The position numbers were made by a program, and so were the translations under genes. Below, piece after piece: positions 1-64,000 of a stretch of DNA of 64,000 nucleotides (position 1 is its first letter; the number at the start of each line of letters is the position of its first letter). Location: the NCBI GenBank assembly GCA_951406725.2, contig OX597834.1, forward strand, positions 24,428,001 to 24,492,000. Direction: 5' to 3'. Source of the stretch: Octopus vulgaris (lineage: Eukaryota). The notes beneath the pieces were generated by a model, which searched no databases, was not told the DNA's origin, and saw only the letters and a list, made by a program, of their open reading frames with translations.

Positions 1-83
1 ATAGATGTTGCCATAAACATTATTTCTCAGAATAGTTACTATTTTCATCTCTTATTGAGATTTTCTTACTAGCTACTTTGCTT

Positions 84-88
<5 letters not shown>

Positions 89-159
<71 letters not shown>

Positions 160-441
160 TGTATGTATGTATGTATGTATGTATGTACGTACATACATAT
201 ACATATATATTTACTCTTGACTCTTTTACTCTTTTACTTGTTTCAGTCATTTGACTGCGGCCATGCTGGAGCACCACCTTTACTCGAGCAACTCGACCCC
301 GGGACTTATTCTTTGTAAGCCCAGTACTTATTCTATCGGTCTCTTTTGCCGAACCGCTAGGTGACGCATATATATATATATATATACATACATACATACA
401 TACATATATATATATATATGTATATATACATACATACATAC

Positions 442-472
<31 letters not shown>

Positions 473-507
473 CATACATACATATATATATATATATGTA
501 TATATAC

Positions 508-552
<45 letters not shown>

Positions 553-604
553 CATATATATATGTATATATACATACATATATATATATATATATTATAT
601 ATAC

Positions 605-647
<43 letters not shown>

Positions 648-798
648 CATACATATATATATATGTATATATACATACATACATATATATATATGTATAT
701 ATACATACATACATACATATATATATATATACATACATACATACATATATGTATGTATATATACATACATACATACATACATACATACATACATAGAC

Positions 799-845
<47 letters not shown>

Positions 846-919
846 TATATATACATACATACATATATGTATATATGTATATATATATATACATACATAT
901 ACATATATATATATGTATG

Positions 920-952
<33 letters not shown>

Positions 953-1129
953 ATATATGTATATATATACACATACATATACATACATATATATATGTAT
1001 GTATATATATACATACACACACATATATATATATATGTATGTATATATACATATATGTATGTATATATATATATGTATGTATATATACATATATGTATGT
1101 ATATATACATATATGTGTATATATATATG

Positions 1130-1195
<66 letters not shown>

Positions 1196-1205
1196 CACAC
1201 ACACA
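89..1205. repeat. Compound (TA)n/(TATG)n/(TACA)n microsatellite field
   Basis: Directly visible; it explains the Y/I/H/T-rich ORFs. Similar fields occur at about 37500-37830, 41650-42110, 43200-43560, 46630-46770, 57000-57850 and 61200-64000. Confidence 0.97.
213..365 (-). mobile_element. SINE family A, 3' part
   Basis: Reverse complement of the 3' half of the full copy at 58220-58620 (…gctccagcatggccgcagtcaaatgactgaaacaagtaaaagagtaaaagag). Confidence 0.8.
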
Positions 1206-1274
1206 ATATTAAATCGCTGTGTGAGAAGTAACAAACGGTCGCTGATGTGTGTGTGTATGTCTGTATGGAGGCGT

Positions 1275-1318
<44 letters not shown>

Positions 1319-1830
1319 TCATCAATAGATCGATAGAAGGAGAGACTTCTTGATTGGATAGTCGTCCAACCTTCCCGACTCTATTTTCTTATCTTCTGAA
1401 ATCCCTGACCACATCCCTTCTTCTTAACACCCTGTCTTTGTTTCTCTCTGTCTCTCTGTCTCTCTCTCTCACTCTCTCCCCTTACACCTACCTCGCTCTC
1501 CTTATCTAACCATTCTTAGTCTATTGGATTGGTAATTCCTTTGGTGTGCGATTGGAATATTGTCAAATTGGTCAACGTTTGTGCGTTTGTGTGTATGTGT
1601 GTGTATGCGTGTGGGGTGTGTGCGTGGCGTGTGTGTGTGTGAGTGTCTGTAAGAGAGAGTAGGTGTTAGGAGGGAAGAAGCAGTGAGAGATGATGGGAGG
1701 AAGGAAGGGGAAGGGAACGCGGAAGGAAGAAAGGGCGGAATTAAGGGACAAATGGGAGCAGCACTGGAGTGTGAACGTGAAGCGTTCCGTTCATTGATTC
1801 TGTTCTTTGACAATGAAAGAAATCGAGGGC

Positions 1831-1888
<58 letters not shown>

Positions 1889-2470
1889 ACGGAGTGAGAG
1901 ACAGAGGGAGAGAGAGATGTAGGGTTGGGGTGGAATGCAGCAAAGAATAATTAATGTTCCGTCACTAATGAATCTAGTTGAACGAAAGAACGAATTTGAC
2001 GAAGTGGGAAGGAAGTAAATGCAAGGTGTTAAGATAGGTGGGACAGGAGGTGGTGGTGGGAGGGAGTGGAATAAATTTTGTGGCCAAACTTAATAATTTG
2101 TCATAGAATATTTGACAGAAACGGCTATAGTTGATTGAAATCGAAGTCACTTGAACTGCTAAAACCAGTAGCCATATCTTTCTCAACTCACAGCTTGTCG
2201 TCTTAGTAAAGAATGATATGGTGCTTGTTGGTTCCATAATGAATTCTTGGATTCTTTGTTACTGGGAAAATACAGGAAGATTATGGCTGGAAGGCGGCGG
2301 CGAGAGAGTAAAAGAAAGAGATAGAGGAAGAGAGAAAGAGAGAGTAAAAGAAAGAGAGAGAGAGCGAGAAAGAGATAGAGGAAGAGAGAAAGAGAGAGTA
2401 AAAGAAAGAGAAAGAGAGAGTAAAAGAAAGAGAAAGAGAGAGTAAAAGAAAGAGAGAGAGAAAGAAAGAG
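1831..2470. repeat. (GA)n and GA-rich repeats (about 1831-1917 and 2300-2470)
   Basis: Directly visible. Confidence 0.85.
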
Positions 2471-2642
2471 TGAGCCTCTGAGCGTGTGTGTGTGTAACTA
2501 CAGTCGAGTGTTAGAATATTCGGGAGTTTATTTGAACACGGTTGTCTTTTGAAACCCATACACACACACACAACAGCTGGTTATACTAGCCATTAAGCAT
2601 ACACGTTTTTCTCCCTTCTCATACTTATGCAGTGAGTGTATG

Positions 2643-2927
2643 TATCGAGTTGGCCAAAAAGTTCGTTCGGTTTTTGTTGATACTAAACTTCAAGCAATCT
2701 GATCAGTTGTTAACTTGAGTCTGTTCTTTGTGCATGTGCACTCGGTAGATATTTGACGCTTCAGCGTAGTTCAACGCCATCTTGCAAATAGACATTCTGT
2801 GCTTGGGATTACCCTGAAAATGGAGAACGAAAACAAATATTAGCGACACCTCGTGCTTTGTTATTTAATAAAAGGCAAGAAGACGGCAGGAACCTGCAGG
2901 AATATACGCGCCATGTAAGGAAAGGAT
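2643..2927 (+). mobile_element. Mariner 5' relic
   Basis: TA followed by TIR-like cgagttggccaaaaagttcgttcg, then a disrupted N-terminus MENENKY*RHLVLCYLIKGKKTAGTCRNIRAM*GKD resembling a mariner HTH. Confidence 0.55.
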
Positions 2928-2929
2928 GG

Positions 2930-3185
2930 TGTTTGCTTGTTGAGCGAAGTGGTCTTCGTCTCAGTGGGCGATGTCCGAAACGTGGTCCTTTGCTATTCGT
3001 AAGACCCGCAGAAGGGAAAGCAGATCAACCCCCGACACCGAGAGCATCGGCGGATGGATGAATGCGCATCTAGGCTCAGCGGTTGCGTAGGAAGTCGGAG
3101 ACAAGAAACAGGAAGAAAGAGTGAGGGAAAGTTGGAGCGAAAGAGTACAACAGGGGTCGCCACCACCTCCTGCCGGAGTCTCGTG
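2930..3185 (-). mobile_element. SINE family C, 5'-truncated
   Basis: Close reverse complement of 6205-6460. Confidence 0.85.
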
Positions 3186-3945
3186 GTTATACAGCTATTT
3201 TGTCTAATAGCATTCTTTAAATTCAATAAATGTTTTTACATTACGTATATAGAATAAATAGTGGGTTTTGTAAATAGCGAATTAAAACTTGAAATGAATA
3301 TATATTAAATTATCATTAACGACAATAGAGGTGAGAGTGAGAGACTGTTGCAAATGAAAGCAGAAAATTTAGCCTGTAACGAATCAATATTGTTTATTAA
3401 ACTTTAAAATCTACTCCGCAGTGAATGCAACGAATATTTAAATGTGTGAAAAACTTTTAGTTCAAATATTCAATAAACTTCAAAAATCAAAATTGTAGGA
3501 AATATCTTGGTAAATTCCAGACGGTCAAGCCTTTAATAATTGCTTTCTTTTAGTAACTATTACATACCTAATTAATAAACAGCTATCTCTATTATGATAT
3601 AGATATAAACGCAGTACATACATACATATGTATCAGTGACTTTTCCGGCATGCATGCAAGGCATGTAATGTATATGTAAGATATGTAAATGAATGTCTAT
3701 AATAAATCAGATTTTAATGTTAATCTTTCATATTTACGAGCTACAGCGGGAAAGAAAGTAGATTCTGATAGACCTTACTTCATTTATATATGTGTGCGCG
3801 CCTGTGCAAACACACGCACAGATGTAAGTTAAAGTTAGGAACTTTTATTATTTTTTTTATTACACACGTCTTAAGGCTTACATCTTTATTTTTCCAGCAC
3901 CGTGCAGTGCCACTATGAATTAAACACCCACACACACACACATAT

Positions 3946-4085
3946 ATAGGCGCAGGTGTGACGGCGTAGTAAGAAGCTTGGTTCCCAACCACAACTGTGT
4001 TGCAGCTTGAGCGAGTGTCTTCTACTATAGCCTTAAGCCGACCAAAGCCCTGTGAATGGATTTAGTTCTGAAATAAGACTGTCGT
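3946..4085 (+). mobile_element. SINE family A, tRNA-like head
   Basis: taggcgcaggtgtgacggcgtagtaagaagcttggttcccaaccac…gccgaccaaagccctgtgaatggattt matches the other family A heads. Confidence 0.75.
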
Positions 4086-4111
4086 GTATGTATGTATATA
4101 CTGTATGTGTG

Positions 4112-4182
<71 letters not shown>

Positions 4183-4185
4183 ATA

Positions 4186-4525
4186 GTGAAGGCGCAAGGC
4201 TCAGTAGTTAGAACGTCGAGCTTACGATCGTGAGATTGTGAGTTCGAATCCCGGACCAGGCTGCGTGTTGTGTTCTTGAGAAAGACACTTTATTTCAAGT
4301 TGCTTCAGTTCACTCAGCTGTAGAAATGAGTTGCGACGTCACAGGTGCCAAGCTGTATCGGCCCCTTTGCTTTTCCCTTGGATAACATTGGTGGAGTGGA
4401 GAAGGGAGGCCGCTATGCACGGGCGACTGCTGGTCTTCCATAAAACAACCTTGCCTGGACTTGTGCCTGAGAGGGTAACTTTCTAGGTGTAATCCCATGG
4501 TCAGTCGTGACCGAAGTGGGTCTCA
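4186..4525 (+). mobile_element. tRNA-derived SINE family D
   Basis: A-box-like ggctcagtagttag and B-box gttcgaatccc, then a gtgttcttgag(c)aagacactt core; a related copy lies at about 36545-36815. Confidence 0.75.
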
Positions 4526-4542
4526 GCATATATATATATATA

Positions 4543-5009
4543 TTGAACGGTTTTTCCCGGAAGGGGAAGGCAGTTTTCATTTGTCTGGTGGGTGTAGCGA
4601 AAGAAGTAGTATGGTGAATCCTCTTTGGCAAGGCCTCAACCTTTTCAAGTTGAGGAAGGTGAGGGTAGAAAGGGAAGTGTTGTCTTCTAGCAAATTTTCT
4701 GAAAGGTGAGTGAATGTCGGGAAAATGGCCAGTATGGATGGACCAATTTTTAGATTACACCTGTAAAGAAGGTATAAAAGGAGAAAGGGCTTTTACCCTG
4801 TTGACCAGGCACCCGTGGCTTTTATGTTTTTTTTTCCATGAGTAACCTTTAGAGCACCTCCCTCTATTGGGAGTTTTTACTTGTTATATTATTTTTGTTA
4901 TCAAATGTTTACACAGTTGTGTTTTTTTTTGCAAAACCCTTTCTATATCGTCTTGTGTCGTCCTTTAATGTTTTGATTTACATTAGCCCTTGTGGCCAAT
5001 AAAAAGAAT
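4543..5009 (+). mobile_element. 3' end of an L1/Tx1-type LINE (ORF2 C-terminus plus 3'UTR)
   Basis: Frameshifted peptides KAVFICLVGVAKEVVW* and LRKVRVEREVLSSSKFSER*VNVGKMASM resemble Tx1/L1 ORF2 ends. T-rich UTR ending agcccttgtggccaataaaaagaa. Confidence 0.65.
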
Positions 5010-5313
5010 TAATTTATATAATTATTTTAATCTGCGCATTTCTGAGAATGACTTCTATCTTTCAAACTTTATACTCTATTTCTTTTGTATTCTTGTTTTC
5101 GACGGTGATCTTTTCCATGAATGTAAATATTTTCTCAAATAAACATGCACTTCATTTTAAAAACTCTGAGGAAGGTACAATAAGGTGACGCACAAGCATT
5201 CTACCCTGACTACCGATGTCTCATAGCAGAAACAGCTATAACCTAATGAATTTGATAATGAAATTTCTATTCCCTTGTCATCTGTTTAATTTCTTGATGT
5301 AAGATATAGATTG

Positions 5314-5543
5314 GGCGGCGAGCTGGCAGAAACGTTAGCGCGCCGGGCGAAATGTTTAGCGGTGTTTCGTCTGCCGCTACGTTCTGAGTTCAAATTCCGC
5401 CGAGGTCGACTTTACTTTTCATCCTTTCGGGGTCGATAAAGTACCAGTTTCGCACTGGGGTCGATGTAATCGACTTAATCCCTTTAATCCCTTTATCCTT
5501 GTTTGTCCCCTCTATGTTTAGCCCCTGTGGGTAGTAAAGAAAT
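5314..5543 (+). mobile_element. tRNA-derived SINE family B
   Basis: ggcggcgagctggcagaaacgttagc…gagttcaaattcc…gtcccctctatgtttagcccctgtgggtagtaaagaaat; flanked by a near-TSD taagatataga/taagctataga. Confidence 0.9.
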
Positions 5544-6112
5544 ATATAAGCTATAGATACATACATTGATTGATAGTCATATACACGTACATACGCACGC
5601 GCGCGCGCGTGTGTGTATGCATGTAAATATACAACGATTTCAACACAGAATTATCGATACTAATCAATTACCAATATTGGTATCGATATTTAGAAGTCTT
5701 TTGATTGAATAGCACTTAAAGAATTCCTACTCCATTAGTGAGAAAATTAAGTTTTAGCAAAACTTCTCCAGAGTCCTTCACTTAATTAAATTTATGGTTT
5801 TGTGAAGCGAAATTGTAAACGTTGTCTAGATACAGACTTGTCTCTAATGTCTTGGACCAATCGTTCAATCTATTGTTGTGTGAACCGTAATTTAAATGAT
5901 GTCTAGAAGTGAGCAAATTCTTCTGACGTCTTAGTACATAAAGTTTGTTCTGGTGGTCTTAAACAGTAATTTAAACGATGCTTTGAAACGACAATAGATC
6001 TTGCAGAATATCTATAGAGAAAATAGTCGTATTATCAGGATGGAGTAACGTCCACATACTTCGTGATTCAGCAATCTGTAATACCAATCATAACAAGACA
6101 ACAACAACAACA

Positions 6113-6460
6113 GTGGAAGCCCAATGGTTAGGGCAGCGGATTCGCGGTTTCGATTCCCAGACCGGGCGTTGTGTGTGTTTATTGAGCGAAAACACCTAAA
6201 GCTCCACGAGACTCCGGCAGGAGGTGGTGGCGACCCCTGTTGTACTCTTTCGCTCCAACTTTCCCTCACTCTTTCTTCCTGTTTCTTGTCTCCGACTTCC
6301 AACGCAACCGCTGAGCCTAGATGCGCATTCATCCATCCGCCGATGCTCTCGGTGTCGGGGGTTGATCTGCTTTCCCTTCTGCGGGTCTTATGAATAGCAA
6401 AGGACCACGTTTCGGACTTCGCCCACTGGGACGAAGACCACTTCGCTCAACAAACAAACA
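6113..6460 (+). mobile_element. tRNA-derived SINE family C
   Basis: tRNA-like head (tggttagggcagcgga…tttcgattccc) and a (caaa)n tail; second copy at 2930-3185. Confidence 0.85.
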
Positions 6461-6727
6461 GCAACAATAATAGTAATAGCAACGGTAGCATAAGAATATT
6501 GTGAATTAGGAATTGTTTCTTCGCCTATTTACAGAATTTCGGAACCACAAACTTATATATCTCTTAAGTATGTATTTTAAACTTGAGACTACTAGAAACA
6601 CGTATTCGTGTCCAAATATATATACATCTCTTATCATTTTTTTTTTATTAGACTGTGGCCAAGCTGGGGAACTGCTTTGAAGAATTTTAGTCGAACAAAG
6701 CGACCCTACTACTTATTTATATTTTAA

Positions 6728-6930
6728 GGTGGCGAGCTGGCAGAAACGTTAGCACGTCGGGTGATACGCTTACCGCTTTTCGTCTGCCGTTACATTGTGA
6801 GATCAAATTCCGCCGAGGTCGACTTTGCCTTTCACCTTTTCGGGGTCGATTAAATAAGTACCAGTTACGCATTGGAGTTGATGTAATCGACTTAATCCCT
6901 TGTTTAGCACCTTATGGGCAATAAAGAAAT
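6728..6930 (+). mobile_element. SINE family B inserted into the family A SINE
   Basis: Same head and tail as 5314-5543; flanks tatattttaag/tatatttttaag resemble a TSD. Confidence 0.85.
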
Positions 6931-7097
6931 ATATATTTTAAGCCTTCAATCGGTGTCTTTTTGCCGAACCGTTAATTTACTGGGACGTAAACACACAGCA
7001 CAAGTTGTCAAGCGGTAGTGGGTGACTAAGACAAACGAACACACACTTACACATACACACGTCCATGTATATATATATATATATATATATACATACA

Positions 7098-7632
7098 CAG
7101 GGTGTCCCAAAAAATGTATACACAGACTGCAACAGTCTGTCATGCCAAGCATTAGAGAGGACTTTGAACAGGAAGAGTTTTATTTCCAGCAAGACGGGGC
7201 ACCTCCACACTACCATCGCGATGTTAGATCCTTTCTTGATGGGATCTTGCCAAACAGGTGGATTGGACGGAGAGGTTTTGTCGAATACCCTCCACGTTCA
7301 GCAGACCTCACACCACTAGACTTCTTTTTATGGGGATACCTAAAGGACAAAGTCTACGCACAGAAACCTGCAACAGTCGTTCAATTGAGGGCAACCATTG
7401 AACATGAACGTACGAATATCCCAAGGGAATTGTTCCATGATGTGTGCCATTCCATCGCTTTGCGTTGTCAGCAGTGTCTGGAGCAGAACGGACATCAGTT
7501 TGAGAACATGCGATAACAAGACAATAGAATGCTATTTGTAAATTCTTTTACATGTTGAAAATTATTCGAATTATAATAAACCCCAAATTTACAATTATTT
7601 AAGGTGTGTATACATTTTTTTGGGACACCCTG
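7098..7632 (+). mobile_element. Internally deleted Tc1/mariner element, DD41D (rosa-type) spacing
   Basis: TIRs cagggtgtcccaaaaaatgtatacac (7098-7123) and gtgtatacatttttttgggacaccctg (7606-7632), with TA at the right end. The transposase C-terminus FQQDGAPPH…PPRSADLTPLDFFLWG has 41 aa between the 2nd and 3rd catalytic D. Confidence 0.9.
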
Positions 7633-7699
7633 TATATATATATATGCACGCATACACACATAAATACATATATACGAACTCTCTTTTATACACATACAC

Positions 7700-7944
7700 G
7701 TAGACTCACATTCACATCGCCGCCCACCTTCTGAGCCAAGTCCAGCTCCCTTCACTTCATCTCGGTGACTTCAGCACAACTCCTTGTCTTCAACACTCCG
7801 TTCATCTTTATGACCGCCCTTACCAGCTCCTCCTCCGACGATGACAACTCAGACCCGTTAAGGTCTGAATACATCATCTAAGCAACACAAAAAACTACGC
7901 CCGACTCTTACAAAATCCAGACAACAATAACCCGACGCATGCGC
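7700..7944 (-). mobile_element. ORF1-only retroelement, unit 3 (5' part only)
   Basis: Starts GCGCATGCGTCG after the 15-bp target duplication and encodes MYSDLNGSELSSSEEELVRAV… (ATG 7874), homologous to units 1 and 2. Confidence 0.8.
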
Positions 7945-7959
7945 GGAAGCAAGCTTCTT

Positions 7960-9415
7960 TATTTCAATTATTTTGCCATAAAGGCATTACACAGAGGGGA
8001 CACTACAAAAACATGTGGGGACATATAACAATTAAGAATATGTAAAAATAAAATGATACTGTGAGTGACATGAAAATGAACATGAGAAAATAAATTAAGT
8101 TTATGATAACATGCATGATATCTGAAAATGAAAATATGAAGAGTGTGCTACTCACCCCACACTGAGTAACACCACTCGCTGCCTTTGAGTCCGAATTCGT
8201 CTTTAGTCTCTGGTCTAGTCCTTCTATTTCCACTCTCACTATCGCAACATTCTTTCGCAACCTTTTTCACTGGGGGAGGGGTTTTCTAAATTCTGTGGTG
8301 TCTGCTCTTTTTTCTTTTTCTTTTTTTCTTGTGGGGAAAGGGAGTGGGTGGGTCTGAGTGGTCTTAGGTGGGATGGATTTGGACTGGGGTACCATATCAC
8401 ACTCAGTGTTCTTTCTTTTCTTCCTCTTCTTCCTTCTACTCTCTGCTACTATCCATTCTTCCTCCTTTCGTCCGTCTTTCTTTTCATCCTCTTTTTTCTC
8501 CTTCGTCTCCACAACTGGTTCATCTGTTTTTTCCTCTATCCTTTTCTTCTGTAGTGGGCAGTGTGCTCTAATGTGGCCTTTTTGGCCACATTTAAAGCAT
8601 CGCGGGATTCTGCCTTCCACCCATACTCTTAATACTATTTCTCCCATCGTCACCGTTTCCGCCAAATTTTCCAGCTCCCTCGCCTCCGCTTGTATGATTA
8701 TTTCCAGTATTTTTCCTCTGTAGCTTCCTTCCTCTGTCTCTGTGGCTTGGAGGACAGTCACCTCCTCCTCACTTCCAATGAGGACGGCTGCCGCAACCCA
8801 AGCCACTTTTATGTCAGGTGGAATTCCTTCTTCCCTCACCTTAGAATTCTTTCTTCCAAGATAGGAGGGTAGAAGTACTAGTTCCTCAGTTTTTACAGTT
8901 GTACTTGCCAGCCTCTTTGCCTCCTCTTCTGTCCTAAACTGGACAACCACCGTCCCATATCCGCTTCCTTTTGCTATATATCTTACTTCCTTCGAAGAGC
9001 TTTTTCTACTTTTTCCATCTTCATCTGCTCCACCCTCCTACTCTCCACTGAGTGCACCTTGTAGGTAATAGTCTTCTTTTCCATAGTTACCATAACCGTT
9101 TTCGGGGGTAATAACTTTACATCACTTCCCACCTTCTGTGTCATCTTACACAGCTCCTTCAGTTCGGTTAGGTCTACTTCCTTTTTCTTTACCTCTGCCG
9201 CGTCAGCAAAACTTTTTATTCTTTCCAAATGCTCGTCCATTCTGTTTACCGCCTTAACGAGCTCCTCCTCTGATGAGGATAGTTCATACTCGCTAAGGTC
9301 TGAATACATTCTTTTCCACTAGTACAACACTCGCCAACAAACCGCTGGCGAGCAGCTCAAAAGATTCCGTCCGCCTCGTCAAAACTCAACACAGCAAATA
9401 ATTCGACGCATGCGC
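7960..9415 (-). mobile_element. ORF1-only retroelement, unit 2 (1456 bp)
   Basis: Bounded by ggaagcaagcttctt at 7945-7959 and 9416-9430; A-rich 3' tail; no RT. Confidence 0.88.
8267..9309 (-). pseudogene. Frameshifted ORF1/gag-like zinc-knuckle protein (ORFs 8983-9309 and 8267-8950)
   Basis: CFKCGQKGHIRAHC (CX2CX4HX4C); collinear with the unit 1 ORF, with a small frameshifting deletion near 8990. Confidence 0.85.
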
Positions 9416-9430
9416 GGAAGCAAGCTTCTT

Positions 9431-10879
9431 TATTTTATTAAATTTGCCATAAAGGTAATACACAGAGGGGACACTACAACACATGTGGGGACATATAACA
9501 ATTAAAAATAAGATATGATATAATGAATGAACACGAAAATGCACATGAAGAACAAATTAAAATATGATAATATGAATATCTGAAAATGATAATATTAAGA
9601 GTGTGCTACTCACCCCACACTGAGTAACACAACTCGCTGTCTCTGGGTCCTGAGTCCTTTTTGTCTTTTCGTCCAATCCTTTTCCTTTTTCACTGACACT
9701 TAATGATAACATTCTCTCCGTCATGCATTCATAACCTTTTTCACCGGGAGTGGGGGTCTTCTAAATTTTGTGGTGTCTGTTTTTTCTTTTTCTTTTTTTC
9801 TTGAGGGGAAATGGGCTGGGTGGGTTTGGTGTCTGTATGGGGAGGGTGGGTCTGAGAGGTCTTAGGTGGGATGGGGTTGGACTAGGGTGCCACATCATAC
9901 TCAGTGTCTTTTCTTTTTTTCCTCTTTCTCCCATTGCGCTCTGCAATTTTCCATTCTTCCTCTTTTTTATCGTTTCCTCCGTCTATTTTGTCTTCCTCTC
10001 TTTTCTCTTCTGTCTCCGCAACTATATCCTCAGCCGTAGTCCTTCGTAGAGGGCAGTGTGCTCTAATGTGGACCTTTTGGCCACATTTGAAACAACGTGG
10101 TACTCTGCCCTCTACCCACACCCTCAGCACGATTTCCCCCAGCGTCACAGTCTCTGCCAAGTTCTCAAGTTGTCCCTCTTCCGTCTGAATAATTAACTCG
10201 AGCGTTCTTCCTTTCCACCCTCCTTCTTCTGTTTCTGTGGCTTGGAGGACAGTCACCTTCTCCTCGCTTCCAACAAGGACAGCTGCCGCTACCCAAGCCA
10301 CATTTATATCAGGCGGAATTCCTTCTACCCTTATCTTGGAGGTCCTTCTTCCAAGATACATAGGTAGAAGGACCATTTCCTTCGTCTTTACCGTTTTGCT
10401 CGCCAGCCTCCTTGCCTCCTCCTCTGTTCTAAACTGGACTACCATTGTCCCATATTGGTATCCTCTTGTCATGTATATTACTCCGTTGGATTCCTCCTTT
10501 ACTGCCTTTTCTATTTTCTCTATTTCTATTTGGTCGAACTTCTTACTCTTTATCGAGTAAACTTTGTATATGACGGTTCTTCTTTTTATGCCATCCATTA
10601 TTCTTTGTGGGGGTGACAACGTCACGTTGCCGCCCACTTTCTGCACCATTTTCCCATGCTCCTTCATTCTTGATAAATCCACCTCTTTTCTCTTCACCTC
10701 CACAGCCTCTGCGAAACTCTTCGTTTTCCTCAAGTACTCATCCATGCCTTCTACTGCTCTCAGCAGCTCCTCCTCTGAAGAAGACAGCTCAGACCCGCTA
10801 ATGTCTGAGTACATTGTCTTACCGTTGCAACAAAACCGACTCGCACACAAACGACAAACCAAATGCACTATGGGTAACC
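9431..10879 (-). mobile_element. ORF1-only retroelement, unit 1 (1449 bp)
   Basis: Bounded by ggaagcaagcttctt at 9416-9430 and 10880-10894; the latter continues into the SINE A head. Confidence 0.88.
9882..10814 (-). CDS. Non-LTR ORF1-like nucleic-acid-binding protein (RRM-like region plus CCHC knuckle), about 310 aa
   Basis: The ATG of MYSD is conserved in all three units. Contains CFKCGQKVHIRAHC and a K/E-rich tail. The TAG stop corresponds to CAG in unit 2, so it is probably premature. Confidence 0.8.
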   Translation of the reverse strand: MYSDISGSELSSSEEELLRAVEGMDEYLRKTKSFAEAVEVKRKEVDLSRMKEHGKMVQKVGGNVTLSPPQRIMDGIKRRTVIYKVYSIKSKKFDQIEIEKIEKAVKEESNGVIYMTRGYQYGTMVVQFRTEEEARRLASKTVKTKEMVLLPMYLGRRTSKIRVEGIPPDINVAWVAAAVLVGSEEKVTVLQATETEEGGWKGRTLELIIQTEEGQLENLAETVTLGEIVLRVWVEGRVPRCFKCGQKVHIRAHCPLRRTTAEDIVAETEEKREEDKIDGGNDKKEEEWKIAERNGRKRKKRKDTEYDVAP

Positions 10880-10914
10880 GGAAGCAAGCTTCTTACCACA
10901 CAGCCACGCCTGCG

Positions 10915-10955
<41 letters not shown>

Positions 10956-10987
10956 GCAATTATGCGGATAAACAAATTAGATACATA

Positions 10988-11173
10988 CGAATTTTGGGGG
11001 AGGGGGCCAGTCGATTAGATCGACCCAGTACGCAACTGGTACTTAATTTAGCGACCCCAAAAGGATGAAAGGCAAAGTAGACCTCAGTGGAATATGAACT
11101 CAGAACATAATGACAGACGAAATAACTTTTGGCATCTTGCGCGGCGTGCTAACGTTTCTGCCAGCTCGTCGCC
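10988..11173 (-). mobile_element. SINE family B-related, degraded
   Basis: Reverse complement of the B head (cgtgctaacgtttctgccagctcgtcgcc). Confidence 0.75.
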
Positions 11174-11599
11174 TTCATACATCAAATATATTAAATATAT
11201 TAAAAATATCAAATATATTAGTTTGGGTGTGTATACATGCAAAACGAGAGAAAGCAAAAAGTGGAGACTTTCAGATGAAGAATTTTTATGGGTGTTATAA
11301 ATCCAACAGCTGTTTCTGGGGGCTCGGAGATACATAATAATGTTGGTAGATTTAGTTCATCACAGTATTCGGCCGTATGGATGCAATTAACATTGGATAA
11401 GACAAGTCTCCGTCATCAAAGTAGAGAAGATCTTATATTTCACAAGGCTCCGGGGTCAGTTCTACTGAGTGGCACATTGGGCAAGTGTCTTCTGCTATAG
11501 CTACAGGCCGACCAAAACATTGTGAGTGGATTTGGTAGACGGAAACTGAAAGACGCCTATTGTGTGTGAGTCTCTCTCTTTCTCTATCTCTCTCTCTCT

Positions 11600-12163
11600 C
11601 TCTCTAAATCACGACATGCAGTCAGTCGTGACTGCTTTTAATCTTCCGTGAGCGAGCGAGGCACACATTTTGCTGCAACTCTTTCCATTCGCAATTCCTC
11701 GCTCAAAATTCGCTGGCAGGAGCTCCAGGACACACCAGTCATATCAAGTCTGTTAACTGTTCGGTGACGGTCCTCCAAAATCAGTCCATGAATTTTCGTG
11801 ATGTTTTCATTCGTTTGTGAGATTGGTCTTCAAGTGACAAGTGACCATTCCTAAAGTAAGAAAACCACTCGTATTGCTCGTGTTTTGCTCATGGCAGTGT
11901 CCGTGTAAGCTGAGAAGCATGAGAACTGTTTCGCCCGCCGTTTTCCCCAGCAGAAAACAGAATTTCACAGAAGCACTCTGTCCATTCTTTCCAAGCATCG
12001 TAAAAATCGACGAACTAGGAGGAAGCACTGGAAAACAAAGAAGCACCCAGTATGACCCCACTCGACGACGCCGGTCGGCGGACTGAACCTGAGGGTTGTA
12101 TCAAGTGGCTTCTAGCAGTGGAAGTCTGAACTACGTTTCCGATTACTTTTGGGTACTCCTCCG
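11600..12163 (-). mobile_element. Mariner 5' relic
   Basis: TA then cggaggagtacccaaaagtaatcggaa as a TIR-like end; peptide QSASVKFCFLLGKTAGETVLML is a typical mariner N-terminus. Confidence 0.75.
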
Positions 12164-12224
12164 TATAGTATAGTATAGTATAGTATAGTATAGTATAGTA
12201 TATATATATATATATATATATATA

Positions 12225-12430
12225 TTGGTAAAAATGGTTAGATAACAAAAGAAAGAAAGAAACCTCAATATTATGTAAATAGAGGAAAATTTATCTATAA
12301 AATAATATGTACAATTAATAGTCAAGATAAAACTCTGAGTTTCAGATGCCGAAGTGGAAATCCACAACACCATCTCTTTGGTTATCTGGCCAGATAACCG
12401 AGTTTTATCTTGACTATTAATTGTACATAT

Positions 12431-12437
<7 letters not shown>
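12225..12437. mobile_element. Penelope-like terminal fragment with 38-bp inverted repeat, inside (TA)n
   Basis: Arms 12298-12335 and 12400-12437; palindrome ggttatctggccagataacc; degenerate hammerhead-like fold on the minus strand. Confidence 0.55.
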
Positions 12438-12481
<44 letters not shown>

Positions 12482-12486
<5 letters not shown>

Positions 12487-12955
12487 CATAAGGGGGATCA
12501 GCCATCTGAATGTGGCTAGGGTCAGGGCGGGGTGGTGGGGGTGTTACTGATGCATTTAGCCCCAGGCGAACATCAACGTCACCAGAAGGGCTGACACCAT
12601 CTCGGCGTCCTTGCCAGCCTGCAAAGGGAGATCAGCCTCCCCGAAGATACGGATACTACATACGGACCGGTTTCGAGGTTATTGCCTCTTGTCAACGTAT
12701 GGTAAGCACCGCTCTTCGTTGAGGGACTTCCTCTACAGGCTGGATATATAGATTTTCACAGTAAAACCGGTCCGTATGTAGTATCCGTATCTTCGGGGAG
12801 GCTGATCTCCCTTTTCAGGCTGGCAAGGACACCGAGATGGTGTCAGCCCTTCTGGTGACGTTGATGTTCGCCTGGGGCTAAATGCATCAGTAACACCCCC
12901 ACCACCCCGCCCTGACCCTAGCCACATTCAGATGGCTGATCCCCCTTATGTTATA
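12482..12955. repeat. 192-bp inverted repeat with 90-bp spacer (inverted Penelope-type terminal repeat)
   Basis: Arms 12482-12673 and 12764-12955, with two mismatches seen. Confidence 0.92.
12659..12701 (-). ncRNA. Minimal type I hammerhead ribozyme (U3-A8 core variant)
   Basis: CATACG-TTGACAA-GAGG-caataa-CCTC-GAAA-CCGG-TC-CGTATG: stems I and II perfect, palindromic helix III, GUC cleavage triplet. Confidence 0.8.
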
Positions 12956-12996
12956 GAGCAGTTACTGTTTATATCTCTCTCAGAGATTTATTATTG

Positions 12997-13041
<45 letters not shown>

Positions 13042-13276
13042 AATACATAAACACACATGCACACACAGGCGCGCGAACACAGTCTTTCATACGCGGAAAA
13101 CTTGGTCTCTATATGTAAAACAGCAGAGAAAGAAGCATTGTTCTATCTAAATGGTATGTGCCAAAAGTTTTCGTTCAAACACATGTGTTCGGTGAGTTCC
13201 AAAATATCTCATCTGGCATTTGGTAGCAGACCAAAATATGTAAGTTAATAAATATAAACATAGGTATAAATACAAA

Positions 13277-13734
<458 letters not shown>

Positions 13735-13784
13735 TGTGTGTGTGTGCGCGTTTGTGTATAAAAATAACCGAGTATGTATATATG

Positions 13785-13816
<32 letters not shown>

Positions 13817-14036
13817 CGAGATGTATTATAGACAAATGACTGAGATTATTCAGCTTTTATATCCTGTTTATATGTCAGAACTTTTACTCGATTGCCTTCG
13901 CAAATATTTTATATATATGTATAAATGTATGTATATATGCATACATACACATATTCATAAATATAGACATTGATATATATATATACATGCATCAAGAGAA
14001 AGCATTCCGTTTAAATTATATATGTACACACACACA

Positions 14037-14092
<56 letters not shown>

Positions 14093-14268
14093 GGATAACA
14101 GAAGTGGGCTTAAAATTCACAACAGCTGTTTCGCCAAATTTTTTATCGACTCATTCTTAGATTACATCATGGCAAAAACCTGCCAAACAATCACAGAGAA
14201 AGAAGTGAAATTTTGAAAAAGTACAATAGAATTTATAGGGGATGTGGGTCAGAAGCACAGAACGCAAC

Positions 14269-14400
14269 TAGTTCAAAACTACTTATTTTCGAGTTGCTAT
14301 CTTAATTAGTTCATTGTTCTGGCCATGTGTTGTCTTTGACCACCGGCCAGAGCTAGAAACTAATTAAGACAGCAAATCGAAAATAAGTAGTTTTGAACTA
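14269..14400. repeat. Fold-back hairpin with arms of about 43 bp
   Basis: tagttcaaaactacttattttcga…/…tcgaaaataagtagttttgaacta, plus inner tctggcc/ggccaga. Confidence 0.85.
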
Positions 14401-14749
14401 CTGTGCTTTCTCAAAATTTCACTTGTCCCACCATGATTGTTGGGGAACTAGACATCTCTGTTTCTAGGCTTAAAATTTACTTGAAGATGGTAGATTTTTG
14501 CCGTAATGTAATCCAAGAATGCATCAATAAAATGGTGACGGAAAAGCTGTTGCGAATTTTGAACCCCACTTCTGTTCTTTATACATATGCTACACGTGGA
14601 ACCATTCCTGGGTACATATGTATATATATGCGCAGGTTTGGCTATGTGGTAAGAAACTTGCTTCTCTGTCACATGGTTCCAGGTAATTTTGTATGTATAC
14701 GTGCAGATTCGTATGTTTTGTATTATGTGTCTTCTCATACATATAGTTG

Positions 14750-15420
14750 CATATATTGAACGCTCATAAATACTTGAATGATAAATTTCTGGAAGGTTTT
14801 ACAGATTTTCACAGTTTCAGTGATAGACTGGATCTGTAGTCTTCGAATTAGCTTTCTCCTTTCTGGTTTTGAGAAGCCTAATTTCTCAAGATTGGTATTT
14901 AGGCAGTGTGCTACATATCCCAGGACCCCAATAATTACAGGTAATAAACCCGAACTTGTAATCTAAATAGAGTAACTGCAGATTTTTCAATAGTTCAGTG
15001 CAAGTATTTTCTTTTTCCCTGATCTTCAGCTGTATGTTAACATCCGCTGGGCAGCTAATTCCCACAACTGTACACGGTTTCTCTTCTCTATCCCAAATCA
15101 TTATATCAGGTCTGTTGTATTTATATTTTATTGAGGTTTTCACTGGGACATTCCATCAGTACTCCTTTTTATTATGAGTAGCTATGGCTTCTACCATACT
15201 GTGGATTCTTAATTCTTTGTCCTCGGGGTTATCCTTCCGACGGATTTCATTATAGAGTGTCCTAGTTACACAAAGTTTGCATCAGTTGTCACATTTTATT
15301 GCTTTTCCTGCATCTCTATGCATTTAGTGCATCAGGTATTTGGTTGATACTTCCTGTTCCTGGATTGAAAACGCATACCCTTTAAAGTGGGAGGTAGTAA
15401 TCAGGTTATTTGTTCATGAT
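14750..15420 (-). mobile_element. R4/Dong-type non-LTR retrotransposon 3' fragment (restriction-like endonuclease)
   Basis: NRPDIMIWDREEKPCTVVGISCPADVNIQLKIREKENT (PD-(D/E)xK-type REL region) and upstream GYAFSIQEQEVSTKYL. Confidence 0.75.
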
Positions 15421-15426
15421 AAACTG

Positions 15427-15477
<51 letters not shown>

Positions 15478-15801
15478 TGTATGTATGTATGTATGTATGT
15501 AGGTAGGTAGGTAGGTAGGTAGGTAGGGTAGTGTTTTTAGCTTCAAGTTTTTGTTGATGAATTACAACATCCATGATGAGAAAGGCAAGTGTTGTCTTTA
15601 TAAATATATGGAAGAATGAATAAAGGAGAAGAGCGAAATTTCTGTTCCACCAACAACCAAATCTGTATGGAAGAATCAACAACCGAAATAAACTTGTACT
15701 TTAACGGTATTCTGACGTTAATCGAGTCATACAGTCGATTGTGTCATAATAAAACGTTAAATAACATCACGTGATTGCGTTGAGAACGACAACCTCACTC
15801 A

Positions 15802-16440
15802 GTGAAGGCTCTTCCGACAAGAGAAAGCAGTTGTTTTTGTATGAATCTTAACAGTAAAAGTTTTAGAAATAATAATACTAATACAAATTACGTTAATAAT
15901 TGCATTGTAATACCTTCTATAATGCATAGTCCCAGAACGGAAATTCCAATTCTTTTAGGAGAGCCTGCAATGAAGGAACAGAGGAATTCCTTTGAAAGAA
16001 ATGCAATGCTAGATCAAACCAAACGTTGGCTTAGAACTGTATTTTTGAGAGATTTCTCAGCATCTCAGAATTTCGCTTCAGAAAATAATCATGAAGGTAC
16101 CAAATCTACCGAAACAGAAAAAGATCAGCCGGGTCATTCGGCAGTAGAGATTGTCCCCTATGACGCGAATGACGTGAATAAATTGACAAATATTAAAAAG
16201 CCAGATAAAAAGCACAAAATCTCCCTTCATGATGCATTGATTCTTGACAAAAAAGACTGGAGTAATCTTTATCTTGGTCCTATAGAGGAAAAAGAGGATC
16301 TGGGTTCACATGAGACGAGAGAGCCAGATGATATAAAATGGAGTAGTAAAAAAATGATTATAATTTGGATAATGACTGCAATTAGTGTGATTGTTCTGAT
16401 TATAACCATTTCTATGTGTGGTCTTGATTTCTGCGACTGA
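15802..16440 (+). pseudogene. Paralog of the 21893-22540 membrane protein; 212 codons open but ATG and signal peptide disrupted
   Basis: Aligned blocks SKSFRNNNTNT, TEIPILL, QTKRWLRTVFLRDFSASQNF, and a TM segment ending FCD*. Frameshifted remnants of GILTLI…DCVII lie at about 15700-15750. Confidence 0.65.
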
Positions 16441-18807
16441 AAAACGAATGTGGCTTGTAGAAGAGAATCCCTGTGTTTACTAAATTTCATTCCGCACAGA
16501 ATATATATTTTAAAGGAACCTGTCTGAGAACAGCGAAGATGGTACCGAGCCAGACTACCATTTTTTTTTACAGTATTGCTTACGTACCTCGACTCAACCG
16601 AACCCAAGCCATTCTCTTACCAGCGCAAAGAAAATGTTGAAGAAAGACAAAATTTATGTTTTGACGATTTTAAATCTTAAATCTTGTTAAACTTTACAGT
16701 TTTGAAAACAATATCAAGTTTCCATAACAATTTTTTTAATACTTTTGTTACAATTTAAGTAACGCTTTAAAAATGAAATTGTTAAACTTTTTTGTGACGG
16801 TTTCAGTTTATCTCAAGTAAAATAAGAGTCATTTATAAGTCGACCTCCTTAAGGCGACACCACTAGATTTGAAGTGCTCAACATCTACTTCATCTGCAAT
16901 AACGACTATCATTCATTATATATATATTTTTATTTATTTATTTATATTGAAAATACATATGCCTAATCATCAAATTGAATGTTCTTTGTACATATTAGAA
17001 TTGTAATAAATGAAAACAAATTAACTGTATTGAAGGATTTTTATCCGTGGATGATGTGTTTGTGTGTGTGTGCCATTCTTGTGTTTGAATCTTGTGAATG
17101 TCAAGTTCAGCAGGCCATTTGTTTGAATGTTATCCCGCTTATTTAAACCTTGTTGGAGTTGCTTCTGTCCTCATTACTGAACAATCATACGTTGTTTTCG
17201 ACAGGTGACCCCATCATATATATTGATTTCAAATTTTGGCACAAGGCCAGCAAGTTCGGGAAAAGGGATTAAGTCGATTACATCGACCCCAGTTGTTCAA
17301 ATGGTAATTATTTTATCGACCCCGTTTATACGAAGACCTTTTCTGGAGTACACTAAACTCCAAACTTGTTTTTGTTCAAAATACACTTTATCAATAGTCT
17401 TTACTTTTCTTTTCTCCATATATTAATTATAATAATTTTTAAATAGAAATATTAGTTATTAATTATTCTGTATTTACAACAAGAAAGCTTCCAAGTAGGC
17501 GTGGTTTGATAGTGACATTTTAATAAAAAGTATTTAAAAAACCTTTCGAACATTTTTAATTTACAGACATAATTGCGGGTTCAATTTTCAGAAAGGTACA
17601 ATATAATGACGTGGTCTAGTGTTCTTGATGATAATGTGGAGTGAAATCCTGAAGCGGGCGATACATTGTGTCCTTAAACAAGGTACTTCTTTTCATGTTG
17701 CCTCAGTCTACTATGATGAGTATCAACCAAGATGCCGATGCAGCATCGCCTCTATTTTTCTCTGCGGTTGTTACACCATAGACATTCTGCTGGTTCAAGT
17801 GTGAGAGGCTCAAGAGGACGTCTATGTCCGCACACGACTATACAGGCACCTAAAACAGTTAGCGAAAGTATGGTGCACATTACCAAGCCATACTTACTGT
17901 GACTATTGTACTTTATTGTACAAATACATGCCATTTAGTGCTTATCACCTGATCAATTCTGGATAGTCACTGTTGGAAAAGCTTTGATCATAGGTGTTAC
18001 CAAACATGCTTATAATCAAAGCTGTCCCAACCGTGACTTCATTTTTTTCTATTTTTTCTTTTCGTGTATTGAATAAAAGTTGTCTCTTTCTACTCAGAAG
18101 CTCCGCTGTTGTGTGTCTAGTTACCGCCTCTATCCCCTTCTGTTAGGGAAGGAATTAGAACGTCTCCCCTCCCTTTCGGCACAGTTTAATCCACATTGAT
18201 ATTTGTTTATTTTTTAATACCTCTCCCCTAGAGACTTTCTTAACACTATCAAGACACTCTAGCAAGAAGTCATCTTTATTCCTTTGGAGGTAAAATGTTA
18301 TTCTCAAATCGAGGCTGAAATTGAATTTCAGGAAGGATAAGCATTTATGAAAGGTGCTCTTCTGCTCTACTGAATATACAGAGCGATATTCTGAAAGACG
18401 GAGAGATACAACTTATATGCAGGGGATGAAATAGCTGTGGCGTTTTGGAATTATGTACCTCTTCCCTCAATTTTGAAGGGAGGGGACAAGTCGATTAAAT
18501 CGATAGCAGTATTTGGCTGGCACTTTATTTCATTGATCCTGAAGGAATGCAAAACAAAGTTGACCAAGGCGGGATTTGAACTCAGAACGTAAAGTGCTGG
18601 AAGAAATGCCGTTTTTCTTTCTCCTCCACTTCTTAATTTAATTTAATGTGGAACATTAAAAAAAAATTATAACAAAAAAATCTTGTAAAAAATTATAACA
18701 AACATGTACTCTACAAAAAGTGCTGACAAGTCTTCAGTTCAATAAATGCATAAGATACTGAGAACAATCTAACCCAGAGTTAGGGCTGTGAATTAAGAGT
18801 CCAATAT

Positions 18808-19082
18808 GGGTACTACAAGCGAACAGTGGTCCCGGTGTGCGCACTCGCGCATCCGCGCTAGCCAGTCGTAAGTAGTCCATCCTACAACGACTTGCGCGTA
18901 TGTTTGTTTTTCAAGGCTGAACACGTATCAAAGAAAATTGAATATTTCTCGAACAAAGTAAATAAAACGCAAAGTTTTAAACTAAGTAAATAAATTATTT
19001 TTATAAACAAACTAAGGTTAGGGTCAGAAAGTCGTTGTAGGATCGACTACTTACGACTAGCTACTGTTCACTAGTAGTACCC
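18808..19082. mobile_element. MITE, Merlin-like
   Basis: TIR (g)ggtactacaagcgaacagt / actgttcactagtagtacc(c); direct repeat ccaatatg at 18801-18808 and 19083-19090; second internal inverted pair of about 35 bp. Confidence 0.75.
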
Positions 19083-21892
19083 CCAATATGTTGGTTATAA
19101 TGCATGTATATACACGAGTTCAAATCTATCCAAACCGACTTTTAATGTTAGAAAGAAAAATTGTGCTTCTAGTATACTTAAACAAACTGGGTGTTGAGGG
19201 AAGGTTTCCGAATTAATGCCCCCCACCCTTTTTCATTAAGAAAGAGTGAGTAACACACACACACACACAGATTGTGTAGATTATCAAATGTAATAAAACG
19301 AAACGCGTCTTAAAACCCTTATATTTTATGGTGTGAATGTCGCCAAGAGATTTTAATATTTAAGTGTTACGGGGAGGAGGAAGCAGCAAATATTTGTAGT
19401 TGAACATCTCGTGTGAAAGAAAGTTTTATTATGGTTAAATTCCCGGAGTATAATAATGAAATAACAGACGGGTGTCAAATTTAGAAACAATCGGAACTAT
19501 ACTGCAAGGCACTTATAGGGTTCCATTGAGTAAATAAAAAAAATCAGAAGACTTGAATTTGAGTGTCAAGATTTGGGTGTAAGGTATCACAATTATAAAC
19601 ATTCTGGGATTTATTTAGCGGATTGAAACAGGAAAGGAATAGAGATACGGCCTCTATAAAGAATTTTATACAAAAATAAATGAAAATTGTACAACTGTCA
19701 TGTTTATATAGAGTTATCAAATGGGTTAAAGATCAGATAAAAATATACTTCCACGATATATTCTGTTATATAAATGGTAACAAAGTTTTCAAAATACACA
19801 CGTTTCTTTAACATTCAGGCCATCTTTGGTGCTCCGTCAACTCAAAATGTTACAATTGCAGAAATTTTTAATATCGTTAATATATACTTCCCAGATTGAT
19901 TGGAATCTAAATCTAAGGTCCATGCAGTATCAGAATCGTGAGAACGTTGTACTAAATTCTTTAAGATACGGTAGGAGACATTACGTTCCAAGTTCGCCGA
20001 TGTCAACTTTTCCTCACAACCATCGGAGGTGTGGACAAACAGTGCCAGTCAAGTACTGTGGAGGTACTGTCAATCTACTACACTCCGTCCATTGTAAGTA
20101 TTTGACGGAGCCAAAGTTAGAACTTCATATTTAAAGCCAATAATCACAGAAAACGCTATTGCGGGAACTCACAGAATCAAGTTCTTGATGGTGAACTCGT
20201 CAATTCTTCCAAAGATGGTCTAATTTTTTTTTATTACCTATAAAAGGTAACACGAAGATGCTTGTCGACAAATGCAAAACATAATATAAAACGTGACAAA
20301 CTAGGGGAACTAAAAATTACAAACAGAGAATGAAACAAGAAAAAAAAAAAGAAACGAATGAGAATATGAAAGAATGAAAATGAGGCGCAATGCCCACTCG
20401 ATCTCCGAAGTCGAGTGGTTAGATTTTTTTTTAACAGTCTTTTCATTAACAACATCTACATATGTAGATTTTTTCAAAGTTCATATTATTTTCCAGTCTT
20501 TTTTCAAATTAAGTTTTTTTTTTTTTTTTTATCTTGGTATCTCAATTCAACCTCCCGTATTCCACTACAGAAGGTGGATCCTCATACAACCAGAACCCAT
20601 CTACCATTTGCAAATGTTAAAAAAAAAAAAAAAAAAATCCATCCATAAGTCTCATTTGCCATCAGGCACCCAAACACCTTTATCATCATATCAAATCCCT
20701 ACTTTGTAGCTCCACTCAGTCCCTTCCATTTCGCAATTTTTTTTCTCTGCATCCACACTTCTCTCATACACCTTCCAAAGATATGACAGCATTGAATGAC
20801 AAAGTGTTATTAATTGGTTTTGCCAAATCTAAGTTAATACTGGTTTCAAATATTGACACAAAGCCAAAAATAGCATGTGGAGTTGGCGAGTCGATTATAT
20901 CCTTACTATAGGCACAAGACCTGAAATTTTGCCGGAGAGGCTAGTTGATTATATATATAAAAAAAAGTAAAGTTGGACTCGGTAGAATTTGAACCCAGAG
21001 CGTTACGAGGCAGAAAAATACAGCAAGGCATTTTTTCCAATATTATAATGAGTCTGCCTCCTTGGCACAATATCTAGATCCGATATACAAAAGAAGCCAG
21101 TTTACATTGCTAAATTACAATGCGTGTGCAATTACGTTTGCTTCATAATGTGGTTTTGGGTTCGAGCCCATGTGCACCTGAAATTAAGATGTAAATGCTC
21201 TTTGTTCTCCGGTTAACCACCACTACATGCACTTTCGGGTTTCTCGTAGACGTTACTTTGTTGCACGCATTCAGACAGTCTCCGATTTGAAGAGATCTGA
21301 TGCCCTGAAACCAGTTATGGCCAATTCCCTTCTGGTTCAAACTAAATTTTCTTCTACAAAGCGATCATTCATACATGAAATGTTATTCAACTGTGAGAAA
21401 TCACGTTATGAAGACTGGTTAGAACAAGAATTGTGCTCAAAAACAAAGAACAACCGTAACAAATTTGACAAAGTTAAAGTCGGACTTCAACAGCGACCAC
21501 AAAATTTGTTTATCTTCAAACTTCAAATAACCTTCAAAATAGTAAAGCTTAACTTAGGACAGGCTATGCCAATCCATAAAGATTTTCTACAGGGGAAAAT
21601 TTCTTCCCTTGAAATTTTTTTTTCAAGCGTGAAATAGACGAGCTTGCAAGTCACTGTCCGCTATTTCCAATAACTTTCGTTGGCTACACTCACCGTCTGG
21701 AGACCGGACGGAATCTCAGTTTCGACAACTGAAAGTATTTGGAAGAATGCACGTATAAATATTAGAGAAAATGTAGCTTTGCATCATAATCACAGTCTTC
21801 GAACAAAAACTTCATTTGAAATTAAAAATTAATAAGTAGTGAAATTTAATAAATACGAGAATTATTTTACTAACAAAAGTCACATTGGTTTC

Positions 21893-22540
21893 TCATCCGC
21901 AGAAAGCATACAAACACACTGAAAGGATTATAATGAGAATAGTTATACTAATTCCGCAGAGGGTCCAAATCGTCACAACTTTTTTAAGACTCATTCTTGG
22001 AGTCGTTGTCCAGTTGTATACAGGTGTCGTCAATTCCTGGTCAGAAGATTCCATAATATTGGTTAATGGCACCTTAGAATTCGATATTGTGCTCATTGCT
22101 GTGGTACCACTAGAGAAAACCTCTTCTGAAGGAACAACTGTATTATCAGGAGCTACTTCAAGATAATTTCTATCAGTGAAATTACGAGAGGGCGAGAAAA
22201 TTTTCATCAGCACAGATCTCACCCAGCGTTTTGTTCGTTCCATTTTTGTACTGCTTTCAGAAAAATTTTTCGTCTGTTCCTTCGTTGTTGGCTCTAAGAA
22301 AAGTTGAATTTCGGTTTTGTGAGTAGCAGGTGTCACAGTAAAATTAGCAGCGGTGTTAGTATTGTTACTTTCAAAACTCTTGCCGTTAATGTCTACAGAG
22401 AAATCGTCGTGTTCCTTCGTGAGAAGAGCCATTACTGGAACACTATCGTTATTCACGTTGTCAGGTGAAGCAATAATAACACAATTAGCTGTAAGACATA
22501 ACTGGTTGAAGACCAACGCTAGAATACCTTTAAGGACCAT
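21893..22540 (-). CDS. Uncharacterised single-pass Ser/Thr-rich glycoprotein, 215 aa
   Basis: Signal-peptide-like N-terminus, at least 6 N-glycosylation sequons, RTKR furin-type motif, C-terminal hydrophobic helix; paralog at 15802. Confidence 0.75.
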   Translation of the reverse strand: MVLKGILALVFNQLCLTANCVIIASPDNVNNDSVPVMALLTKEHDDFSVDINGKSFESNNTNTAANFTVTPATHKTEIQLFLEPTTKEQTKNFSESSTKMERTKRWVRSVLMKIFSPSRNFTDRNYLEVAPDNTVVPSEEVFSSGTTAMSTISNSKVPLTNIMESSDQELTTPVYNWTTTPRMSLKKVVTIWTLCGISITILIIILSVCLYAFCG

Positions 22541-22885
22541 TTTTTGTTCGTTCCGTATATTAGCACTTCTCTGCTGGTTTGGTTCTTTGTGTGCCTGACT
22601 CGTCTATAAAAAATTTACGCTTATAGGCTTGGTTTTTATTATCCACGATGCTAATTTATTTTTACCCACAATGCGTCACGAAGACATTTCTCATGAAAAA
22701 ATGAATGATATGGATTTATACAAATGAGAATTAGACGGTCACCCCGTCCCCACTCCTGGCCGGTTACGTTTTTACAATTATTTCAAATGTTTTACAAGAT
22801 TTCTCTTTCCTTTTAAAATATTCATTATCCATTCACGGTTTTCTCTTTTTTTCCAAATTTTTAAAACCGTTATTTCAGAATACTT

Positions 22886-24544
22886 GATTCTTTATTACCC
22901 ACGAGGGGCCACACAGAGGGGACACTACAAACATTGGGGACATAGAACATCACAATCACAAGAATGAAAGATGGATTTTGAAAATGATATTATGAAAGTG
23001 ATGCTAACGGCCCCATCCGCTAGCATCACTTACCTGTCCTTTAGTTGTTAATCCCACACAAATGTTCCTTGTTCCATTCCTATACAAAATCCTTCCATCT
23101 CCATCCTTTTTTCAAACGTCTCTTCCAAATCCCTCATGATTTTTTCAACCATTCTCACTTCACTTACTTCCCAATCCTCCCTTTCACACATTTCCATAAA
23201 CTCGTCCATTCGTCCTTTTCCAATTACTGCATACCTGATCTTTCCTCTGTCACACCATTGATACTCTTCCATTTTCTTTTTAATCTTTTCTTTTCCCGTC
23301 ATACATACAATGTTTGGCCTGGGTTCATTTTTTGTGTCTTGGTTTTGTGTGTCTTTTCTTTTCTGTTTTCTTGTTGGAGGGGAGCGGGTGGGTTCACTGT
23401 CTGCAGGGAGAGGGTGGGACTCAGAGGGTGTGGGTGGTGTTGGGGTTCCATGTTGTTTTCTTTTCCTCTTATTCTCCTCTTTCTCTTTTTCCTGGCTTCT
23501 TCCCATTCTTGTGAATTTTCTTCCTCTTCTACTGTCTCCTTCTCTGGTTTCTGTTCTTTTTCCTCCTCACTTTGTGGCTCGGAATCCATTTCTTTCACTG
23601 GGGGACTGCAGTAAGCTCTTATGTGACCCCTCAGGCCACACTTGTAACAACGTGGAGCTCTGCCCTCCACCCACACTCTCATGGTTACGTCTCCCAATCT
23701 GATGTTTTCTGCTAGGTCCACCAGTACATCATCCTCTGCCTGCACATTTAGTTCCAGTGTCACACCTCTCCAGCCCTCGGTCTTAACCGAGGCATGGAGG
23801 ATGTCCACTTCATCTTCGTGGCCGCTGATTATAGCCGCCACAATCCACTCGGCTTCGACGTTTGGGGGTATTCCCTCGACCCTTACTCTTGTAATTTTTC
23901 TATTTAAATATGTAGGCAAAAGTATTACCTTCTCGGATTTCTCCGCCTTCGCCGCCATCTTCCTTGCTGCAGTCTCACTTTTGAACTGTACTACTACAGT
24001 ACCATATTTTGAACCTCTCGTCAGAAAATGAATTTCCTCTTCCGTTCTTCTTAGCGCCTCCTCTATCCACTCCATGTTTACCACTTCTATCTTTCTCTTT
24101 CCGCTTGCGTATACCCTGTATGTGATTGTCCTTTTCTCGTGCCATTCTTTTCTCTTGGGTATCGGTGCTAGTTCGACCTCACCGCTGTCCTTCTTCATAT
24201 ATTTCTGGAAACTTGGCAGCTTGGCCAAGTCCACCCCTTTCTCTTCCGCCTTCTTGGTCACACCGGCACAGGTATAACCCAGCTTCTGATCCATTTTCCT
24301 CACTGCTTCTTCTAGTTCCTCCTCGGACGTAGACAAGTCTGATAGAGACCCAAAAACTCTAGCCGTCTCTCCCATCAGGGAGGGGTCGTCCATATCCTCC
24401 TGTCTGGCAGACCGAAAACGGCCGCCCGAACAGAAACACGAAACCGTATCAACAAACGTACAAAATTCCACAACAACAATTTTCCCACTTACTTTTTGTT
24501 CTTTTTTACAAATTTCACGAGCCGAAAAAAACACAACTTACGTA
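22886..24544 (-). mobile_element. Solo ORF1-only retroelement (1659 bp) with 17-bp TSD
   Basis: gttatttcagaatactt (22869-22885) and gttatttcacaatactt (24545-24561); 3' tail gtcccctctgtgtggcccctcgtgggtaataaagaa. Confidence 0.88.
23048..24393 (-). CDS. ORF1-like CCHC zinc-knuckle protein (open 24393-23299; C-terminus probably continues in the 23048-23506 frame)
   Basis: CYKCGLRGHIRAYC; homologous to units 1 and 2 (RVEGIPP, RVWVEGR.PRC). Confidence 0.78.
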
Positions 24545-24820
24545 GTTATTTCACAATACTTTTTACTTACCCATTTTATGTCTTGTTTAATATCCTCAGA
24601 ATCTACCACTGGCGGACGGGGTTCATTTCTCACCTCCAGCCCCAGTGGGTTCATTTCCAATGGAAATGTTTCTTTTAATGTTCTCTATTTTCCTTCCTCT
24701 GTCAAAATACATTTCATGTTCCTATCACATCCCTCTGTTAGTTTAACCCTTGCAATATTTTTCATTTTACATATTTTCTTTTCAATTTTTGGACCTGCAC
24801 AGTATGTTATCAAATATATA

Positions 24821-25091
24821 TTTCTTTACTACCCACAAGGGGCTAAACACAGAGGGGACAAACAAGGACAGACAAACGGATTAAGTCGATTACATCGACC
24901 TCAGTGCGTGACTGGTACTTAATTTATCGACCCCGAAAGGATGAAAGGTAAAATCGACCTCGGCGGGATTTGAACTCAGAACGTAACGGCAGACGAAATA
25001 CGGCTACGCATTTCGCCCGGTCTGGGAATCGAAACCGCGATCCTACGATCGCGAGTCCGCTGCCCTAACCACTAGGCCATTGCGCCTCCAC
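24821..25091 (-). mobile_element. Chimeric SINE: family C tRNA head joined to family B body and tail
   Basis: The junction falls in CCGGGCG, which both families share (about 25014-25020). Confidence 0.8.
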
Positions 25092-27278
25092 ATATATATG
25101 TGTGTGTGTGTTGTGTGTTTGTTTAACGGGTTGGGAGCTCATATTCATGAATCTGCACGTAGACGGCTCAGGGCCCATTTAACGTCGCTCTAGGACTAGC
25201 AGCCAGATTTCCCCTCAAATCCTACAACCATCTTGAAAAAACAAAAACAAAGGAAAAAACTCCGCGTTGAATAATGTGGTTCTGGCTTCTCTCAATGAGA
25301 TGATCATGGCTGGGATGCCTTCGATCACAGGTCTATTAGATGGTGATTGACCTAAGGCTAAACAACCGTTTTTACTATTTCAAACCTCGATGGGTAATAT
25401 GTTACCCGGCTATATTTTGAGACGTGTGTATATCATTGTTTACATCGATCACATCGTTTGGCAGATGTTTAATTTATAGGCCTTAGAAGGACGAAAAATA
25501 AAATTTTAGTGAGATTTGAACCCAAATCATGAGAGGATGTAACCAATATATGTCGTAATTTGTCTGATACTCTACTCATTCTGCCAGTCTGAGAGACTTA
25601 ATGCCTCAGGAAGTATGGCAGAGTTAGCTTACGATGGGTTGCCTAAAGGTTACTGGCGTAAGGGCATCGCGAAAGGTCCAGTTGGAGACCCAACCTTCCG
25701 AGTTCCTTTACAAGGTTAGAAAAAACTGAAGGACCAAGTGTGTGAATCAGAAAGGAACATGTTGAGTAAAATCATAATTAACTAATCCTCCAGTATTTTC
25801 TTTTACCCAAAGCCAGGAACTTTTCAGCGCCCCCCTTGTAGTCGATTAGAATTACTCTAGTGTTTATTTGGTATTTATTTTATCAATCCACCCCTGGAAG
25901 GATCGATGGTTAAGCTGACCAAGCGGGATTTGAACTCAGAACGGACATGACCGTGACTAAATATCGAAAAACATTTTATCTAACACTAAGGATTATCACG
26001 AATCCACCATCTGAGGGATGTAATTAATTTCTTACCTAGACACAAAGCCAAAAATGTAGAGGTGGGGAAGGCTTGCATTAAAAAAGAAGTAATATTAATC
26101 CTTCCCCTTCTATTAGTATTTCAACAACTCTCGATGACCATAGCTGGATTTTGAACTTCTAATTTAAGTATCAATAAGTAAACACTGCCAAATATTTTAA
26201 AACGATAAAGCGGAATATAGTGAGTCATTTCGTTTGGCACCGCCGTTTGTAATTCTGCCACTAAGCCTTTTTGTGTCGAGTTTCATTCTTTCGAGACCCA
26301 AAACGCTGGACTGCGCGATATTCATTCCGATCCAATTACCATCAATTCTCATATTTGTGGGTGTGTACACAGTAGCCACAAACTGGATTCGAACCAGGTA
26401 CTTAGCTTCCTTATCTACTTTGTTATTGACGAAGAACGCTCGTACGAGTGCCCCCGTAACATTGTCGTAGAAAATGAAACTAACTTGCAATCAAGCAAAA
26501 AGTTAAATAGATTCTCCTATACCACGAGAGCTTACCGTTTGCATTAATGTACAATAATTTCAGCGACAAAGAGACGAAATAATTTCTGGAATTACAAGGA
26601 TCCAGTTGAAAAGATGAGTTAACCAGGTAGTTTATCTGCTAGTAAAATAAATGGTTGCAATTCATGATCAGATGAATTTAATTAGAATTGAGACTAATCT
26701 AAGAAAGATTGACCTAATCCAGCTATGATTTATCTTCCACATTTAATATCAATCCCCTTAGTCCCAATTGCAAAAACTGGGTCACAACAAAAACCCTCAT
26801 CTCAATTCGAATAATTATAAATACATTTCATTCGGGCCACTGAAGCCCTCTTGTGACTTGCCAGAAATAAAAACCGAGCAAAGATATGTTCTAAGTTGAG
26901 GTGGTCATGACTGGAATAATCTTGAAATTAGCTCAGCCAACCATAAGTAATGTTTCCAAAGCTCAATCCACCAATTCCTATTAACCACTTGTCGGTCCTG
27001 TGTATTACAGAACATTCCTCCGACGTTCATGAACGTTTTTTTTTTGTTTTCATTATCCCCCCAACCACCAGAGTAACATAGGACTTATGAAAGTAAAAGC
27101 CTTATTCAGAACATTAAGCCTGAAAATAAGCATGGATGTTCAAAACAAACTTGCAATAACACTGTATAAGCAAAGGGGTAAATATATTACCATTTTTAAA
27201 TGCACTCCTCCCTGGAGTTAAAACCTAGATACTCCTCTTGCATCAATCCTTTCTGCATGCAAAGGTTTCCATCAGGGG

Positions 27279-27310
<32 letters not shown>

Positions 27311-27779
27311 CCGTTCAAAGCAACCAGTGTCAGATAACTGCATAAAATTTGTGTACCTCAGAAAAGAGAAATGTCTGATTTTAAAGATTAAGTTTATTTC
27401 AAATTTATAAAACTTTGGAATTACTGTATTAAACACTATCAAAAATCACAAGTTGTTTGTACAGTAAGTATTTATAGTTTTCTTTGAACAGAAAATATTT
27501 TAATTCATAAAGATTTTCAAGTGAATGACATAATATTTTTCAGTAAAAGTGACTTAAAAATTACAAATTGTACAGTGAGTATTTATATTTCAGCTTTCTT
27601 TAAACAAACAATATTCTAATTATTAGAAAGTATTTTTAAGTGAATAGGATTTGAAAACTACGAGTTTGTACAGTAAATAACTATTTCTTTAAACAGACAA
27701 TATTTTCATTTACAAATATTTTTCAGTGATTTAAAAAAAAATATTTTGAGGTAATAGGAAGTTTTCGAAGGTGGATACG

Positions 27780-28420
27780 ATTTCATTCTTAGAGCATGCC
27801 TCGATGAGGAAGAAAACAGCTGGTTGGTCTATAGATAGTAAGAGAGTTGAAGAATGTCAGCAAGATAGTGGTGAACGCCAAAAACAAGATCAAGACAGGC
27901 ATGCGAATAGAAGGATCGACAAGAGTGAATGTCTCGCGGAAGAGTGAAAGAGACAGAAGCTGGCGAGATGTATCGGACGCTCGGAGAACTAAGCGGGTGG
28001 CGGAACTGAGGGAAAAACAGAGGAGTTCAGGAATAGCATGTTCGGAGAGCTGAGCTTATCGCAGAACAGAGGGAAAAAAGACAGAAAAGAGATCACGAAT
28101 CAGACGCTCGGAGAGCTGAACGTCTTTGCCAACGAACCATTGAGAATAGAGCAAGGACTGATCTCTGCTAATATTGGGCAGATGAATAAGAACCGTGTCT
28201 TGTAATGCAATGCTTTTTCATTGTGACACTGCTAACTTTTGCTGTATGAAAAGTTACGCTGGGGAATATGCACCCTTCGAGGAACTTAAACATTTAGCAA
28301 TTTATTTAGTACTGATCAACCTTGGGCAAACGAGTTCGGGAAGAATCTCAGACAGTACAACTGCGCGTTCTAAATGACATCTTTTGGGGCCGAAGAAGTT
28401 CTTTCCTCAAGGAGTGGATG
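27780..28420 (+). mobile_element. Helitron RepHel N-terminal coding relic (partial copy at about 31610-32106)
   Basis: R/E/Q-rich repeats, then NIGQMN…SCNAMLFHCDTANFCC (Zn-finger) and NEFGKNLRQYNCAF*MTSFGA, matching the Helitron NIRxYNxAFxMTSFG motif. AT-rich subrepeats of about 100 bp lie upstream (27457-27730). Confidence 0.72.
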
Positions 28421-28652
28421 GAGTGAATAATACTGCCAAAAGACAAGTAAACAGGACCAACGGTTCCCGAGATAGTTTTTTTTTTTCGGTGGTGGGTACC
28501 TTTATAAATAGCTGAACCTGCGTATAATGGAAAAATTAGGATTAGGAATGGAGTGAAACAGCTAAATATTCGAGTTTAAACATTTGCAACTGATTAAGTC
28601 GGTGGTGATACATAGTTACAATTATTAGGAAGTCAAAACATCGACTACTCTA

Positions 28653-29787
28653 CGAGGGTCGACTGAAAAGGTCATCGGCTGACCAAGATATCTTCATGGA
28701 ATGAAATCGATTTTTTCAGTCTCTTGTGGTCCACAGTTCTTTCATGGCTGTTGTGGTTCTTTAATCCCAAAGATTTCATCCTGCTCCTCAAAAAAGTCAA
28801 TAGATATCACGTTATCGTTAATGCGATTTTGATTCCAAGCCAAGCGGGTTTTTGCCATGTTGAAGTTGAGCGAGTCAGATGGAACCAAAATCAAGAGAGT
28901 AATCAACCAATTTAAAGCCAGTCACGTACAACAGCAACCGAAGCCAAAAACTATGCTCGAGTACTGTCCTGATGAAACGAGACTTTTTGTCAGTTTTCCT
29001 TTCGTAAATGCATCAGCATGGGACTCTCCATTGATAGTGTGGCTTTTTTGAAGAGTTAATATCATTTGCATTACAAATGGCTGAGGCCATCACTATCCCA
29101 GTAGATGAAACAACCGCAACTATCTTTAGAGCAGCTGAAGAGGGTTATTTCCATTGCATGGAGAAAGCCAATGCGCACCATGGGGTAGGAAACATTCAAG
29201 GAAAACCAGCTGATCTACGTCAAACGATGTCGGATTTTCCCGTGATATGATCAGCCTTGTGTACTTTCGATCAAGTGTCAGAAGACGTGGCACCCATCGA
29301 GTAGAAACTTGTGTCTGGCCCAGTTCATCGTGTAGAATAGTCTTAATTCCCCACAGGATATACTAATATTGGCTACTTGCTACATAGCTAATCGCCTATT
29401 ACACATGTGAACACGAGCAACGTTTTTCTCTAGCGACAGTTGCAGGACGTGCAGACGTTGGGTCATCTTCAAGACTTCGCTTCCTCCTAAATTCAGCTGC
29501 CCACTTTTGCATTGGTGATAAAGTTAGAGAGTCACCTCGTAATATAGCAACCCTGTCAGTATACCATTGGGGGACAAACCATTTCTTTGCAGGTATAGAG
29601 ACGACAATGCTAATTTTTGTCAATTTCCAAGAGCAGTCGTTAGTTTTTTTTAAAGTCGTTTTTGAACAGTTAATGGTAAGTTCACAGGAAATAAATAGTT
29701 ATTAAAAGTGGAAATTAATGCATGTGAGATTTAACTGCTCTATCACTTCTTGATAGGAAGCGTGTGAACTTGTCAGCACACCACTCG
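28653..29787 (-). mobile_element. Degraded mariner transposon
   Basis: TA-flanked diverged TIRs (cgagggtcgactgaaaaggtca / tgaacttgtcagcacaccactcg); peptides KWAAEFRR…LEDDP…RP and RWVPRLLT. Confidence 0.8.
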
Positions 29788-30315
29788 TACAATTCGATAC
29801 AAGCAAGGGCTTTTCTTGATCGACTTAAGTTGCCGAACAGATTTTATTACATCCTACATCAAAGGAAAGGGAATATCTGATAAATACGAATCCAGTCTAG
29901 AGAAAAAGAAAGCGGGATTTGAGGGTTGGAACGTCTTTGCTTCATTGTTGAGAATTTTCAAAAGGATCGGATTTTTTTCGATTTAATTGCAGTCATTTAG
30001 ATACGACGGCAAGCTTTGTATATACTTTCAATAGTTAAAAATCGAGTTATTTTTGAACAAGTTTGATAAGCAAAACTGGATTTTTTGCGGAAATTTGAAT
30101 CTTTCCTTTGCTTATATTGAACCTTTGAATTTATAAAGGAAGCTGGTAAACAGGAACATAAACAAATAGTTAATAACATTAGTTTTAGTCGTTAAGGTTT
30201 TAGAAAAAAATCAGAACGGGGATTCAATCTCAAAACAGGAAGGAAAAAAAATTTCACAACGGTTAAAGTTCTTAGTGAAAACGTGTAATGGGTACAAGTT
30301 AATAAATCGAGTCAT

Positions 30316-31002
30316 TCAGTAGTACGTTGGAACTACAATAAGTGGGGTTTCACGCAAATATTTGCGATAAAACAGGTAAATACAGAGAACAACTAATCCA
30401 ATACAAACAACAATAAATAACCAGAAAGCCAAGGTCCTCATTGTGGACTCTTGTTCAGGTGGGGGAGTTGATGAAAAATGCAAGTAGGTTATTAAGTCTA
30501 TTTCTGTAGTGGAGGTTATAACTCCGTTGGTCGGACTTCTGGTAGAATTGGTAGCGGATATAGTGACCGTTTCATTAGGTAGCAGAGAGTAAAGAGGACT
30601 GGTAAGAGTTGTGTTTGCTAATCCATTCTTTGTCGTCTGTTTCAAGTTCAGTGTGTCAGTGATGTTGGAGGACAAAAATGATTGTGTTCGGTACAGACTG
30701 GTAAGTTCAGAGTTAAATTCTGTAGAATTTCGTTCAGCTTCTGTTGTCGTACTGAAGTTAGCAACAACAGGATGGATAGAACTCGAGCTGGTTCGAAATT
30801 TATCGAACGCAGTATGGTTTCGAGATAATCCCAGCGACGGCAAAGTGCTGTGTGAAGACTGCTTTAAATTGTTGACAGCAGCAAAGAATTTAGGTTGGAT
30901 GACGGAAGCTTCTGGAAGATTTGCCGCAACATTTCGCTGGGTAACGGATAACAGCCAAACTTGTGTAATGGCAAAGCATAAGAAATAAAGAATTCCTTCC
31001 AT
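30316..31002 (-). CDS. Uncharacterised mucin-like type I membrane protein, 228 aa
   Basis: Signal peptide, S/T-rich ectodomain with 7 NxS/T sequons, TM LAFWLFIVVCIGLVVLCIYLFY, tail RKYLRETPLIVVPTYY. Confidence 0.8.
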   Translation of the reverse strand: MEGILYFLCFAITQVWLLSVTQRNVAANLPEASVIQPKFFAAVNNLKQSSHSTLPSLGLSRNHTAFDKFRTSSSSIHPVVANFSTTTEAERNSTEFNSELTSLYRTQSFLSSNITDTLNLKQTTKNGLANTTLTSPLYSLLPNETVTISATNSTRSPTNGVITSTTEIDLITYLHFSSTPPPEQESTMRTLAFWLFIVVCIGLVVLCIYLFYRKYLRETPLIVVPTYY

Positions 31003-31071
31003 TATAGAGTCCTCTCTATGTATTTACAATAACAATCTGCTCACCAGCTCTTCCTGGAATGATTTTTTTGA

Positions 31072-31171
31072 NNNNNNNNNNNNNNNNNNNNNNNNNNNNN
31101 NNNNNNNNNNNNNNNNNNNNNNNNNNNNNNNNNNNNNNNNNNNNNNNNNNNNNNNNNNNNNNNNNNNNNNN
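31072..31171. other. Assembly gap (100 N)
   Basis: Directly visible. Confidence 1.
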
Positions 31172-32185
31172 ATTTGTGTACCTCAGAAAAGAGAAATGTC
31201 TGATTTTAAAGATTAAGTTTATTTCAAATTTATAAAACTTTGGAATTACTGTATTAAACACTATCAAAAATCACAAGTTGTTTGTACAGTAAGTATTTAT
31301 AGTTTTCTTTGAACAGAAAATATTTTAATTCATAAAGATTTTCAAGTGAATGACATAATATTTTTCAGTAAAAGTGACTTAAAAATTACAAATTGTACAG
31401 TGAGTATTTATATTTCAGCTTTCTTTAAACAAACAATATTCTAATTATTAGAAAGTATTTTTAAGTGAATAGGATTTGAAAACTACGAGTTTGTACAGTA
31501 AATAACTATTTCTTTAAACAGACAATATTTTCATTTACAAATATTTTTCAGTGATTTAAAAAAAAATATTTTGAGGTAATAGGAAGTTTTCGAAGGTGGA
31601 TACGATTTCATTCTTAGAGCATGCCTCGATGAGGAAGAAAACAGCTGGTTGGTCTATAGATAGTAAGAGAGTTGAAGAATGTCAGCAAGATAGTGGTGAA
31701 CGCCAAAAACAAGATCAAGACAGGCATGCGAATAGAAGGATCGACAAGAGTGAATGTCTCGCGGAAGAGTGAAAGAGACAGAAGCTGGCGAGATGTATCG
31801 GACGCTCGGAGAACTAAGCGGGTGGCGGAACTGAGGGAAAAACAGAGGAGTTCAGGAATAGCATGTTCGGAGAGCTGAGCTTATCGCAGAACAGAGGGAA
31901 AAAAAGACAGAAAAGAGATCACGAATCAGACGCTCGGAGAGCTGAACGTCTTTGCCAACGAACCATTGAGAATAGAGCAAGGACTGATCTCTGCTAATAT
32001 TGGGCAGATGAATAAGAACCGTGTCTTGTAATGCAATGCTTTTTCATTGTGACACTGCTAACTTTTGCTGTATGAAAAGTTACGCTGGGGAATATGCACC
32101 CTTCGAGTTTAAACATTTGCAACTGATTAAGTCGGTGGGGATACATAGTTACAATTATTAGGAAGTCAAAACATCGACTACTCTA

Positions 32186-33317
32186 CGAGGGTCGACTGAA
32201 AAGGTCATCGGCTGACCAAGATATCTTCATGGAATGAAATCGATTTTTTCAGTCTCTTGTGGTCCACAGTTCTTTCATGGCTGTTGTGGTTCTTTAATCC
32301 CAAAGATTTCATCCTGCTCCTCAAAAAAGTCAATAGATATCACGTTATCGTTAATGCGATTTTGATTCCAAGCCAAGCGGGTTTTTGCCATGTTGAAGTT
32401 GAGCGAGTCAGATGGAACCAAAATCAAGAGAGTAATCAACCAATTTAAAGCCAGTCACGTACAACAGCAACCGAAGCCAAAAACTATGCTCGAGTACTGT
32501 CCTGATGAAACGAGACTGTCAGTTTTCCTTTCGTAAATGCATCAGCATGGGACTCTCCATTGATAGTGTGGCTTTTTTGAAGAGTTAATATCATTTGCAT
32601 TACAAATGGCTGAGGCCATCACTATCCCTGTAGATGAAACAACCGCAACTATCTTTAGAGCAGCTGAAGAGGGTTATTTCCATTGCATGGAGAAAGCCAA
32701 TGCGCACCATGGGGTAGGAAACATTCAAGGAAAACCAGCTGATCTACGTCAAACGATGTCGGATTTTCCCGTGATATGATCAGCCTTGTGTACTTTCGAT
32801 CAAGTGTCAGAAGACGTGGCACCCATCGAGTAGAAACTTGTGTCTGGCCCAGTTCATCGTGTAGAATAGTCTTAATTCCCCACAGGATATACTAATATTG
32901 GCTACTTGCTACATAGCTAATCGCCTATTACACATGTGAACACGAGCAACGTTTTTCTCTAGCGACAGTTGCAGGACGTGCAGACGTTGGGTCATCTTCA
33001 AGACTTCGCTTCCCTCCTAAATTCAGCTGCCCACTTTTGCATTGGTGATAAAGTTAGAGAGTCACCTCGTAATATAGCAACCCTGTCAGTATACCATTGG
33101 GGGACAAACCATTTCTTTGCAGGTATAGAGACGACAATGCTAATTTTTGTCAATTTCCAAGAGCAGTCGTTAGTTTTTTTTAAAGTCGTTTTTGAACAGT
33201 TAATGGTAAGTTCACAGGAAATAAATAGTTATTAAAAGTGGAAATTAATGCATGTGAGATTTAACTGCTCTATCACTTCTTGATAGGAAGCGTGTGAACT
33301 TGTCAGCACACCACTCG
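32186..33317 (-). mobile_element. Degraded mariner (duplicate of 28653-29787)
   Basis: Near-identical sequence. Confidence 0.8.
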
Positions 33318-33846
33318 TACAATTCGATACAAGCAAGGGCTTTTCTTGATCGACTTAAGTTGCCGAACAGATTTTATTACACCCTACATCAAAGGAAAGG
33401 GAATATCTGATAAATACGAATCCAGTCTAGAGAAAAAGAAAGCGGGATTTGAGGGTTGGAACGTCTTTGCTTCATTGTTGAGAATTTTCAAAAGGATCGG
33501 ATTTTTTTCGATTTAATTGCAGTCATTTAGATACGACGGCAAGCTTTGTATATACTTTCAATAGTTAAAAATCGAGTTATTTTTGAACAAGTTTGATAAG
33601 CAAAACTGGATTTTTTGCGGAAATTTGAATCTTTCCTTTGCTTATATTGAACCTTTGAATTTATAAAGGAAGCTGGTAAACAGGAACATAAACAAATAGT
33701 TAATAACATTAGTTTTAGTCGTTAAGGTTTTAGAAAAAAATCAGAACGGGGATTCAATCTCAAAACAGGAAGGAAAAAAAAATTTCACAACGGTTAAAGT
33801 TCTTAGTGAAAACGTGTAATGGGTACAAGTTAATAAATCGAGTCAT

Positions 33847-34533
33847 TCAGTAGTACGTTGGAACTACAATAAGTGGGGTTTCACGCAAATATTTGCGATA
33901 AAACAGGTAAATACAGAGAACAACTAATCCAATACAAACAACAATAAATAACCAGAAAGCCAAGGTCCTCATTGTGGACTCTTGTTCAGGTGGGGGAGTT
34001 GATGAAAAATGCAAGTAGGTTATTAAGTCTATTTCTGTAGTGGAGGTTATAACTCCGTTGGTCGGACTTCTGGTAGAATTGGTAGCGGATATAGTGACCG
34101 TTTCATTAGGTAGCAGAGAGTAAAGAGGACTGGTAAGAGTTGTGTTTGCTAATCCATTCTTTGTCGTCTGTTTCAAGTTCAGTGTGTCAGTGATGTTGGA
34201 GGACAAAAATGATTGTGTTCGGTACAGACTGGTAAGTTCAGAGTTAAATTCTGTAGAATTTCGTTCAGCTTCTGTTGTCGTACTGAAGTTAGCAACAACA
34301 GGATGGATAGAACTCGAGCTGGTTCGAAATTTATCGAACGCAGTATGGTTTCGAGATAATCCCAGCGACGGCAAAGTGCTGTGTGAAGACTGCTTTAAAT
34401 TGTTGACAGCAGCAAAGAATTTAGGTTGGATGACGGAAGCTTCTGGAAGATTTGCCGCAACATTTCGCTGGGTAACGGATAACAGCCAAACTTGTGTAAT
34501 GGCAAAGCATAAGAAATAAAGAATTCCTTCCAT
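33847..34533 (-). CDS. Mucin-like type I membrane protein; translation identical to 30316-31002
   Basis: Identical 228-aa translation in the ORF track. Confidence 0.8.
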   Translation of the reverse strand: MEGILYFLCFAITQVWLLSVTQRNVAANLPEASVIQPKFFAAVNNLKQSSHSTLPSLGLSRNHTAFDKFRTSSSSIHPVVANFSTTTEAERNSTEFNSELTSLYRTQSFLSSNITDTLNLKQTTKNGLANTTLTSPLYSLLPNETVTISATNSTRSPTNGVITSTTEIDLITYLHFSSTPPPEQESTMRTLAFWLFIVVCIGLVVLCIYLFYRKYLRETPLIVVPTYY

Positions 34534-35199
34534 TATAGAGTCCTCTCTATGTATTTACAATAACAATCTGCTCACCAGCTCTTCCTGGAATGATTTTTTT
34601 TGATTTCTGATTTTTTCAGATTAAATACTAAACCAATTTCATTGTAGTGATTGTTATTAAAATTAGATTCTAAAATTTCTATCTTTCAGATATGTTCTGT
34701 TTAATATTCAAATTAATTTTTGCCTAAACTAAGTTTTTTATTCATCCTCTCCCACACATATTTTGCTTCCTTTTTCTTCTCACTATTCCTTTCTAGCATT
34801 CTCTCTATTTATTTCTTTACCAGTTTTGAGAACAATTTAAGTTCAATTCTCCTGTAAGTCAATCGCGTATAAGCAAATAGCATTTTTTCTCTTTTCGTTG
34901 CTTTTCGTATATTTTTCTTTCCTTTTCTCGTTACTTAATCTACCCCTAGCAGTTTAAGTAACCTCTAAAAGTTCATCAACCTCCAGAAAGTAATTAACAC
35001 CAGAAATGTTAAATTCGATTTAATTTCGTGCTTCTTCATTCTAAGTTATAATTTCAAGCAGTATCGAAGCAGATTTTTGATTTTCATGATCCCGGGTCGA
35101 TAAAATTGTTACCAGTCATACAAAGGGGTTAGTTGTATGGCAATACATCTCTATAAATGCCAATGCAAAGATTTATTAAGAATGAATCTCGAAGAAACT

Positions 35200-35423
35200 A
35201 AAGAACAAAAGAGAAAAGGAGAAAGAAAAAAACGCACTTAACACCAAAGGTGAAGACACCTCCGAAAGTGGGGGGAGGGGCACCACGTCGAAAACGGTAG
35301 AGGAGTAGGGGCCGAAACCGGACGTGGTTCCTCCTGATGATGTCTTTAGCCCATCCGAGAATCTGACCCCACATCAGGTTGTATTGTCCCCTCTTTGTTT
35401 GCCCCTTGTGGGTAATAATAAAA
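35200..35423 (+). mobile_element. 5'-truncated element carrying the shared L1/Tx1-type 3' tail
   Basis: tgtcccctctttgtttgccccttgtgggtaataataaaa; the direct repeat gatgtctttagcc at 35339-35351 and 35426-35438 may be a TSD for a 74-bp insert. Confidence 0.55.
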
Positions 35424-35599
35424 CGGATGTCTTTAGCCACTGGATCCTATAAAGGAGCTGTTGAGGTAGCGAACCACAAAACGTACTCGAAATTCCTAGT
35501 CGTTCCACCCGGTAGAAATAGAAGAGAAATCTTCAAACCAAGCCTTGTTATCTCCCAAAAGTGTAACCATGACTTTCTGTATCGGTCTCTGGCTACCGA

Positions 35600-36436
35600 A
35601 CTTCCTCGCTCGAATGTTTTTTCTCGTGTCACCGGCACGGAAGCCAGTCAGCTGCTCTGGCGACGATCACGCTCGGATGGTGCTCTTAACGCTCCAATGG
35701 CACGGGTGCCAGTCATCGAATTCGATTCGATTTCGATTTCATTTGCCTTAATAGGTCTTTGCAAGCAGAGTTTAGTGTCAAATGAAGGAAAGATACGCAT
35801 AAGTGGGCTGGTTACACCCCTGGCATAGGCCACGGGTTATGGTCTCACTTAGATTGCCGGGTCTTCTCACGCACAGCATATTTCCATAGGTCTCGGTCAC
35901 TAGTCATTGCCACCGTGAGGCCTAATGTTCGAAGGTCGTGCTTCACCATCTCATCCCAGGTCTTCCTGGGTCTACCTTTTCCACAGGTTCCCTTAACCGC
36001 TAGAGTGTGGCACTTTTTGACACAGCTATCCTCATCCATTCTCTCCACATAACCATAACAGCGCAGTCGTCTCTCTTGCACGCCACATCTGATGCTTCTT
36101 AGGTCCAGCTTTTTTCTCAAGGTACTTACACTCTGTCAAGTATGTACACTGACATTACATATCCAGCAGAGCATACTGGCTTCATTCCTTGCGAGCTTAC
36201 GCATATCCTCAGCAGTCACGGCCCATGTTTCACTGCCATGTAGCATGGCTGTTCGCACACATGCGTCATACAGTCTATTTTTTATTCTGAGCGATAGGTC
36301 CTTTGCCACAAGCAGAGGTAGGAGCTCTCTGAACTTTGCCCAGGCTATTCTTATTCTAGCAGCTACACTTTCAGCGCACCCTCCCCCACTACTGACTTGG
36401 TCACCTAGGTAACGGAAGCTATCAACTACCTCTAGC
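35600..36436 (-). mobile_element. RTE-clade LINE 3' fragment
   Basis: EVVDSFRYLG…RIRIAWAKFRELLPLL…LYDACVRTAMLHGSETW and RRLRCYGYVERM…GRPRKTW are typical of the RTE ORF C-terminus. Confidence 0.88.
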
Positions 36437-36544
36437 ACAAATTACCCTACAGCACAAATTATCCCCCACTACCTCACTAAAATGTAATAAATACTTGGAA
36501 ACGAGACCTTACCGGCGACGACGACAATGCATGTGTGTGTTAGG

Positions 36545-36815
36545 GGGTTGTACTCTTGATCGCAAGATCGTGGTTTCGATTCTCAGACCTGCGGTGCGTT
36601 GTATTTTTGAGCAAAACACTTTATTTCACATAGCTCAAATCCACATAGTTGTAAATTGGTAATCCTGCGAAGGACTGGCATTTTATTCAGGGGGAATGTA
36701 GGCCTACCCACTTATCCAGTGGGATGGCATCATTTGAAAGCTACAACAATGCGAGGTGGCGCATTGTGAGCAGCGGTGTGTAACTACATCCGATAGTCTG
36801 GTCGATACAGTGATA
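36545..36815 (+). mobile_element. Degraded SINE related to family D
   Basis: gatcgtggtttcgattctc B-box followed by ttgagcaaaacactttatttca core. Confidence 0.55.
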
Positions 36816-36827
36816 CAATATATCTTT

Positions 36828-37030
36828 TATCTTTTACTTTTTCCAGTCACTGGGCTGCGATCATGCTGGGGCACCGCCTTACGGGGTTTAGTCGACCCCC
36901 GTAAGTATTTTCTGTGTCTGGTATTCCACCATCTCTTTTGCCGAACTGCTAGTTTATTGGGACGTAAACAAACCAACAACAGTTGTCAAGCATTGGTAAG
37001 GGATACAAATACAAGTACGAAGACTCGCAC
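36828..37030 (-). mobile_element. SINE family A, 3' part
   Basis: Similar to 213-365 and 60975-61180. Confidence 0.7.
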
Positions 37031-37369
37031 AGACATATACATCTAAAAACATACATACCTGCACACACACACACACGTTCATATATGTATGTGTATGTAA
37101 GTGTGTGTGTATGTGCGCGCGCGTATTTTACGTGGGTAGATATGTATATATATATATATATATATATACACATAGATAAGAATGAGAGAGGTAGAGTGGT
37201 TATGAACACAAAGGTATGAAAGAAAAGAAAGCAAACCGGAAAAGTAGCAAGTTTTATATTGAAAAAAAGGGGGGGGGTGTTTGTATAGAGAGAGGAGGTA
37301 GTTGTGAGAAAAGATGTGTGGGGATAGAAAAGGAAGGTAAGACAGAGAAAGAGAGAGACCGAGAAAGAA

Positions 37370-37401
<32 letters not shown>

Positions 37402-37503
37402 GAAGAGAAGGGGATATATCGAGGAATCACTGAAATAAGGTTAAAAGTGGGAGAGAGGAAATAGCGATAAAGGGGTAGACGCGTTATGTACAATTTGATT
37501 TTA

Positions 37504-37576
<73 letters not shown>

Positions 37577-37834
37577 ATGTACGTATATGCATACACACAT
37601 ATATATATATATATATATGTACGTTTGTGTGTATGTATACTGGTATACTGTATATATATGTGTACACATATATATACACGCACACATACCGAAATGTGAA
37701 CGACGTTCACATACCAGCACACTAACACACGGTCCCTTCCAACAAAACTCATACATACATACATAAATATATACAAGCATGCACATACGTACATACATAA
37801 TACATAGATACATACATATATACATACACACATA

Positions 37835-39365
37835 TGCCGGTGAAATGTACCCTTACTGAAATTTTCCAAGAAAAAATAGCTCTGGCTTTGAAGTACTCTC
37901 TTGTAGAGAGAGTATTCTCTACTAAAGTAAGTAAAAAAAACCCCACCAGATACGGTATTAAAAGCTGTTAACGAAGTTGGTGATGAGTATTTACAACAGT
38001 GTGATGAATCCACATACTGGTAGATTAATGCCTGTCTATATGTTCTGGCTATTACTGTAAAACAGTGCATGAATGATATTCAAAGAGTAAACAAAACCGA
38101 AATAAAGAAAGTACAATCATAGGTTTTGAAAACAGAGAAAGATAGCTGGTTTATGGAAGACCATCAGTTATGAAATGATGCTTATTGCATGCAAACGAGC
38201 AAATCACTATACGTCCCACCAAGCAAAGAAGGATATAGAAATGACGTTTGGAGATAGCAAAAAAAGGACACTCGCAAACTGATTACCCTCAAGCAGGAGC
38301 TAAAAGCTGTGAGTGAAAAACTCTGACATTAGAAGAGAATAATCGAGAGAAGAACAATAAGCAAAAAATGTAACCGCAATCAGGAAGGAGTATACAGGGA
38401 CATGAGAAGAGGAGCAGTAAACATCATGGAAGTTCCTTCACAAGAAGACATAAACTCCTTCAGGAGGGAAATCTGGAGTGAAGAGAAGGAATTTAATCAA
38501 GGTGCCGCTCTGTGGCAGGAAAAAATCCGGTAAAGTTACTGCTCTTGCTTTACATCCAAGATATACAACATTGATGGTGAAACTCTTGCAACGGTGATCC
38601 AGAAATTCCAGGATGGAAAAGCACCTGGAAGAGATTTGATTATTGGATATTGGTACAAGAAGCCAACATTCTACCGCCGACCATATCTTATCAATCTGTA
38701 CCAGCAAGCTCTTATTGAGAACAGTAGCATACCACACTGGTTAGCTCTGGCAGAGACAAAACTGATCACCAAATGCAGAACCATCCACATGGCAAAAAAT
38801 TTCCGGCCAATTGTATGCCAGAACTTAATGTATAAGATATACAGCATGTTTAAACCTCTTCTTCCAGGACCATTGTGAAGCCAATAACATTATCACAGCA
38901 GAGCAAACAGCTGGGAAGAAGGGCGTCTGGGGATGTGCCGAGCAATTGTTAATCAACAAAAGTGTGATGTCAGAGGTTCGAGAGCATAGGAGGAACCTAG
39001 TTTCAATGTAGCTAGATTACAAGAAAACATTTGACTAGGTTCCCCACTCATGAATGCTAGAAGCCCTTCAACTTGCTAAAGTTCCCATGAGAATAGTCAA
39101 AGCCATAGCTGATTTGACTTCATCGTGGGCCACCATCTTGAAATTAAAGACAAAGAGTGATTGTATTATTACTGATAGAATACAGTATTGCAAACCGTAT
39201 TCCAGAGACAGCCTCTCTGTGATGTTGTTTATACTTTCTGTAAACCATGTTAAGGAAGTCTGAAGGATATATGTAAACCATGTTAAGGAAGTCTGAAGGA
39301 TATCTCACCAGTTCACAAGGAAACAGAAATGCCAAAATTGCACACTGTTTCCTTGTGGATTTGGC
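37835..39365 (+). mobile_element. R4/Dong-type non-LTR retrotransposon RT pseudogene
   Basis: APGRDLIIGYWYKK, PHWLALAETKLITK, NFRPIVCQNLMYKI, GKKGVWGCAEQLLINK, LDYKKTFD*VPHS*, DSLSVMLFILSVN (RT motifs with stops and frameshifts); a tandem duplication of about 33 bp near 39240-39303. Confidence 0.85.
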
Positions 39366-39692
39366 TATCACATGTTATTCTACAGTAGGGTATATTCCAG
39401 AGCTGGATACAAATGTGGAACTCCTCTTTACATAAGAATAATATAACACGAGGTTGGAGGATATCAAACTTTAATAGTAGATCACATTTGTTTCTGCACC
39501 GCACACCAGCTGCTGAGTTTATATTCATAAGCCACTCTACAAGATTATTCATTATAATTACTATATACTAGAATATTTTTCAGTAATAGCCATGTTTGGG
39601 TGCTTCATCGGATGGAATACGAGTAATTCCTGTTAGATTTTTCTGAATTCTCTGGGTGTCCGATGATACTATTAATTATATATCTATATATC

Positions 39693-39922
39693 AAGGCGGC
39701 GAGCTGGTAGAAACGTTAGCACGCCGGCGAAATGCGTAGCCGTATTTAGTCTGCCGTTACGTTCCGAGTTCAAATTCCGCCGAGGTCGATTTTGCCTTTC
39801 ATCCTTTCGGGGTCGATAAATTAAGTACCAGATACGCACTGGGGTCGATGTAATCGACTTAATCCCTTTGTCTGTCCTTGTTTGTCCCCTCTGTGTTTAG
39901 CCCCTTGTGGGTAGTAAAGATA
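39693..39922 (+). mobile_element. SINE family B, full length
   Basis: 16-bp direct repeat tattaattatatatct at 39670-39685 and 39925-39940. Confidence 0.92.
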
Positions 39923-40723
39923 TATATTAATTATATATCTGTATTATGTAGTTTATTATGAGAACTGAATAAAATTTGCATAATTATGATAATCAAGTAT
40001 ATATTTATTAATAGAAACTGGACAAAAGGCAGCCAATGGTAAAGACCCCGCCTTTGTTTCTCTTCCTGCTTTTGTAGTGTGAAAGACGCTCTTAAATCGC
40101 TTGGTGTCTTTCTATAGAATCTATTTCCAAAGGGATCGTAACTGAATACAAATAATATTTAAAATGCATTATTTATTAGAGCATTGATGTACATTTTGGG
40201 GGGTTACTAGGAGGGAAAAGTTAAGAGGTAGATCGAACTACGAGAAATAGCAGCGAAAAAACCCTCAAATCTTCCTTTTTGTGAAGAGGTCGATTTAATC
40301 AATTTCATTATTAAGAAAAAAAGAAAGAAAATTTCATTTAAGAAAAAAAGAAAGAAAATGAAGTGTAGTCTTCGAATCTGTATCTATTTATATCGAACAC
40401 AATCACACACACACTCACGAGCAGCCTTCAACTTTTACTATCAAAGGTACTTTTAACCTAACATTTACTCATTATTATATATAGTTCTTCTTCAAATTAA
40501 ACCGTCCGCACCAAAAAGAATTATTTCATGTTCTCTCGAAGGTTCTAAATTTTCATTAGTCAGCTACACACACACTCACACACACACGCACACACACATA
40601 TATTACCGTATTAGCACCAAGCAGTGTCTAGGCATAAGCAAAGTTTAGGTTAGTTAAAATATGTTAAAAGGCAAATCCACTGCAGTTACAGTGGAGAAAA
40701 TTGCGCACAAAGTTTTATCATTC

Positions 40724-41480
40724 TAGCTCACTTCCGCTGTTTACAATAGTGCTCGGAATGAAGGTGTGTAGCGTGTGATTGTCGCATTGAACATGACAGA
40801 GAAAGTTGAGCAGAGAATCTGCATCAAATTTTGCTAAACGCTTGGTGATATCTGCTCAGAGGCCTTCAGAAAGTTTTCAAAAACTTCTTGACATAATCAA
40901 GATCTTGTGCAACTGAAATTCGAGTGTCTTTTTAGTCAGCTGAAAGCAGTTTTGGTACAAACTTGGCAGATATGCGTCTCATACCCAAATCTTTAGTGAT
41001 AATGGATTGGACTGCATTGTAACTAATTTACACATCCTCTGAAAACTCATGGATGGTGATTCGACGATTTCCCCTCACAGATGCATGCACATCTACGATG
41101 TTTTTCTCAGTTATGCTCGTTGCGGGTCTCACAGACCGTTCATCAATATCGATATTTTCGGCCATCTTCGAAGTGTCTGACCCCCTCGTATACGTGTGCA
41201 GCTCATACACTCCTCTCCATACACTTTCTGCAACTTTGCATGGGCCTCGGAGCAGGTATCGCCACGACAACTTTGTCTGTTATTGTCAATGCGACAATAA
41301 CACGCTACACACCTTCCTTCCAAGCACTACTGTAAACAGTAGAAATGAGCTAACGAACGTTAAAACTTAATGCGCATGCACTGCAGTGTTCAAGATCAAT
41401 CTCTGCCGAGCGACTTTTGCTCTGCATGCTTTAGCTTCGTTACTATGGCAACAGTCCGGATACTTATTGATCAGATTTCG
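40724..41480 (-). mobile_element. Mariner 5' relic with an inverted second 5' fragment (40724-40875, + strand)
   Basis: TIR-like cgaaatctgatcaataagtatccggac next to TA; MTEKVEQRICIKFC on the + strand; DIDERSVRPATS…NRRITI on the - strand. Confidence 0.75.
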
Positions 41481-42057
41481 TATATGCATGCATACATACA
41501 CGTGTGTGTGTGTGTGTGTGCACGTCCATACTCTGTTAGGTTCAGTGGTGTAGTTTTGTTTAGTCTTGTTTTATTTTTGGTTAGAAACTGGCAGTTCTTT
41601 GTAGGATATCTTCAAAGAATAAGCAATAATAAAACAAAACAAACACACACATATATGTAGGTGTGCGTGCGTGCACGCACACACGCATACAATATGTATA
41701 TATATATCTACATACATATATATATATATATATCTACATATCTGCATATACAAACATGCATATATATATACATACGTACATACATATACATACTCACACA
41801 TGCACACATAAAATATGCACACAGTTGCATGTATACACACACTTATATTGTGTATATGTATGTATGTATGTATGTATGTATGCATGCATGTATGCATGTG
41901 TGTGTATACATATATTATACATACGTCTGTGCATGTATACACGAGTGATTGGGTGCTTATATTTTTAAGTTTATAAATGCATGCTTATATATGTACATAC
42001 ATGCGTAAATGTGTATATAAATATACATACATTCACACAGACACATATACACATAGA

Positions 42058-42109
<52 letters not shown>

Positions 42110-42843
42110 AACACATAAGATTTTCCATTGGTTTATGGTATAAAATTTTTGTTAAGTCGAAGGTGTATATTCAGATCCGTTTGACCTTTGTCAGACCATG
42201 CTTCAATCAACGAAGTTGTCGTCTGCGTGTTACAATGAGAACCGGCCTGGCTTGATTTACAAGCAAAATTTTCTGAAGCTGTCACCTTTTCGCCGCCAAA
42301 TTTATATATCTTACATTTAAAAAAAATATAAAAATCCACTGATTTTTTCCCGTCTTGAGATGTTAAATAAAATATATTTCTTGACATTTCATTTAAGGAG
42401 CTCAAACACTAACACCGGCATACGTTACGCGTGCACCCACCCACACGCGTGTATGCACACATACACGCAGTTAGACAGGTATTCATTATACATGCTACAA
42501 TTTTTGTTCGGTGATATATTAGTGGGCATATAAAGAGGAATAAGGAATTGGTGGTGATGGTCTGGCAGTTAGAGCCGGTTCAGCAGCTAATATTCGCGCT
42601 ATGGATTGAGGGATTGAGCACAAACAGTATCGTGCGCGCATGTATATATATGTATATATATATGCATACACGCACACATATAAATAAATAGAATTATGTA
42701 ATTCAAACAATGATCGACATAAACCATATCAAATATATATATAGATATATTATATATTTATATTGTGAAATTTGATTTAATACTAAATTGAATTTTTCCC
42801 TGTAAGTTTGGAGTTATACTCCCTGATATTATTATTATTATTA

Positions 42844-42915
<72 letters not shown>

Positions 42916-43198
42916 ATTGGTAGAGACGTACAGATGTATACATACATATACCCGTACATGTATGTATGCCTGTATGTATATATGGGCGCAAATGCATATT
43001 TTAATGCCTTCTTGGTTTTCACACAATTAGCATTGCTTAGGGGGCAAACGCTGATCATGAATGATTAAGAAATGAGAAAAAAATGGAACTAACTCGTTTT
43101 CTAAGGATTTCTTTCCCACTATAGCCCCTAATTCGTATCTGTGCGATGGTAATTATGTGAATCGCTATTATGAACTAAAGTCTCTACTTAGCCGTAAA

Positions 43199-43280
<82 letters not shown>

Positions 43281-43495
43281 CAACGTTTATATAGTTACAT
43301 TGCAAGTCGCTATTATTCATCCGAGGAAATTTTCTTTTGGTATGTTTTCTGTATTCACGCACACGTGCGCAAACAGACACACACTCATTCACCTGCACGC
43401 ACAGACACTTCCTTAAGCATATATAGACTATACATACATATATACATACATACATAGACACATTCATACGTATATATACATATACATCCATATAT

Positions 43496-43565
<70 letters not shown>

Positions 43566-44379
43566 TGTCTTTATTTACATAATATCGAGGACTCATTCAT
43601 TCTTTTGTTGTCGTATCATTACTATTAATTTATATATATATATATATTTCGTTTTTGGATTTGGCTTGCAAGATTCTTTATATGATTTCGTGTGTTGAAG
43701 CATATTCAGTTGTGTCTGGGGAGAGTCATTTTCTTTTTGTGCCTTATAATGTAACACACTCACTGATAAAATTTCCACCTTTTCCTTATTTTTATTTTCC
43801 TAAAATTTTCGTTGAGTCTTGCAGCCTTTTCAATAGTCTTGACTCTGTCCGTTATTTACACTGCGTTCCCTTTTGTTTGTTTGTGCGCATGTGTGTGGGT
43901 TATTTTGTGTGTGTGTGTGTGTGTGTGTGTGCCTATACATGCTTGCATGTATCGGTTTCTTTATATATATATATATATAGCTAGAGAGTTATGAATCCAA
44001 AGAGAGTTAGAGGTTGTGAATCCAACCAACTAAGGGATAATTTTTATCCAATTTACTGTTGGTAGAATACCCAATTATTACTACACAAGTGTTTTTTTCA
44101 TTGCATGGCAATTACACTACTGAAGGTAATAAATGGGTGAGGGTAAAAAGTTGTTTTACCCTTAATTTATACGGCAATAAGAAAATTGAAGGGATGAAGA
44201 GGTGGTATTCATCAACTTTTAGACATTATATTACGTCTATTTATTTATTTTTAAAGAAACAATTATAACAATATACATACATGTATAACATATTATGCTT
44301 TACATATATAACATATAAAATATAAAAATACCAGTAATTATTAAAATATATAATGCAGAACATAGAAAGTAAAATATTT

Positions 44380-44501
44380 TCTTACACCTGTTTCAGCCAA
44401 GATGTCATACTATCCCACTTTACTTCCATCCCTTCAGTGAATTAAAGTATTTGGTAGATAAGATTAAGGTACTTGGGTGTGTCTCTGGGCTTCGTCAAAG
44501 A
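44380..44501 (-). ncRNA. Degenerate Penelope-type hammerhead with long helix II
   Basis: tct-TTGACGA-AGCC…(about 90 nt)…GGCT-GAAA-caggtg-TA-aga; C3 and helix III are mutated. Confidence 0.45.
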
Positions 44502-44756
44502 GTTTAGAAAGTTCATAAGGTTAAGTTATAAATATGAATACATACATATATGCATACTTTTACATATACATACATATAAATAAATATACATAAATACATG
44601 TCTATACATTTATATGTATATGCATTTCTTATTAGATAAAGTATAAACAGAGGAAACAGAAAATTATCAAAAGAGAAATAATAGTGGAATTTAAATAATC
44701 AATCTATCTTAAGATTATTGTAGTTATGTAGGAATGAAAAGGTATATAAATGAGGA

Positions 44757-44809
<53 letters not shown>

Positions 44810-44955
44810 AACACACATATATATACATATATATATTTACGTACAAACATACCCATAGGTACATACATATTTCATGTGTTGAGAAGGGAGGATTACTGTA
44901 GTAATTCGTATATTTCTTCTTATATAATTATAATAATTATACAAAAACTTATCTA

Positions 44956-45052
<97 letters not shown>

Positions 45053-45204
45053 ATATCTATATATGCATATAAACATGCGATATGTTTTCTGTTGAGGGCT
45101 TGAGATAAAGGGCCACAATATGTAGGTTAGAGTTTATATTAATACCTGTGATATTAGTCGGTGCTGAAAGTCATACATTTCCTTGTATTAATATATATAT
45201 ATAT

Positions 45205-45344
45205 ATAGGCTTAGGTATAGCTTTATGGTAAGAAGTTTGCTTCCTAACCACATAATTGTTGCAGGTTCAGTCCCACTGTGATGCCTTGGGCAGACCAAAA
45301 ACCTTGTGGGTGGATTTGGTAGACGGAAACTGAAAGGAGTCCGT

Positions 45345-45402
<58 letters not shown>

Positions 45403-45630
45403 CGTGTGTGTGTGATTTTGTATCTGTGTTTGTTCCCCACCGCTGCTTGAGAACCAGTATTGATGTGTATACGTCCCAATAATCTAGCGATTCGGCTAAA
45501 AGTTTCGATAGAATAAATACTAGGCTTTAAAAAAAAAGTGCTGGGGTCGATTAGTTCGACTCATATTCCTCAATGCGATATCCCAGCAATGCCTCAGTCT
45601 AATGAGTGAAAGAAATAAAAGAGAAAAGAT
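45205..45630 (+). mobile_element. SINE family A with internal (TA)n
   Basis: Head, central microsatellite and tail are collinear with 58220-58620. Confidence 0.78.
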
Positions 45631-45787
45631 ATAAACTATATATATATAAGCTATATATTAATCTACACACGCACACATAGTAACTTTTAGAAGTGAGAGC
45701 TTAGGAGTAACTCCAAAGTTTCGGCTTGTACACCTAAATCTGTCTGATAAAAGCGAGTAAGTCGAAACTTTGTTGTTATTGTATAAT

Positions 45788-46152
45788 TGTGATTCTTAAC
45801 TGGGGTCCATATGGAGCCTCAGGGACCATATAAGAGTTTTGAGAGTACACGTAACAAATAGTAAATTAAGGATCCAAAATAATATTCTAAGGACTCCTGA
45901 AAATATTTTGCTTTAGATATTGGTAGTTATTGGAATATATTGGTATGTATTCCAAGAAACAGCTAGGTTTCTTTCTCACACAAGAGAAAGTGAAACAAAG
46001 TTAATGTGAAACAAAACAAAACAAAACAAAATAGGAATTTTGAAAAGGGTTTCTATAAAACTTGTTTTTAAACATCGAATGATTATGAGGGTCAACCAGA
46101 ATAAAATAGTAACCAAAGGGGTCCATAGGTAAAATATGAGTGAGAACCCCTG
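45788..46152. mobile_element. Degraded hAT-like MITE
   Basis: Ends gtgattcttaactggggtcc and gtgagaacccctg resemble CAGTGGTTCTCAAC-type TIRs; no clear TSD. Confidence 0.4.
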
Positions 46153-46628
46153 CTGTGAACCTTTCTCTTGTAAAAGTTACTCTTGAATGTTGTGACGAGA
46201 AGAAAATGCAAATGTCTGCTAGAAAATTTGAACCAATGAACACATGGAGAGGCAGTCAAGCAATTTACCGCCTCGTCCATCCCACTAGAGGTCGCTTAGT
46301 GCTGTACTATATCTCTATTGTTTAACAATACTTCATAAGAAATGGGCGGAAAGAATAAACGTTTTTAATTTACATAATGGCAGCGATGAATAAAACAGTA
46401 GCCATATTAAAATAGGCGACTCAAAGAAACATTGGAGGATTAATATTCACACACATACACACATGCGCGCGCGCAAACAAACATGAGAATACACACGCGT
46501 TTAACACACACACACATGCACATGCGCATTTCATTATGTGTATACATATGAATACAAATGCACGCATCCGCACGCACGAGCTCACCCACCCACACATAAC
46601 ATATTTCTATGGGCATACACATAAATTC

Positions 46629-46671
<43 letters not shown>

Positions 46672-46672
46672 A

Positions 46673-46771
<99 letters not shown>

Positions 46772-47326
46772 TAATATATATACCTATGTGTACACACTCA
46801 CACTTGGATGTGTATGAATGCGTATACGTACAAAGCAGGTAAGTGCGAAAGACAGGGACTCTAAAGAGACCGTATGAGAGAGGGGCTGGATGGGAGAATT
46901 TATACGCCCATTTAGTCGCATTAACTTGTGCCATCACGTACGATGGACTGCACGTATAGAACAACCACATGCATCCATAGATACGTTCATTGATTTATAT
47001 ATATATATATATTCGTGTGTATGTGTTCGTTTATAACCCTGCCCTATATGTATAAAAGATATTTTATATGTATCCGCATACAACTCAGACAAAAAAGATA
47101 TATCATATAATTATATGCCCCTATACTTGTATGTATGTATGTATGTATGTATGTATGTATGTATGTATGTATGTATGTATGTATGTATAGATTTATATGT
47201 ATAGATTTATATGTATATACATATGAATACAAATGCACGCATATATTTATAAACACACACACGCACACACACATATTGCATTTACACATCTATGCCCAAG
47301 TTTGATATTTTTCTATTTAATACAAA

Positions 47327-48493
47327 CTAGCAGCATAGCCCGGCGTTGCCCGGGTATGTAAGAGCCCCTAGTAGGCAATGACTAATCCCAATCTAGTCCT
47401 TTCCCTCTAGGGAACGAAGGCGCATGTGTAGGTTGCAATGTCTTCTCTTCACTCCCAAATAACTCTCAAACAGCTATCGATAATTCAACCCAACCAATTC
47501 CTACCAGGAAGAAATTACATTCAAGATTTTACCCCCAACACCCCCAACACTTCTGCTAATTGCTACTGCAGCCGCAAGTTATTCGAATACTTTTTTTGTT
47601 TAAACTTTCTTTATAACTACCACCCCAAACGTTTTACCTTAAATTTTTGACGTACCCTAAGAGTCCTCGGACGCTACTTGCAAACTCTTGGTTTATTATA
47701 AACCGCTTTTGTCGTATGCACCAAAAAACCTTTTCCATTCGTTTGTTCAGTTTGGTCACTTTTGACTTTTTCGTTGTTGTCACTCACATTGCTGCCCGCT
47801 TTTTTGCCGTTTTTGTACATTTTTATACATCTTGGGATACTTACCCCACGTGTTCCGAGAGTTAAAAAGGTCGAGTTGCGTCCCCTAGACAGTCTGTGGT
47901 TTGTGTTTAATACACAAATCGGTTTGCTATGTGTGCCACATATGATTTAATTAACCGATTTTTTCCAGTAATAAAGTATCCTATTGGAATAAAAAGGGCC
48001 ATATAGCTCCTTGGAGCAGACATGATGCTCGCTGTGAATTTCAAAAAAAATTCCTGCCCTTTTGTGAAAGATGTTGTCGAAAATATGTCATCTTGAATTT
48101 AAACGCGATTTCCCAAAATAGCATGATTTTATCGATTTTTTCTGATAGTAAGGTATTGCATGGAAAACTAACGTCAGAATTAAGTTTCTTAGGGTAACAT
48201 TAAGCTTCACCATGAGTTTGGTGAAAATCGATTGCAAGTTGCGAAAACTACAACAGAAAATGTGTTGCATATAAAAAGCTTAGATTCTCGACCCCATGTC
48301 GAATTTATCAATTTTTTTCAGAAATGGGGGAACTTTTCAAAATTTTCGGTGCGTTAGTTTTGAATTATGACATTGGGCTATGTGTGTGTCAAGTTTCATC
48401 AAAATCGGTTGAAAGCCGTGGTCAGGGTGAGGGTACAACCTGACAGACACACAGACACACAGACAGACAAACTGCCTTTTATATATAGAGAGA
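47327..48493 (-). mobile_element. Non-autonomous Helitron
   Basis: On the minus strand: A|TC start, (CTGT)-type repeat, 3' hairpin cccgggcaacgccggg and CTAG|T end. Confidence 0.88.
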
Positions 48494-48595
48494 TAAGATA
48501 AACTGGTCATAATCTATCTATCTATCTATCTTTTCATATATATATATATATATATTACATTGCGGAACTGTTACTTTAACGAGTTGTATTTATTT

Positions 48596-48701
48596 ATCAC
48601 CCGATGAGATACATCTGCACCACCGGATGCTCCTGAACCAGTTGTTGAGTGTCTCACCCATGAAGAATCGATGGTAGATGTGTCGAAACAATTGTCGTGA
48701 T
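48596..48701 (+). ncRNA. Penelope-type hammerhead ribozyme (C4 core variant) with long helix II
   Basis: ATCAC-CCGATGA-GATACATCTGC…GTAGATGTGTC-GAAA-CAATTG-TC-GTGAT; 11-bp helix II base; lies in a fragment embedded in (TA)n. Confidence 0.75.
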
Positions 48702-48817
48702 TAATAATAAATCCTCGTATATTCCATCTTCCATCTTTCATGTGCCATATATATATATATATAATTATATGCATATACATATTTTGACTTGTATACATAC
48801 ATACATACATACAGACA

Positions 48818-48862
<45 letters not shown>

Positions 48863-49303
48863 TTATGCACACACATGTATGTATATTTGTGAATGTTCAT
48901 GTATGTGTATGCATATGGTGTGCCTATGAAGTAAATGCCCCTGTAGCGTCTGCACCACAAACAGAAATAAATTGCACGAACAGAAAACTGCGGAAGCAAA
49001 GGGATGAAGTGGTAACCGCTAAACCTTTCAAAATTAACGGCTCTCAAACACACGAACGTAGTGCCGCAAACACATACACACACATGCACACACACATGCA
49101 CACACACATGCACACACACACGCATGCATACATAAATACATACTTACAAACATGCATATTCATTTACACACACTGCAGACCCACTTGCAAGAGAACACGG
49201 GAAGATACGAGCATACACGCATACAGAGTTGCAGACAAATGTATACACACACACATACACACACACACATACAAACACACATACAAACCGATAGACACAA
49301 ATG

Positions 49304-49336
<33 letters not shown>

Positions 49337-50234
49337 GCGCACACAGAAACTCTAAGGACAAACACCATATACACTTACGTAGCCATAGGGACATATCCTT
49401 AGATCTTTCAAAATTAATGGCTTGCAAACACACATACATACTGACGCAAACGCACACGCACACACACACACGCATAAACCGATAGATACACGTACACACA
49501 CACATACACCCACAAACACATGCACACACATCTACGGACGAACAGACTCGTTTACAGAAACGTAGTCATAGGGACATACATTTACTCAACTAATACACAT
49601 ACTCATATAAACACATCTACCGATAAAGACGTACACACACTGTGCACGCACACATACACAAACACACAGACACATCTCAATCACATACATACACACACAA
49701 GCATACGAAAAAGATACTCATATACGCACATGTACCTATAAAGACGTATACAGATACGTATACATACAAGCACATACCTATACATACACGCACGCACGCA
49801 CGCACTCACGCACGCACTCACGCACGTATGTACACAAGGGTATATCTTGTATTTTAGAATCTAATAAATTATGGAACTTAAATTTAGAAAACACAACACA
49901 AACAAATGAAGTAATTTATTGAGTTTTAGCGTGATACGATTATTGGACTAAGAAAAAAAAAGAAGAAAAAGAAAACTAATAATAACGAAACGAACATTCT
50001 CGGAAAAAGAAAAAGAAAAATATATAACCAAAACAAAAAATTCAGAAACAAGATGGCGTCGAGAAGAAGAACGAAATTTGTAAACTACGTTAATTTTATA
50101 ACAATTATATTAGCATGGACGTCGTAAACTCGTTAATAACGTGCCCTCTTTACTCCATGTCTGTTTACCATATCACTGACACTTGGAGATTCGATAAAGT
50201 ATGAAATAACTTTGGTTGATCAGCACCGCATTTG

Positions 50235-50405
50235 GTGCAGGTATGGCTGTGTGGTCTAAGAAGCTCGATTTCCGACCATGTCGTTTTGGGTTCAGTCCCA
50301 TTGCGTTGTTGCACTTTGGGAAAGTGTTTCCTGATATAGCTTCGGCTCGATCAATGTTTTGTAAGTGAATTTGGTAGACGGAAACTGAGTGGAAGCCTGT
50401 CGTCT
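50235..50405 (+). mobile_element. SINE family A head, degraded
   Basis: ggtgcaggtatggctgtgtgg…gggttcagtccc…ttggtagacggaaactga. Confidence 0.7.
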
Positions 50406-50628
50406 GTCTGTATTTATTTATATATGTATATGTATGTGCATGCGTGTATGTGTATGTGTGTGTATGTATGTGTGTTTGTGTGTATGTATGTAAGTGTGTG
50501 TGTGTGTGTGTGTGTATGTGTTTGTTCTCGCCATCGCTTATTCGACTGAAATTTATAATGGTGACTCAAGGACCGAAAATTTCGTTCATGGCAATTATTA
50601 AACTGCTCTGTAATAAATTCTCGGTTCT

Positions 50629-50676
<48 letters not shown>

Positions 50677-51156
50677 TTAATGCATTCTGCTAGCAAACAG
50701 TAAAGTTGGCGTAAATATACTTAATATAGTGAGGCAATAAATTATTTAGATTAAACTAAATTATAATGAATCAATTGAAATTTCACACGCAGCCATTACA
50801 TTATGCTAATGACTATTGCCGGTTAATAAGATAAAGGCGACAACTCCGGGATTTTAATTAATTATGTAAAACTAAATGGAAATTAAAAAAGAAACAGTTT
50901 GCAATAGTCTGTTCGTTAGAAGTACAATGGCAGATAATTTAAGAGTATTTTTCCCTTATTAAAGCTCACCAGCGAGGTTTCTTCTACCCTTTGCCATCAG
51001 ATCTAAGACAACGGAGAGAGGTAGTTGACTAGATTTAACCTCAGGTCCCTCATAAAACTTTTGTTATGTTCAGAAAGTGGTGACTGAGTCTCAACAGGAA
51101 ATTCATTACAATGGTGCGTATCCAATCCATTCCTTTATTATACTCGAAGAAATTAC

Positions 51157-51417
51157 TGCGAAACCCTAAACCGTTGACAATCTTCACAGAAATGCTAATT
51201 GTGTTTGTGTACTTGTAACAGACTACGTGATAGAACAGATAGAATAAATCGTTAAGAGGACAAGAATATACTGATTGTTATGTGTTGCGAAACTCTAAAC
51301 CGTTGATAATCTTTACAGCAATACTAATTGTTTATGTACTCCTAATAGACCACATGACAGAACACGTGATAGGACATGTAGAATAAAACGCGAAGAGTAC
51401 AAGCAATATACTGACTT
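51157..51417. repeat. Two-copy diverged tandem repeat of about 125 bp
   Basis: tgcgaaac(c/t)ctaaaccgttga…aatatactga occurs twice. Confidence 0.75.
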
Positions 51418-51625
51418 TCATCTGTAATTAGCATTCATATCCACTCAAATAAAATAGACAGTAGCACTTCAACAACTATAGTCTGTCAATGAGGGCAGCA
51501 AGTGATTAGAGTTGGTAGGTTAGAGTTATCACCACACGAAATCGAGTGGAGAATCAGCAGCATCTAACTAGACTAGAATTCAATTTATCACTGAAAGCTA
51601 GATTGTGTGTAGTAAGATTCAGTCA

Positions 51626-51905
51626 GTGGAGACACATGGCCTAGTGGTTAGAGCAGCGGACTCGCGGTCGAGGGATCGCGGGTTCGAATCTCAGACCGGG
51701 CGATATGTGTATTTATGAGCGAAACACCTAAGCTCCACGCAGCTCCGGCAGAAGGTTAAGCCACAACTTTCTCTCACTCTTTCCTCCTTCATCTTGCAGC
51801 TCACCTGCGACGGACCGGCGTCCCGTCCAGGTGGGGAACCTATACGCCAAGAAACCGGGAAACCGGCCCTTATGAACCAGGCATGGCTCGAGAAGGAACA
51901 ACCAA
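51626..51905 (+). mobile_element. tRNA-derived SINE with family C head and a different 3' tail
   Basis: tggcctagtggttag A-box and ggttcgaatct B-box; flanks aagattcagtcag/aagtttcagtcag. Confidence 0.85.
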
Positions 51906-52426
51906 GTTTCAGTCAGGAAGAGGAATGACGGTAAATTGGAACAATAGACCTATTGGTCACTCGATCCACTGATAATCTGCGTCTTGTTGACGGTATCTCT
52001 CCCTTCATGCGCCACACCTGTTTTACAGCCATGGCACACCAGCAATCATGGAATTCCATGCTAAAATCTGAATATTTGTGATTTTTCTTGAGAAAGATAA
52101 GGTGCGGTTTCCCATTGCCTTCTGCCAGCCTGTTTATAATTTACTCCGTTAGTCTTATGCTCTTCTGAGCTCACCCTTGAGGCAGAGGGCATCTTTAACC
52201 CTTAAGTATGTGGATTGGTTGTTCACTTGACATCAGGGAATATTTCACACAAGGTGGTCATGTATGACGCTTGTCTAGAGGCCAGCCCTTTTTCAATTCC
52301 ATATGCATTTGACTGGAGCAGTGATGACTAAGGTGGCGGGTAGCACCATACTTCTTTTCCCCCAACTCCTGAGTATTGAGTCTCACAACTGAATGCAGGA
52401 CGATCACTACATCAAAAACAACAACA

Positions 52427-52466
<40 letters not shown>

Positions 52467-52519
52467 ATACTAATACTACTACTACTACAACTACCACCAC
52501 CACTGCCTCCATTACAACC

Positions 52520-52578
<59 letters not shown>

Positions 52579-53388
52579 AAGGAAGAGAAATAGAGGCGAG
52601 AGTGAAAGAAAGAAAATACAATTACAATTGGACACAACTGACATAAACACTTTCCCTCTTGACATACACTTAACGAGAGAAAGAGAGAGTATGTATGTAT
52701 GTGAAGGAAGGAGGGAGGGGAAAAGAAAGAAACGTCCGATGTCAAATAAGCCAGCGTCGATTCAACGAAGCCAAATAGGCGACGATGAAACAGCTGTGCT
52801 AAAACGTCTCATATCCTTTTCAGGTGATGTATCTCCTTAGCTGAACTTGGTCTAGCTTAGATTTATCACTTCAAGAGACCTGAACAGAATAACGATACAA
52901 ATGTGTTGAAACACATCTTAGATGAGAGAACAACCCCGATTATGACTAAACACAGCTGCTTATAATAAACGTAAAAAGTGAAGTAATATGGATTTGAGAG
53001 AATTTAATCAAAAGGTTTAATCATTTCGTTGCTATAGTTAGTAACTATTTTGTGTCGATGTTTACGTATTTGTATCCTAAATATGTGTGTTTAGAGAAGT
53101 GATAAGAACTGCTTGATTACGTGAAGGATTTTTAGAAATTTTATACTATATACTGTATATATATCGCCTCATCATATCGACTACACACACACAACAGACG
53201 CGCACACACAACACACTCATACACACATACATACAACACATAAAACACCCATGTGCACGCGCACATGCAACACAAATAAAGCACACGCACACACATACAT
53301 ACACATACATTCAGCATGTACAACATATACAACACACGTGCACACACATACACTCACTCACTCACTCACTCACTCACTCACTCACTCA

Positions 53389-53424
<36 letters not shown>

Positions 53425-53534
53425 AACAAACAAACACACACACACATACACACACGCACACAGTGAGAATAACTTCACCTGGAAATTGCTGGCCTGTGCC
53501 AAAATTTGAAACGAATACTTTTAGTGATGCCATA

Positions 53535-53750
53535 GCGGCGAGCTAGTAGAATGGTTAGCGCGCCGGGCAGAGTGCTTTTCGCCATTTCGTCCGCCTTTCC
53601 GTTTTGAGTTCAAATACTGCCGAGGTCGACTTTTCTTTCCTTCCTTTCAGGGTCGATAAAATAACAACCAGCTAAGCACTAGGGTCGGTGTAATCGACTT
53701 ATCCTTCCTCCGAAATTGCTGGATTGGCACTAAAATTTGAAACCAATATT
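53535..53750 (+). mobile_element. SINE family B-related, older
   Basis: gcggcgagctagtagaatggttagcgcgccgggc…gagttcaaat…gggtcgataaa. Confidence 0.7.
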
Positions 53751-54429
53751 TTTGGTAGTACAAACGTTCGAAATCACGTGATCTGCTGGTCTCAGTGCTG
53801 GAGTTGGTGGGGATTTCACTCCCCACTAGCGATATAAGCAAGCGTAGATTTTGCACCAAAAGCCTGTATGAGAGTGTCTCTCATGGTATCTACTGCAGTA
53901 TAGTTTGTTCTAACAGAACATCCTTGTTTAAGTGGGGATAAATATTACTTTTCAGTATTGATGTTATTTCTGTCGCTAATATATACAACCTCAGCTGGTA
54001 AACACATATACTAAATGTTTCTCTTTTGCTTGGGGATGGGCCAAAATGAAAACAAAAGGTATAGGGGGTGGGGTTGTTCATTACGACGACCTCTGCACAA
54101 GTATTCACCCTTGAAATTTTAAGAATGTCTTGCAGATATTTATATGTCGCAGATGAATATCGTCCTGGTGATGTGGTGTGATTGAATTATGGAACCACGT
54201 TTTTTCTCCAAGACACCATATTCAGGTTTAGTTTTAACCAGCCAATATCATATGTTGTCTGTGTATATGTGTTGTATATGTGTGTGTATGTGTATGAATG
54301 TATGAATGCATGTGTGTAAGTACGTGTTTATATCTGTATACATGTGGGTATGTATGCGTAAATATATGTTTACACACTAACACACACACAACACATACGC
54401 AACATATACTCACATATATAGATAATTAT

Positions 54430-54466
<37 letters not shown>

Positions 54467-54525
54467 CATATATAAATGCATATACAGATATAAATATTTT
54501 TGCATGTGTATGTGCGTGTGTGTGA

Positions 54526-54581
<56 letters not shown>

Positions 54582-54614
54582 GTCTTCCTTTCTCTGGATC
54601 TTTCCTTCTCCTAT

Positions 54615-54649
54615 GTTTCCGACGAAGAACTCCGCTCGAAACGTTAAAC
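54615..54649 (+). ncRNA. Minimal hammerhead-like motif
   Basis: GTTT-CCGACGA-a-GAAC-tcc-GCTC-GAAA-CG-TT-AAAC; one helix II mismatch; sits in a fragment between microsatellites (about 54580-54750). Confidence 0.55.
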
Positions 54650-54761
54650 CCTCCTTCTTTCCTTCTTTCCTGAGCGTCCAATAATACTATATTTGTTCCA
54701 CGTCATCGCGTTGTTGTGTTTTTTTGTGCTTTCATGTTTGGATTAACTTTATATATATGTA

Positions 54762-54852
<91 letters not shown>

Positions 54853-55090
54853 ATATGGCAAATGAAGATGGAAGATGGAATATACGAGGTTTTATTATTA
54901 ATCACGACAATTATATATATATATATATATACATACACAACAATAACAAACATACATACACTGATGCACACACACATACATAACAACACATACACACATA
55001 AACACTGTGTGTGTCTATATTCATATATTGTTGAAAAAGTCTGATATTATATCCTGCACCTGTTATACGATGTATTTGGGTTAGCTATTG

Positions 55091-55125
<35 letters not shown>

Positions 55126-55440
55126 CATGCAGGGCGGTTAGTGTAGATCTCCACCCATCCATCTGCTCTTCTACCCATCCCGACATTATTCAATGTTATG
55201 AAACGGCGCCAAGAAACTTCTATAAAGATAATAGAATCACTATTAATTTCAGTTTATTACAACTAGTCTTCAAAATTACATTTAAACGAAGCTAAATATT
55301 GGCGTTATATTTCTTTGAACGAATTGTATAAAAGAACGTTGAAGGCGTCGCTCATAGCCGTCTGAGATAGAACATTCAAGGTAGAACGATGTGTATGCGT
55401 TGTATACATATTACATACAGTGTAAAATGCTTTCTGGAAA

Positions 55441-55837
55441 TCTTTATATATAAAAGTCAAGTTGTGTGTCTGTCTCCTACGATTTAGATTCCTAACTACT
55501 CCCACATTTTGCGGTGCAGTGTAACCAAAAGCGGGTGTCTTATAGTCGTGATTCATATCGAGCCCTTCTGGGTATTAGCGCGCGTCTACGATGAGTCTAC
55601 GATTTAAAAAATAATTTACCATAATTTTTTTTCCATTTTAATGCATTTTTTCACTATTATATAAGGGAAGTAACTCTCTAAAAATGTCTACGATGAGTCA
55701 ACGATTTAAAAAAAATTTACCATAATTTTTTTCCATTTTTAATGCTTTTTTTTGCTATTTTTTGGCTATAACTCTCTAAAAATGCTTATATAGTTATTTC
55801 CCTTACAAACCCGAGCAACGCCGGGCGATACTGCTAG
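55441..55837 (+). mobile_element. Non-autonomous Helitron (397 bp)
   Basis: A|TCTTTATATATAAAAG start, hairpin cccgagcaacgccggg, CTAG|T end; internal tandem duplication of about 100 bp. Confidence 0.9.
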
Positions 55838-56339
55838 TAAATAATAAATAAACTTAGTGAATAAATTGACAATGAATGGAACGATATAATGCAAAAATCT
55901 GTTTATTATTAATGATACGTAATTAAAGCAAAATTACTGTATTTTTAATTCTCGTTTTTAATATTCTCATTGTGAATGGAATTATTCTCGTATTGAATGA
56001 ACGTGAAATAGTATAGACTATTTAAGACCAGGCTTGTTTAGCTTGTAGCTTTATGGAAATGAGTTGAATCTGATAAGTATTCCGCCACTAATCTTTGGCC
56101 GCTTGGATATAAGAAGTGAGCATAACTTGATAAACCCTAACGAGGGCAAAGCCAACTGCCACGATACGCAATGCCAAGATACATGAAAATAAAAACTAAT
56201 CTGGGACCTTAATTTCACGGAGTGACTAAATACATACGTAAGGCTACGCTTCTATATAAAATGTACGAAACTCTCAGACGTTAAGTAGATTTACTTAACA
56301 TCCCAAAGAGATACACAAGCAAATGGTATGATTACAACC

Positions 56340-56573
56340 TATTTCTTTATTACCCACAAGGGGCTAAATATAAAGGGGACAAACATGGACAGACATAGGT
56401 ATTAAGTCGATTATATCGACCCCAGTGCTTAACTGGTACTTAATTTATCGACCCCGAAAGGATGAAAGGCAAAGTCGACCTCGGCAGAATTTGAACTCAC
56501 AACGTAACGGCAGCCGAAATACCGCTAAGCATTTCGCCCGACGTGCTAACGATCCCGCTAGCTCGCCGCCTTT
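56340..56573 (-). mobile_element. SINE family B, full length
   Basis: Perfect 17-bp TSD atggtatgattacaacc at 56323-56339 and 56574-56590. Confidence 0.93.
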
Positions 56574-56617
56574 ATGGTATGATTACAACCGTATTCAGCT
56601 TTTCTTTATTTATTCTT

Positions 56618-56731
56618 CACTCTGATGATGCTCCATGTTTCAGATCGATTTTATTACCAAATATGATAAATACTTTTATCATATCAGTGACAATACCATA
56701 CAACATTGGAAGCAGAAACAGCTGTTAGATG
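56618..56731 (+). ncRNA. Hammerhead with canonical core and long helix II
   Basis: cact-CTGATGA-TGCTCCATGTT…AACATTGGAAGCA-GAAA-CAGCTG-TT-agatg; stem I is weak. Confidence 0.6.
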
Positions 56732-57136
56732 GGATGCAGTCTATTTGTATTGAATTAATCAATAATAATTGATGTAAGTCAATTGTTGTTCATCAATATT
56801 TCTCCATTTTTTGTTTTCTTTAAATTTTGATTCTTGATAAACTCATGTTTATCCTTGTCTTTACCTTTAATTTATGAGCATAATATGCTTGCATATGGAT
56901 GCCCATGGTTAAACCCAGGTAGTATATCGGTAGTGTAATGGTTATTTATATCCTTTAGACGTTATTTTAACCTCTAAGTCAGCTAACCTTATACATACAG
57001 ACATACATACATACATACATACATACATACATACATGCATACATATATAGATATATACATATATATATATACATATATATACATATAGGGGTTGGACAAA
57101 ATAATGTATGTGTATATATATATGCATATACACACA

Positions 57137-57171
<35 letters not shown>

Positions 57172-57172
57172 G

Positions 57173-57379
<207 letters not shown>

Positions 57380-57455
57380 TTGAAATTTTTACTATATATA
57401 TATTACTGTATATCTCATTTCATTTTATATATATATATGTATATATATGGATTGA

Positions 57456-57519
<64 letters not shown>

Positions 57520-57520
<1 letters not shown>

Positions 57521-57679
57521 ACAGGCTTCTTTCAGTTACCGTCTACCAAATCCATTCACAAGGCTTTAATCGGTCCGAAGCTTTAGTAGAAGACACTTGC
57601 CGAAGATGCCATACAGTGGGACTGAATCCGGAACCATGTGGTTGGTAAGCAAGCTTCTTACTACACAGCCACTCCTGCA

Positions 57680-57683
<4 letters not shown>
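57520..57683 (-). mobile_element. SINE family A head
   Basis: …gtaagcaagcttcttactacacagccactcctgcacct; an uninterrupted counterpart of 10880-10917. Confidence 0.82.
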
Positions 57684-57762
<79 letters not shown>

Positions 57763-58219
57763 GTATGTGTCTGTGCCTGTGTGTGCGCGTGAGTGTGTGT
57801 GTATGTATGCATTTATGTATGTATATATGTATTTATGTATATACATACAAACATACATACACGCGCTCGCGCACACATCTTTTACACGTGAAGGAATGAC
57901 TGCAATGTATACAGTGTTATCGTCATTCCAATCGCTACCAATACATAAACACATATGCAAAAGACACCCCCAGCCGTCCCGCGATTTGAATCCTTATCAT
58001 TATTATTCATCTGCTACTTAACATGAAACTGTAGAGATGGAAGTAAATATTTGAACAATGTAACTTGATACTTCATCACTACTTAACACTCAACTTGTCA
58101 CTCAAATTCCATTTTCGAGTTACACTCAACAGTAATGAGTGATGTCATGTTTATTGATAACTCACGCTGTGTCGGTACTATGGTAATGCAAAACAAATTG
58201 AAGTTAAATTAACGTTAAC

Positions 58220-58620
58220 AGGGTGGTTGTGTAGCAAGAAGCTTGCTTCCCAACCACGTGGATCCGGGTTCAGCTCCGCTGTACGGCACCTTGGGCAAGT
58301 GTCTTCTATAAACTTAGGTTGATCGAAGCCTTGTGTGTGAATTTGGTAAACAGAAACTGAAAGAAGCCCGTCGCATACATGTGTATGTGTAGGTGGGTGT
58401 GTGGTTGTCGTCTCTCTTGTCCTACCAACACCGCTTGACAACCGGTGTTGGTATTTTCACGTCCCCATAATCCAGTTGTTCAGCTAAAGAGACAGATAAA
58501 ATAAGCACTAGACTTACAATAAAAATAGGAAGAGGTGTCGATTCATTCGACTACAAATTCTTAAAAGCGTTGCCCCAGCATGACCGTAGTCTAATGACTG
58601 AAACAAGTAAAAGATAAAAG
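58220..58620 (+). mobile_element. SINE family A, near full length (empty target site at 58236-58250)
   Basis: Head containing aagaagcttgcttcc, central GT-rich stretch, tail gactgaaacaagtaaaagataaaag. Confidence 0.85.
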
Positions 58621-59612
58621 AAGCTGGCTGAAAATATTTACGAGCCGAAGAAACCAGAATATTAGTCAACGCGTTGATAGTGAAGTATAGTGGTCAGAGC
58701 TGTGGTGGCTGTGTGGTAAGTAGCTTGCTTCCCGACAACACCGTCTCGGTTTCAGTGTCATTGTGTGACACCTTTGGAAAGTGTCACCTGCTATAGCTCA
58801 AGACCGACCAAAGCCGTGTGAGTTGATGTGATTGATGGAAACTGATGTAGCAAACATATTCATTCGTTACTCCCTCCATATATGTATAATCGCTGTCATA
58901 TCATGATATATTTAGCATCAACCCTACCCAAAAGATCGTTTCTGATCGAGGAAACCTATGATCACAGGCGCTCCAACCAATGAACTATTCTTTCTTTTTT
59001 TTTTATACCATTTGTCGATCGACCTACAGTATTCGGCATGTTCCTCATTTCTATCTCACAGGTCAATCGGGCTTTATGTTTAGGGACAATTAGCTGCTAT
59101 TTTTAATGGGTCAAGCGTCCATATACAAGCTTATACATTGATAAAGTTTATGATCATATTGTTCTTGTTATAGTTGTTTAGCACCTCTAGTAAACCCTGA
59201 TTAAACATACCTATGGGCATATGCATTCCAGCCAAGACAAAACCAATATGTTTTCTTAGCCAAAACGTATCTCGGACTACATTCTCCAGTTTATCTTTCG
59301 TTTTTCGTTTTTCGTTTTTCTAAAACACTAGTTAAAGTCACTGACAGACATCCCAACGGATGTAGGGTCCTTTAGCTCTGTGGCGGTTATCCAAGAGAAG
59401 GTAACTCCATACAACTCCTACATCTTGACAATTACTGCACCGGACCAGTACAAGTTTGATGGACAAGTGTGAGACTGACTCTGCGTAAACCATGTCCCCT
59501 ATAAGGATAAACTCTCAACTGTTTTGTAAAGTAATTTATGAAACTTTTTAAGAAAAGAAGCTACGAAAAACTGCAGCGGGGCGGGAGCCCTAAGATAAAT
59601 ATGTACGGTTAA

Positions 59613-59830
59613 CCCTTTATCATTTAAAGTAGCCATATCTGCCCCAAATATTCTACCTGTTTTATGTTCAAACGGGCCAGATCTGGCCTCCCGGATCTAC
59701 CCTTCTTACAAAGTCACTCTAAAGATATGCAATCACATCATCAAAGTCTCAAAGCTATGAGATAATACATGATTAAATCAAAACAATGTGAATAAATAAG
59801 TATTACATTTGATTGAATAATGCAAAAGGT
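59613..59830. mobile_element. piggyBac-like MITE
   Basis: TTAA|ccctttatcattt…aatgcaaaaggt|TTAA. Confidence 0.55.
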
Positions 59831-60471
59831 TTAAACTTGACCACTATTTGGCATCCCCATGACAGTTCTATGGATGTTGCAAACGTTTTGATTTGTCTTT
59901 CTTTCGGGGCGAATCCATGTGTGGGGAGGTGGTAAGTTAACCTGGGACTAGGCATTTGCTGCTTGAAACAACCCTGGGACAGCAGAGGTAGTGACCAACG
60001 ACGTATAAGACTAACCAAGATGTGACGGAGGGGAAGTGGCTGATATTTCTAGCGAGAACGAGGAACCACAAAACAGGTTCTGTCAATCGTTGACCGGCTC
60101 TTCCATAGTATTTCCACATCACCATTCTATAGGTTCCCATCACTCCGACCCACCTCTACAATCGCTACATAACTACTAAAATACTAAAACAGATAACACA
60201 CTGTTAAAGATAGTTAATAAATCAACAGCTACTCGTTAACACTCACCTCATAATAACTGCCTTCTCCTGTCCTCTTTTTCCTCTCCCTCCATCTCCTCCA
60301 CCCTTCTCCTCCGCTTCCCTCCGACTCCGCCTCCTTCTGCCATCCCATTCATTCTCTCACCCACGACACTTCGTACCGGGTTTTTGTAAACTATACTGAA
60401 TGAACCATTGATAAATATTGCGTATATATTTGGAGCGATGTGCGTGTGCTTGTATCTATTTGTATGTTTGT

Positions 60472-60517
<46 letters not shown>

Positions 60518-60611
60518 GCGTGTGTGTGTGTGTGTGAGTGTGTGAGTGTGTGTGGGTGTGTATGTGTGTGTATGTTTGTATGAAAGTGTGTGGATAAATT
60601 TACATACACAT

Positions 60612-60666
<55 letters not shown>

Positions 60667-60823
60667 AATTGAGATAGGGATTGTAAATGCAACCATCCAT
60701 GGGATAACATATATCCAATATACTGCTAGTGAAGTACCCAACAAAGTTAATACATAAATGTTAAGGATTGCGATGCAATCAATTCATTTACTGTATTATA
60801 TGGGCAAAGTTAAAATGATCTAC

Positions 60824-60867
<44 letters not shown>

Positions 60868-60974
60868 CGGGAAGCTTTATGCAAATAGACAAAAGACGAA
60901 GGCAGGTTTACGGAAATAAACAATATATATATATATTATATTTATATGTATATATGTATGAGCTTATATATTCT

Positions 60975-61180
60975 CTTATACTTTTACTTGTTTCAGTCAT
61001 TTGACTGCGGCCATGCTGGAGCACCGCCTTTAATCGAACAAATCAACCCCAGGACTTATTCTTTGTAAGCCTAGTACTTATTCTATTAGTTCTTTTGCCG
61101 AACCGCTAGGTTAAAGGGGACGTAAAAAACACACCAACATCAGTTGTCAAGCGACGGTGGGGGACAAACACAGGCACACA
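60975..61180 (-). mobile_element. SINE family A, 3' part
   Basis: Close match to 213-365. Confidence 0.82.
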
Positions 61181-61193
61181 AATACATATGCAT

Positions 61194-61234
<41 letters not shown>

Positions 61235-61427
61235 CACACACGCACACACATACTAGACACACGTATATGAACATTTATACATTTATATACACACAGATAT
61301 GTGATGCACTTATATATATATACACACTTACACACATATGTACAAAGATGCATATATATATATATGTGTGTGTGTGTGTGTATATGTATATATAAACATA
61401 TATATATTTATATATATGTATATATAT

Positions 61428-61469
<42 letters not shown>

Positions 61470-61871
61470 GCAAACGCATATTTATATCCCATTCTTTATT
61501 GATGTATATTCATGCCCTGTCAAGTTTTCTTTCAACATCTATTTAGATAAATGGGAGTATATAAGAATGTTTAGACTGTCTATGTGCTATCTATATTTTA
61601 TCATATCATATATAGCACACACATACAATATATATATATATGCATGCGTATATATGAATATATTATAGTAACATATTGTATGTATAATCGTACTCTCAGA
61701 CACAAATTTATGTGCATACCCATACATAACATACATACATATATACATACATACATACATACATACATACATGTTTGTGTGTACTGTATACATACATATA
61801 TATATGTATGTTTGGTGTGTGTCTGTATACGTATATATACATATGCGTGTGTGTGTATATATAAATATATA

Positions 61872-61910
<39 letters not shown>

Positions 61911-62377
61911 ATATATATATACATATATATGTATATATGAGTGCATGTTAGTGTGAAGTCTCGTAACGTTATGTCTAAAGGTTGCATTCATGATCACAAG
62001 ATAGTGGTTTCAATTTCCGGACCGGCTTTGGTTTGTGTTCTTGAGGAAAAAGTTTCCTTTCCACGTTACTCCAGTAACGGAGCGGAGATTTCGTCCTGTC
62101 TACCTGCCTAGGCAGCAGTTTTGTATCTTTTGAAAGCAAAAAGAATACGAATTTCTCTAAGGTGAAACAAACCAATAGAATAAGAACTAGGCTTAAGAAA
62201 AAAAAAAAAAAAAAACAAAAGCACCGGGGTTGATAAGATTCGTATAAAAATTCTGTGAGGCGGTGCTGCAGCATGGCCAAGGTCTAATGAATGAAAGAAG
62301 TGAAAGATAAGAAAAATTCCATGAATATTCATAACTATATTGTAAATGATAGATCGAATGTAAGCTGTACGCACACA

Positions 62378-62409
<32 letters not shown>

Positions 62410-62777
62410 ATACACACACACACATATACATATGTACGTGTATGTATCTGCATATATATGTTTGTGTGAGTGTATGTGTGTGTGTGTGTGTATACACGAT
62501 CAGACAGTCTATACATACAACGCTATTTAGCGAGTGAAGATCAAAGCAGACCAGTTCTAGAAACGAGAGAATAGAAGACCGGATTACTCCATCACTGCCA
62601 CCACCATCTCTCTTGACTGGGGAACACACACGTTGTTATGAAATGCAATGTCAAAGGGTGTGGACTCAATTCAGATGCGTTAACTGTGCCCTATATAATA
62701 TACAGACATTATACGTAAATATGTATAATGTGAGTGTGTGTGTGTGTGTGTATTTTGTATATATGTATGCATACATG

Positions 62778-62831
<54 letters not shown>

Positions 62832-62911
62832 CATACATACAAACATATACGTGTATGTATATGTATATGTACACATACATAAATACATGCACATATATAT
62901 ATATAATTTTG

Positions 62912-62943
<32 letters not shown>

Positions 62944-63021
62944 CATACATACAAACATATACGTGTATGTATATGTATATGTACACATACATAAATACAT
63001 GCACATATATATATATAATTT

Positions 63022-63063
<42 letters not shown>

Positions 63064-63094
63064 TATATATATGTACCTATATATATACATATAC

Positions 63095-63130
<36 letters not shown>

Positions 63131-63164
63131 ACAAACATATATATATACATATATATATCTATAC

Positions 63165-63221
<57 letters not shown>

Positions 63222-63698
63222 TATGTGTGTGTCTGTATGTGTGTCTGTGTGTATGTGTGTGTGTGTGTGTGGATATATTTATACATATGTATATGTATAT
63301 GGAAGACGCAGAAAGAGGACAGTGTTGTATAAAATTCCTTATCGTCTTTAACTGGAGTTCCATTCTTCCAGTCTTTAGAAGCTCCGTCAAAATACGCCAC
63401 TGTTGCGTTGATTTAATGTGACTTCTGTGGTCTTTCATAAACAGTCTCTACAATGCATACCATACGTGAGAGAGAGAGAGAGAGAGGGGGAGAGAAGGAG
63501 AGGTAGAGAGAGTGTGTGTTCGTGTATAAATGTATGTGTGTATGTTTACGTATGAGTGTGTATACGTGTGTATATAGACTGTCAGCAGTACACTCGAGAA
63601 AGAGATAGGCAGATATAGATTAATTGATGGGGAGATAACTAGCATGATGGATGGTTCAGTTTGTCTCTTCCTCCCCACGCCTCTCTCTCTATATAGAA

Positions 63699-63787
<89 letters not shown>

Positions 63788-63841
63788 TTCATATATACCT
63801 ACCTACTGATAGATACACGTATTTACACATATATTACATTC

Positions 63842-63882
<41 letters not shown>

Positions 63883-64000
63883 CATGTACATACATATGTA
63901 AATTTATATATGCATATATATTTATACATATGTATATATACACATAAACCTTTATATATGTATATATGCATATGTATTTATATATATATATATATATATA

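Follow-up and report, generated by a model that had tools for sequence, protein, structure and literature searches.

LINEs of the Tx1 clade are known to insert into other transposons: the Xenopus element Tx1 resides in Tx1D, and the crocodilian Tx1-Mar resides in Mariner-N4_AMi and has SINEU passengers (PMC4494074). The targets listed in the same account are DNA transposons, LTR elements, U2, U5, 5S, satellites, and microsatellites (PMC4494074). Non-autonomous LINEs with ORF1 present are exemplified by HAL1 (L1), HeT-A (Jockey), and Ag-Sponge (CR1) (PMC5786205), and the elements named as specific for tRNA genes or U2 among those with a restriction-like endonuclease are NeSL-1_TV, LIN15_SM, LIN25_SM, and Utopia (PMC4640811). 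Tx1 elements that target transposable elements and LINEs that carry only ORF1 are each already known, separately. HAL1 is defined by an L1-type (Transposase_22) ORF1 and a poly(A) tail, HeT-A forms head-to-tail arrays, and the 5' junction of R2 forms by pairing with upstream target sequence.

At the Octopus vulgaris locus analyzed here, three minus-strand units form an array inside a SINE of family A (SINE-A). In the window, that is, the whole stretch of 64,000 nucleotides, U1 (9431-10879, 1449 bp) is a full-length ORF1-only element of the youngest subfamily present, U2 (7960-9415, 1456 bp) is a full-length ORF1-only element of a second subfamily, and U3 (7700-7944, 245 bp) is the 5' remnant of a third. 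The 3' deletion of U3 had been recognized in a preliminary description of this DNA, but the homology runs out near 7711, leaving 7711-7944 as the recognizable remnant. As that description stated, a 15-mer is exact at every junction, namely before U1 (10880-10894), between U1 and U2 (9416-9430), and between U2 and U3 (7945-7959), all on the minus strand, and at 58236-58250 it lies in a SINE head without interruption. The 5' part of the host SINE-A head, which is tRNA-derived and includes an A-box-like stretch, occupies 10895-10917 (minus strand); together with the next 15 bases it corresponds to bases 1-38 of an intact SINE-A (89%, E 5e-10). The distal part of the host lies at 6945-7057 (minus strand; aligned with bases 170-281 of an intact SINE-A at 77%, E 3e-19) and is preceded by a DNA-transposon-like insert, and the likely microsatellite middle of the host is at 7634-7699 (minus strand; a weak similarity, 79% with E 0.001, to the corresponding part of another SINE-A). 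Since the distal part of the SINE survives past this insert, a deletion has removed the 3' part of U3, its target copy, and the SINE middle. The array region has high depth in contigs of four sequencing runs, but no single piece spans the array. Microsatellites dominated the repeat search of the whole window.

The two complete units have the sizes first reported, about 1.45 kb, and encode a CCHC-type ORF1 without ORF2, although neither ORF1 is pristine. The U1 frame (9882-10814, minus strand) ends after 310 codons, and the frames of close relatives continue; it comprises an acidic N-terminal helix, two predicted RRMs, and a CCHC knuckle. In structure comparison, the model of this ORF1 (pLDDT 75) matched structures with tandem RRMs (best E 5e-5); its product is predicted to be an RNA-binding protein with two RRMs and a CCHC knuckle. 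The U2 frame (9309-8267, minus strand) is frameshifted near 8995 by a gap of 10 bases in the alignment with its closest relative, and is the only one of the two in which Pfam detected the zinc knuckle (zf-CCHC, E 2.8e-4). The expected lack of a reverse transcriptase was borne out: a tblastn search of 7700-10917 with the ORF2 of the autonomous family described below found no similarity at E<=10, and no ORF2 residue aligned in any of 24 site-bounded units of the U1 and U2 types. The A-rich tail proposed for these units proved to be a short hairpin (U1, 9445-9457, with one mutated stem base; U2, 7974-7986; both minus strand) followed by an AT-rich stretch, and not poly(A).

The target can be identified, from its sequence, as a tRNA-derived SINE whose tRNA-like head contains A and B boxes. 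When 42 SINE-A heads were compared with their best tRNA genes, they scored 45-51, versus about 28 for shuffled heads. ARAGORN called no tRNA in 17 loci, the 15-mer is absent from 30 sampled tRNA genes of seven isotypes, and an Rfam search of the SINE copies in the window returned microsatellite artefacts only. Octopus SINEs bear the names OK, OR1, and OR2. Of these, OR2 is documented as a named octopus SINE (PMC4758252).

The 15-mer has nine matches with at most two mismatches in the window, versus 0.04 expected from shuffling. Genome-wide, the target site adjoins 40 of 41 U1/U2-type pieces that have a 3' end, with the SINE remainder next in 25, and precedes 39 of 50 pieces that have a 5' end (it is absent upstream of the other 11). 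Among the first 30, by position, of 79 exact matches to the tail, the site follows in 26; the remaining four lack it by the rule of the script, and three of those are visibly decayed sites. Exact tail-site junctions number 908 in the genome (reversed control, 0). Other copies thus adjoin the SINE site and do not have random flanks, as had been anticipated.

The ORF1-and-ORF2 element predicted to share this target was also found. A young L1/Tx1-like family of 5.45 kb occupies the same SINE site; all 20 further copies end at the site followed by the SINE remainder and have the same 3' hairpin tail as the ORF1-only units. The partner ORF2 contains Exo_endo_phos (1.4e-12), RVT_1 (3.1e-26), and zf-RVT (2.9e-9) domains, its best solved match is L1 ORF2p (E 1.9e-52; R2 proteins 3e-21 or weaker), and the endonucleases it matches are of the L1 type only. 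An unbroken ORF2 of 1133 aa is present in 5 of the 20 copies, copies are up to 99.9% alike, and this APE-type family was recently active. Autonomous older subfamilies sit at the same site, including the SINE variant of the window. Among APE elements, target-sequence preference is reported for Tx1 and R1 in the account cited (PMC4640811), and the ORF1p of Tx1 is of type I, with RRM and CCHC (PMC5203782). The partner shows these Tx1-clade traits: an APE-type endonuclease with a reverse transcriptase of the L1 group, a target preference, and a type I ORF1p. Its membership in the Tx1 clade is likely from sequence features; no named Tx1 reference was among its protein search matches. Relatives of ORF2 were found in Argonauta and cuttlefish, and a metagenome scan yielded 75 distant loci, mostly of 23-35% identity.

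Beyond the last 45 bases, the nucleotide sequences of U1-U3 show no resemblance to the young partner, and their ORF1s are only 31-37% identical to that of the partner, which counts against tying these units directly to any one ORF2p. No match between ORF1-only elements and the young partner exceeds 18 bases, and the ORF1s fall in separate clades. These comparisons indicate that the ORF1-only units are not internal deletions of the young partner; an older, unsampled autonomous parent is possible.

Both the target and the element contribute to the 15-mer. One could regard it as the element's own SINE-derived terminus, with no target duplication at all, and two observations fit: at their 5' end, some U1-type copies carry a target-like stretch in duplicate, and in the upstream copy the final three bases track the element family. 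The latter agree on both sides in only 11 of 30 copies, and the upstream copy of the partner ends in AAC in 20 of 20 cases, including the three with a downstream copy ending in TAC. However, in 29 of 30 copies the two flanks agree at position 4 of the 15-mer, and locus-private variants appear on both sides and recur at successive junctions of an array on contig C7, so these positions follow the locus. Moreover, solo copies have the SINE head upstream and the SINE remainder downstream, one off-target 5'-truncated copy carries its own, different duplication of 17 bp, and the genome holds 61,401 exact empty sites. The own-terminus reading is therefore very improbable as a whole: the first 12 bases rule it out, and it holds only where the upstream copy ends, in its last three bases. 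We conclude from these junction patterns that the target is the source of the first 12 of the 15 bases, whereas the element supplies the final three in the upstream copy; the earlier equation of the 15-mer with a target-site duplication holds to that extent.

Each unit is of a different subfamily, with its nearest copies on other contigs (U1, 94.5% to a copy on C2; U2, 93%, C7; U3, 88%, C1). The units form no locus clade, so the window array is not a local duplication, in agreement with the preliminary description, which had argued against tandem duplication. A single insertion followed by tandem duplication, or by unequal crossover between flanking direct repeats, and then divergence has some support elsewhere: at 223.69-223.71 Mb of C1, seven 2-kb units are 98.7-99.9% alike (99.2-99.9% between neighbouring positions), versus 97.8-98.8% to the nearest other array, and two of them show no substitution between them, which makes a contribution of duplication to that array likely. 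At the window, U1 and U2 are only 72.5% identical (1035 of 1387 aligned columns), compared with 93-94.5% to copies on other contigs, and U3 joins a third set; arrays elsewhere are made up of mixed families, autonomous ones included. Thus, subfamily membership refutes tandem duplication at this locus, for which it is an extremely improbable account. It is improbable, too, that arrays arise in one event, with a reverse transcriptase that reaches the 5' end of one RNA jumping onto the 3' end of a second, or with a multi-unit read-through RNA being copied. U1, U2, and U3 stand about 5.5, 7, and 12% from the closest relative of each, which suggests unequal ages, and locus-private variants are common to junctions of unrelated families, whereas donor RNAs from elsewhere would lack them.

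We therefore consider it very probable that U1-U3 are independent, site-specific insertions of non-autonomous, ORF1-only L1/Tx1-like elements, made by target-primed reverse transcription (TPRT), likely with the enzymes of the autonomous family at the same site. Signs of retrotransposition in the ORF1-only units include target duplication, 5' truncation, and dispersed copies. The proposed mechanism has the following steps: (i) the element RNA would start a few bases upstream, within the duplicated target, as the junction patterns suggest; (ii) this RNA would direct synthesis of its own ORF1p and be packaged by it in cis; (iii) the ORF2p of the partner would bind the 3' hairpin; (iv) the partner endonuclease would cut one base beyond the A box, in the bottom strand, and this nick would prime cDNA synthesis; and (v) the top strand would be cut 12-15 bases downstream and then anneal to the cDNA at its target-like end. 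Such pairing would duplicate the first 12 bases from the target, with the upstream copy taking its last three from the element. The nick site first proposed, TTCTT/A, applies to the SINE variant of the window only; the commoner variant reads TACTT/A. Every insertion would leave two sites, with element-element junctions as favoured targets, and mixed arrays would thereby grow. The insertion also splits the A box of the SINE from its B box, which would silence that copy and cost the host little.

Filled sites are used again several times more often than chance predicts: on contig C1, four verified arrays hold 15 of 80 junctions, and the expected share is about 3% (9% at most). Arrays exceed 35 kb. 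The suggestion that site regeneration builds arrays is thus upheld by the target duplication and by arrays elsewhere, some of which may have grown partly by local duplication. Two further close pairs of C1 junctions were considered as arrays and proved to be separate SINE copies. It is also conceivable, though unlikely, that the site is chosen by tethering to Pol III factors or by open chromatin at a few SINE copies, with arrays marking permanently accessible loci. Such a choice would fit re-use far above chance despite more than 61,000 exact empty sites, re-use even of degenerate junctions with three changes, and the preference of the partner for one SINE variant (17 of 20 copies versus 40 of 100 empty sites, p 0.0004, the background being the first 100 exact sites; an earlier background of 8/56 was too low for young SINEs). 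On the other hand, insertion is base-exact, also at internal junctions without either promoter box, and off-target sites are similar in sequence to the target. Tethering is compatible with TPRT at a recognized sequence as an extra layer.

ORF1 is under purifying selection in the ORF1-only lineages: between the U1 and U2 types dN/dS is 0.16-0.20 (dS about 1.1), computed on open frames, for which reason within-subfamily values are biased down. Among 31 ORF1s, zf-CCHC was detected in 21 and Transposase_22 in none; named relatives come from O. bimaculoides and O. sinensis. A second ORF1-only lineage occupies the same SINE site, and a test of the SINE-A-inserted ORF1-only elements as a single clade gave p 0.062, one clade not being rejected. 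In the hairpin, 93.8% of alignment cells are paired and two of three pairs show double changes; it has three to four pairs only, and the shuffle control ignores kinship. None of 10 close ORF1-only relatives with another tail lies at the SINE site. A strict rule by which tail type sets the target is broken by an autonomous element and by SINE-B copies, all with the other tail, that also occupy this site.

The octopus system resembles Tx1 and Tx1-Mar, as far as these are described in the account cited above, in (i) an APE-type L1-group ORF2, (ii) a fixed site in a multicopy repeat, and (iii) non-autonomous passengers at a common target, with neighbours stacked at one target. It differs in that the elements enter a tRNA-SINE head at a point between its Pol III boxes, and in that the passengers encode ORF1p, unlike the non-coding SINE passengers of Tx1-Mar. 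Our literature search found no report of a SINE-head target. The units share with HAL1, HeT-A, and Ag-Sponge, as outlined in their source, an ORF1 without ORF2 and a LINE-type 3' end, and they line up head to tail like HeT-A; unlike all three, they use a sequence-specific internal target with target duplication, have a type I ORF1 (RRM and CCHC), and comprise at least two separate ORF1-only lineages with one site and tail. They would work like HAL1 but, by their sequence features, are not HAL1 proper, having no Transposase_22 and a hairpin tail without poly(A). Like NeSL-1_TV, LIN15_SM, LIN25_SM, and Utopia in the published outline, they insert site-specifically in small-RNA-derived multicopy sequence, occasionally in tandem, whereas those elements have a restriction-like endonuclease and real RNA genes as targets, compared with an APE endonuclease and a SINE in octopus. 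As in R2, the RNA apparently begins with bases of the target, and the upstream junction varies with the element; unlike R2, the endonuclease is of another class, there are two ORFs, and the duplication is 12-15 bp.

A broader reading, to which we give an even chance, is that an octopus Tx1-like LINE lineage has, over several successive subfamilies, relied on the Pol III promoter of an abundant SINE as a safe harbour that renews itself, and that a guild of parasites encoding proteins lives off this lineage. This guild would include at least two ORF1-only lineages, one apparently switched to the target by a swap of 3' hairpin tails; their ORF1p would be under selection, their RNAs would anneal by the 5' end to the cut target, and junctions would be better targets than empty SINEs, so that mixed arrays would grow unchecked to tens of kilobases.

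These findings extend the known target range of sequence-specific LINEs to the Pol III promoter of a SINE and outline a three-level parasitism, with a LINE on the SINE and half-LINEs on the LINE. Consensus models of SINE, LINE, and half-LINE will come out chimeric here in repeat annotation. The retention of ORF1p in ORF1-only LINEs becomes testable, with dN/dS of about 0.2 and no ORF2 in cis, as does the formation of the 5' junction of APE-type LINEs, where natural variants separate target-derived from RNA-derived bases. Relatives with and without the SINE target offer a natural comparison for the determinants of specificity, and a recently active, base-exact APE-type family is a candidate for work on site-specific insertion.

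On the minus strand of the window (G000:C21:24428001-24492000, in a 2.8-Gb genome), the array reads in the order SINE head (10917-10895), site, U1 (1449 bp), site, U2 (1456 bp), site and the U3 remnant. The 15-base site occurs exactly at all three junctions and at 58236-58250, as the preliminary description had it, and shows 9 matches with at most two mismatches against 0.04 expected. The distal part of the host SINE is still present at 6945-7057; thus, the deletion took the 3' part of U3 together with the middle of the SINE. The units were also said to be ORF1-only, and no match of the ORF2 of the autonomous partner family was found in the array. The ORF1 of U1 has a stop at codon 311, sooner than in its relatives, and that of U2 is frameshifted through a 10-base gap; the protein search gave only Octopus proteins as named relatives.

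Two further features of this region were observed. The host SINE microsatellite contains an inserted element (7098-7632) that is bounded by 17-bp terminal inverted repeats and has a transposase-like frame; a Pfam search of it gave no match, and by its motifs we take it to be Tc1/mariner. A GC palindrome, which resembles an NRF-1 promoter site, opens the U2-type and U3-type 5' ends (9406-9415 and 7935-7944); similar motifs begin several other families located at the site, and these motifs are perhaps internal promoters.

The three units could have arisen by tandem duplication, against which the preliminary description had argued. When the three units were placed in a tree with 52 pieces longer than 900 bases (55 copies in all), U1, U2 and U3 fell into three separate groups, in agreement with that argument. 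Their nearest copies are on C2 (94.5%), C7 (93.1%) and C1 (88.1%), respectively, and U1 and U2 are 72.5% identical to each other.

The same target is used across the genome, where U1 ORF1 has at least 133 matches. Flanks were surveyed at 54 loci, the best-ranked of the U1 ORF1 list and of a 3'-end search, which yielded 61 aligned pieces; two of these come from the window itself, and a few copies contribute two pieces each. The predicted abutment on the SINE-head site was borne out: the site comes next in 40 of the 41 pieces with a 3' end, followed by the SINE remainder in 25, and the remaining piece has a lengthened tail with the site after it. The site precedes 39 of the 50 pieces with a 5' end, in 29 directly behind a SINE head, and is absent before 11. 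There are 79 exact copies of a 24-base tail motif, and among the first 30 by position the site is next in 26, decayed in three and ambiguous in one. For the tail-plus-site pattern, 908 exact matches were counted against 0 for the control, and for the empty 34-base site 61,401. Among 42 SINE heads, likeness to the tRNA genes of the genome is well above that of shuffles; the site lies immediately beyond the A-box and ahead of the B-box, both assigned by eye from sequence.

As a control set, we used ten related ORF1-only elements (41-47% amino acid identity, about 1.6-1.8 kb) whose hairpin tail is of another type. The site follows none of the ten, and seven have candidate duplications of their own (13-21 bp). 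A full-length element of this other-tail group lies in the window at 22886-24544 (minus strand, 91% amino acid identity to L048); it sits outside SINE sequence, between copies of a 17-bp target duplication of its own. At L044:2268-3906 and at L126, other-tail ORF1-only elements interrupt ORF1 in an older autonomous copy, apparently at one shared position, either as a second preferred target or as a propagated chimera. Three near-identical loci on C29 (L077, L086 and L088) share one 5'-truncated, off-target U1-type insertion into mariner-like sequence and are a segmental duplication of one event.

The preliminary description took all 15 bases to be duplicated on insertion; duplication stands, narrowed to the first 12. 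Thirty U1/U2-type copies retain both ends; their two site copies agree at the variable fourth base in 29, over the first 12 bases in 17 and over the last three in only 11. The last three differ in all eight solo U1-type copies with head and remainder, five of which show the target-like stretch twice on their upstream side. Both U1-type clades contain single and doubled junctions intermixed. The upstream site copy of the partner ends in AAC in 20/20 cases, still so in all three whose downstream copy ends in TAC. A mixed array on C7 has three locus-private site variants, at three, three and five junctions, that recur between unrelated families, and the off-target U1-type insertion shared by the three C29 loci, which lies outside any SINE, is flanked by a different duplication of 17 bp. 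Both-side agreement, the private variants and this off-target duplication indicate genuine target duplication for the first 12 bases. Junctions between units serve again as targets. The element RNA likely begins within target-like bases, which would pair with the cut top strand.

An ORF1+ORF2 element at the same target had been predicted, and one was found on C15, 3' of a U2-type copy. This partner (5449 bp, flanked by two site copies) encodes a CCHC ORF1 37% identical to that of U1 and an ORF2 with APE endonuclease, RT and zf-RVT domains, whose best solved match is human L1 ORF2p (E 1.9e-52). Its endonuclease has at least 151 matches; the next 20 by score among those listed all end at the site and SINE remainder, starting behind a SINE head in 18 cases and behind the tail of another element in two, and five of the 20 have an unbroken 1133-aa ORF2. 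Of 15 older autonomous copies (72-88% in the endonuclease), nine carry the site on at least one side, in two cases as the variant seen in the window, and each of the remaining six is truncated or lacks a locatable end; five copies at 60-68% have no site at their ends.

The ORF1-only elements and the partner have in common only the last ~45 bases, with a hairpin of three to four pairs and a five-base loop. In 32 hand-picked tails, 93.8% of cells are paired, and double changes occur at two of three pairs. Given the shared-tail rule for stringent LINE partners, as stated in PMC3747384, partner ORF2p would recognize this tail.

Other tails and passengers were observed as well. A 5.7-kb array unit (L209/L208) represents another autonomous family, whose ORF2 is 57-62% identical to that of the young partner; it has the other tail and lies at a SINE-A-type junction, and its first 540 bases are common to the adjoining ORF1-only unit (93%). 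A second abundant SINE, SINE-B, is present at 6723-6930 and five other places in the window and at L051, L065, L089, L115, L116 and L020. Its tail hairpin of the same kind as in these LINEs, its tandem runs within its own heads and its occasional copies at the SINE-A site suggest mobilization by this LINE group.

The AlphaFold model of U1 ORF1 (pLDDT 75, exceeding 85 in the core) has its best match to tandem-RRM proteins at E 5e-5, and the CCHC knuckle comes after this part; thus, the modelled fold is that of a type I ORF1p, a type tied to Tx1 in non-mammalian animals in PMC5203782. U1- and U2-type elements are colinear and both lack ORF2. Their ORF1 dN/dS of 0.16-0.20 (dS 1.0-1.2) indicates that ORF1p was under selection while these lineages spread; on the simplest reading, it acts in cis in the transposition of these elements. 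A protein model from O. bimaculoides (P0002) combines this ORF1 (57%) with C2H2 zinc fingers, a fusion that gene prediction probably produced.

A quick, unrooted tree built on 76 ORF1 cores nests the 36 rows of the U1/U2 group among other-tail ORF1-only elements. They lie apart from the partner clade and from another clade of ORF1-only elements, ~2 kb long, that also targets the SINE. A single clade of all SINE-targeting elements was rejected (p-AU 0.002; 47 labelled rows after two mislabelled were dropped, the group being defined after the tree was seen). The nesting and this rejection suggest a tail and target switch, but the tree is unrooted and the tail rule has exceptions.

On C1, four verified arrays account for 15 of the 80 exact junctions, or 8 of 73 with the largest set aside. 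Were a filled site no better a target than an empty one, about 3% would fall in arrays, or 9% at most on generous figures; filled sites are favoured. The mixed-family C7 array (about 13.452-13.491 Mb; L285, L209, L208, L207 and L286) exceeds 35 kb in the examined stretch, with 14 tail-site junctions and at least 17 ORF1 cores. At 223.69-223.71 Mb on C1 (L201, L202 and L056), seven near-identical 2-kb ORF1-only units are followed by an autonomous copy, all within one SINE, and this array probably grew partly through local duplication.

The existence of a system targeting the SINE head is well supported. Tx1 targets listed in PMC4494074 are DNA transposons, LTR elements, snRNA and 5S genes, satellites and microsatellites, with SINEU as passengers; no SINE target is in that list. 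Other reports describe RLE elements specific to tRNA genes and tandem Utopia insertions (PMC4640811), the ORF1-bearing non-autonomous LINEs HeT-A, HAL1 and Ag-Sponge (PMC5786205), and 13 recently active L1-Tx1 families in O. vulgaris (PMC13282606), where a term search of the main text found neither "target" nor "nested". In the full-text literature, with Repbase Reports and most subscription papers outside the search, we found no LINE aimed at a SINE head, in cephalopods or elsewhere. The octopus system works like Tx1-Mar, passengers included, and its ORF1-only elements work like HAL1 and HeT-A; in contrast to both, the target here is a SINE promoter.

What the first reader, a model, noticed from the sequence alone, without database searches (positions are those of the whole stretch)
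22869..24561. Solo ORF1-only element with a 17-bp TSD shows these are complete mobile units
Seen: a 1659-bp element between gttatttca(g/c)aatactt repeats, comprising a 5'UTR, an ORF1 homologous to the array units, a 3'UTR and a tail, with no room for ORF2. Ordinary LINE truncation removes the 5' end, so ORF1 joined directly to the 3' tail inside a TSD implies the RNA was mobilised in this form. It has a different target from the array, suggesting a subfamily with different or relaxed specificity. It lies about 345 bp upstream of the ATG of the 21893-22540 gene on the same strand.
Basis: partly seen in the sequence, partly recalled or inferred. Interest (0 to 1): 0.7.

Follow-up and report, generated by a model that had tools for sequence, protein, structure and literature searches.

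The report
Octopus ORF1-only hitchhiking retrotransposon copy
This is one old, now broken copy of a repeated octopus jumping gene that carries only the RNA-binding half of a LINE and must borrow its copying enzyme from a full element, a way of life already known in mammals and insects.

Summary
A 1659-bp minus-strand element lies between 17-bp repeats (16 of 17 identical, unique in the window; probably 18 bp in other individuals). It carries an ORF1 predicted to fold as two RRM domains plus a CCHC knuckle, a short 3' UTR and a tail shared with the array units and a SINE-like repeat. There is no room for ORF2.

Three corrections. (1) The 364-aa ORF1 is frameshifted: relatives have about 10 more bases at 23446 and the homologous frame runs to 23048, so this copy is damaged. 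(2) The target is the ORF1 end of an older relative, so the insertion is nested. (3) The TSD alone does not prove mobilisation without ORF2. Better evidence: three divergent copies share the short ORF1-to-tail layout; two array units diverged at dN/dS 0.18; the element is multi-copy along its length in four public runs; its 5' end follows its own tail in head-to-tail joins.

Named homologs are all octopod. Best reading: a HAL1/HeT-A/Sponge-type non-autonomous LINE, probably served by a Tx1-like partner that I could not identify. No full-length relative was seen on one contig.

The parts
24545..24561 (-). 5' copy of the target-site duplication (18 bp with 24544 in three other runs)
24394..24544 (-). 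5' UTR; homology to relatives begins at 24537-24538, and some relatives have ~14 further shared bases
   Evidence: tables 5, 5c
23048..24393 (-). ORF1, frameshifted near 23446 in this copy (first frame stops at 23299; homologous frame continues to 23048)
23899..24162 (-). first RRM-fold domain (residues 78-165)
   Evidence: AlphaFold2 mean pLDDT 88.7; La RRM Z 8.5, rmsd 2.5, 81 aligned; tandem-RRM proteins E 2e-5
23656..23904 (-). second ferredoxin-like (RRM- or ACT-like) domain (residues 164-246)
   Evidence: best Z 8.0 to an ACT-type chain; RRM pairs align at Z about 7
23608..23649 (-). single CCHC zinc knuckle (residues 249-262)
   Evidence: seen in the sequence; PF00098 hits unit 2 and 20 of 125 alignment members but not this copy
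22886..23047 (-). 3' UTR, 162 nt
22994..23036 (-). strong hairpin just after the ORF1 stop, starting in a splice-donor-like 9-mer
   Evidence: -24.9 kcal/mol, z -6.7, 0 of 200 shuffles; motif list
22886..22945 (-). 3' tail shared with the array units, five SINE-like copies and a 74-bp insertion
   Evidence: 7 matches against 0.04 expected
22869..22885 (-). 3' copy of the target-site duplication
24562..24816 (-). host element, upstream part: decayed ORF1 C-terminal domain of an older relative
   Evidence: tblastn with P0018 47% identity, E 3e-7; HMM iE 7.8e-11; z 27.8, 0 of 300 shuffles
22655..22868 (-). host element, probable downstream part ending in a tail-like word at 22662-22671
   Evidence: 3 matches against 0.26 expected; 2 of 100 shuffles reach 3; joints 22792-24574 and 22723-24628 in other runs; weak
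9431..10879 (-). array unit 1 (related ORF1-only element, 1449 bp)
7960..9415 (-). array unit 2 (1456 bp), with 15-bp spacer copies at 10880-10894, 9416-9430 and 7945-7959
24816..25017 (-). SINE-like repeat with the same tail, abutting the host element

Best explanation
The element is one old copy of an octopod family of non-autonomous LINEs that keep ORF1 and lack ORF2. Shown: the layout (5' UTR, ORF1, short UTR, tail, TSD), the predicted fold, many copies, and nesting in an older relative. Inferred from established LINE biology: the unit is transcribed from its 5' UTR; it makes its own ORF1p, which binds mainly the RNA that made it, so ORF1 stays under selection; the conserved 3' tail is recognised in trans by the ORF2p of an autonomous LINE, probably of the Tx1 group, which also moves the SINE; target-primed reverse transcription leaves a 13-18 bp duplication. 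Target choice is loose, and new copies often land right behind an older copy, which builds head-to-tail arrays. This copy landed at the ORF1 end of an older relative, before the lineages of the four runs split, and later took a frameshift.
For: TSD unique in the window. Same stop-to-TSD distance in solo, unit 1 and unit 2, although solo and array proteins are only 40-48% identical. Unit 1 against the C-terminal half of unit 2: dN/dS 0.18 (bootstrap 0.10-0.30, 158 codons; differences by codon position 21/24/68). Both units share the same ORF-end-to-UTR junction, so the selection acted without ORF2 in cis (inference). In all 14 inner bins of all four runs, summed contig depth is at least 25x, 18x, 6x and 14x the unique flank (not a copy number). 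One X2 contig with 11 differences in 119 nt and depth 151 (flank 55) runs from 23141 through the stop to 23024, only 24 nt into the UTR. Nine of 11 rows in table 5c join the 5' end to the family's own tail, with 7 distinct spacers, in X2, X5 and X6. Fold of two RRM-like domains plus CCHC, the type I ORF1p of Tx1-like LINEs (PMC5203782, passages). No RT or endonuclease Pfam hit in 129 of the 150 listed homologs that were scanned; weak, since ORF2 is a separate frame.
Against: No contig spans a whole relative, so no copy outside the window was seen end to end. Loose ends at 23041-23042 (X4 7+4 contigs, X5 2, X6 5) show other upstream sequences joined to the same 3' UTR. These could be ORF2 ends of a partner or other ORF1-only subfamilies. 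531 loose-end rows were not shown. No exact empty site was found. The joints were called at 85% likeness with short sides (18-48 nt). The partner LINE was not identified. The last 84 residues of the second frame do not match the homologs' C-terminal domain (z at most 1.4).
Confidence: 0.84

Rival explanations
1. A full LINE inserted here and lost ORF2 by deletion afterwards; the family is ordinary and autonomous.
For: A TSD is compatible with this. The copy is old and damaged. Other upstream sequences join the same UTR.
Against: It needs independent deletions that leave ORF1 whole and 162-188 nt before the TSD in three divergent copies. A diverged, multi-copy contig crosses the ORF1 stop into the UTR.
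Confidence: 0.08
2. The ORF1-only copies are recurrent dead-end by-products (spliced or template-jumped copies) of autonomous elements; the selection on ORF1 happened in the autonomous parents.
For: A splice-donor-like 9-mer sits at the ORF1 end of solo, both units and the host. Each ORF1 lineage in the tree could have its own full-length parent.
Against: Splicing would remove the donor, but it is kept. Units 1 and 2 share one junction and UTR yet differ by dS about 0.9.
Confidence: 0.06
3. The head-to-tail joins and high depth come from DNA-level tandem amplification or from circles, not from repeated retrotransposition.
For: A join from 5' end to tail is also what a circle gives (circular LINE products are reported in PMC3510499; search listing only).
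Against: Seven different spacers, two of them in both X2 and X6. The window's own array is chromosomal, with units about 27% diverged.
Confidence: 0.02

Closest known systems
ORF1-present bipartite non-autonomous LINEs: HAL1 (L1 clade), HeT-A (Jockey clade), Ag-Sponge (CR1 clade); PMC5786205 and PMC5753468, passages read
   Same: 5' part with ORF1 joined to the 3' end, no ORF2, dependent on an autonomous partner; several divergent lineages.
   Different: Octopod host; ORF1p with two RRM-like domains and one CCHC, not the mammalian Transposase_22 type; a conserved sequence tail shared with a SINE-like repeat instead of a poly(A) end; interstitial tandem arrays instead of telomeres.
Tx1-clade LINEs and Tx1-driven SINEU-3 (PMC4494074, passages read)
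   Same: Insertion into other repeats, and tandem copies that sandwich one TSD by sequential insertion; RRM/CCHC ORF1p (PMC5203782, passages).
   Different: No RT is present to place this family in Tx1. Sites of tail-sharing elements in the window are unrelated to each other, so no strict target is shown.
SINE/LINE pairs with a common 'stringent' 3' tail (PMC3747384, passages read)
   Same: About 40 nt of 3' sequence with a small terminal stem-loop shared between different element types.
   Different: Here the tail is shared between a SINE-like repeat and a protein-coding passenger; the autonomous owner was not found, and folding of the tail is no better than shuffles.

Membership tests
ORF1-present non-autonomous LINE (HAL1/HeT-A/Sponge kind) | Encodes an ORF1p-like protein | tested here: met
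   Two RRM-like domains plus CCHC; Atlas neighbours with zf-CCHC, RRM_1 and ZCCHC3 RNA-binding domains at 0.89-0.92
ORF1-present non-autonomous LINE (HAL1/HeT-A/Sponge kind) | No ORF2 between ORF1 and the 3' end | tested here: met
   162, 175 and 188 nt from stop to TSD in three copies
ORF1-present non-autonomous LINE (HAL1/HeT-A/Sponge kind) | Multiplied in this form, with TSDs | tested here: met
   TSDs at solo and array; multi-copy depth and head-to-tail joins. No outside copy was seen end to end, so the support is indirect.
ORF1-present non-autonomous LINE (HAL1/HeT-A/Sponge kind) | 5' and 3' parts derive from an identified autonomous LINE | tested here: inconclusive
   A candidate ORF2 end with a similar tail at 4540-5010 rests on a recalled motif; the search found nothing and the Pfam scan gave no family
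HAL1 proper | Derived from mammalian L1, with Transposase_22-type ORF1p | tested here: not met
   No Transposase_22 hit in 125 alignment members; the predicted fold has two RRM-like domains and a CCHC; named homologs are octopod
Tx1 clade | RT phylogeny within Tx1 | not testable with these tools
   No ORF2 in the element and no genome held
Tx1 clade | RRM plus CCHC (type I) ORF1p | tested here: met
   Not diagnostic: Jockey, L2 and CR1 elements also have two RRMs, there with three CCHC (PMC4120745, passages)
Tx1 clade | Target-sequence preference | tested here: inconclusive
   The array has three units behind one 15-bp word in a repeat head. A GGTAAG word precedes the solo and array sites but not the other sites with a TSD
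SINE | Non-coding, with a small-RNA-derived head | tested here: not met
   Codes for ORF1; no Rfam family at gathering score in 4000-26000

The most novel reading that the evidence does not exclude
Octopods carry an old radiation of ORF1-only elements: many lineages only 25-45% identical in protein persist without ORF2 of their own, share one borrowed reverse transcriptase with the genome's abundant SINE through a common tail, and nest in each other. They also keep a splice-donor-like site and a hairpin at the ORF1 end, through which ORF1 could be spliced onto downstream host exons, as in the ORF1-C2H2 zinc-finger gene model P0007. That would make the split of LINE functions between separate elements a stable state, and tie it to octopus gene novelty.
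Probability: 0.2. Interest if true: 0.7.

Novelty: new member of a known kind. Interest (0 to 1): 0.42.

Why it matters
ORF1-keeping passengers are reported from three LINE clades (PMC5786205). An octopod family would add a fourth, probably Tx1-related, case. With many copies and several diverged lineages, it allows a direct test of whether ORF1p acts in cis while ORF2p is borrowed. It also explains a set of 'uncharacterized' octopus gene models as transposon ORF1. I found no description in seven searches of the open library. Repbase, Dfam and subscription papers were not searchable, so the family may already be catalogued there.

Tried and rejected
No genome is held, so genomic copies could not be counted. 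The word-based protein search with the solo ORF1 found nothing; a search for longer fused forms with the alignment, limited to 1092-3115 aa, found nothing (weak). The tail pattern had no match in metagenome contigs. The one locus from a protein search there (L001) is a bacterial chance hit. No RNA holder was listed among 24 runs, so read-through into the 21893-22540 ORF is untested. No exact empty site appeared in four runs.

My idea that the last 84 residues of the second frame are the homologs' conserved C-terminal domain was not supported. My idea of one shared target motif fits 2 of the 5-6 sites with a TSD. The 3' tail does not fold better than shuffles (7 of 7 z-scores between -1.5 and 1.2). 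Substitutions between this copy and relatives (21 listed rows in the ORF, of 265 rows in all) are mixed, 6 synonymous, as for a decaying copy; the 6 rows between 23336 and 23450 are all third positions of the second frame. The 4540-5010 fragment could not be confirmed as an ORF2 end. The HAL1 paper of Bao and Jurka 2010 is not held. Five window proteins are not in the collection by exact sequence. The scan's own notes held nothing by place or sequence.

Full report
Observation. The 17-mer at 22869-22885 recurs at 24545-24561 with one mismatch and nowhere else in the 64 kb at up to three mismatches. The 1659 bp between them hold a minus-strand ORF at 24393-23299 that is 40-48% identical to the array units at 7.9-10.9 kb. 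The last 40 or so bases match the unit tails. The ATG at 22540 is 346 bp beyond the element's 3' end. No genome is held for the window.

Host group. An HMM search with four window sequences found 725 proteins at E up to 0.001 and listed 150. I looked up 25 of them. Eleven carry an organism name, all octopods: O. vulgaris, O. sinensis, O. bimaculoides and Argonauta hians. The other 14 are unnamed. In a tree of 23 rows the solo ORF1 pairs with O. sinensis P0005 (100/98), and the array units form a separate clade (98/92) among many deep lineages.

Protein. Pfam does not hit the solo ORF1, but it hits the CCHC knuckle of unit 2 and of 20 of 125 alignment members. AlphaFold2 on residues 1-270 gave mean pLDDT 88.7. 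Foldseek returned tandem-RRM proteins (best E 2e-5, low whole-chain TM-scores). The wide structural search put residues 78-165 on the La RRM (Z 8.5, rmsd 2.5, 81 aligned) and residues 164-246 on ferredoxin-like ACT or RRM folds (Z 7-8). RRM plus CCHC is the type I ORF1p, found with Tx1-type elements in non-mammalian animals (PMC5203782, passages). It is not diagnostic, as Jockey, L2 and CR1 elements can carry two RRMs with three knuckles (PMC4120745, passages).

The copy is broken. Contigs from four public DNA runs with four organism labels were laid on 21700-24812 at 85% likeness. At 23446, 15 contigs of X2 and 17 of X4 run on with about 10 bases that the window lacks. Downstream of that point the second frame, open from 23566 to 23048, matches P0005 with score 135 against 40 for the first frame; P0002 and P0031 agree (67 against 24, 69 against 46). 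All six listed substitution rows between 23336 and 23450 fall on third codon positions of the second frame. So ORF1 is about 450 residues in relatives and the UTR is 162 nt. The last 84 residues of that frame do not match the homologs' C-terminal domain, which stays unexplained.

The target. The upstream flank 24571-24816 encodes the C-terminal domain of ORF1 homologs: P0018 matches at 47% identity (E 3e-7), and an HMM built from eight homolog tails that I chose by eye, P0018 among them, hits only this place in the six frames (iE 7.8e-11). The pairwise z-score is 27.8. One frame reads on through both copies of the duplication. A tail-like 10-mer lies about 200 bp downstream at 22662 (weak). 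The flanks next to the element have 1.6-2.8 times single-copy depth in X2 and X4, and other contigs join 22792 to 24574 and 22723 to 24628 with unknown letters between. This fits uninterrupted copies of an older relative. The insertion is therefore nested, and the remnant of the host element separates it from the neighbouring ORF.

Age. The 5' junction is bridged in X2, X4 and X5 (24486-24812), and the 3' junction in X6 (22169-22917). X2, X4 and X5 reach only 27 nt past the 3' junction, under the tool's 31-nt rule. X4 and X5 differ from the window by 10 substitutions in about 1200 nt of flank, X2 by one. No exact empty-site joint appeared. In three runs base 24544 is C, which makes the duplication 18 bp. 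The insertion is thus shared and not recent.

Is the family ORF1-only? Four lines support the conclusion. First, solo, unit 1 and unit 2 have 162, 175 and 188 nt between stop and TSD. Second, unit 1 against the C-terminal half of unit 2 gives dN/dS 0.18 (0.10-0.30; 158 codons), synonymous sites are saturated in the other three comparisons, and dN is 0.28-0.47. The two units share one ORF-end and UTR, so I infer that selection acted in an ORF2-less lineage. Third, all 14 inner bins carry at least 25, 18, 6 and 14 times the flank depth in the four runs; this is summed contig depth, not a copy number. One diverged X2 contig at 2.7 times flank depth crosses the stop by 24 nt. Fourth, 9 of 11 rows of table 5c join the 5' end to the family's own tail, with seven distinct spacers of 2-31 nt in three runs. 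Tandem copies that sandwich a TSD are known for Tx1-driven SINEU-3 (PMC4494074, passages).

Against. No contig spans a relative. Loose ends at 23041-23042 in three runs show other sequences upstream of the same UTR, which may be ORF2 ends or other subfamilies; 531 loose-end rows were not shown. The joints have short sides and were called at low likeness. No RT or endonuclease family was found in 129 of the 150 listed homologs scanned, but ORF2 is a separate frame, so this weighs little.

Tail and partner. A 20-nt tail pattern has 7 matches against 0.04 expected: the element, five copies of a ~240-bp repeat and a 74-bp insertion at 35352-35425. I call the repeat SINE-like; its tRNA origin is recalled and was not shown. 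Duplications of 12-18 bp flank 4 of 7 other tail-bearing sequences examined, at unrelated sites. The array instead sits in the head of another short repeat with four more matches in the window. This supports loose target choice with repeated insertion behind an existing copy. A fragment at 4540-5010 ends in a similar tail and reads like a Tx1 ORF2 C-terminus from memory only; two checks did not confirm it. I put the Tx1 origin at about 0.7.

Comparison. Kojima lists HeT-A (Jockey), HAL1 (L1) and Ag-Sponge (CR1) as non-autonomous LINEs that keep ORF1 (PMC5786205, passages; HAL1 also in PMC5753468, passages). This element meets three of four defining features of that kind, and its autonomous parent is unidentified. 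It is not HAL1 proper. The O. vulgaris repeat annotation lists recently active L1-Tx1 families (PMC13282606: first third read; term search of main text, and of its one supplement) and does not use the terms 'autonomous' or 'ORF' in its main text. The octopus brain LINE paper concerns RTE and Dong elements (PMC9115989, passages). PMC3747384 and PMC4758252 were seen as passages. Seven searches found no ORF1-only octopus element; Repbase, Dfam and the O. vulgaris repeat library itself were not available and may hold it.

Verdict. A real, old, frameshifted copy of a multi-copy octopod ORF1-only LINE passenger, nested in an older relative. It is a new member of a known kind. The points worth following are the depth of the ORF1 radiation, the tail shared with a SINE-like repeat, and a splice-donor-like 9-mer at the ORF1 end of all four related elements (4 of 16 such words on both strands of the window; chosen after seeing it, and the four are not independent).

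Noticed in passing
window 23028-23036, 9608-9616, 8150-8158, 24565-24573 (minus): A splice-donor-like 9-mer lies at the ORF1 end of the solo element, both array units and the host element (4 of 16 in the window), followed or overlapped by a hairpin in solo (z -6.7) and in the units (z about -2).
   Followed up: partly
window 35339-35438 (plus): A 74-bp insertion made only of the shared tail, between exact 13-bp repeats (35339-35351, 35426-35438): an extremely 5'-truncated copy.
   Followed up: partly
window 4540-5010 (plus): Decayed frame that resembles, from recall, a Tx1 ORF2 C-terminus, then a UTR and a similar tail; candidate autonomous partner, unconfirmed.
   Followed up: partly
window 10880-10920 (minus): The array is inserted in the head of a short repeat; four other matches to this head in the window, and the 15-bp spacer equals the target word.
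   Followed up: partly
window 21893-22540 (minus), 15841-16440 (plus): Two paralogous ORFs without Pfam family (29% identity over 168 aa, E 1e-16), Ser/Thr-rich, each with a hydrophobic C-terminal segment; 30316-31002 has a similar build.
   Followed up: partly
window 27347-31069 and 31172-34600: A 99%-identical duplication on both sides of a 100-N gap (31072-31171), including the ORF 30316-31002 / 33847-34533; probably an assembly overlap.
   Followed up: no
proteins P0007, P0031, P0046, P0107: Gene models that fuse this ORF1 to C2H2 zinc fingers, a Helitron helicase, LDL-receptor repeats or another host-like protein; may be prediction artefacts or real chimeras.
   Followed up: no
window 35840-36440 (minus): Decayed frame that resembles, from recall, the RT C-terminal part of an RTE-type LINE; no Pfam hit.
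   Followed up: no
window 7019-7620: A Tc1/mariner-like transposase remnant (recalled motif; no Pfam hit) with inverted ends lies next to the truncated third array unit.
   Followed up: no
window 12510-12850: A long near-perfect inverted repeat between two TA microsatellites (seen).
   Followed up: no
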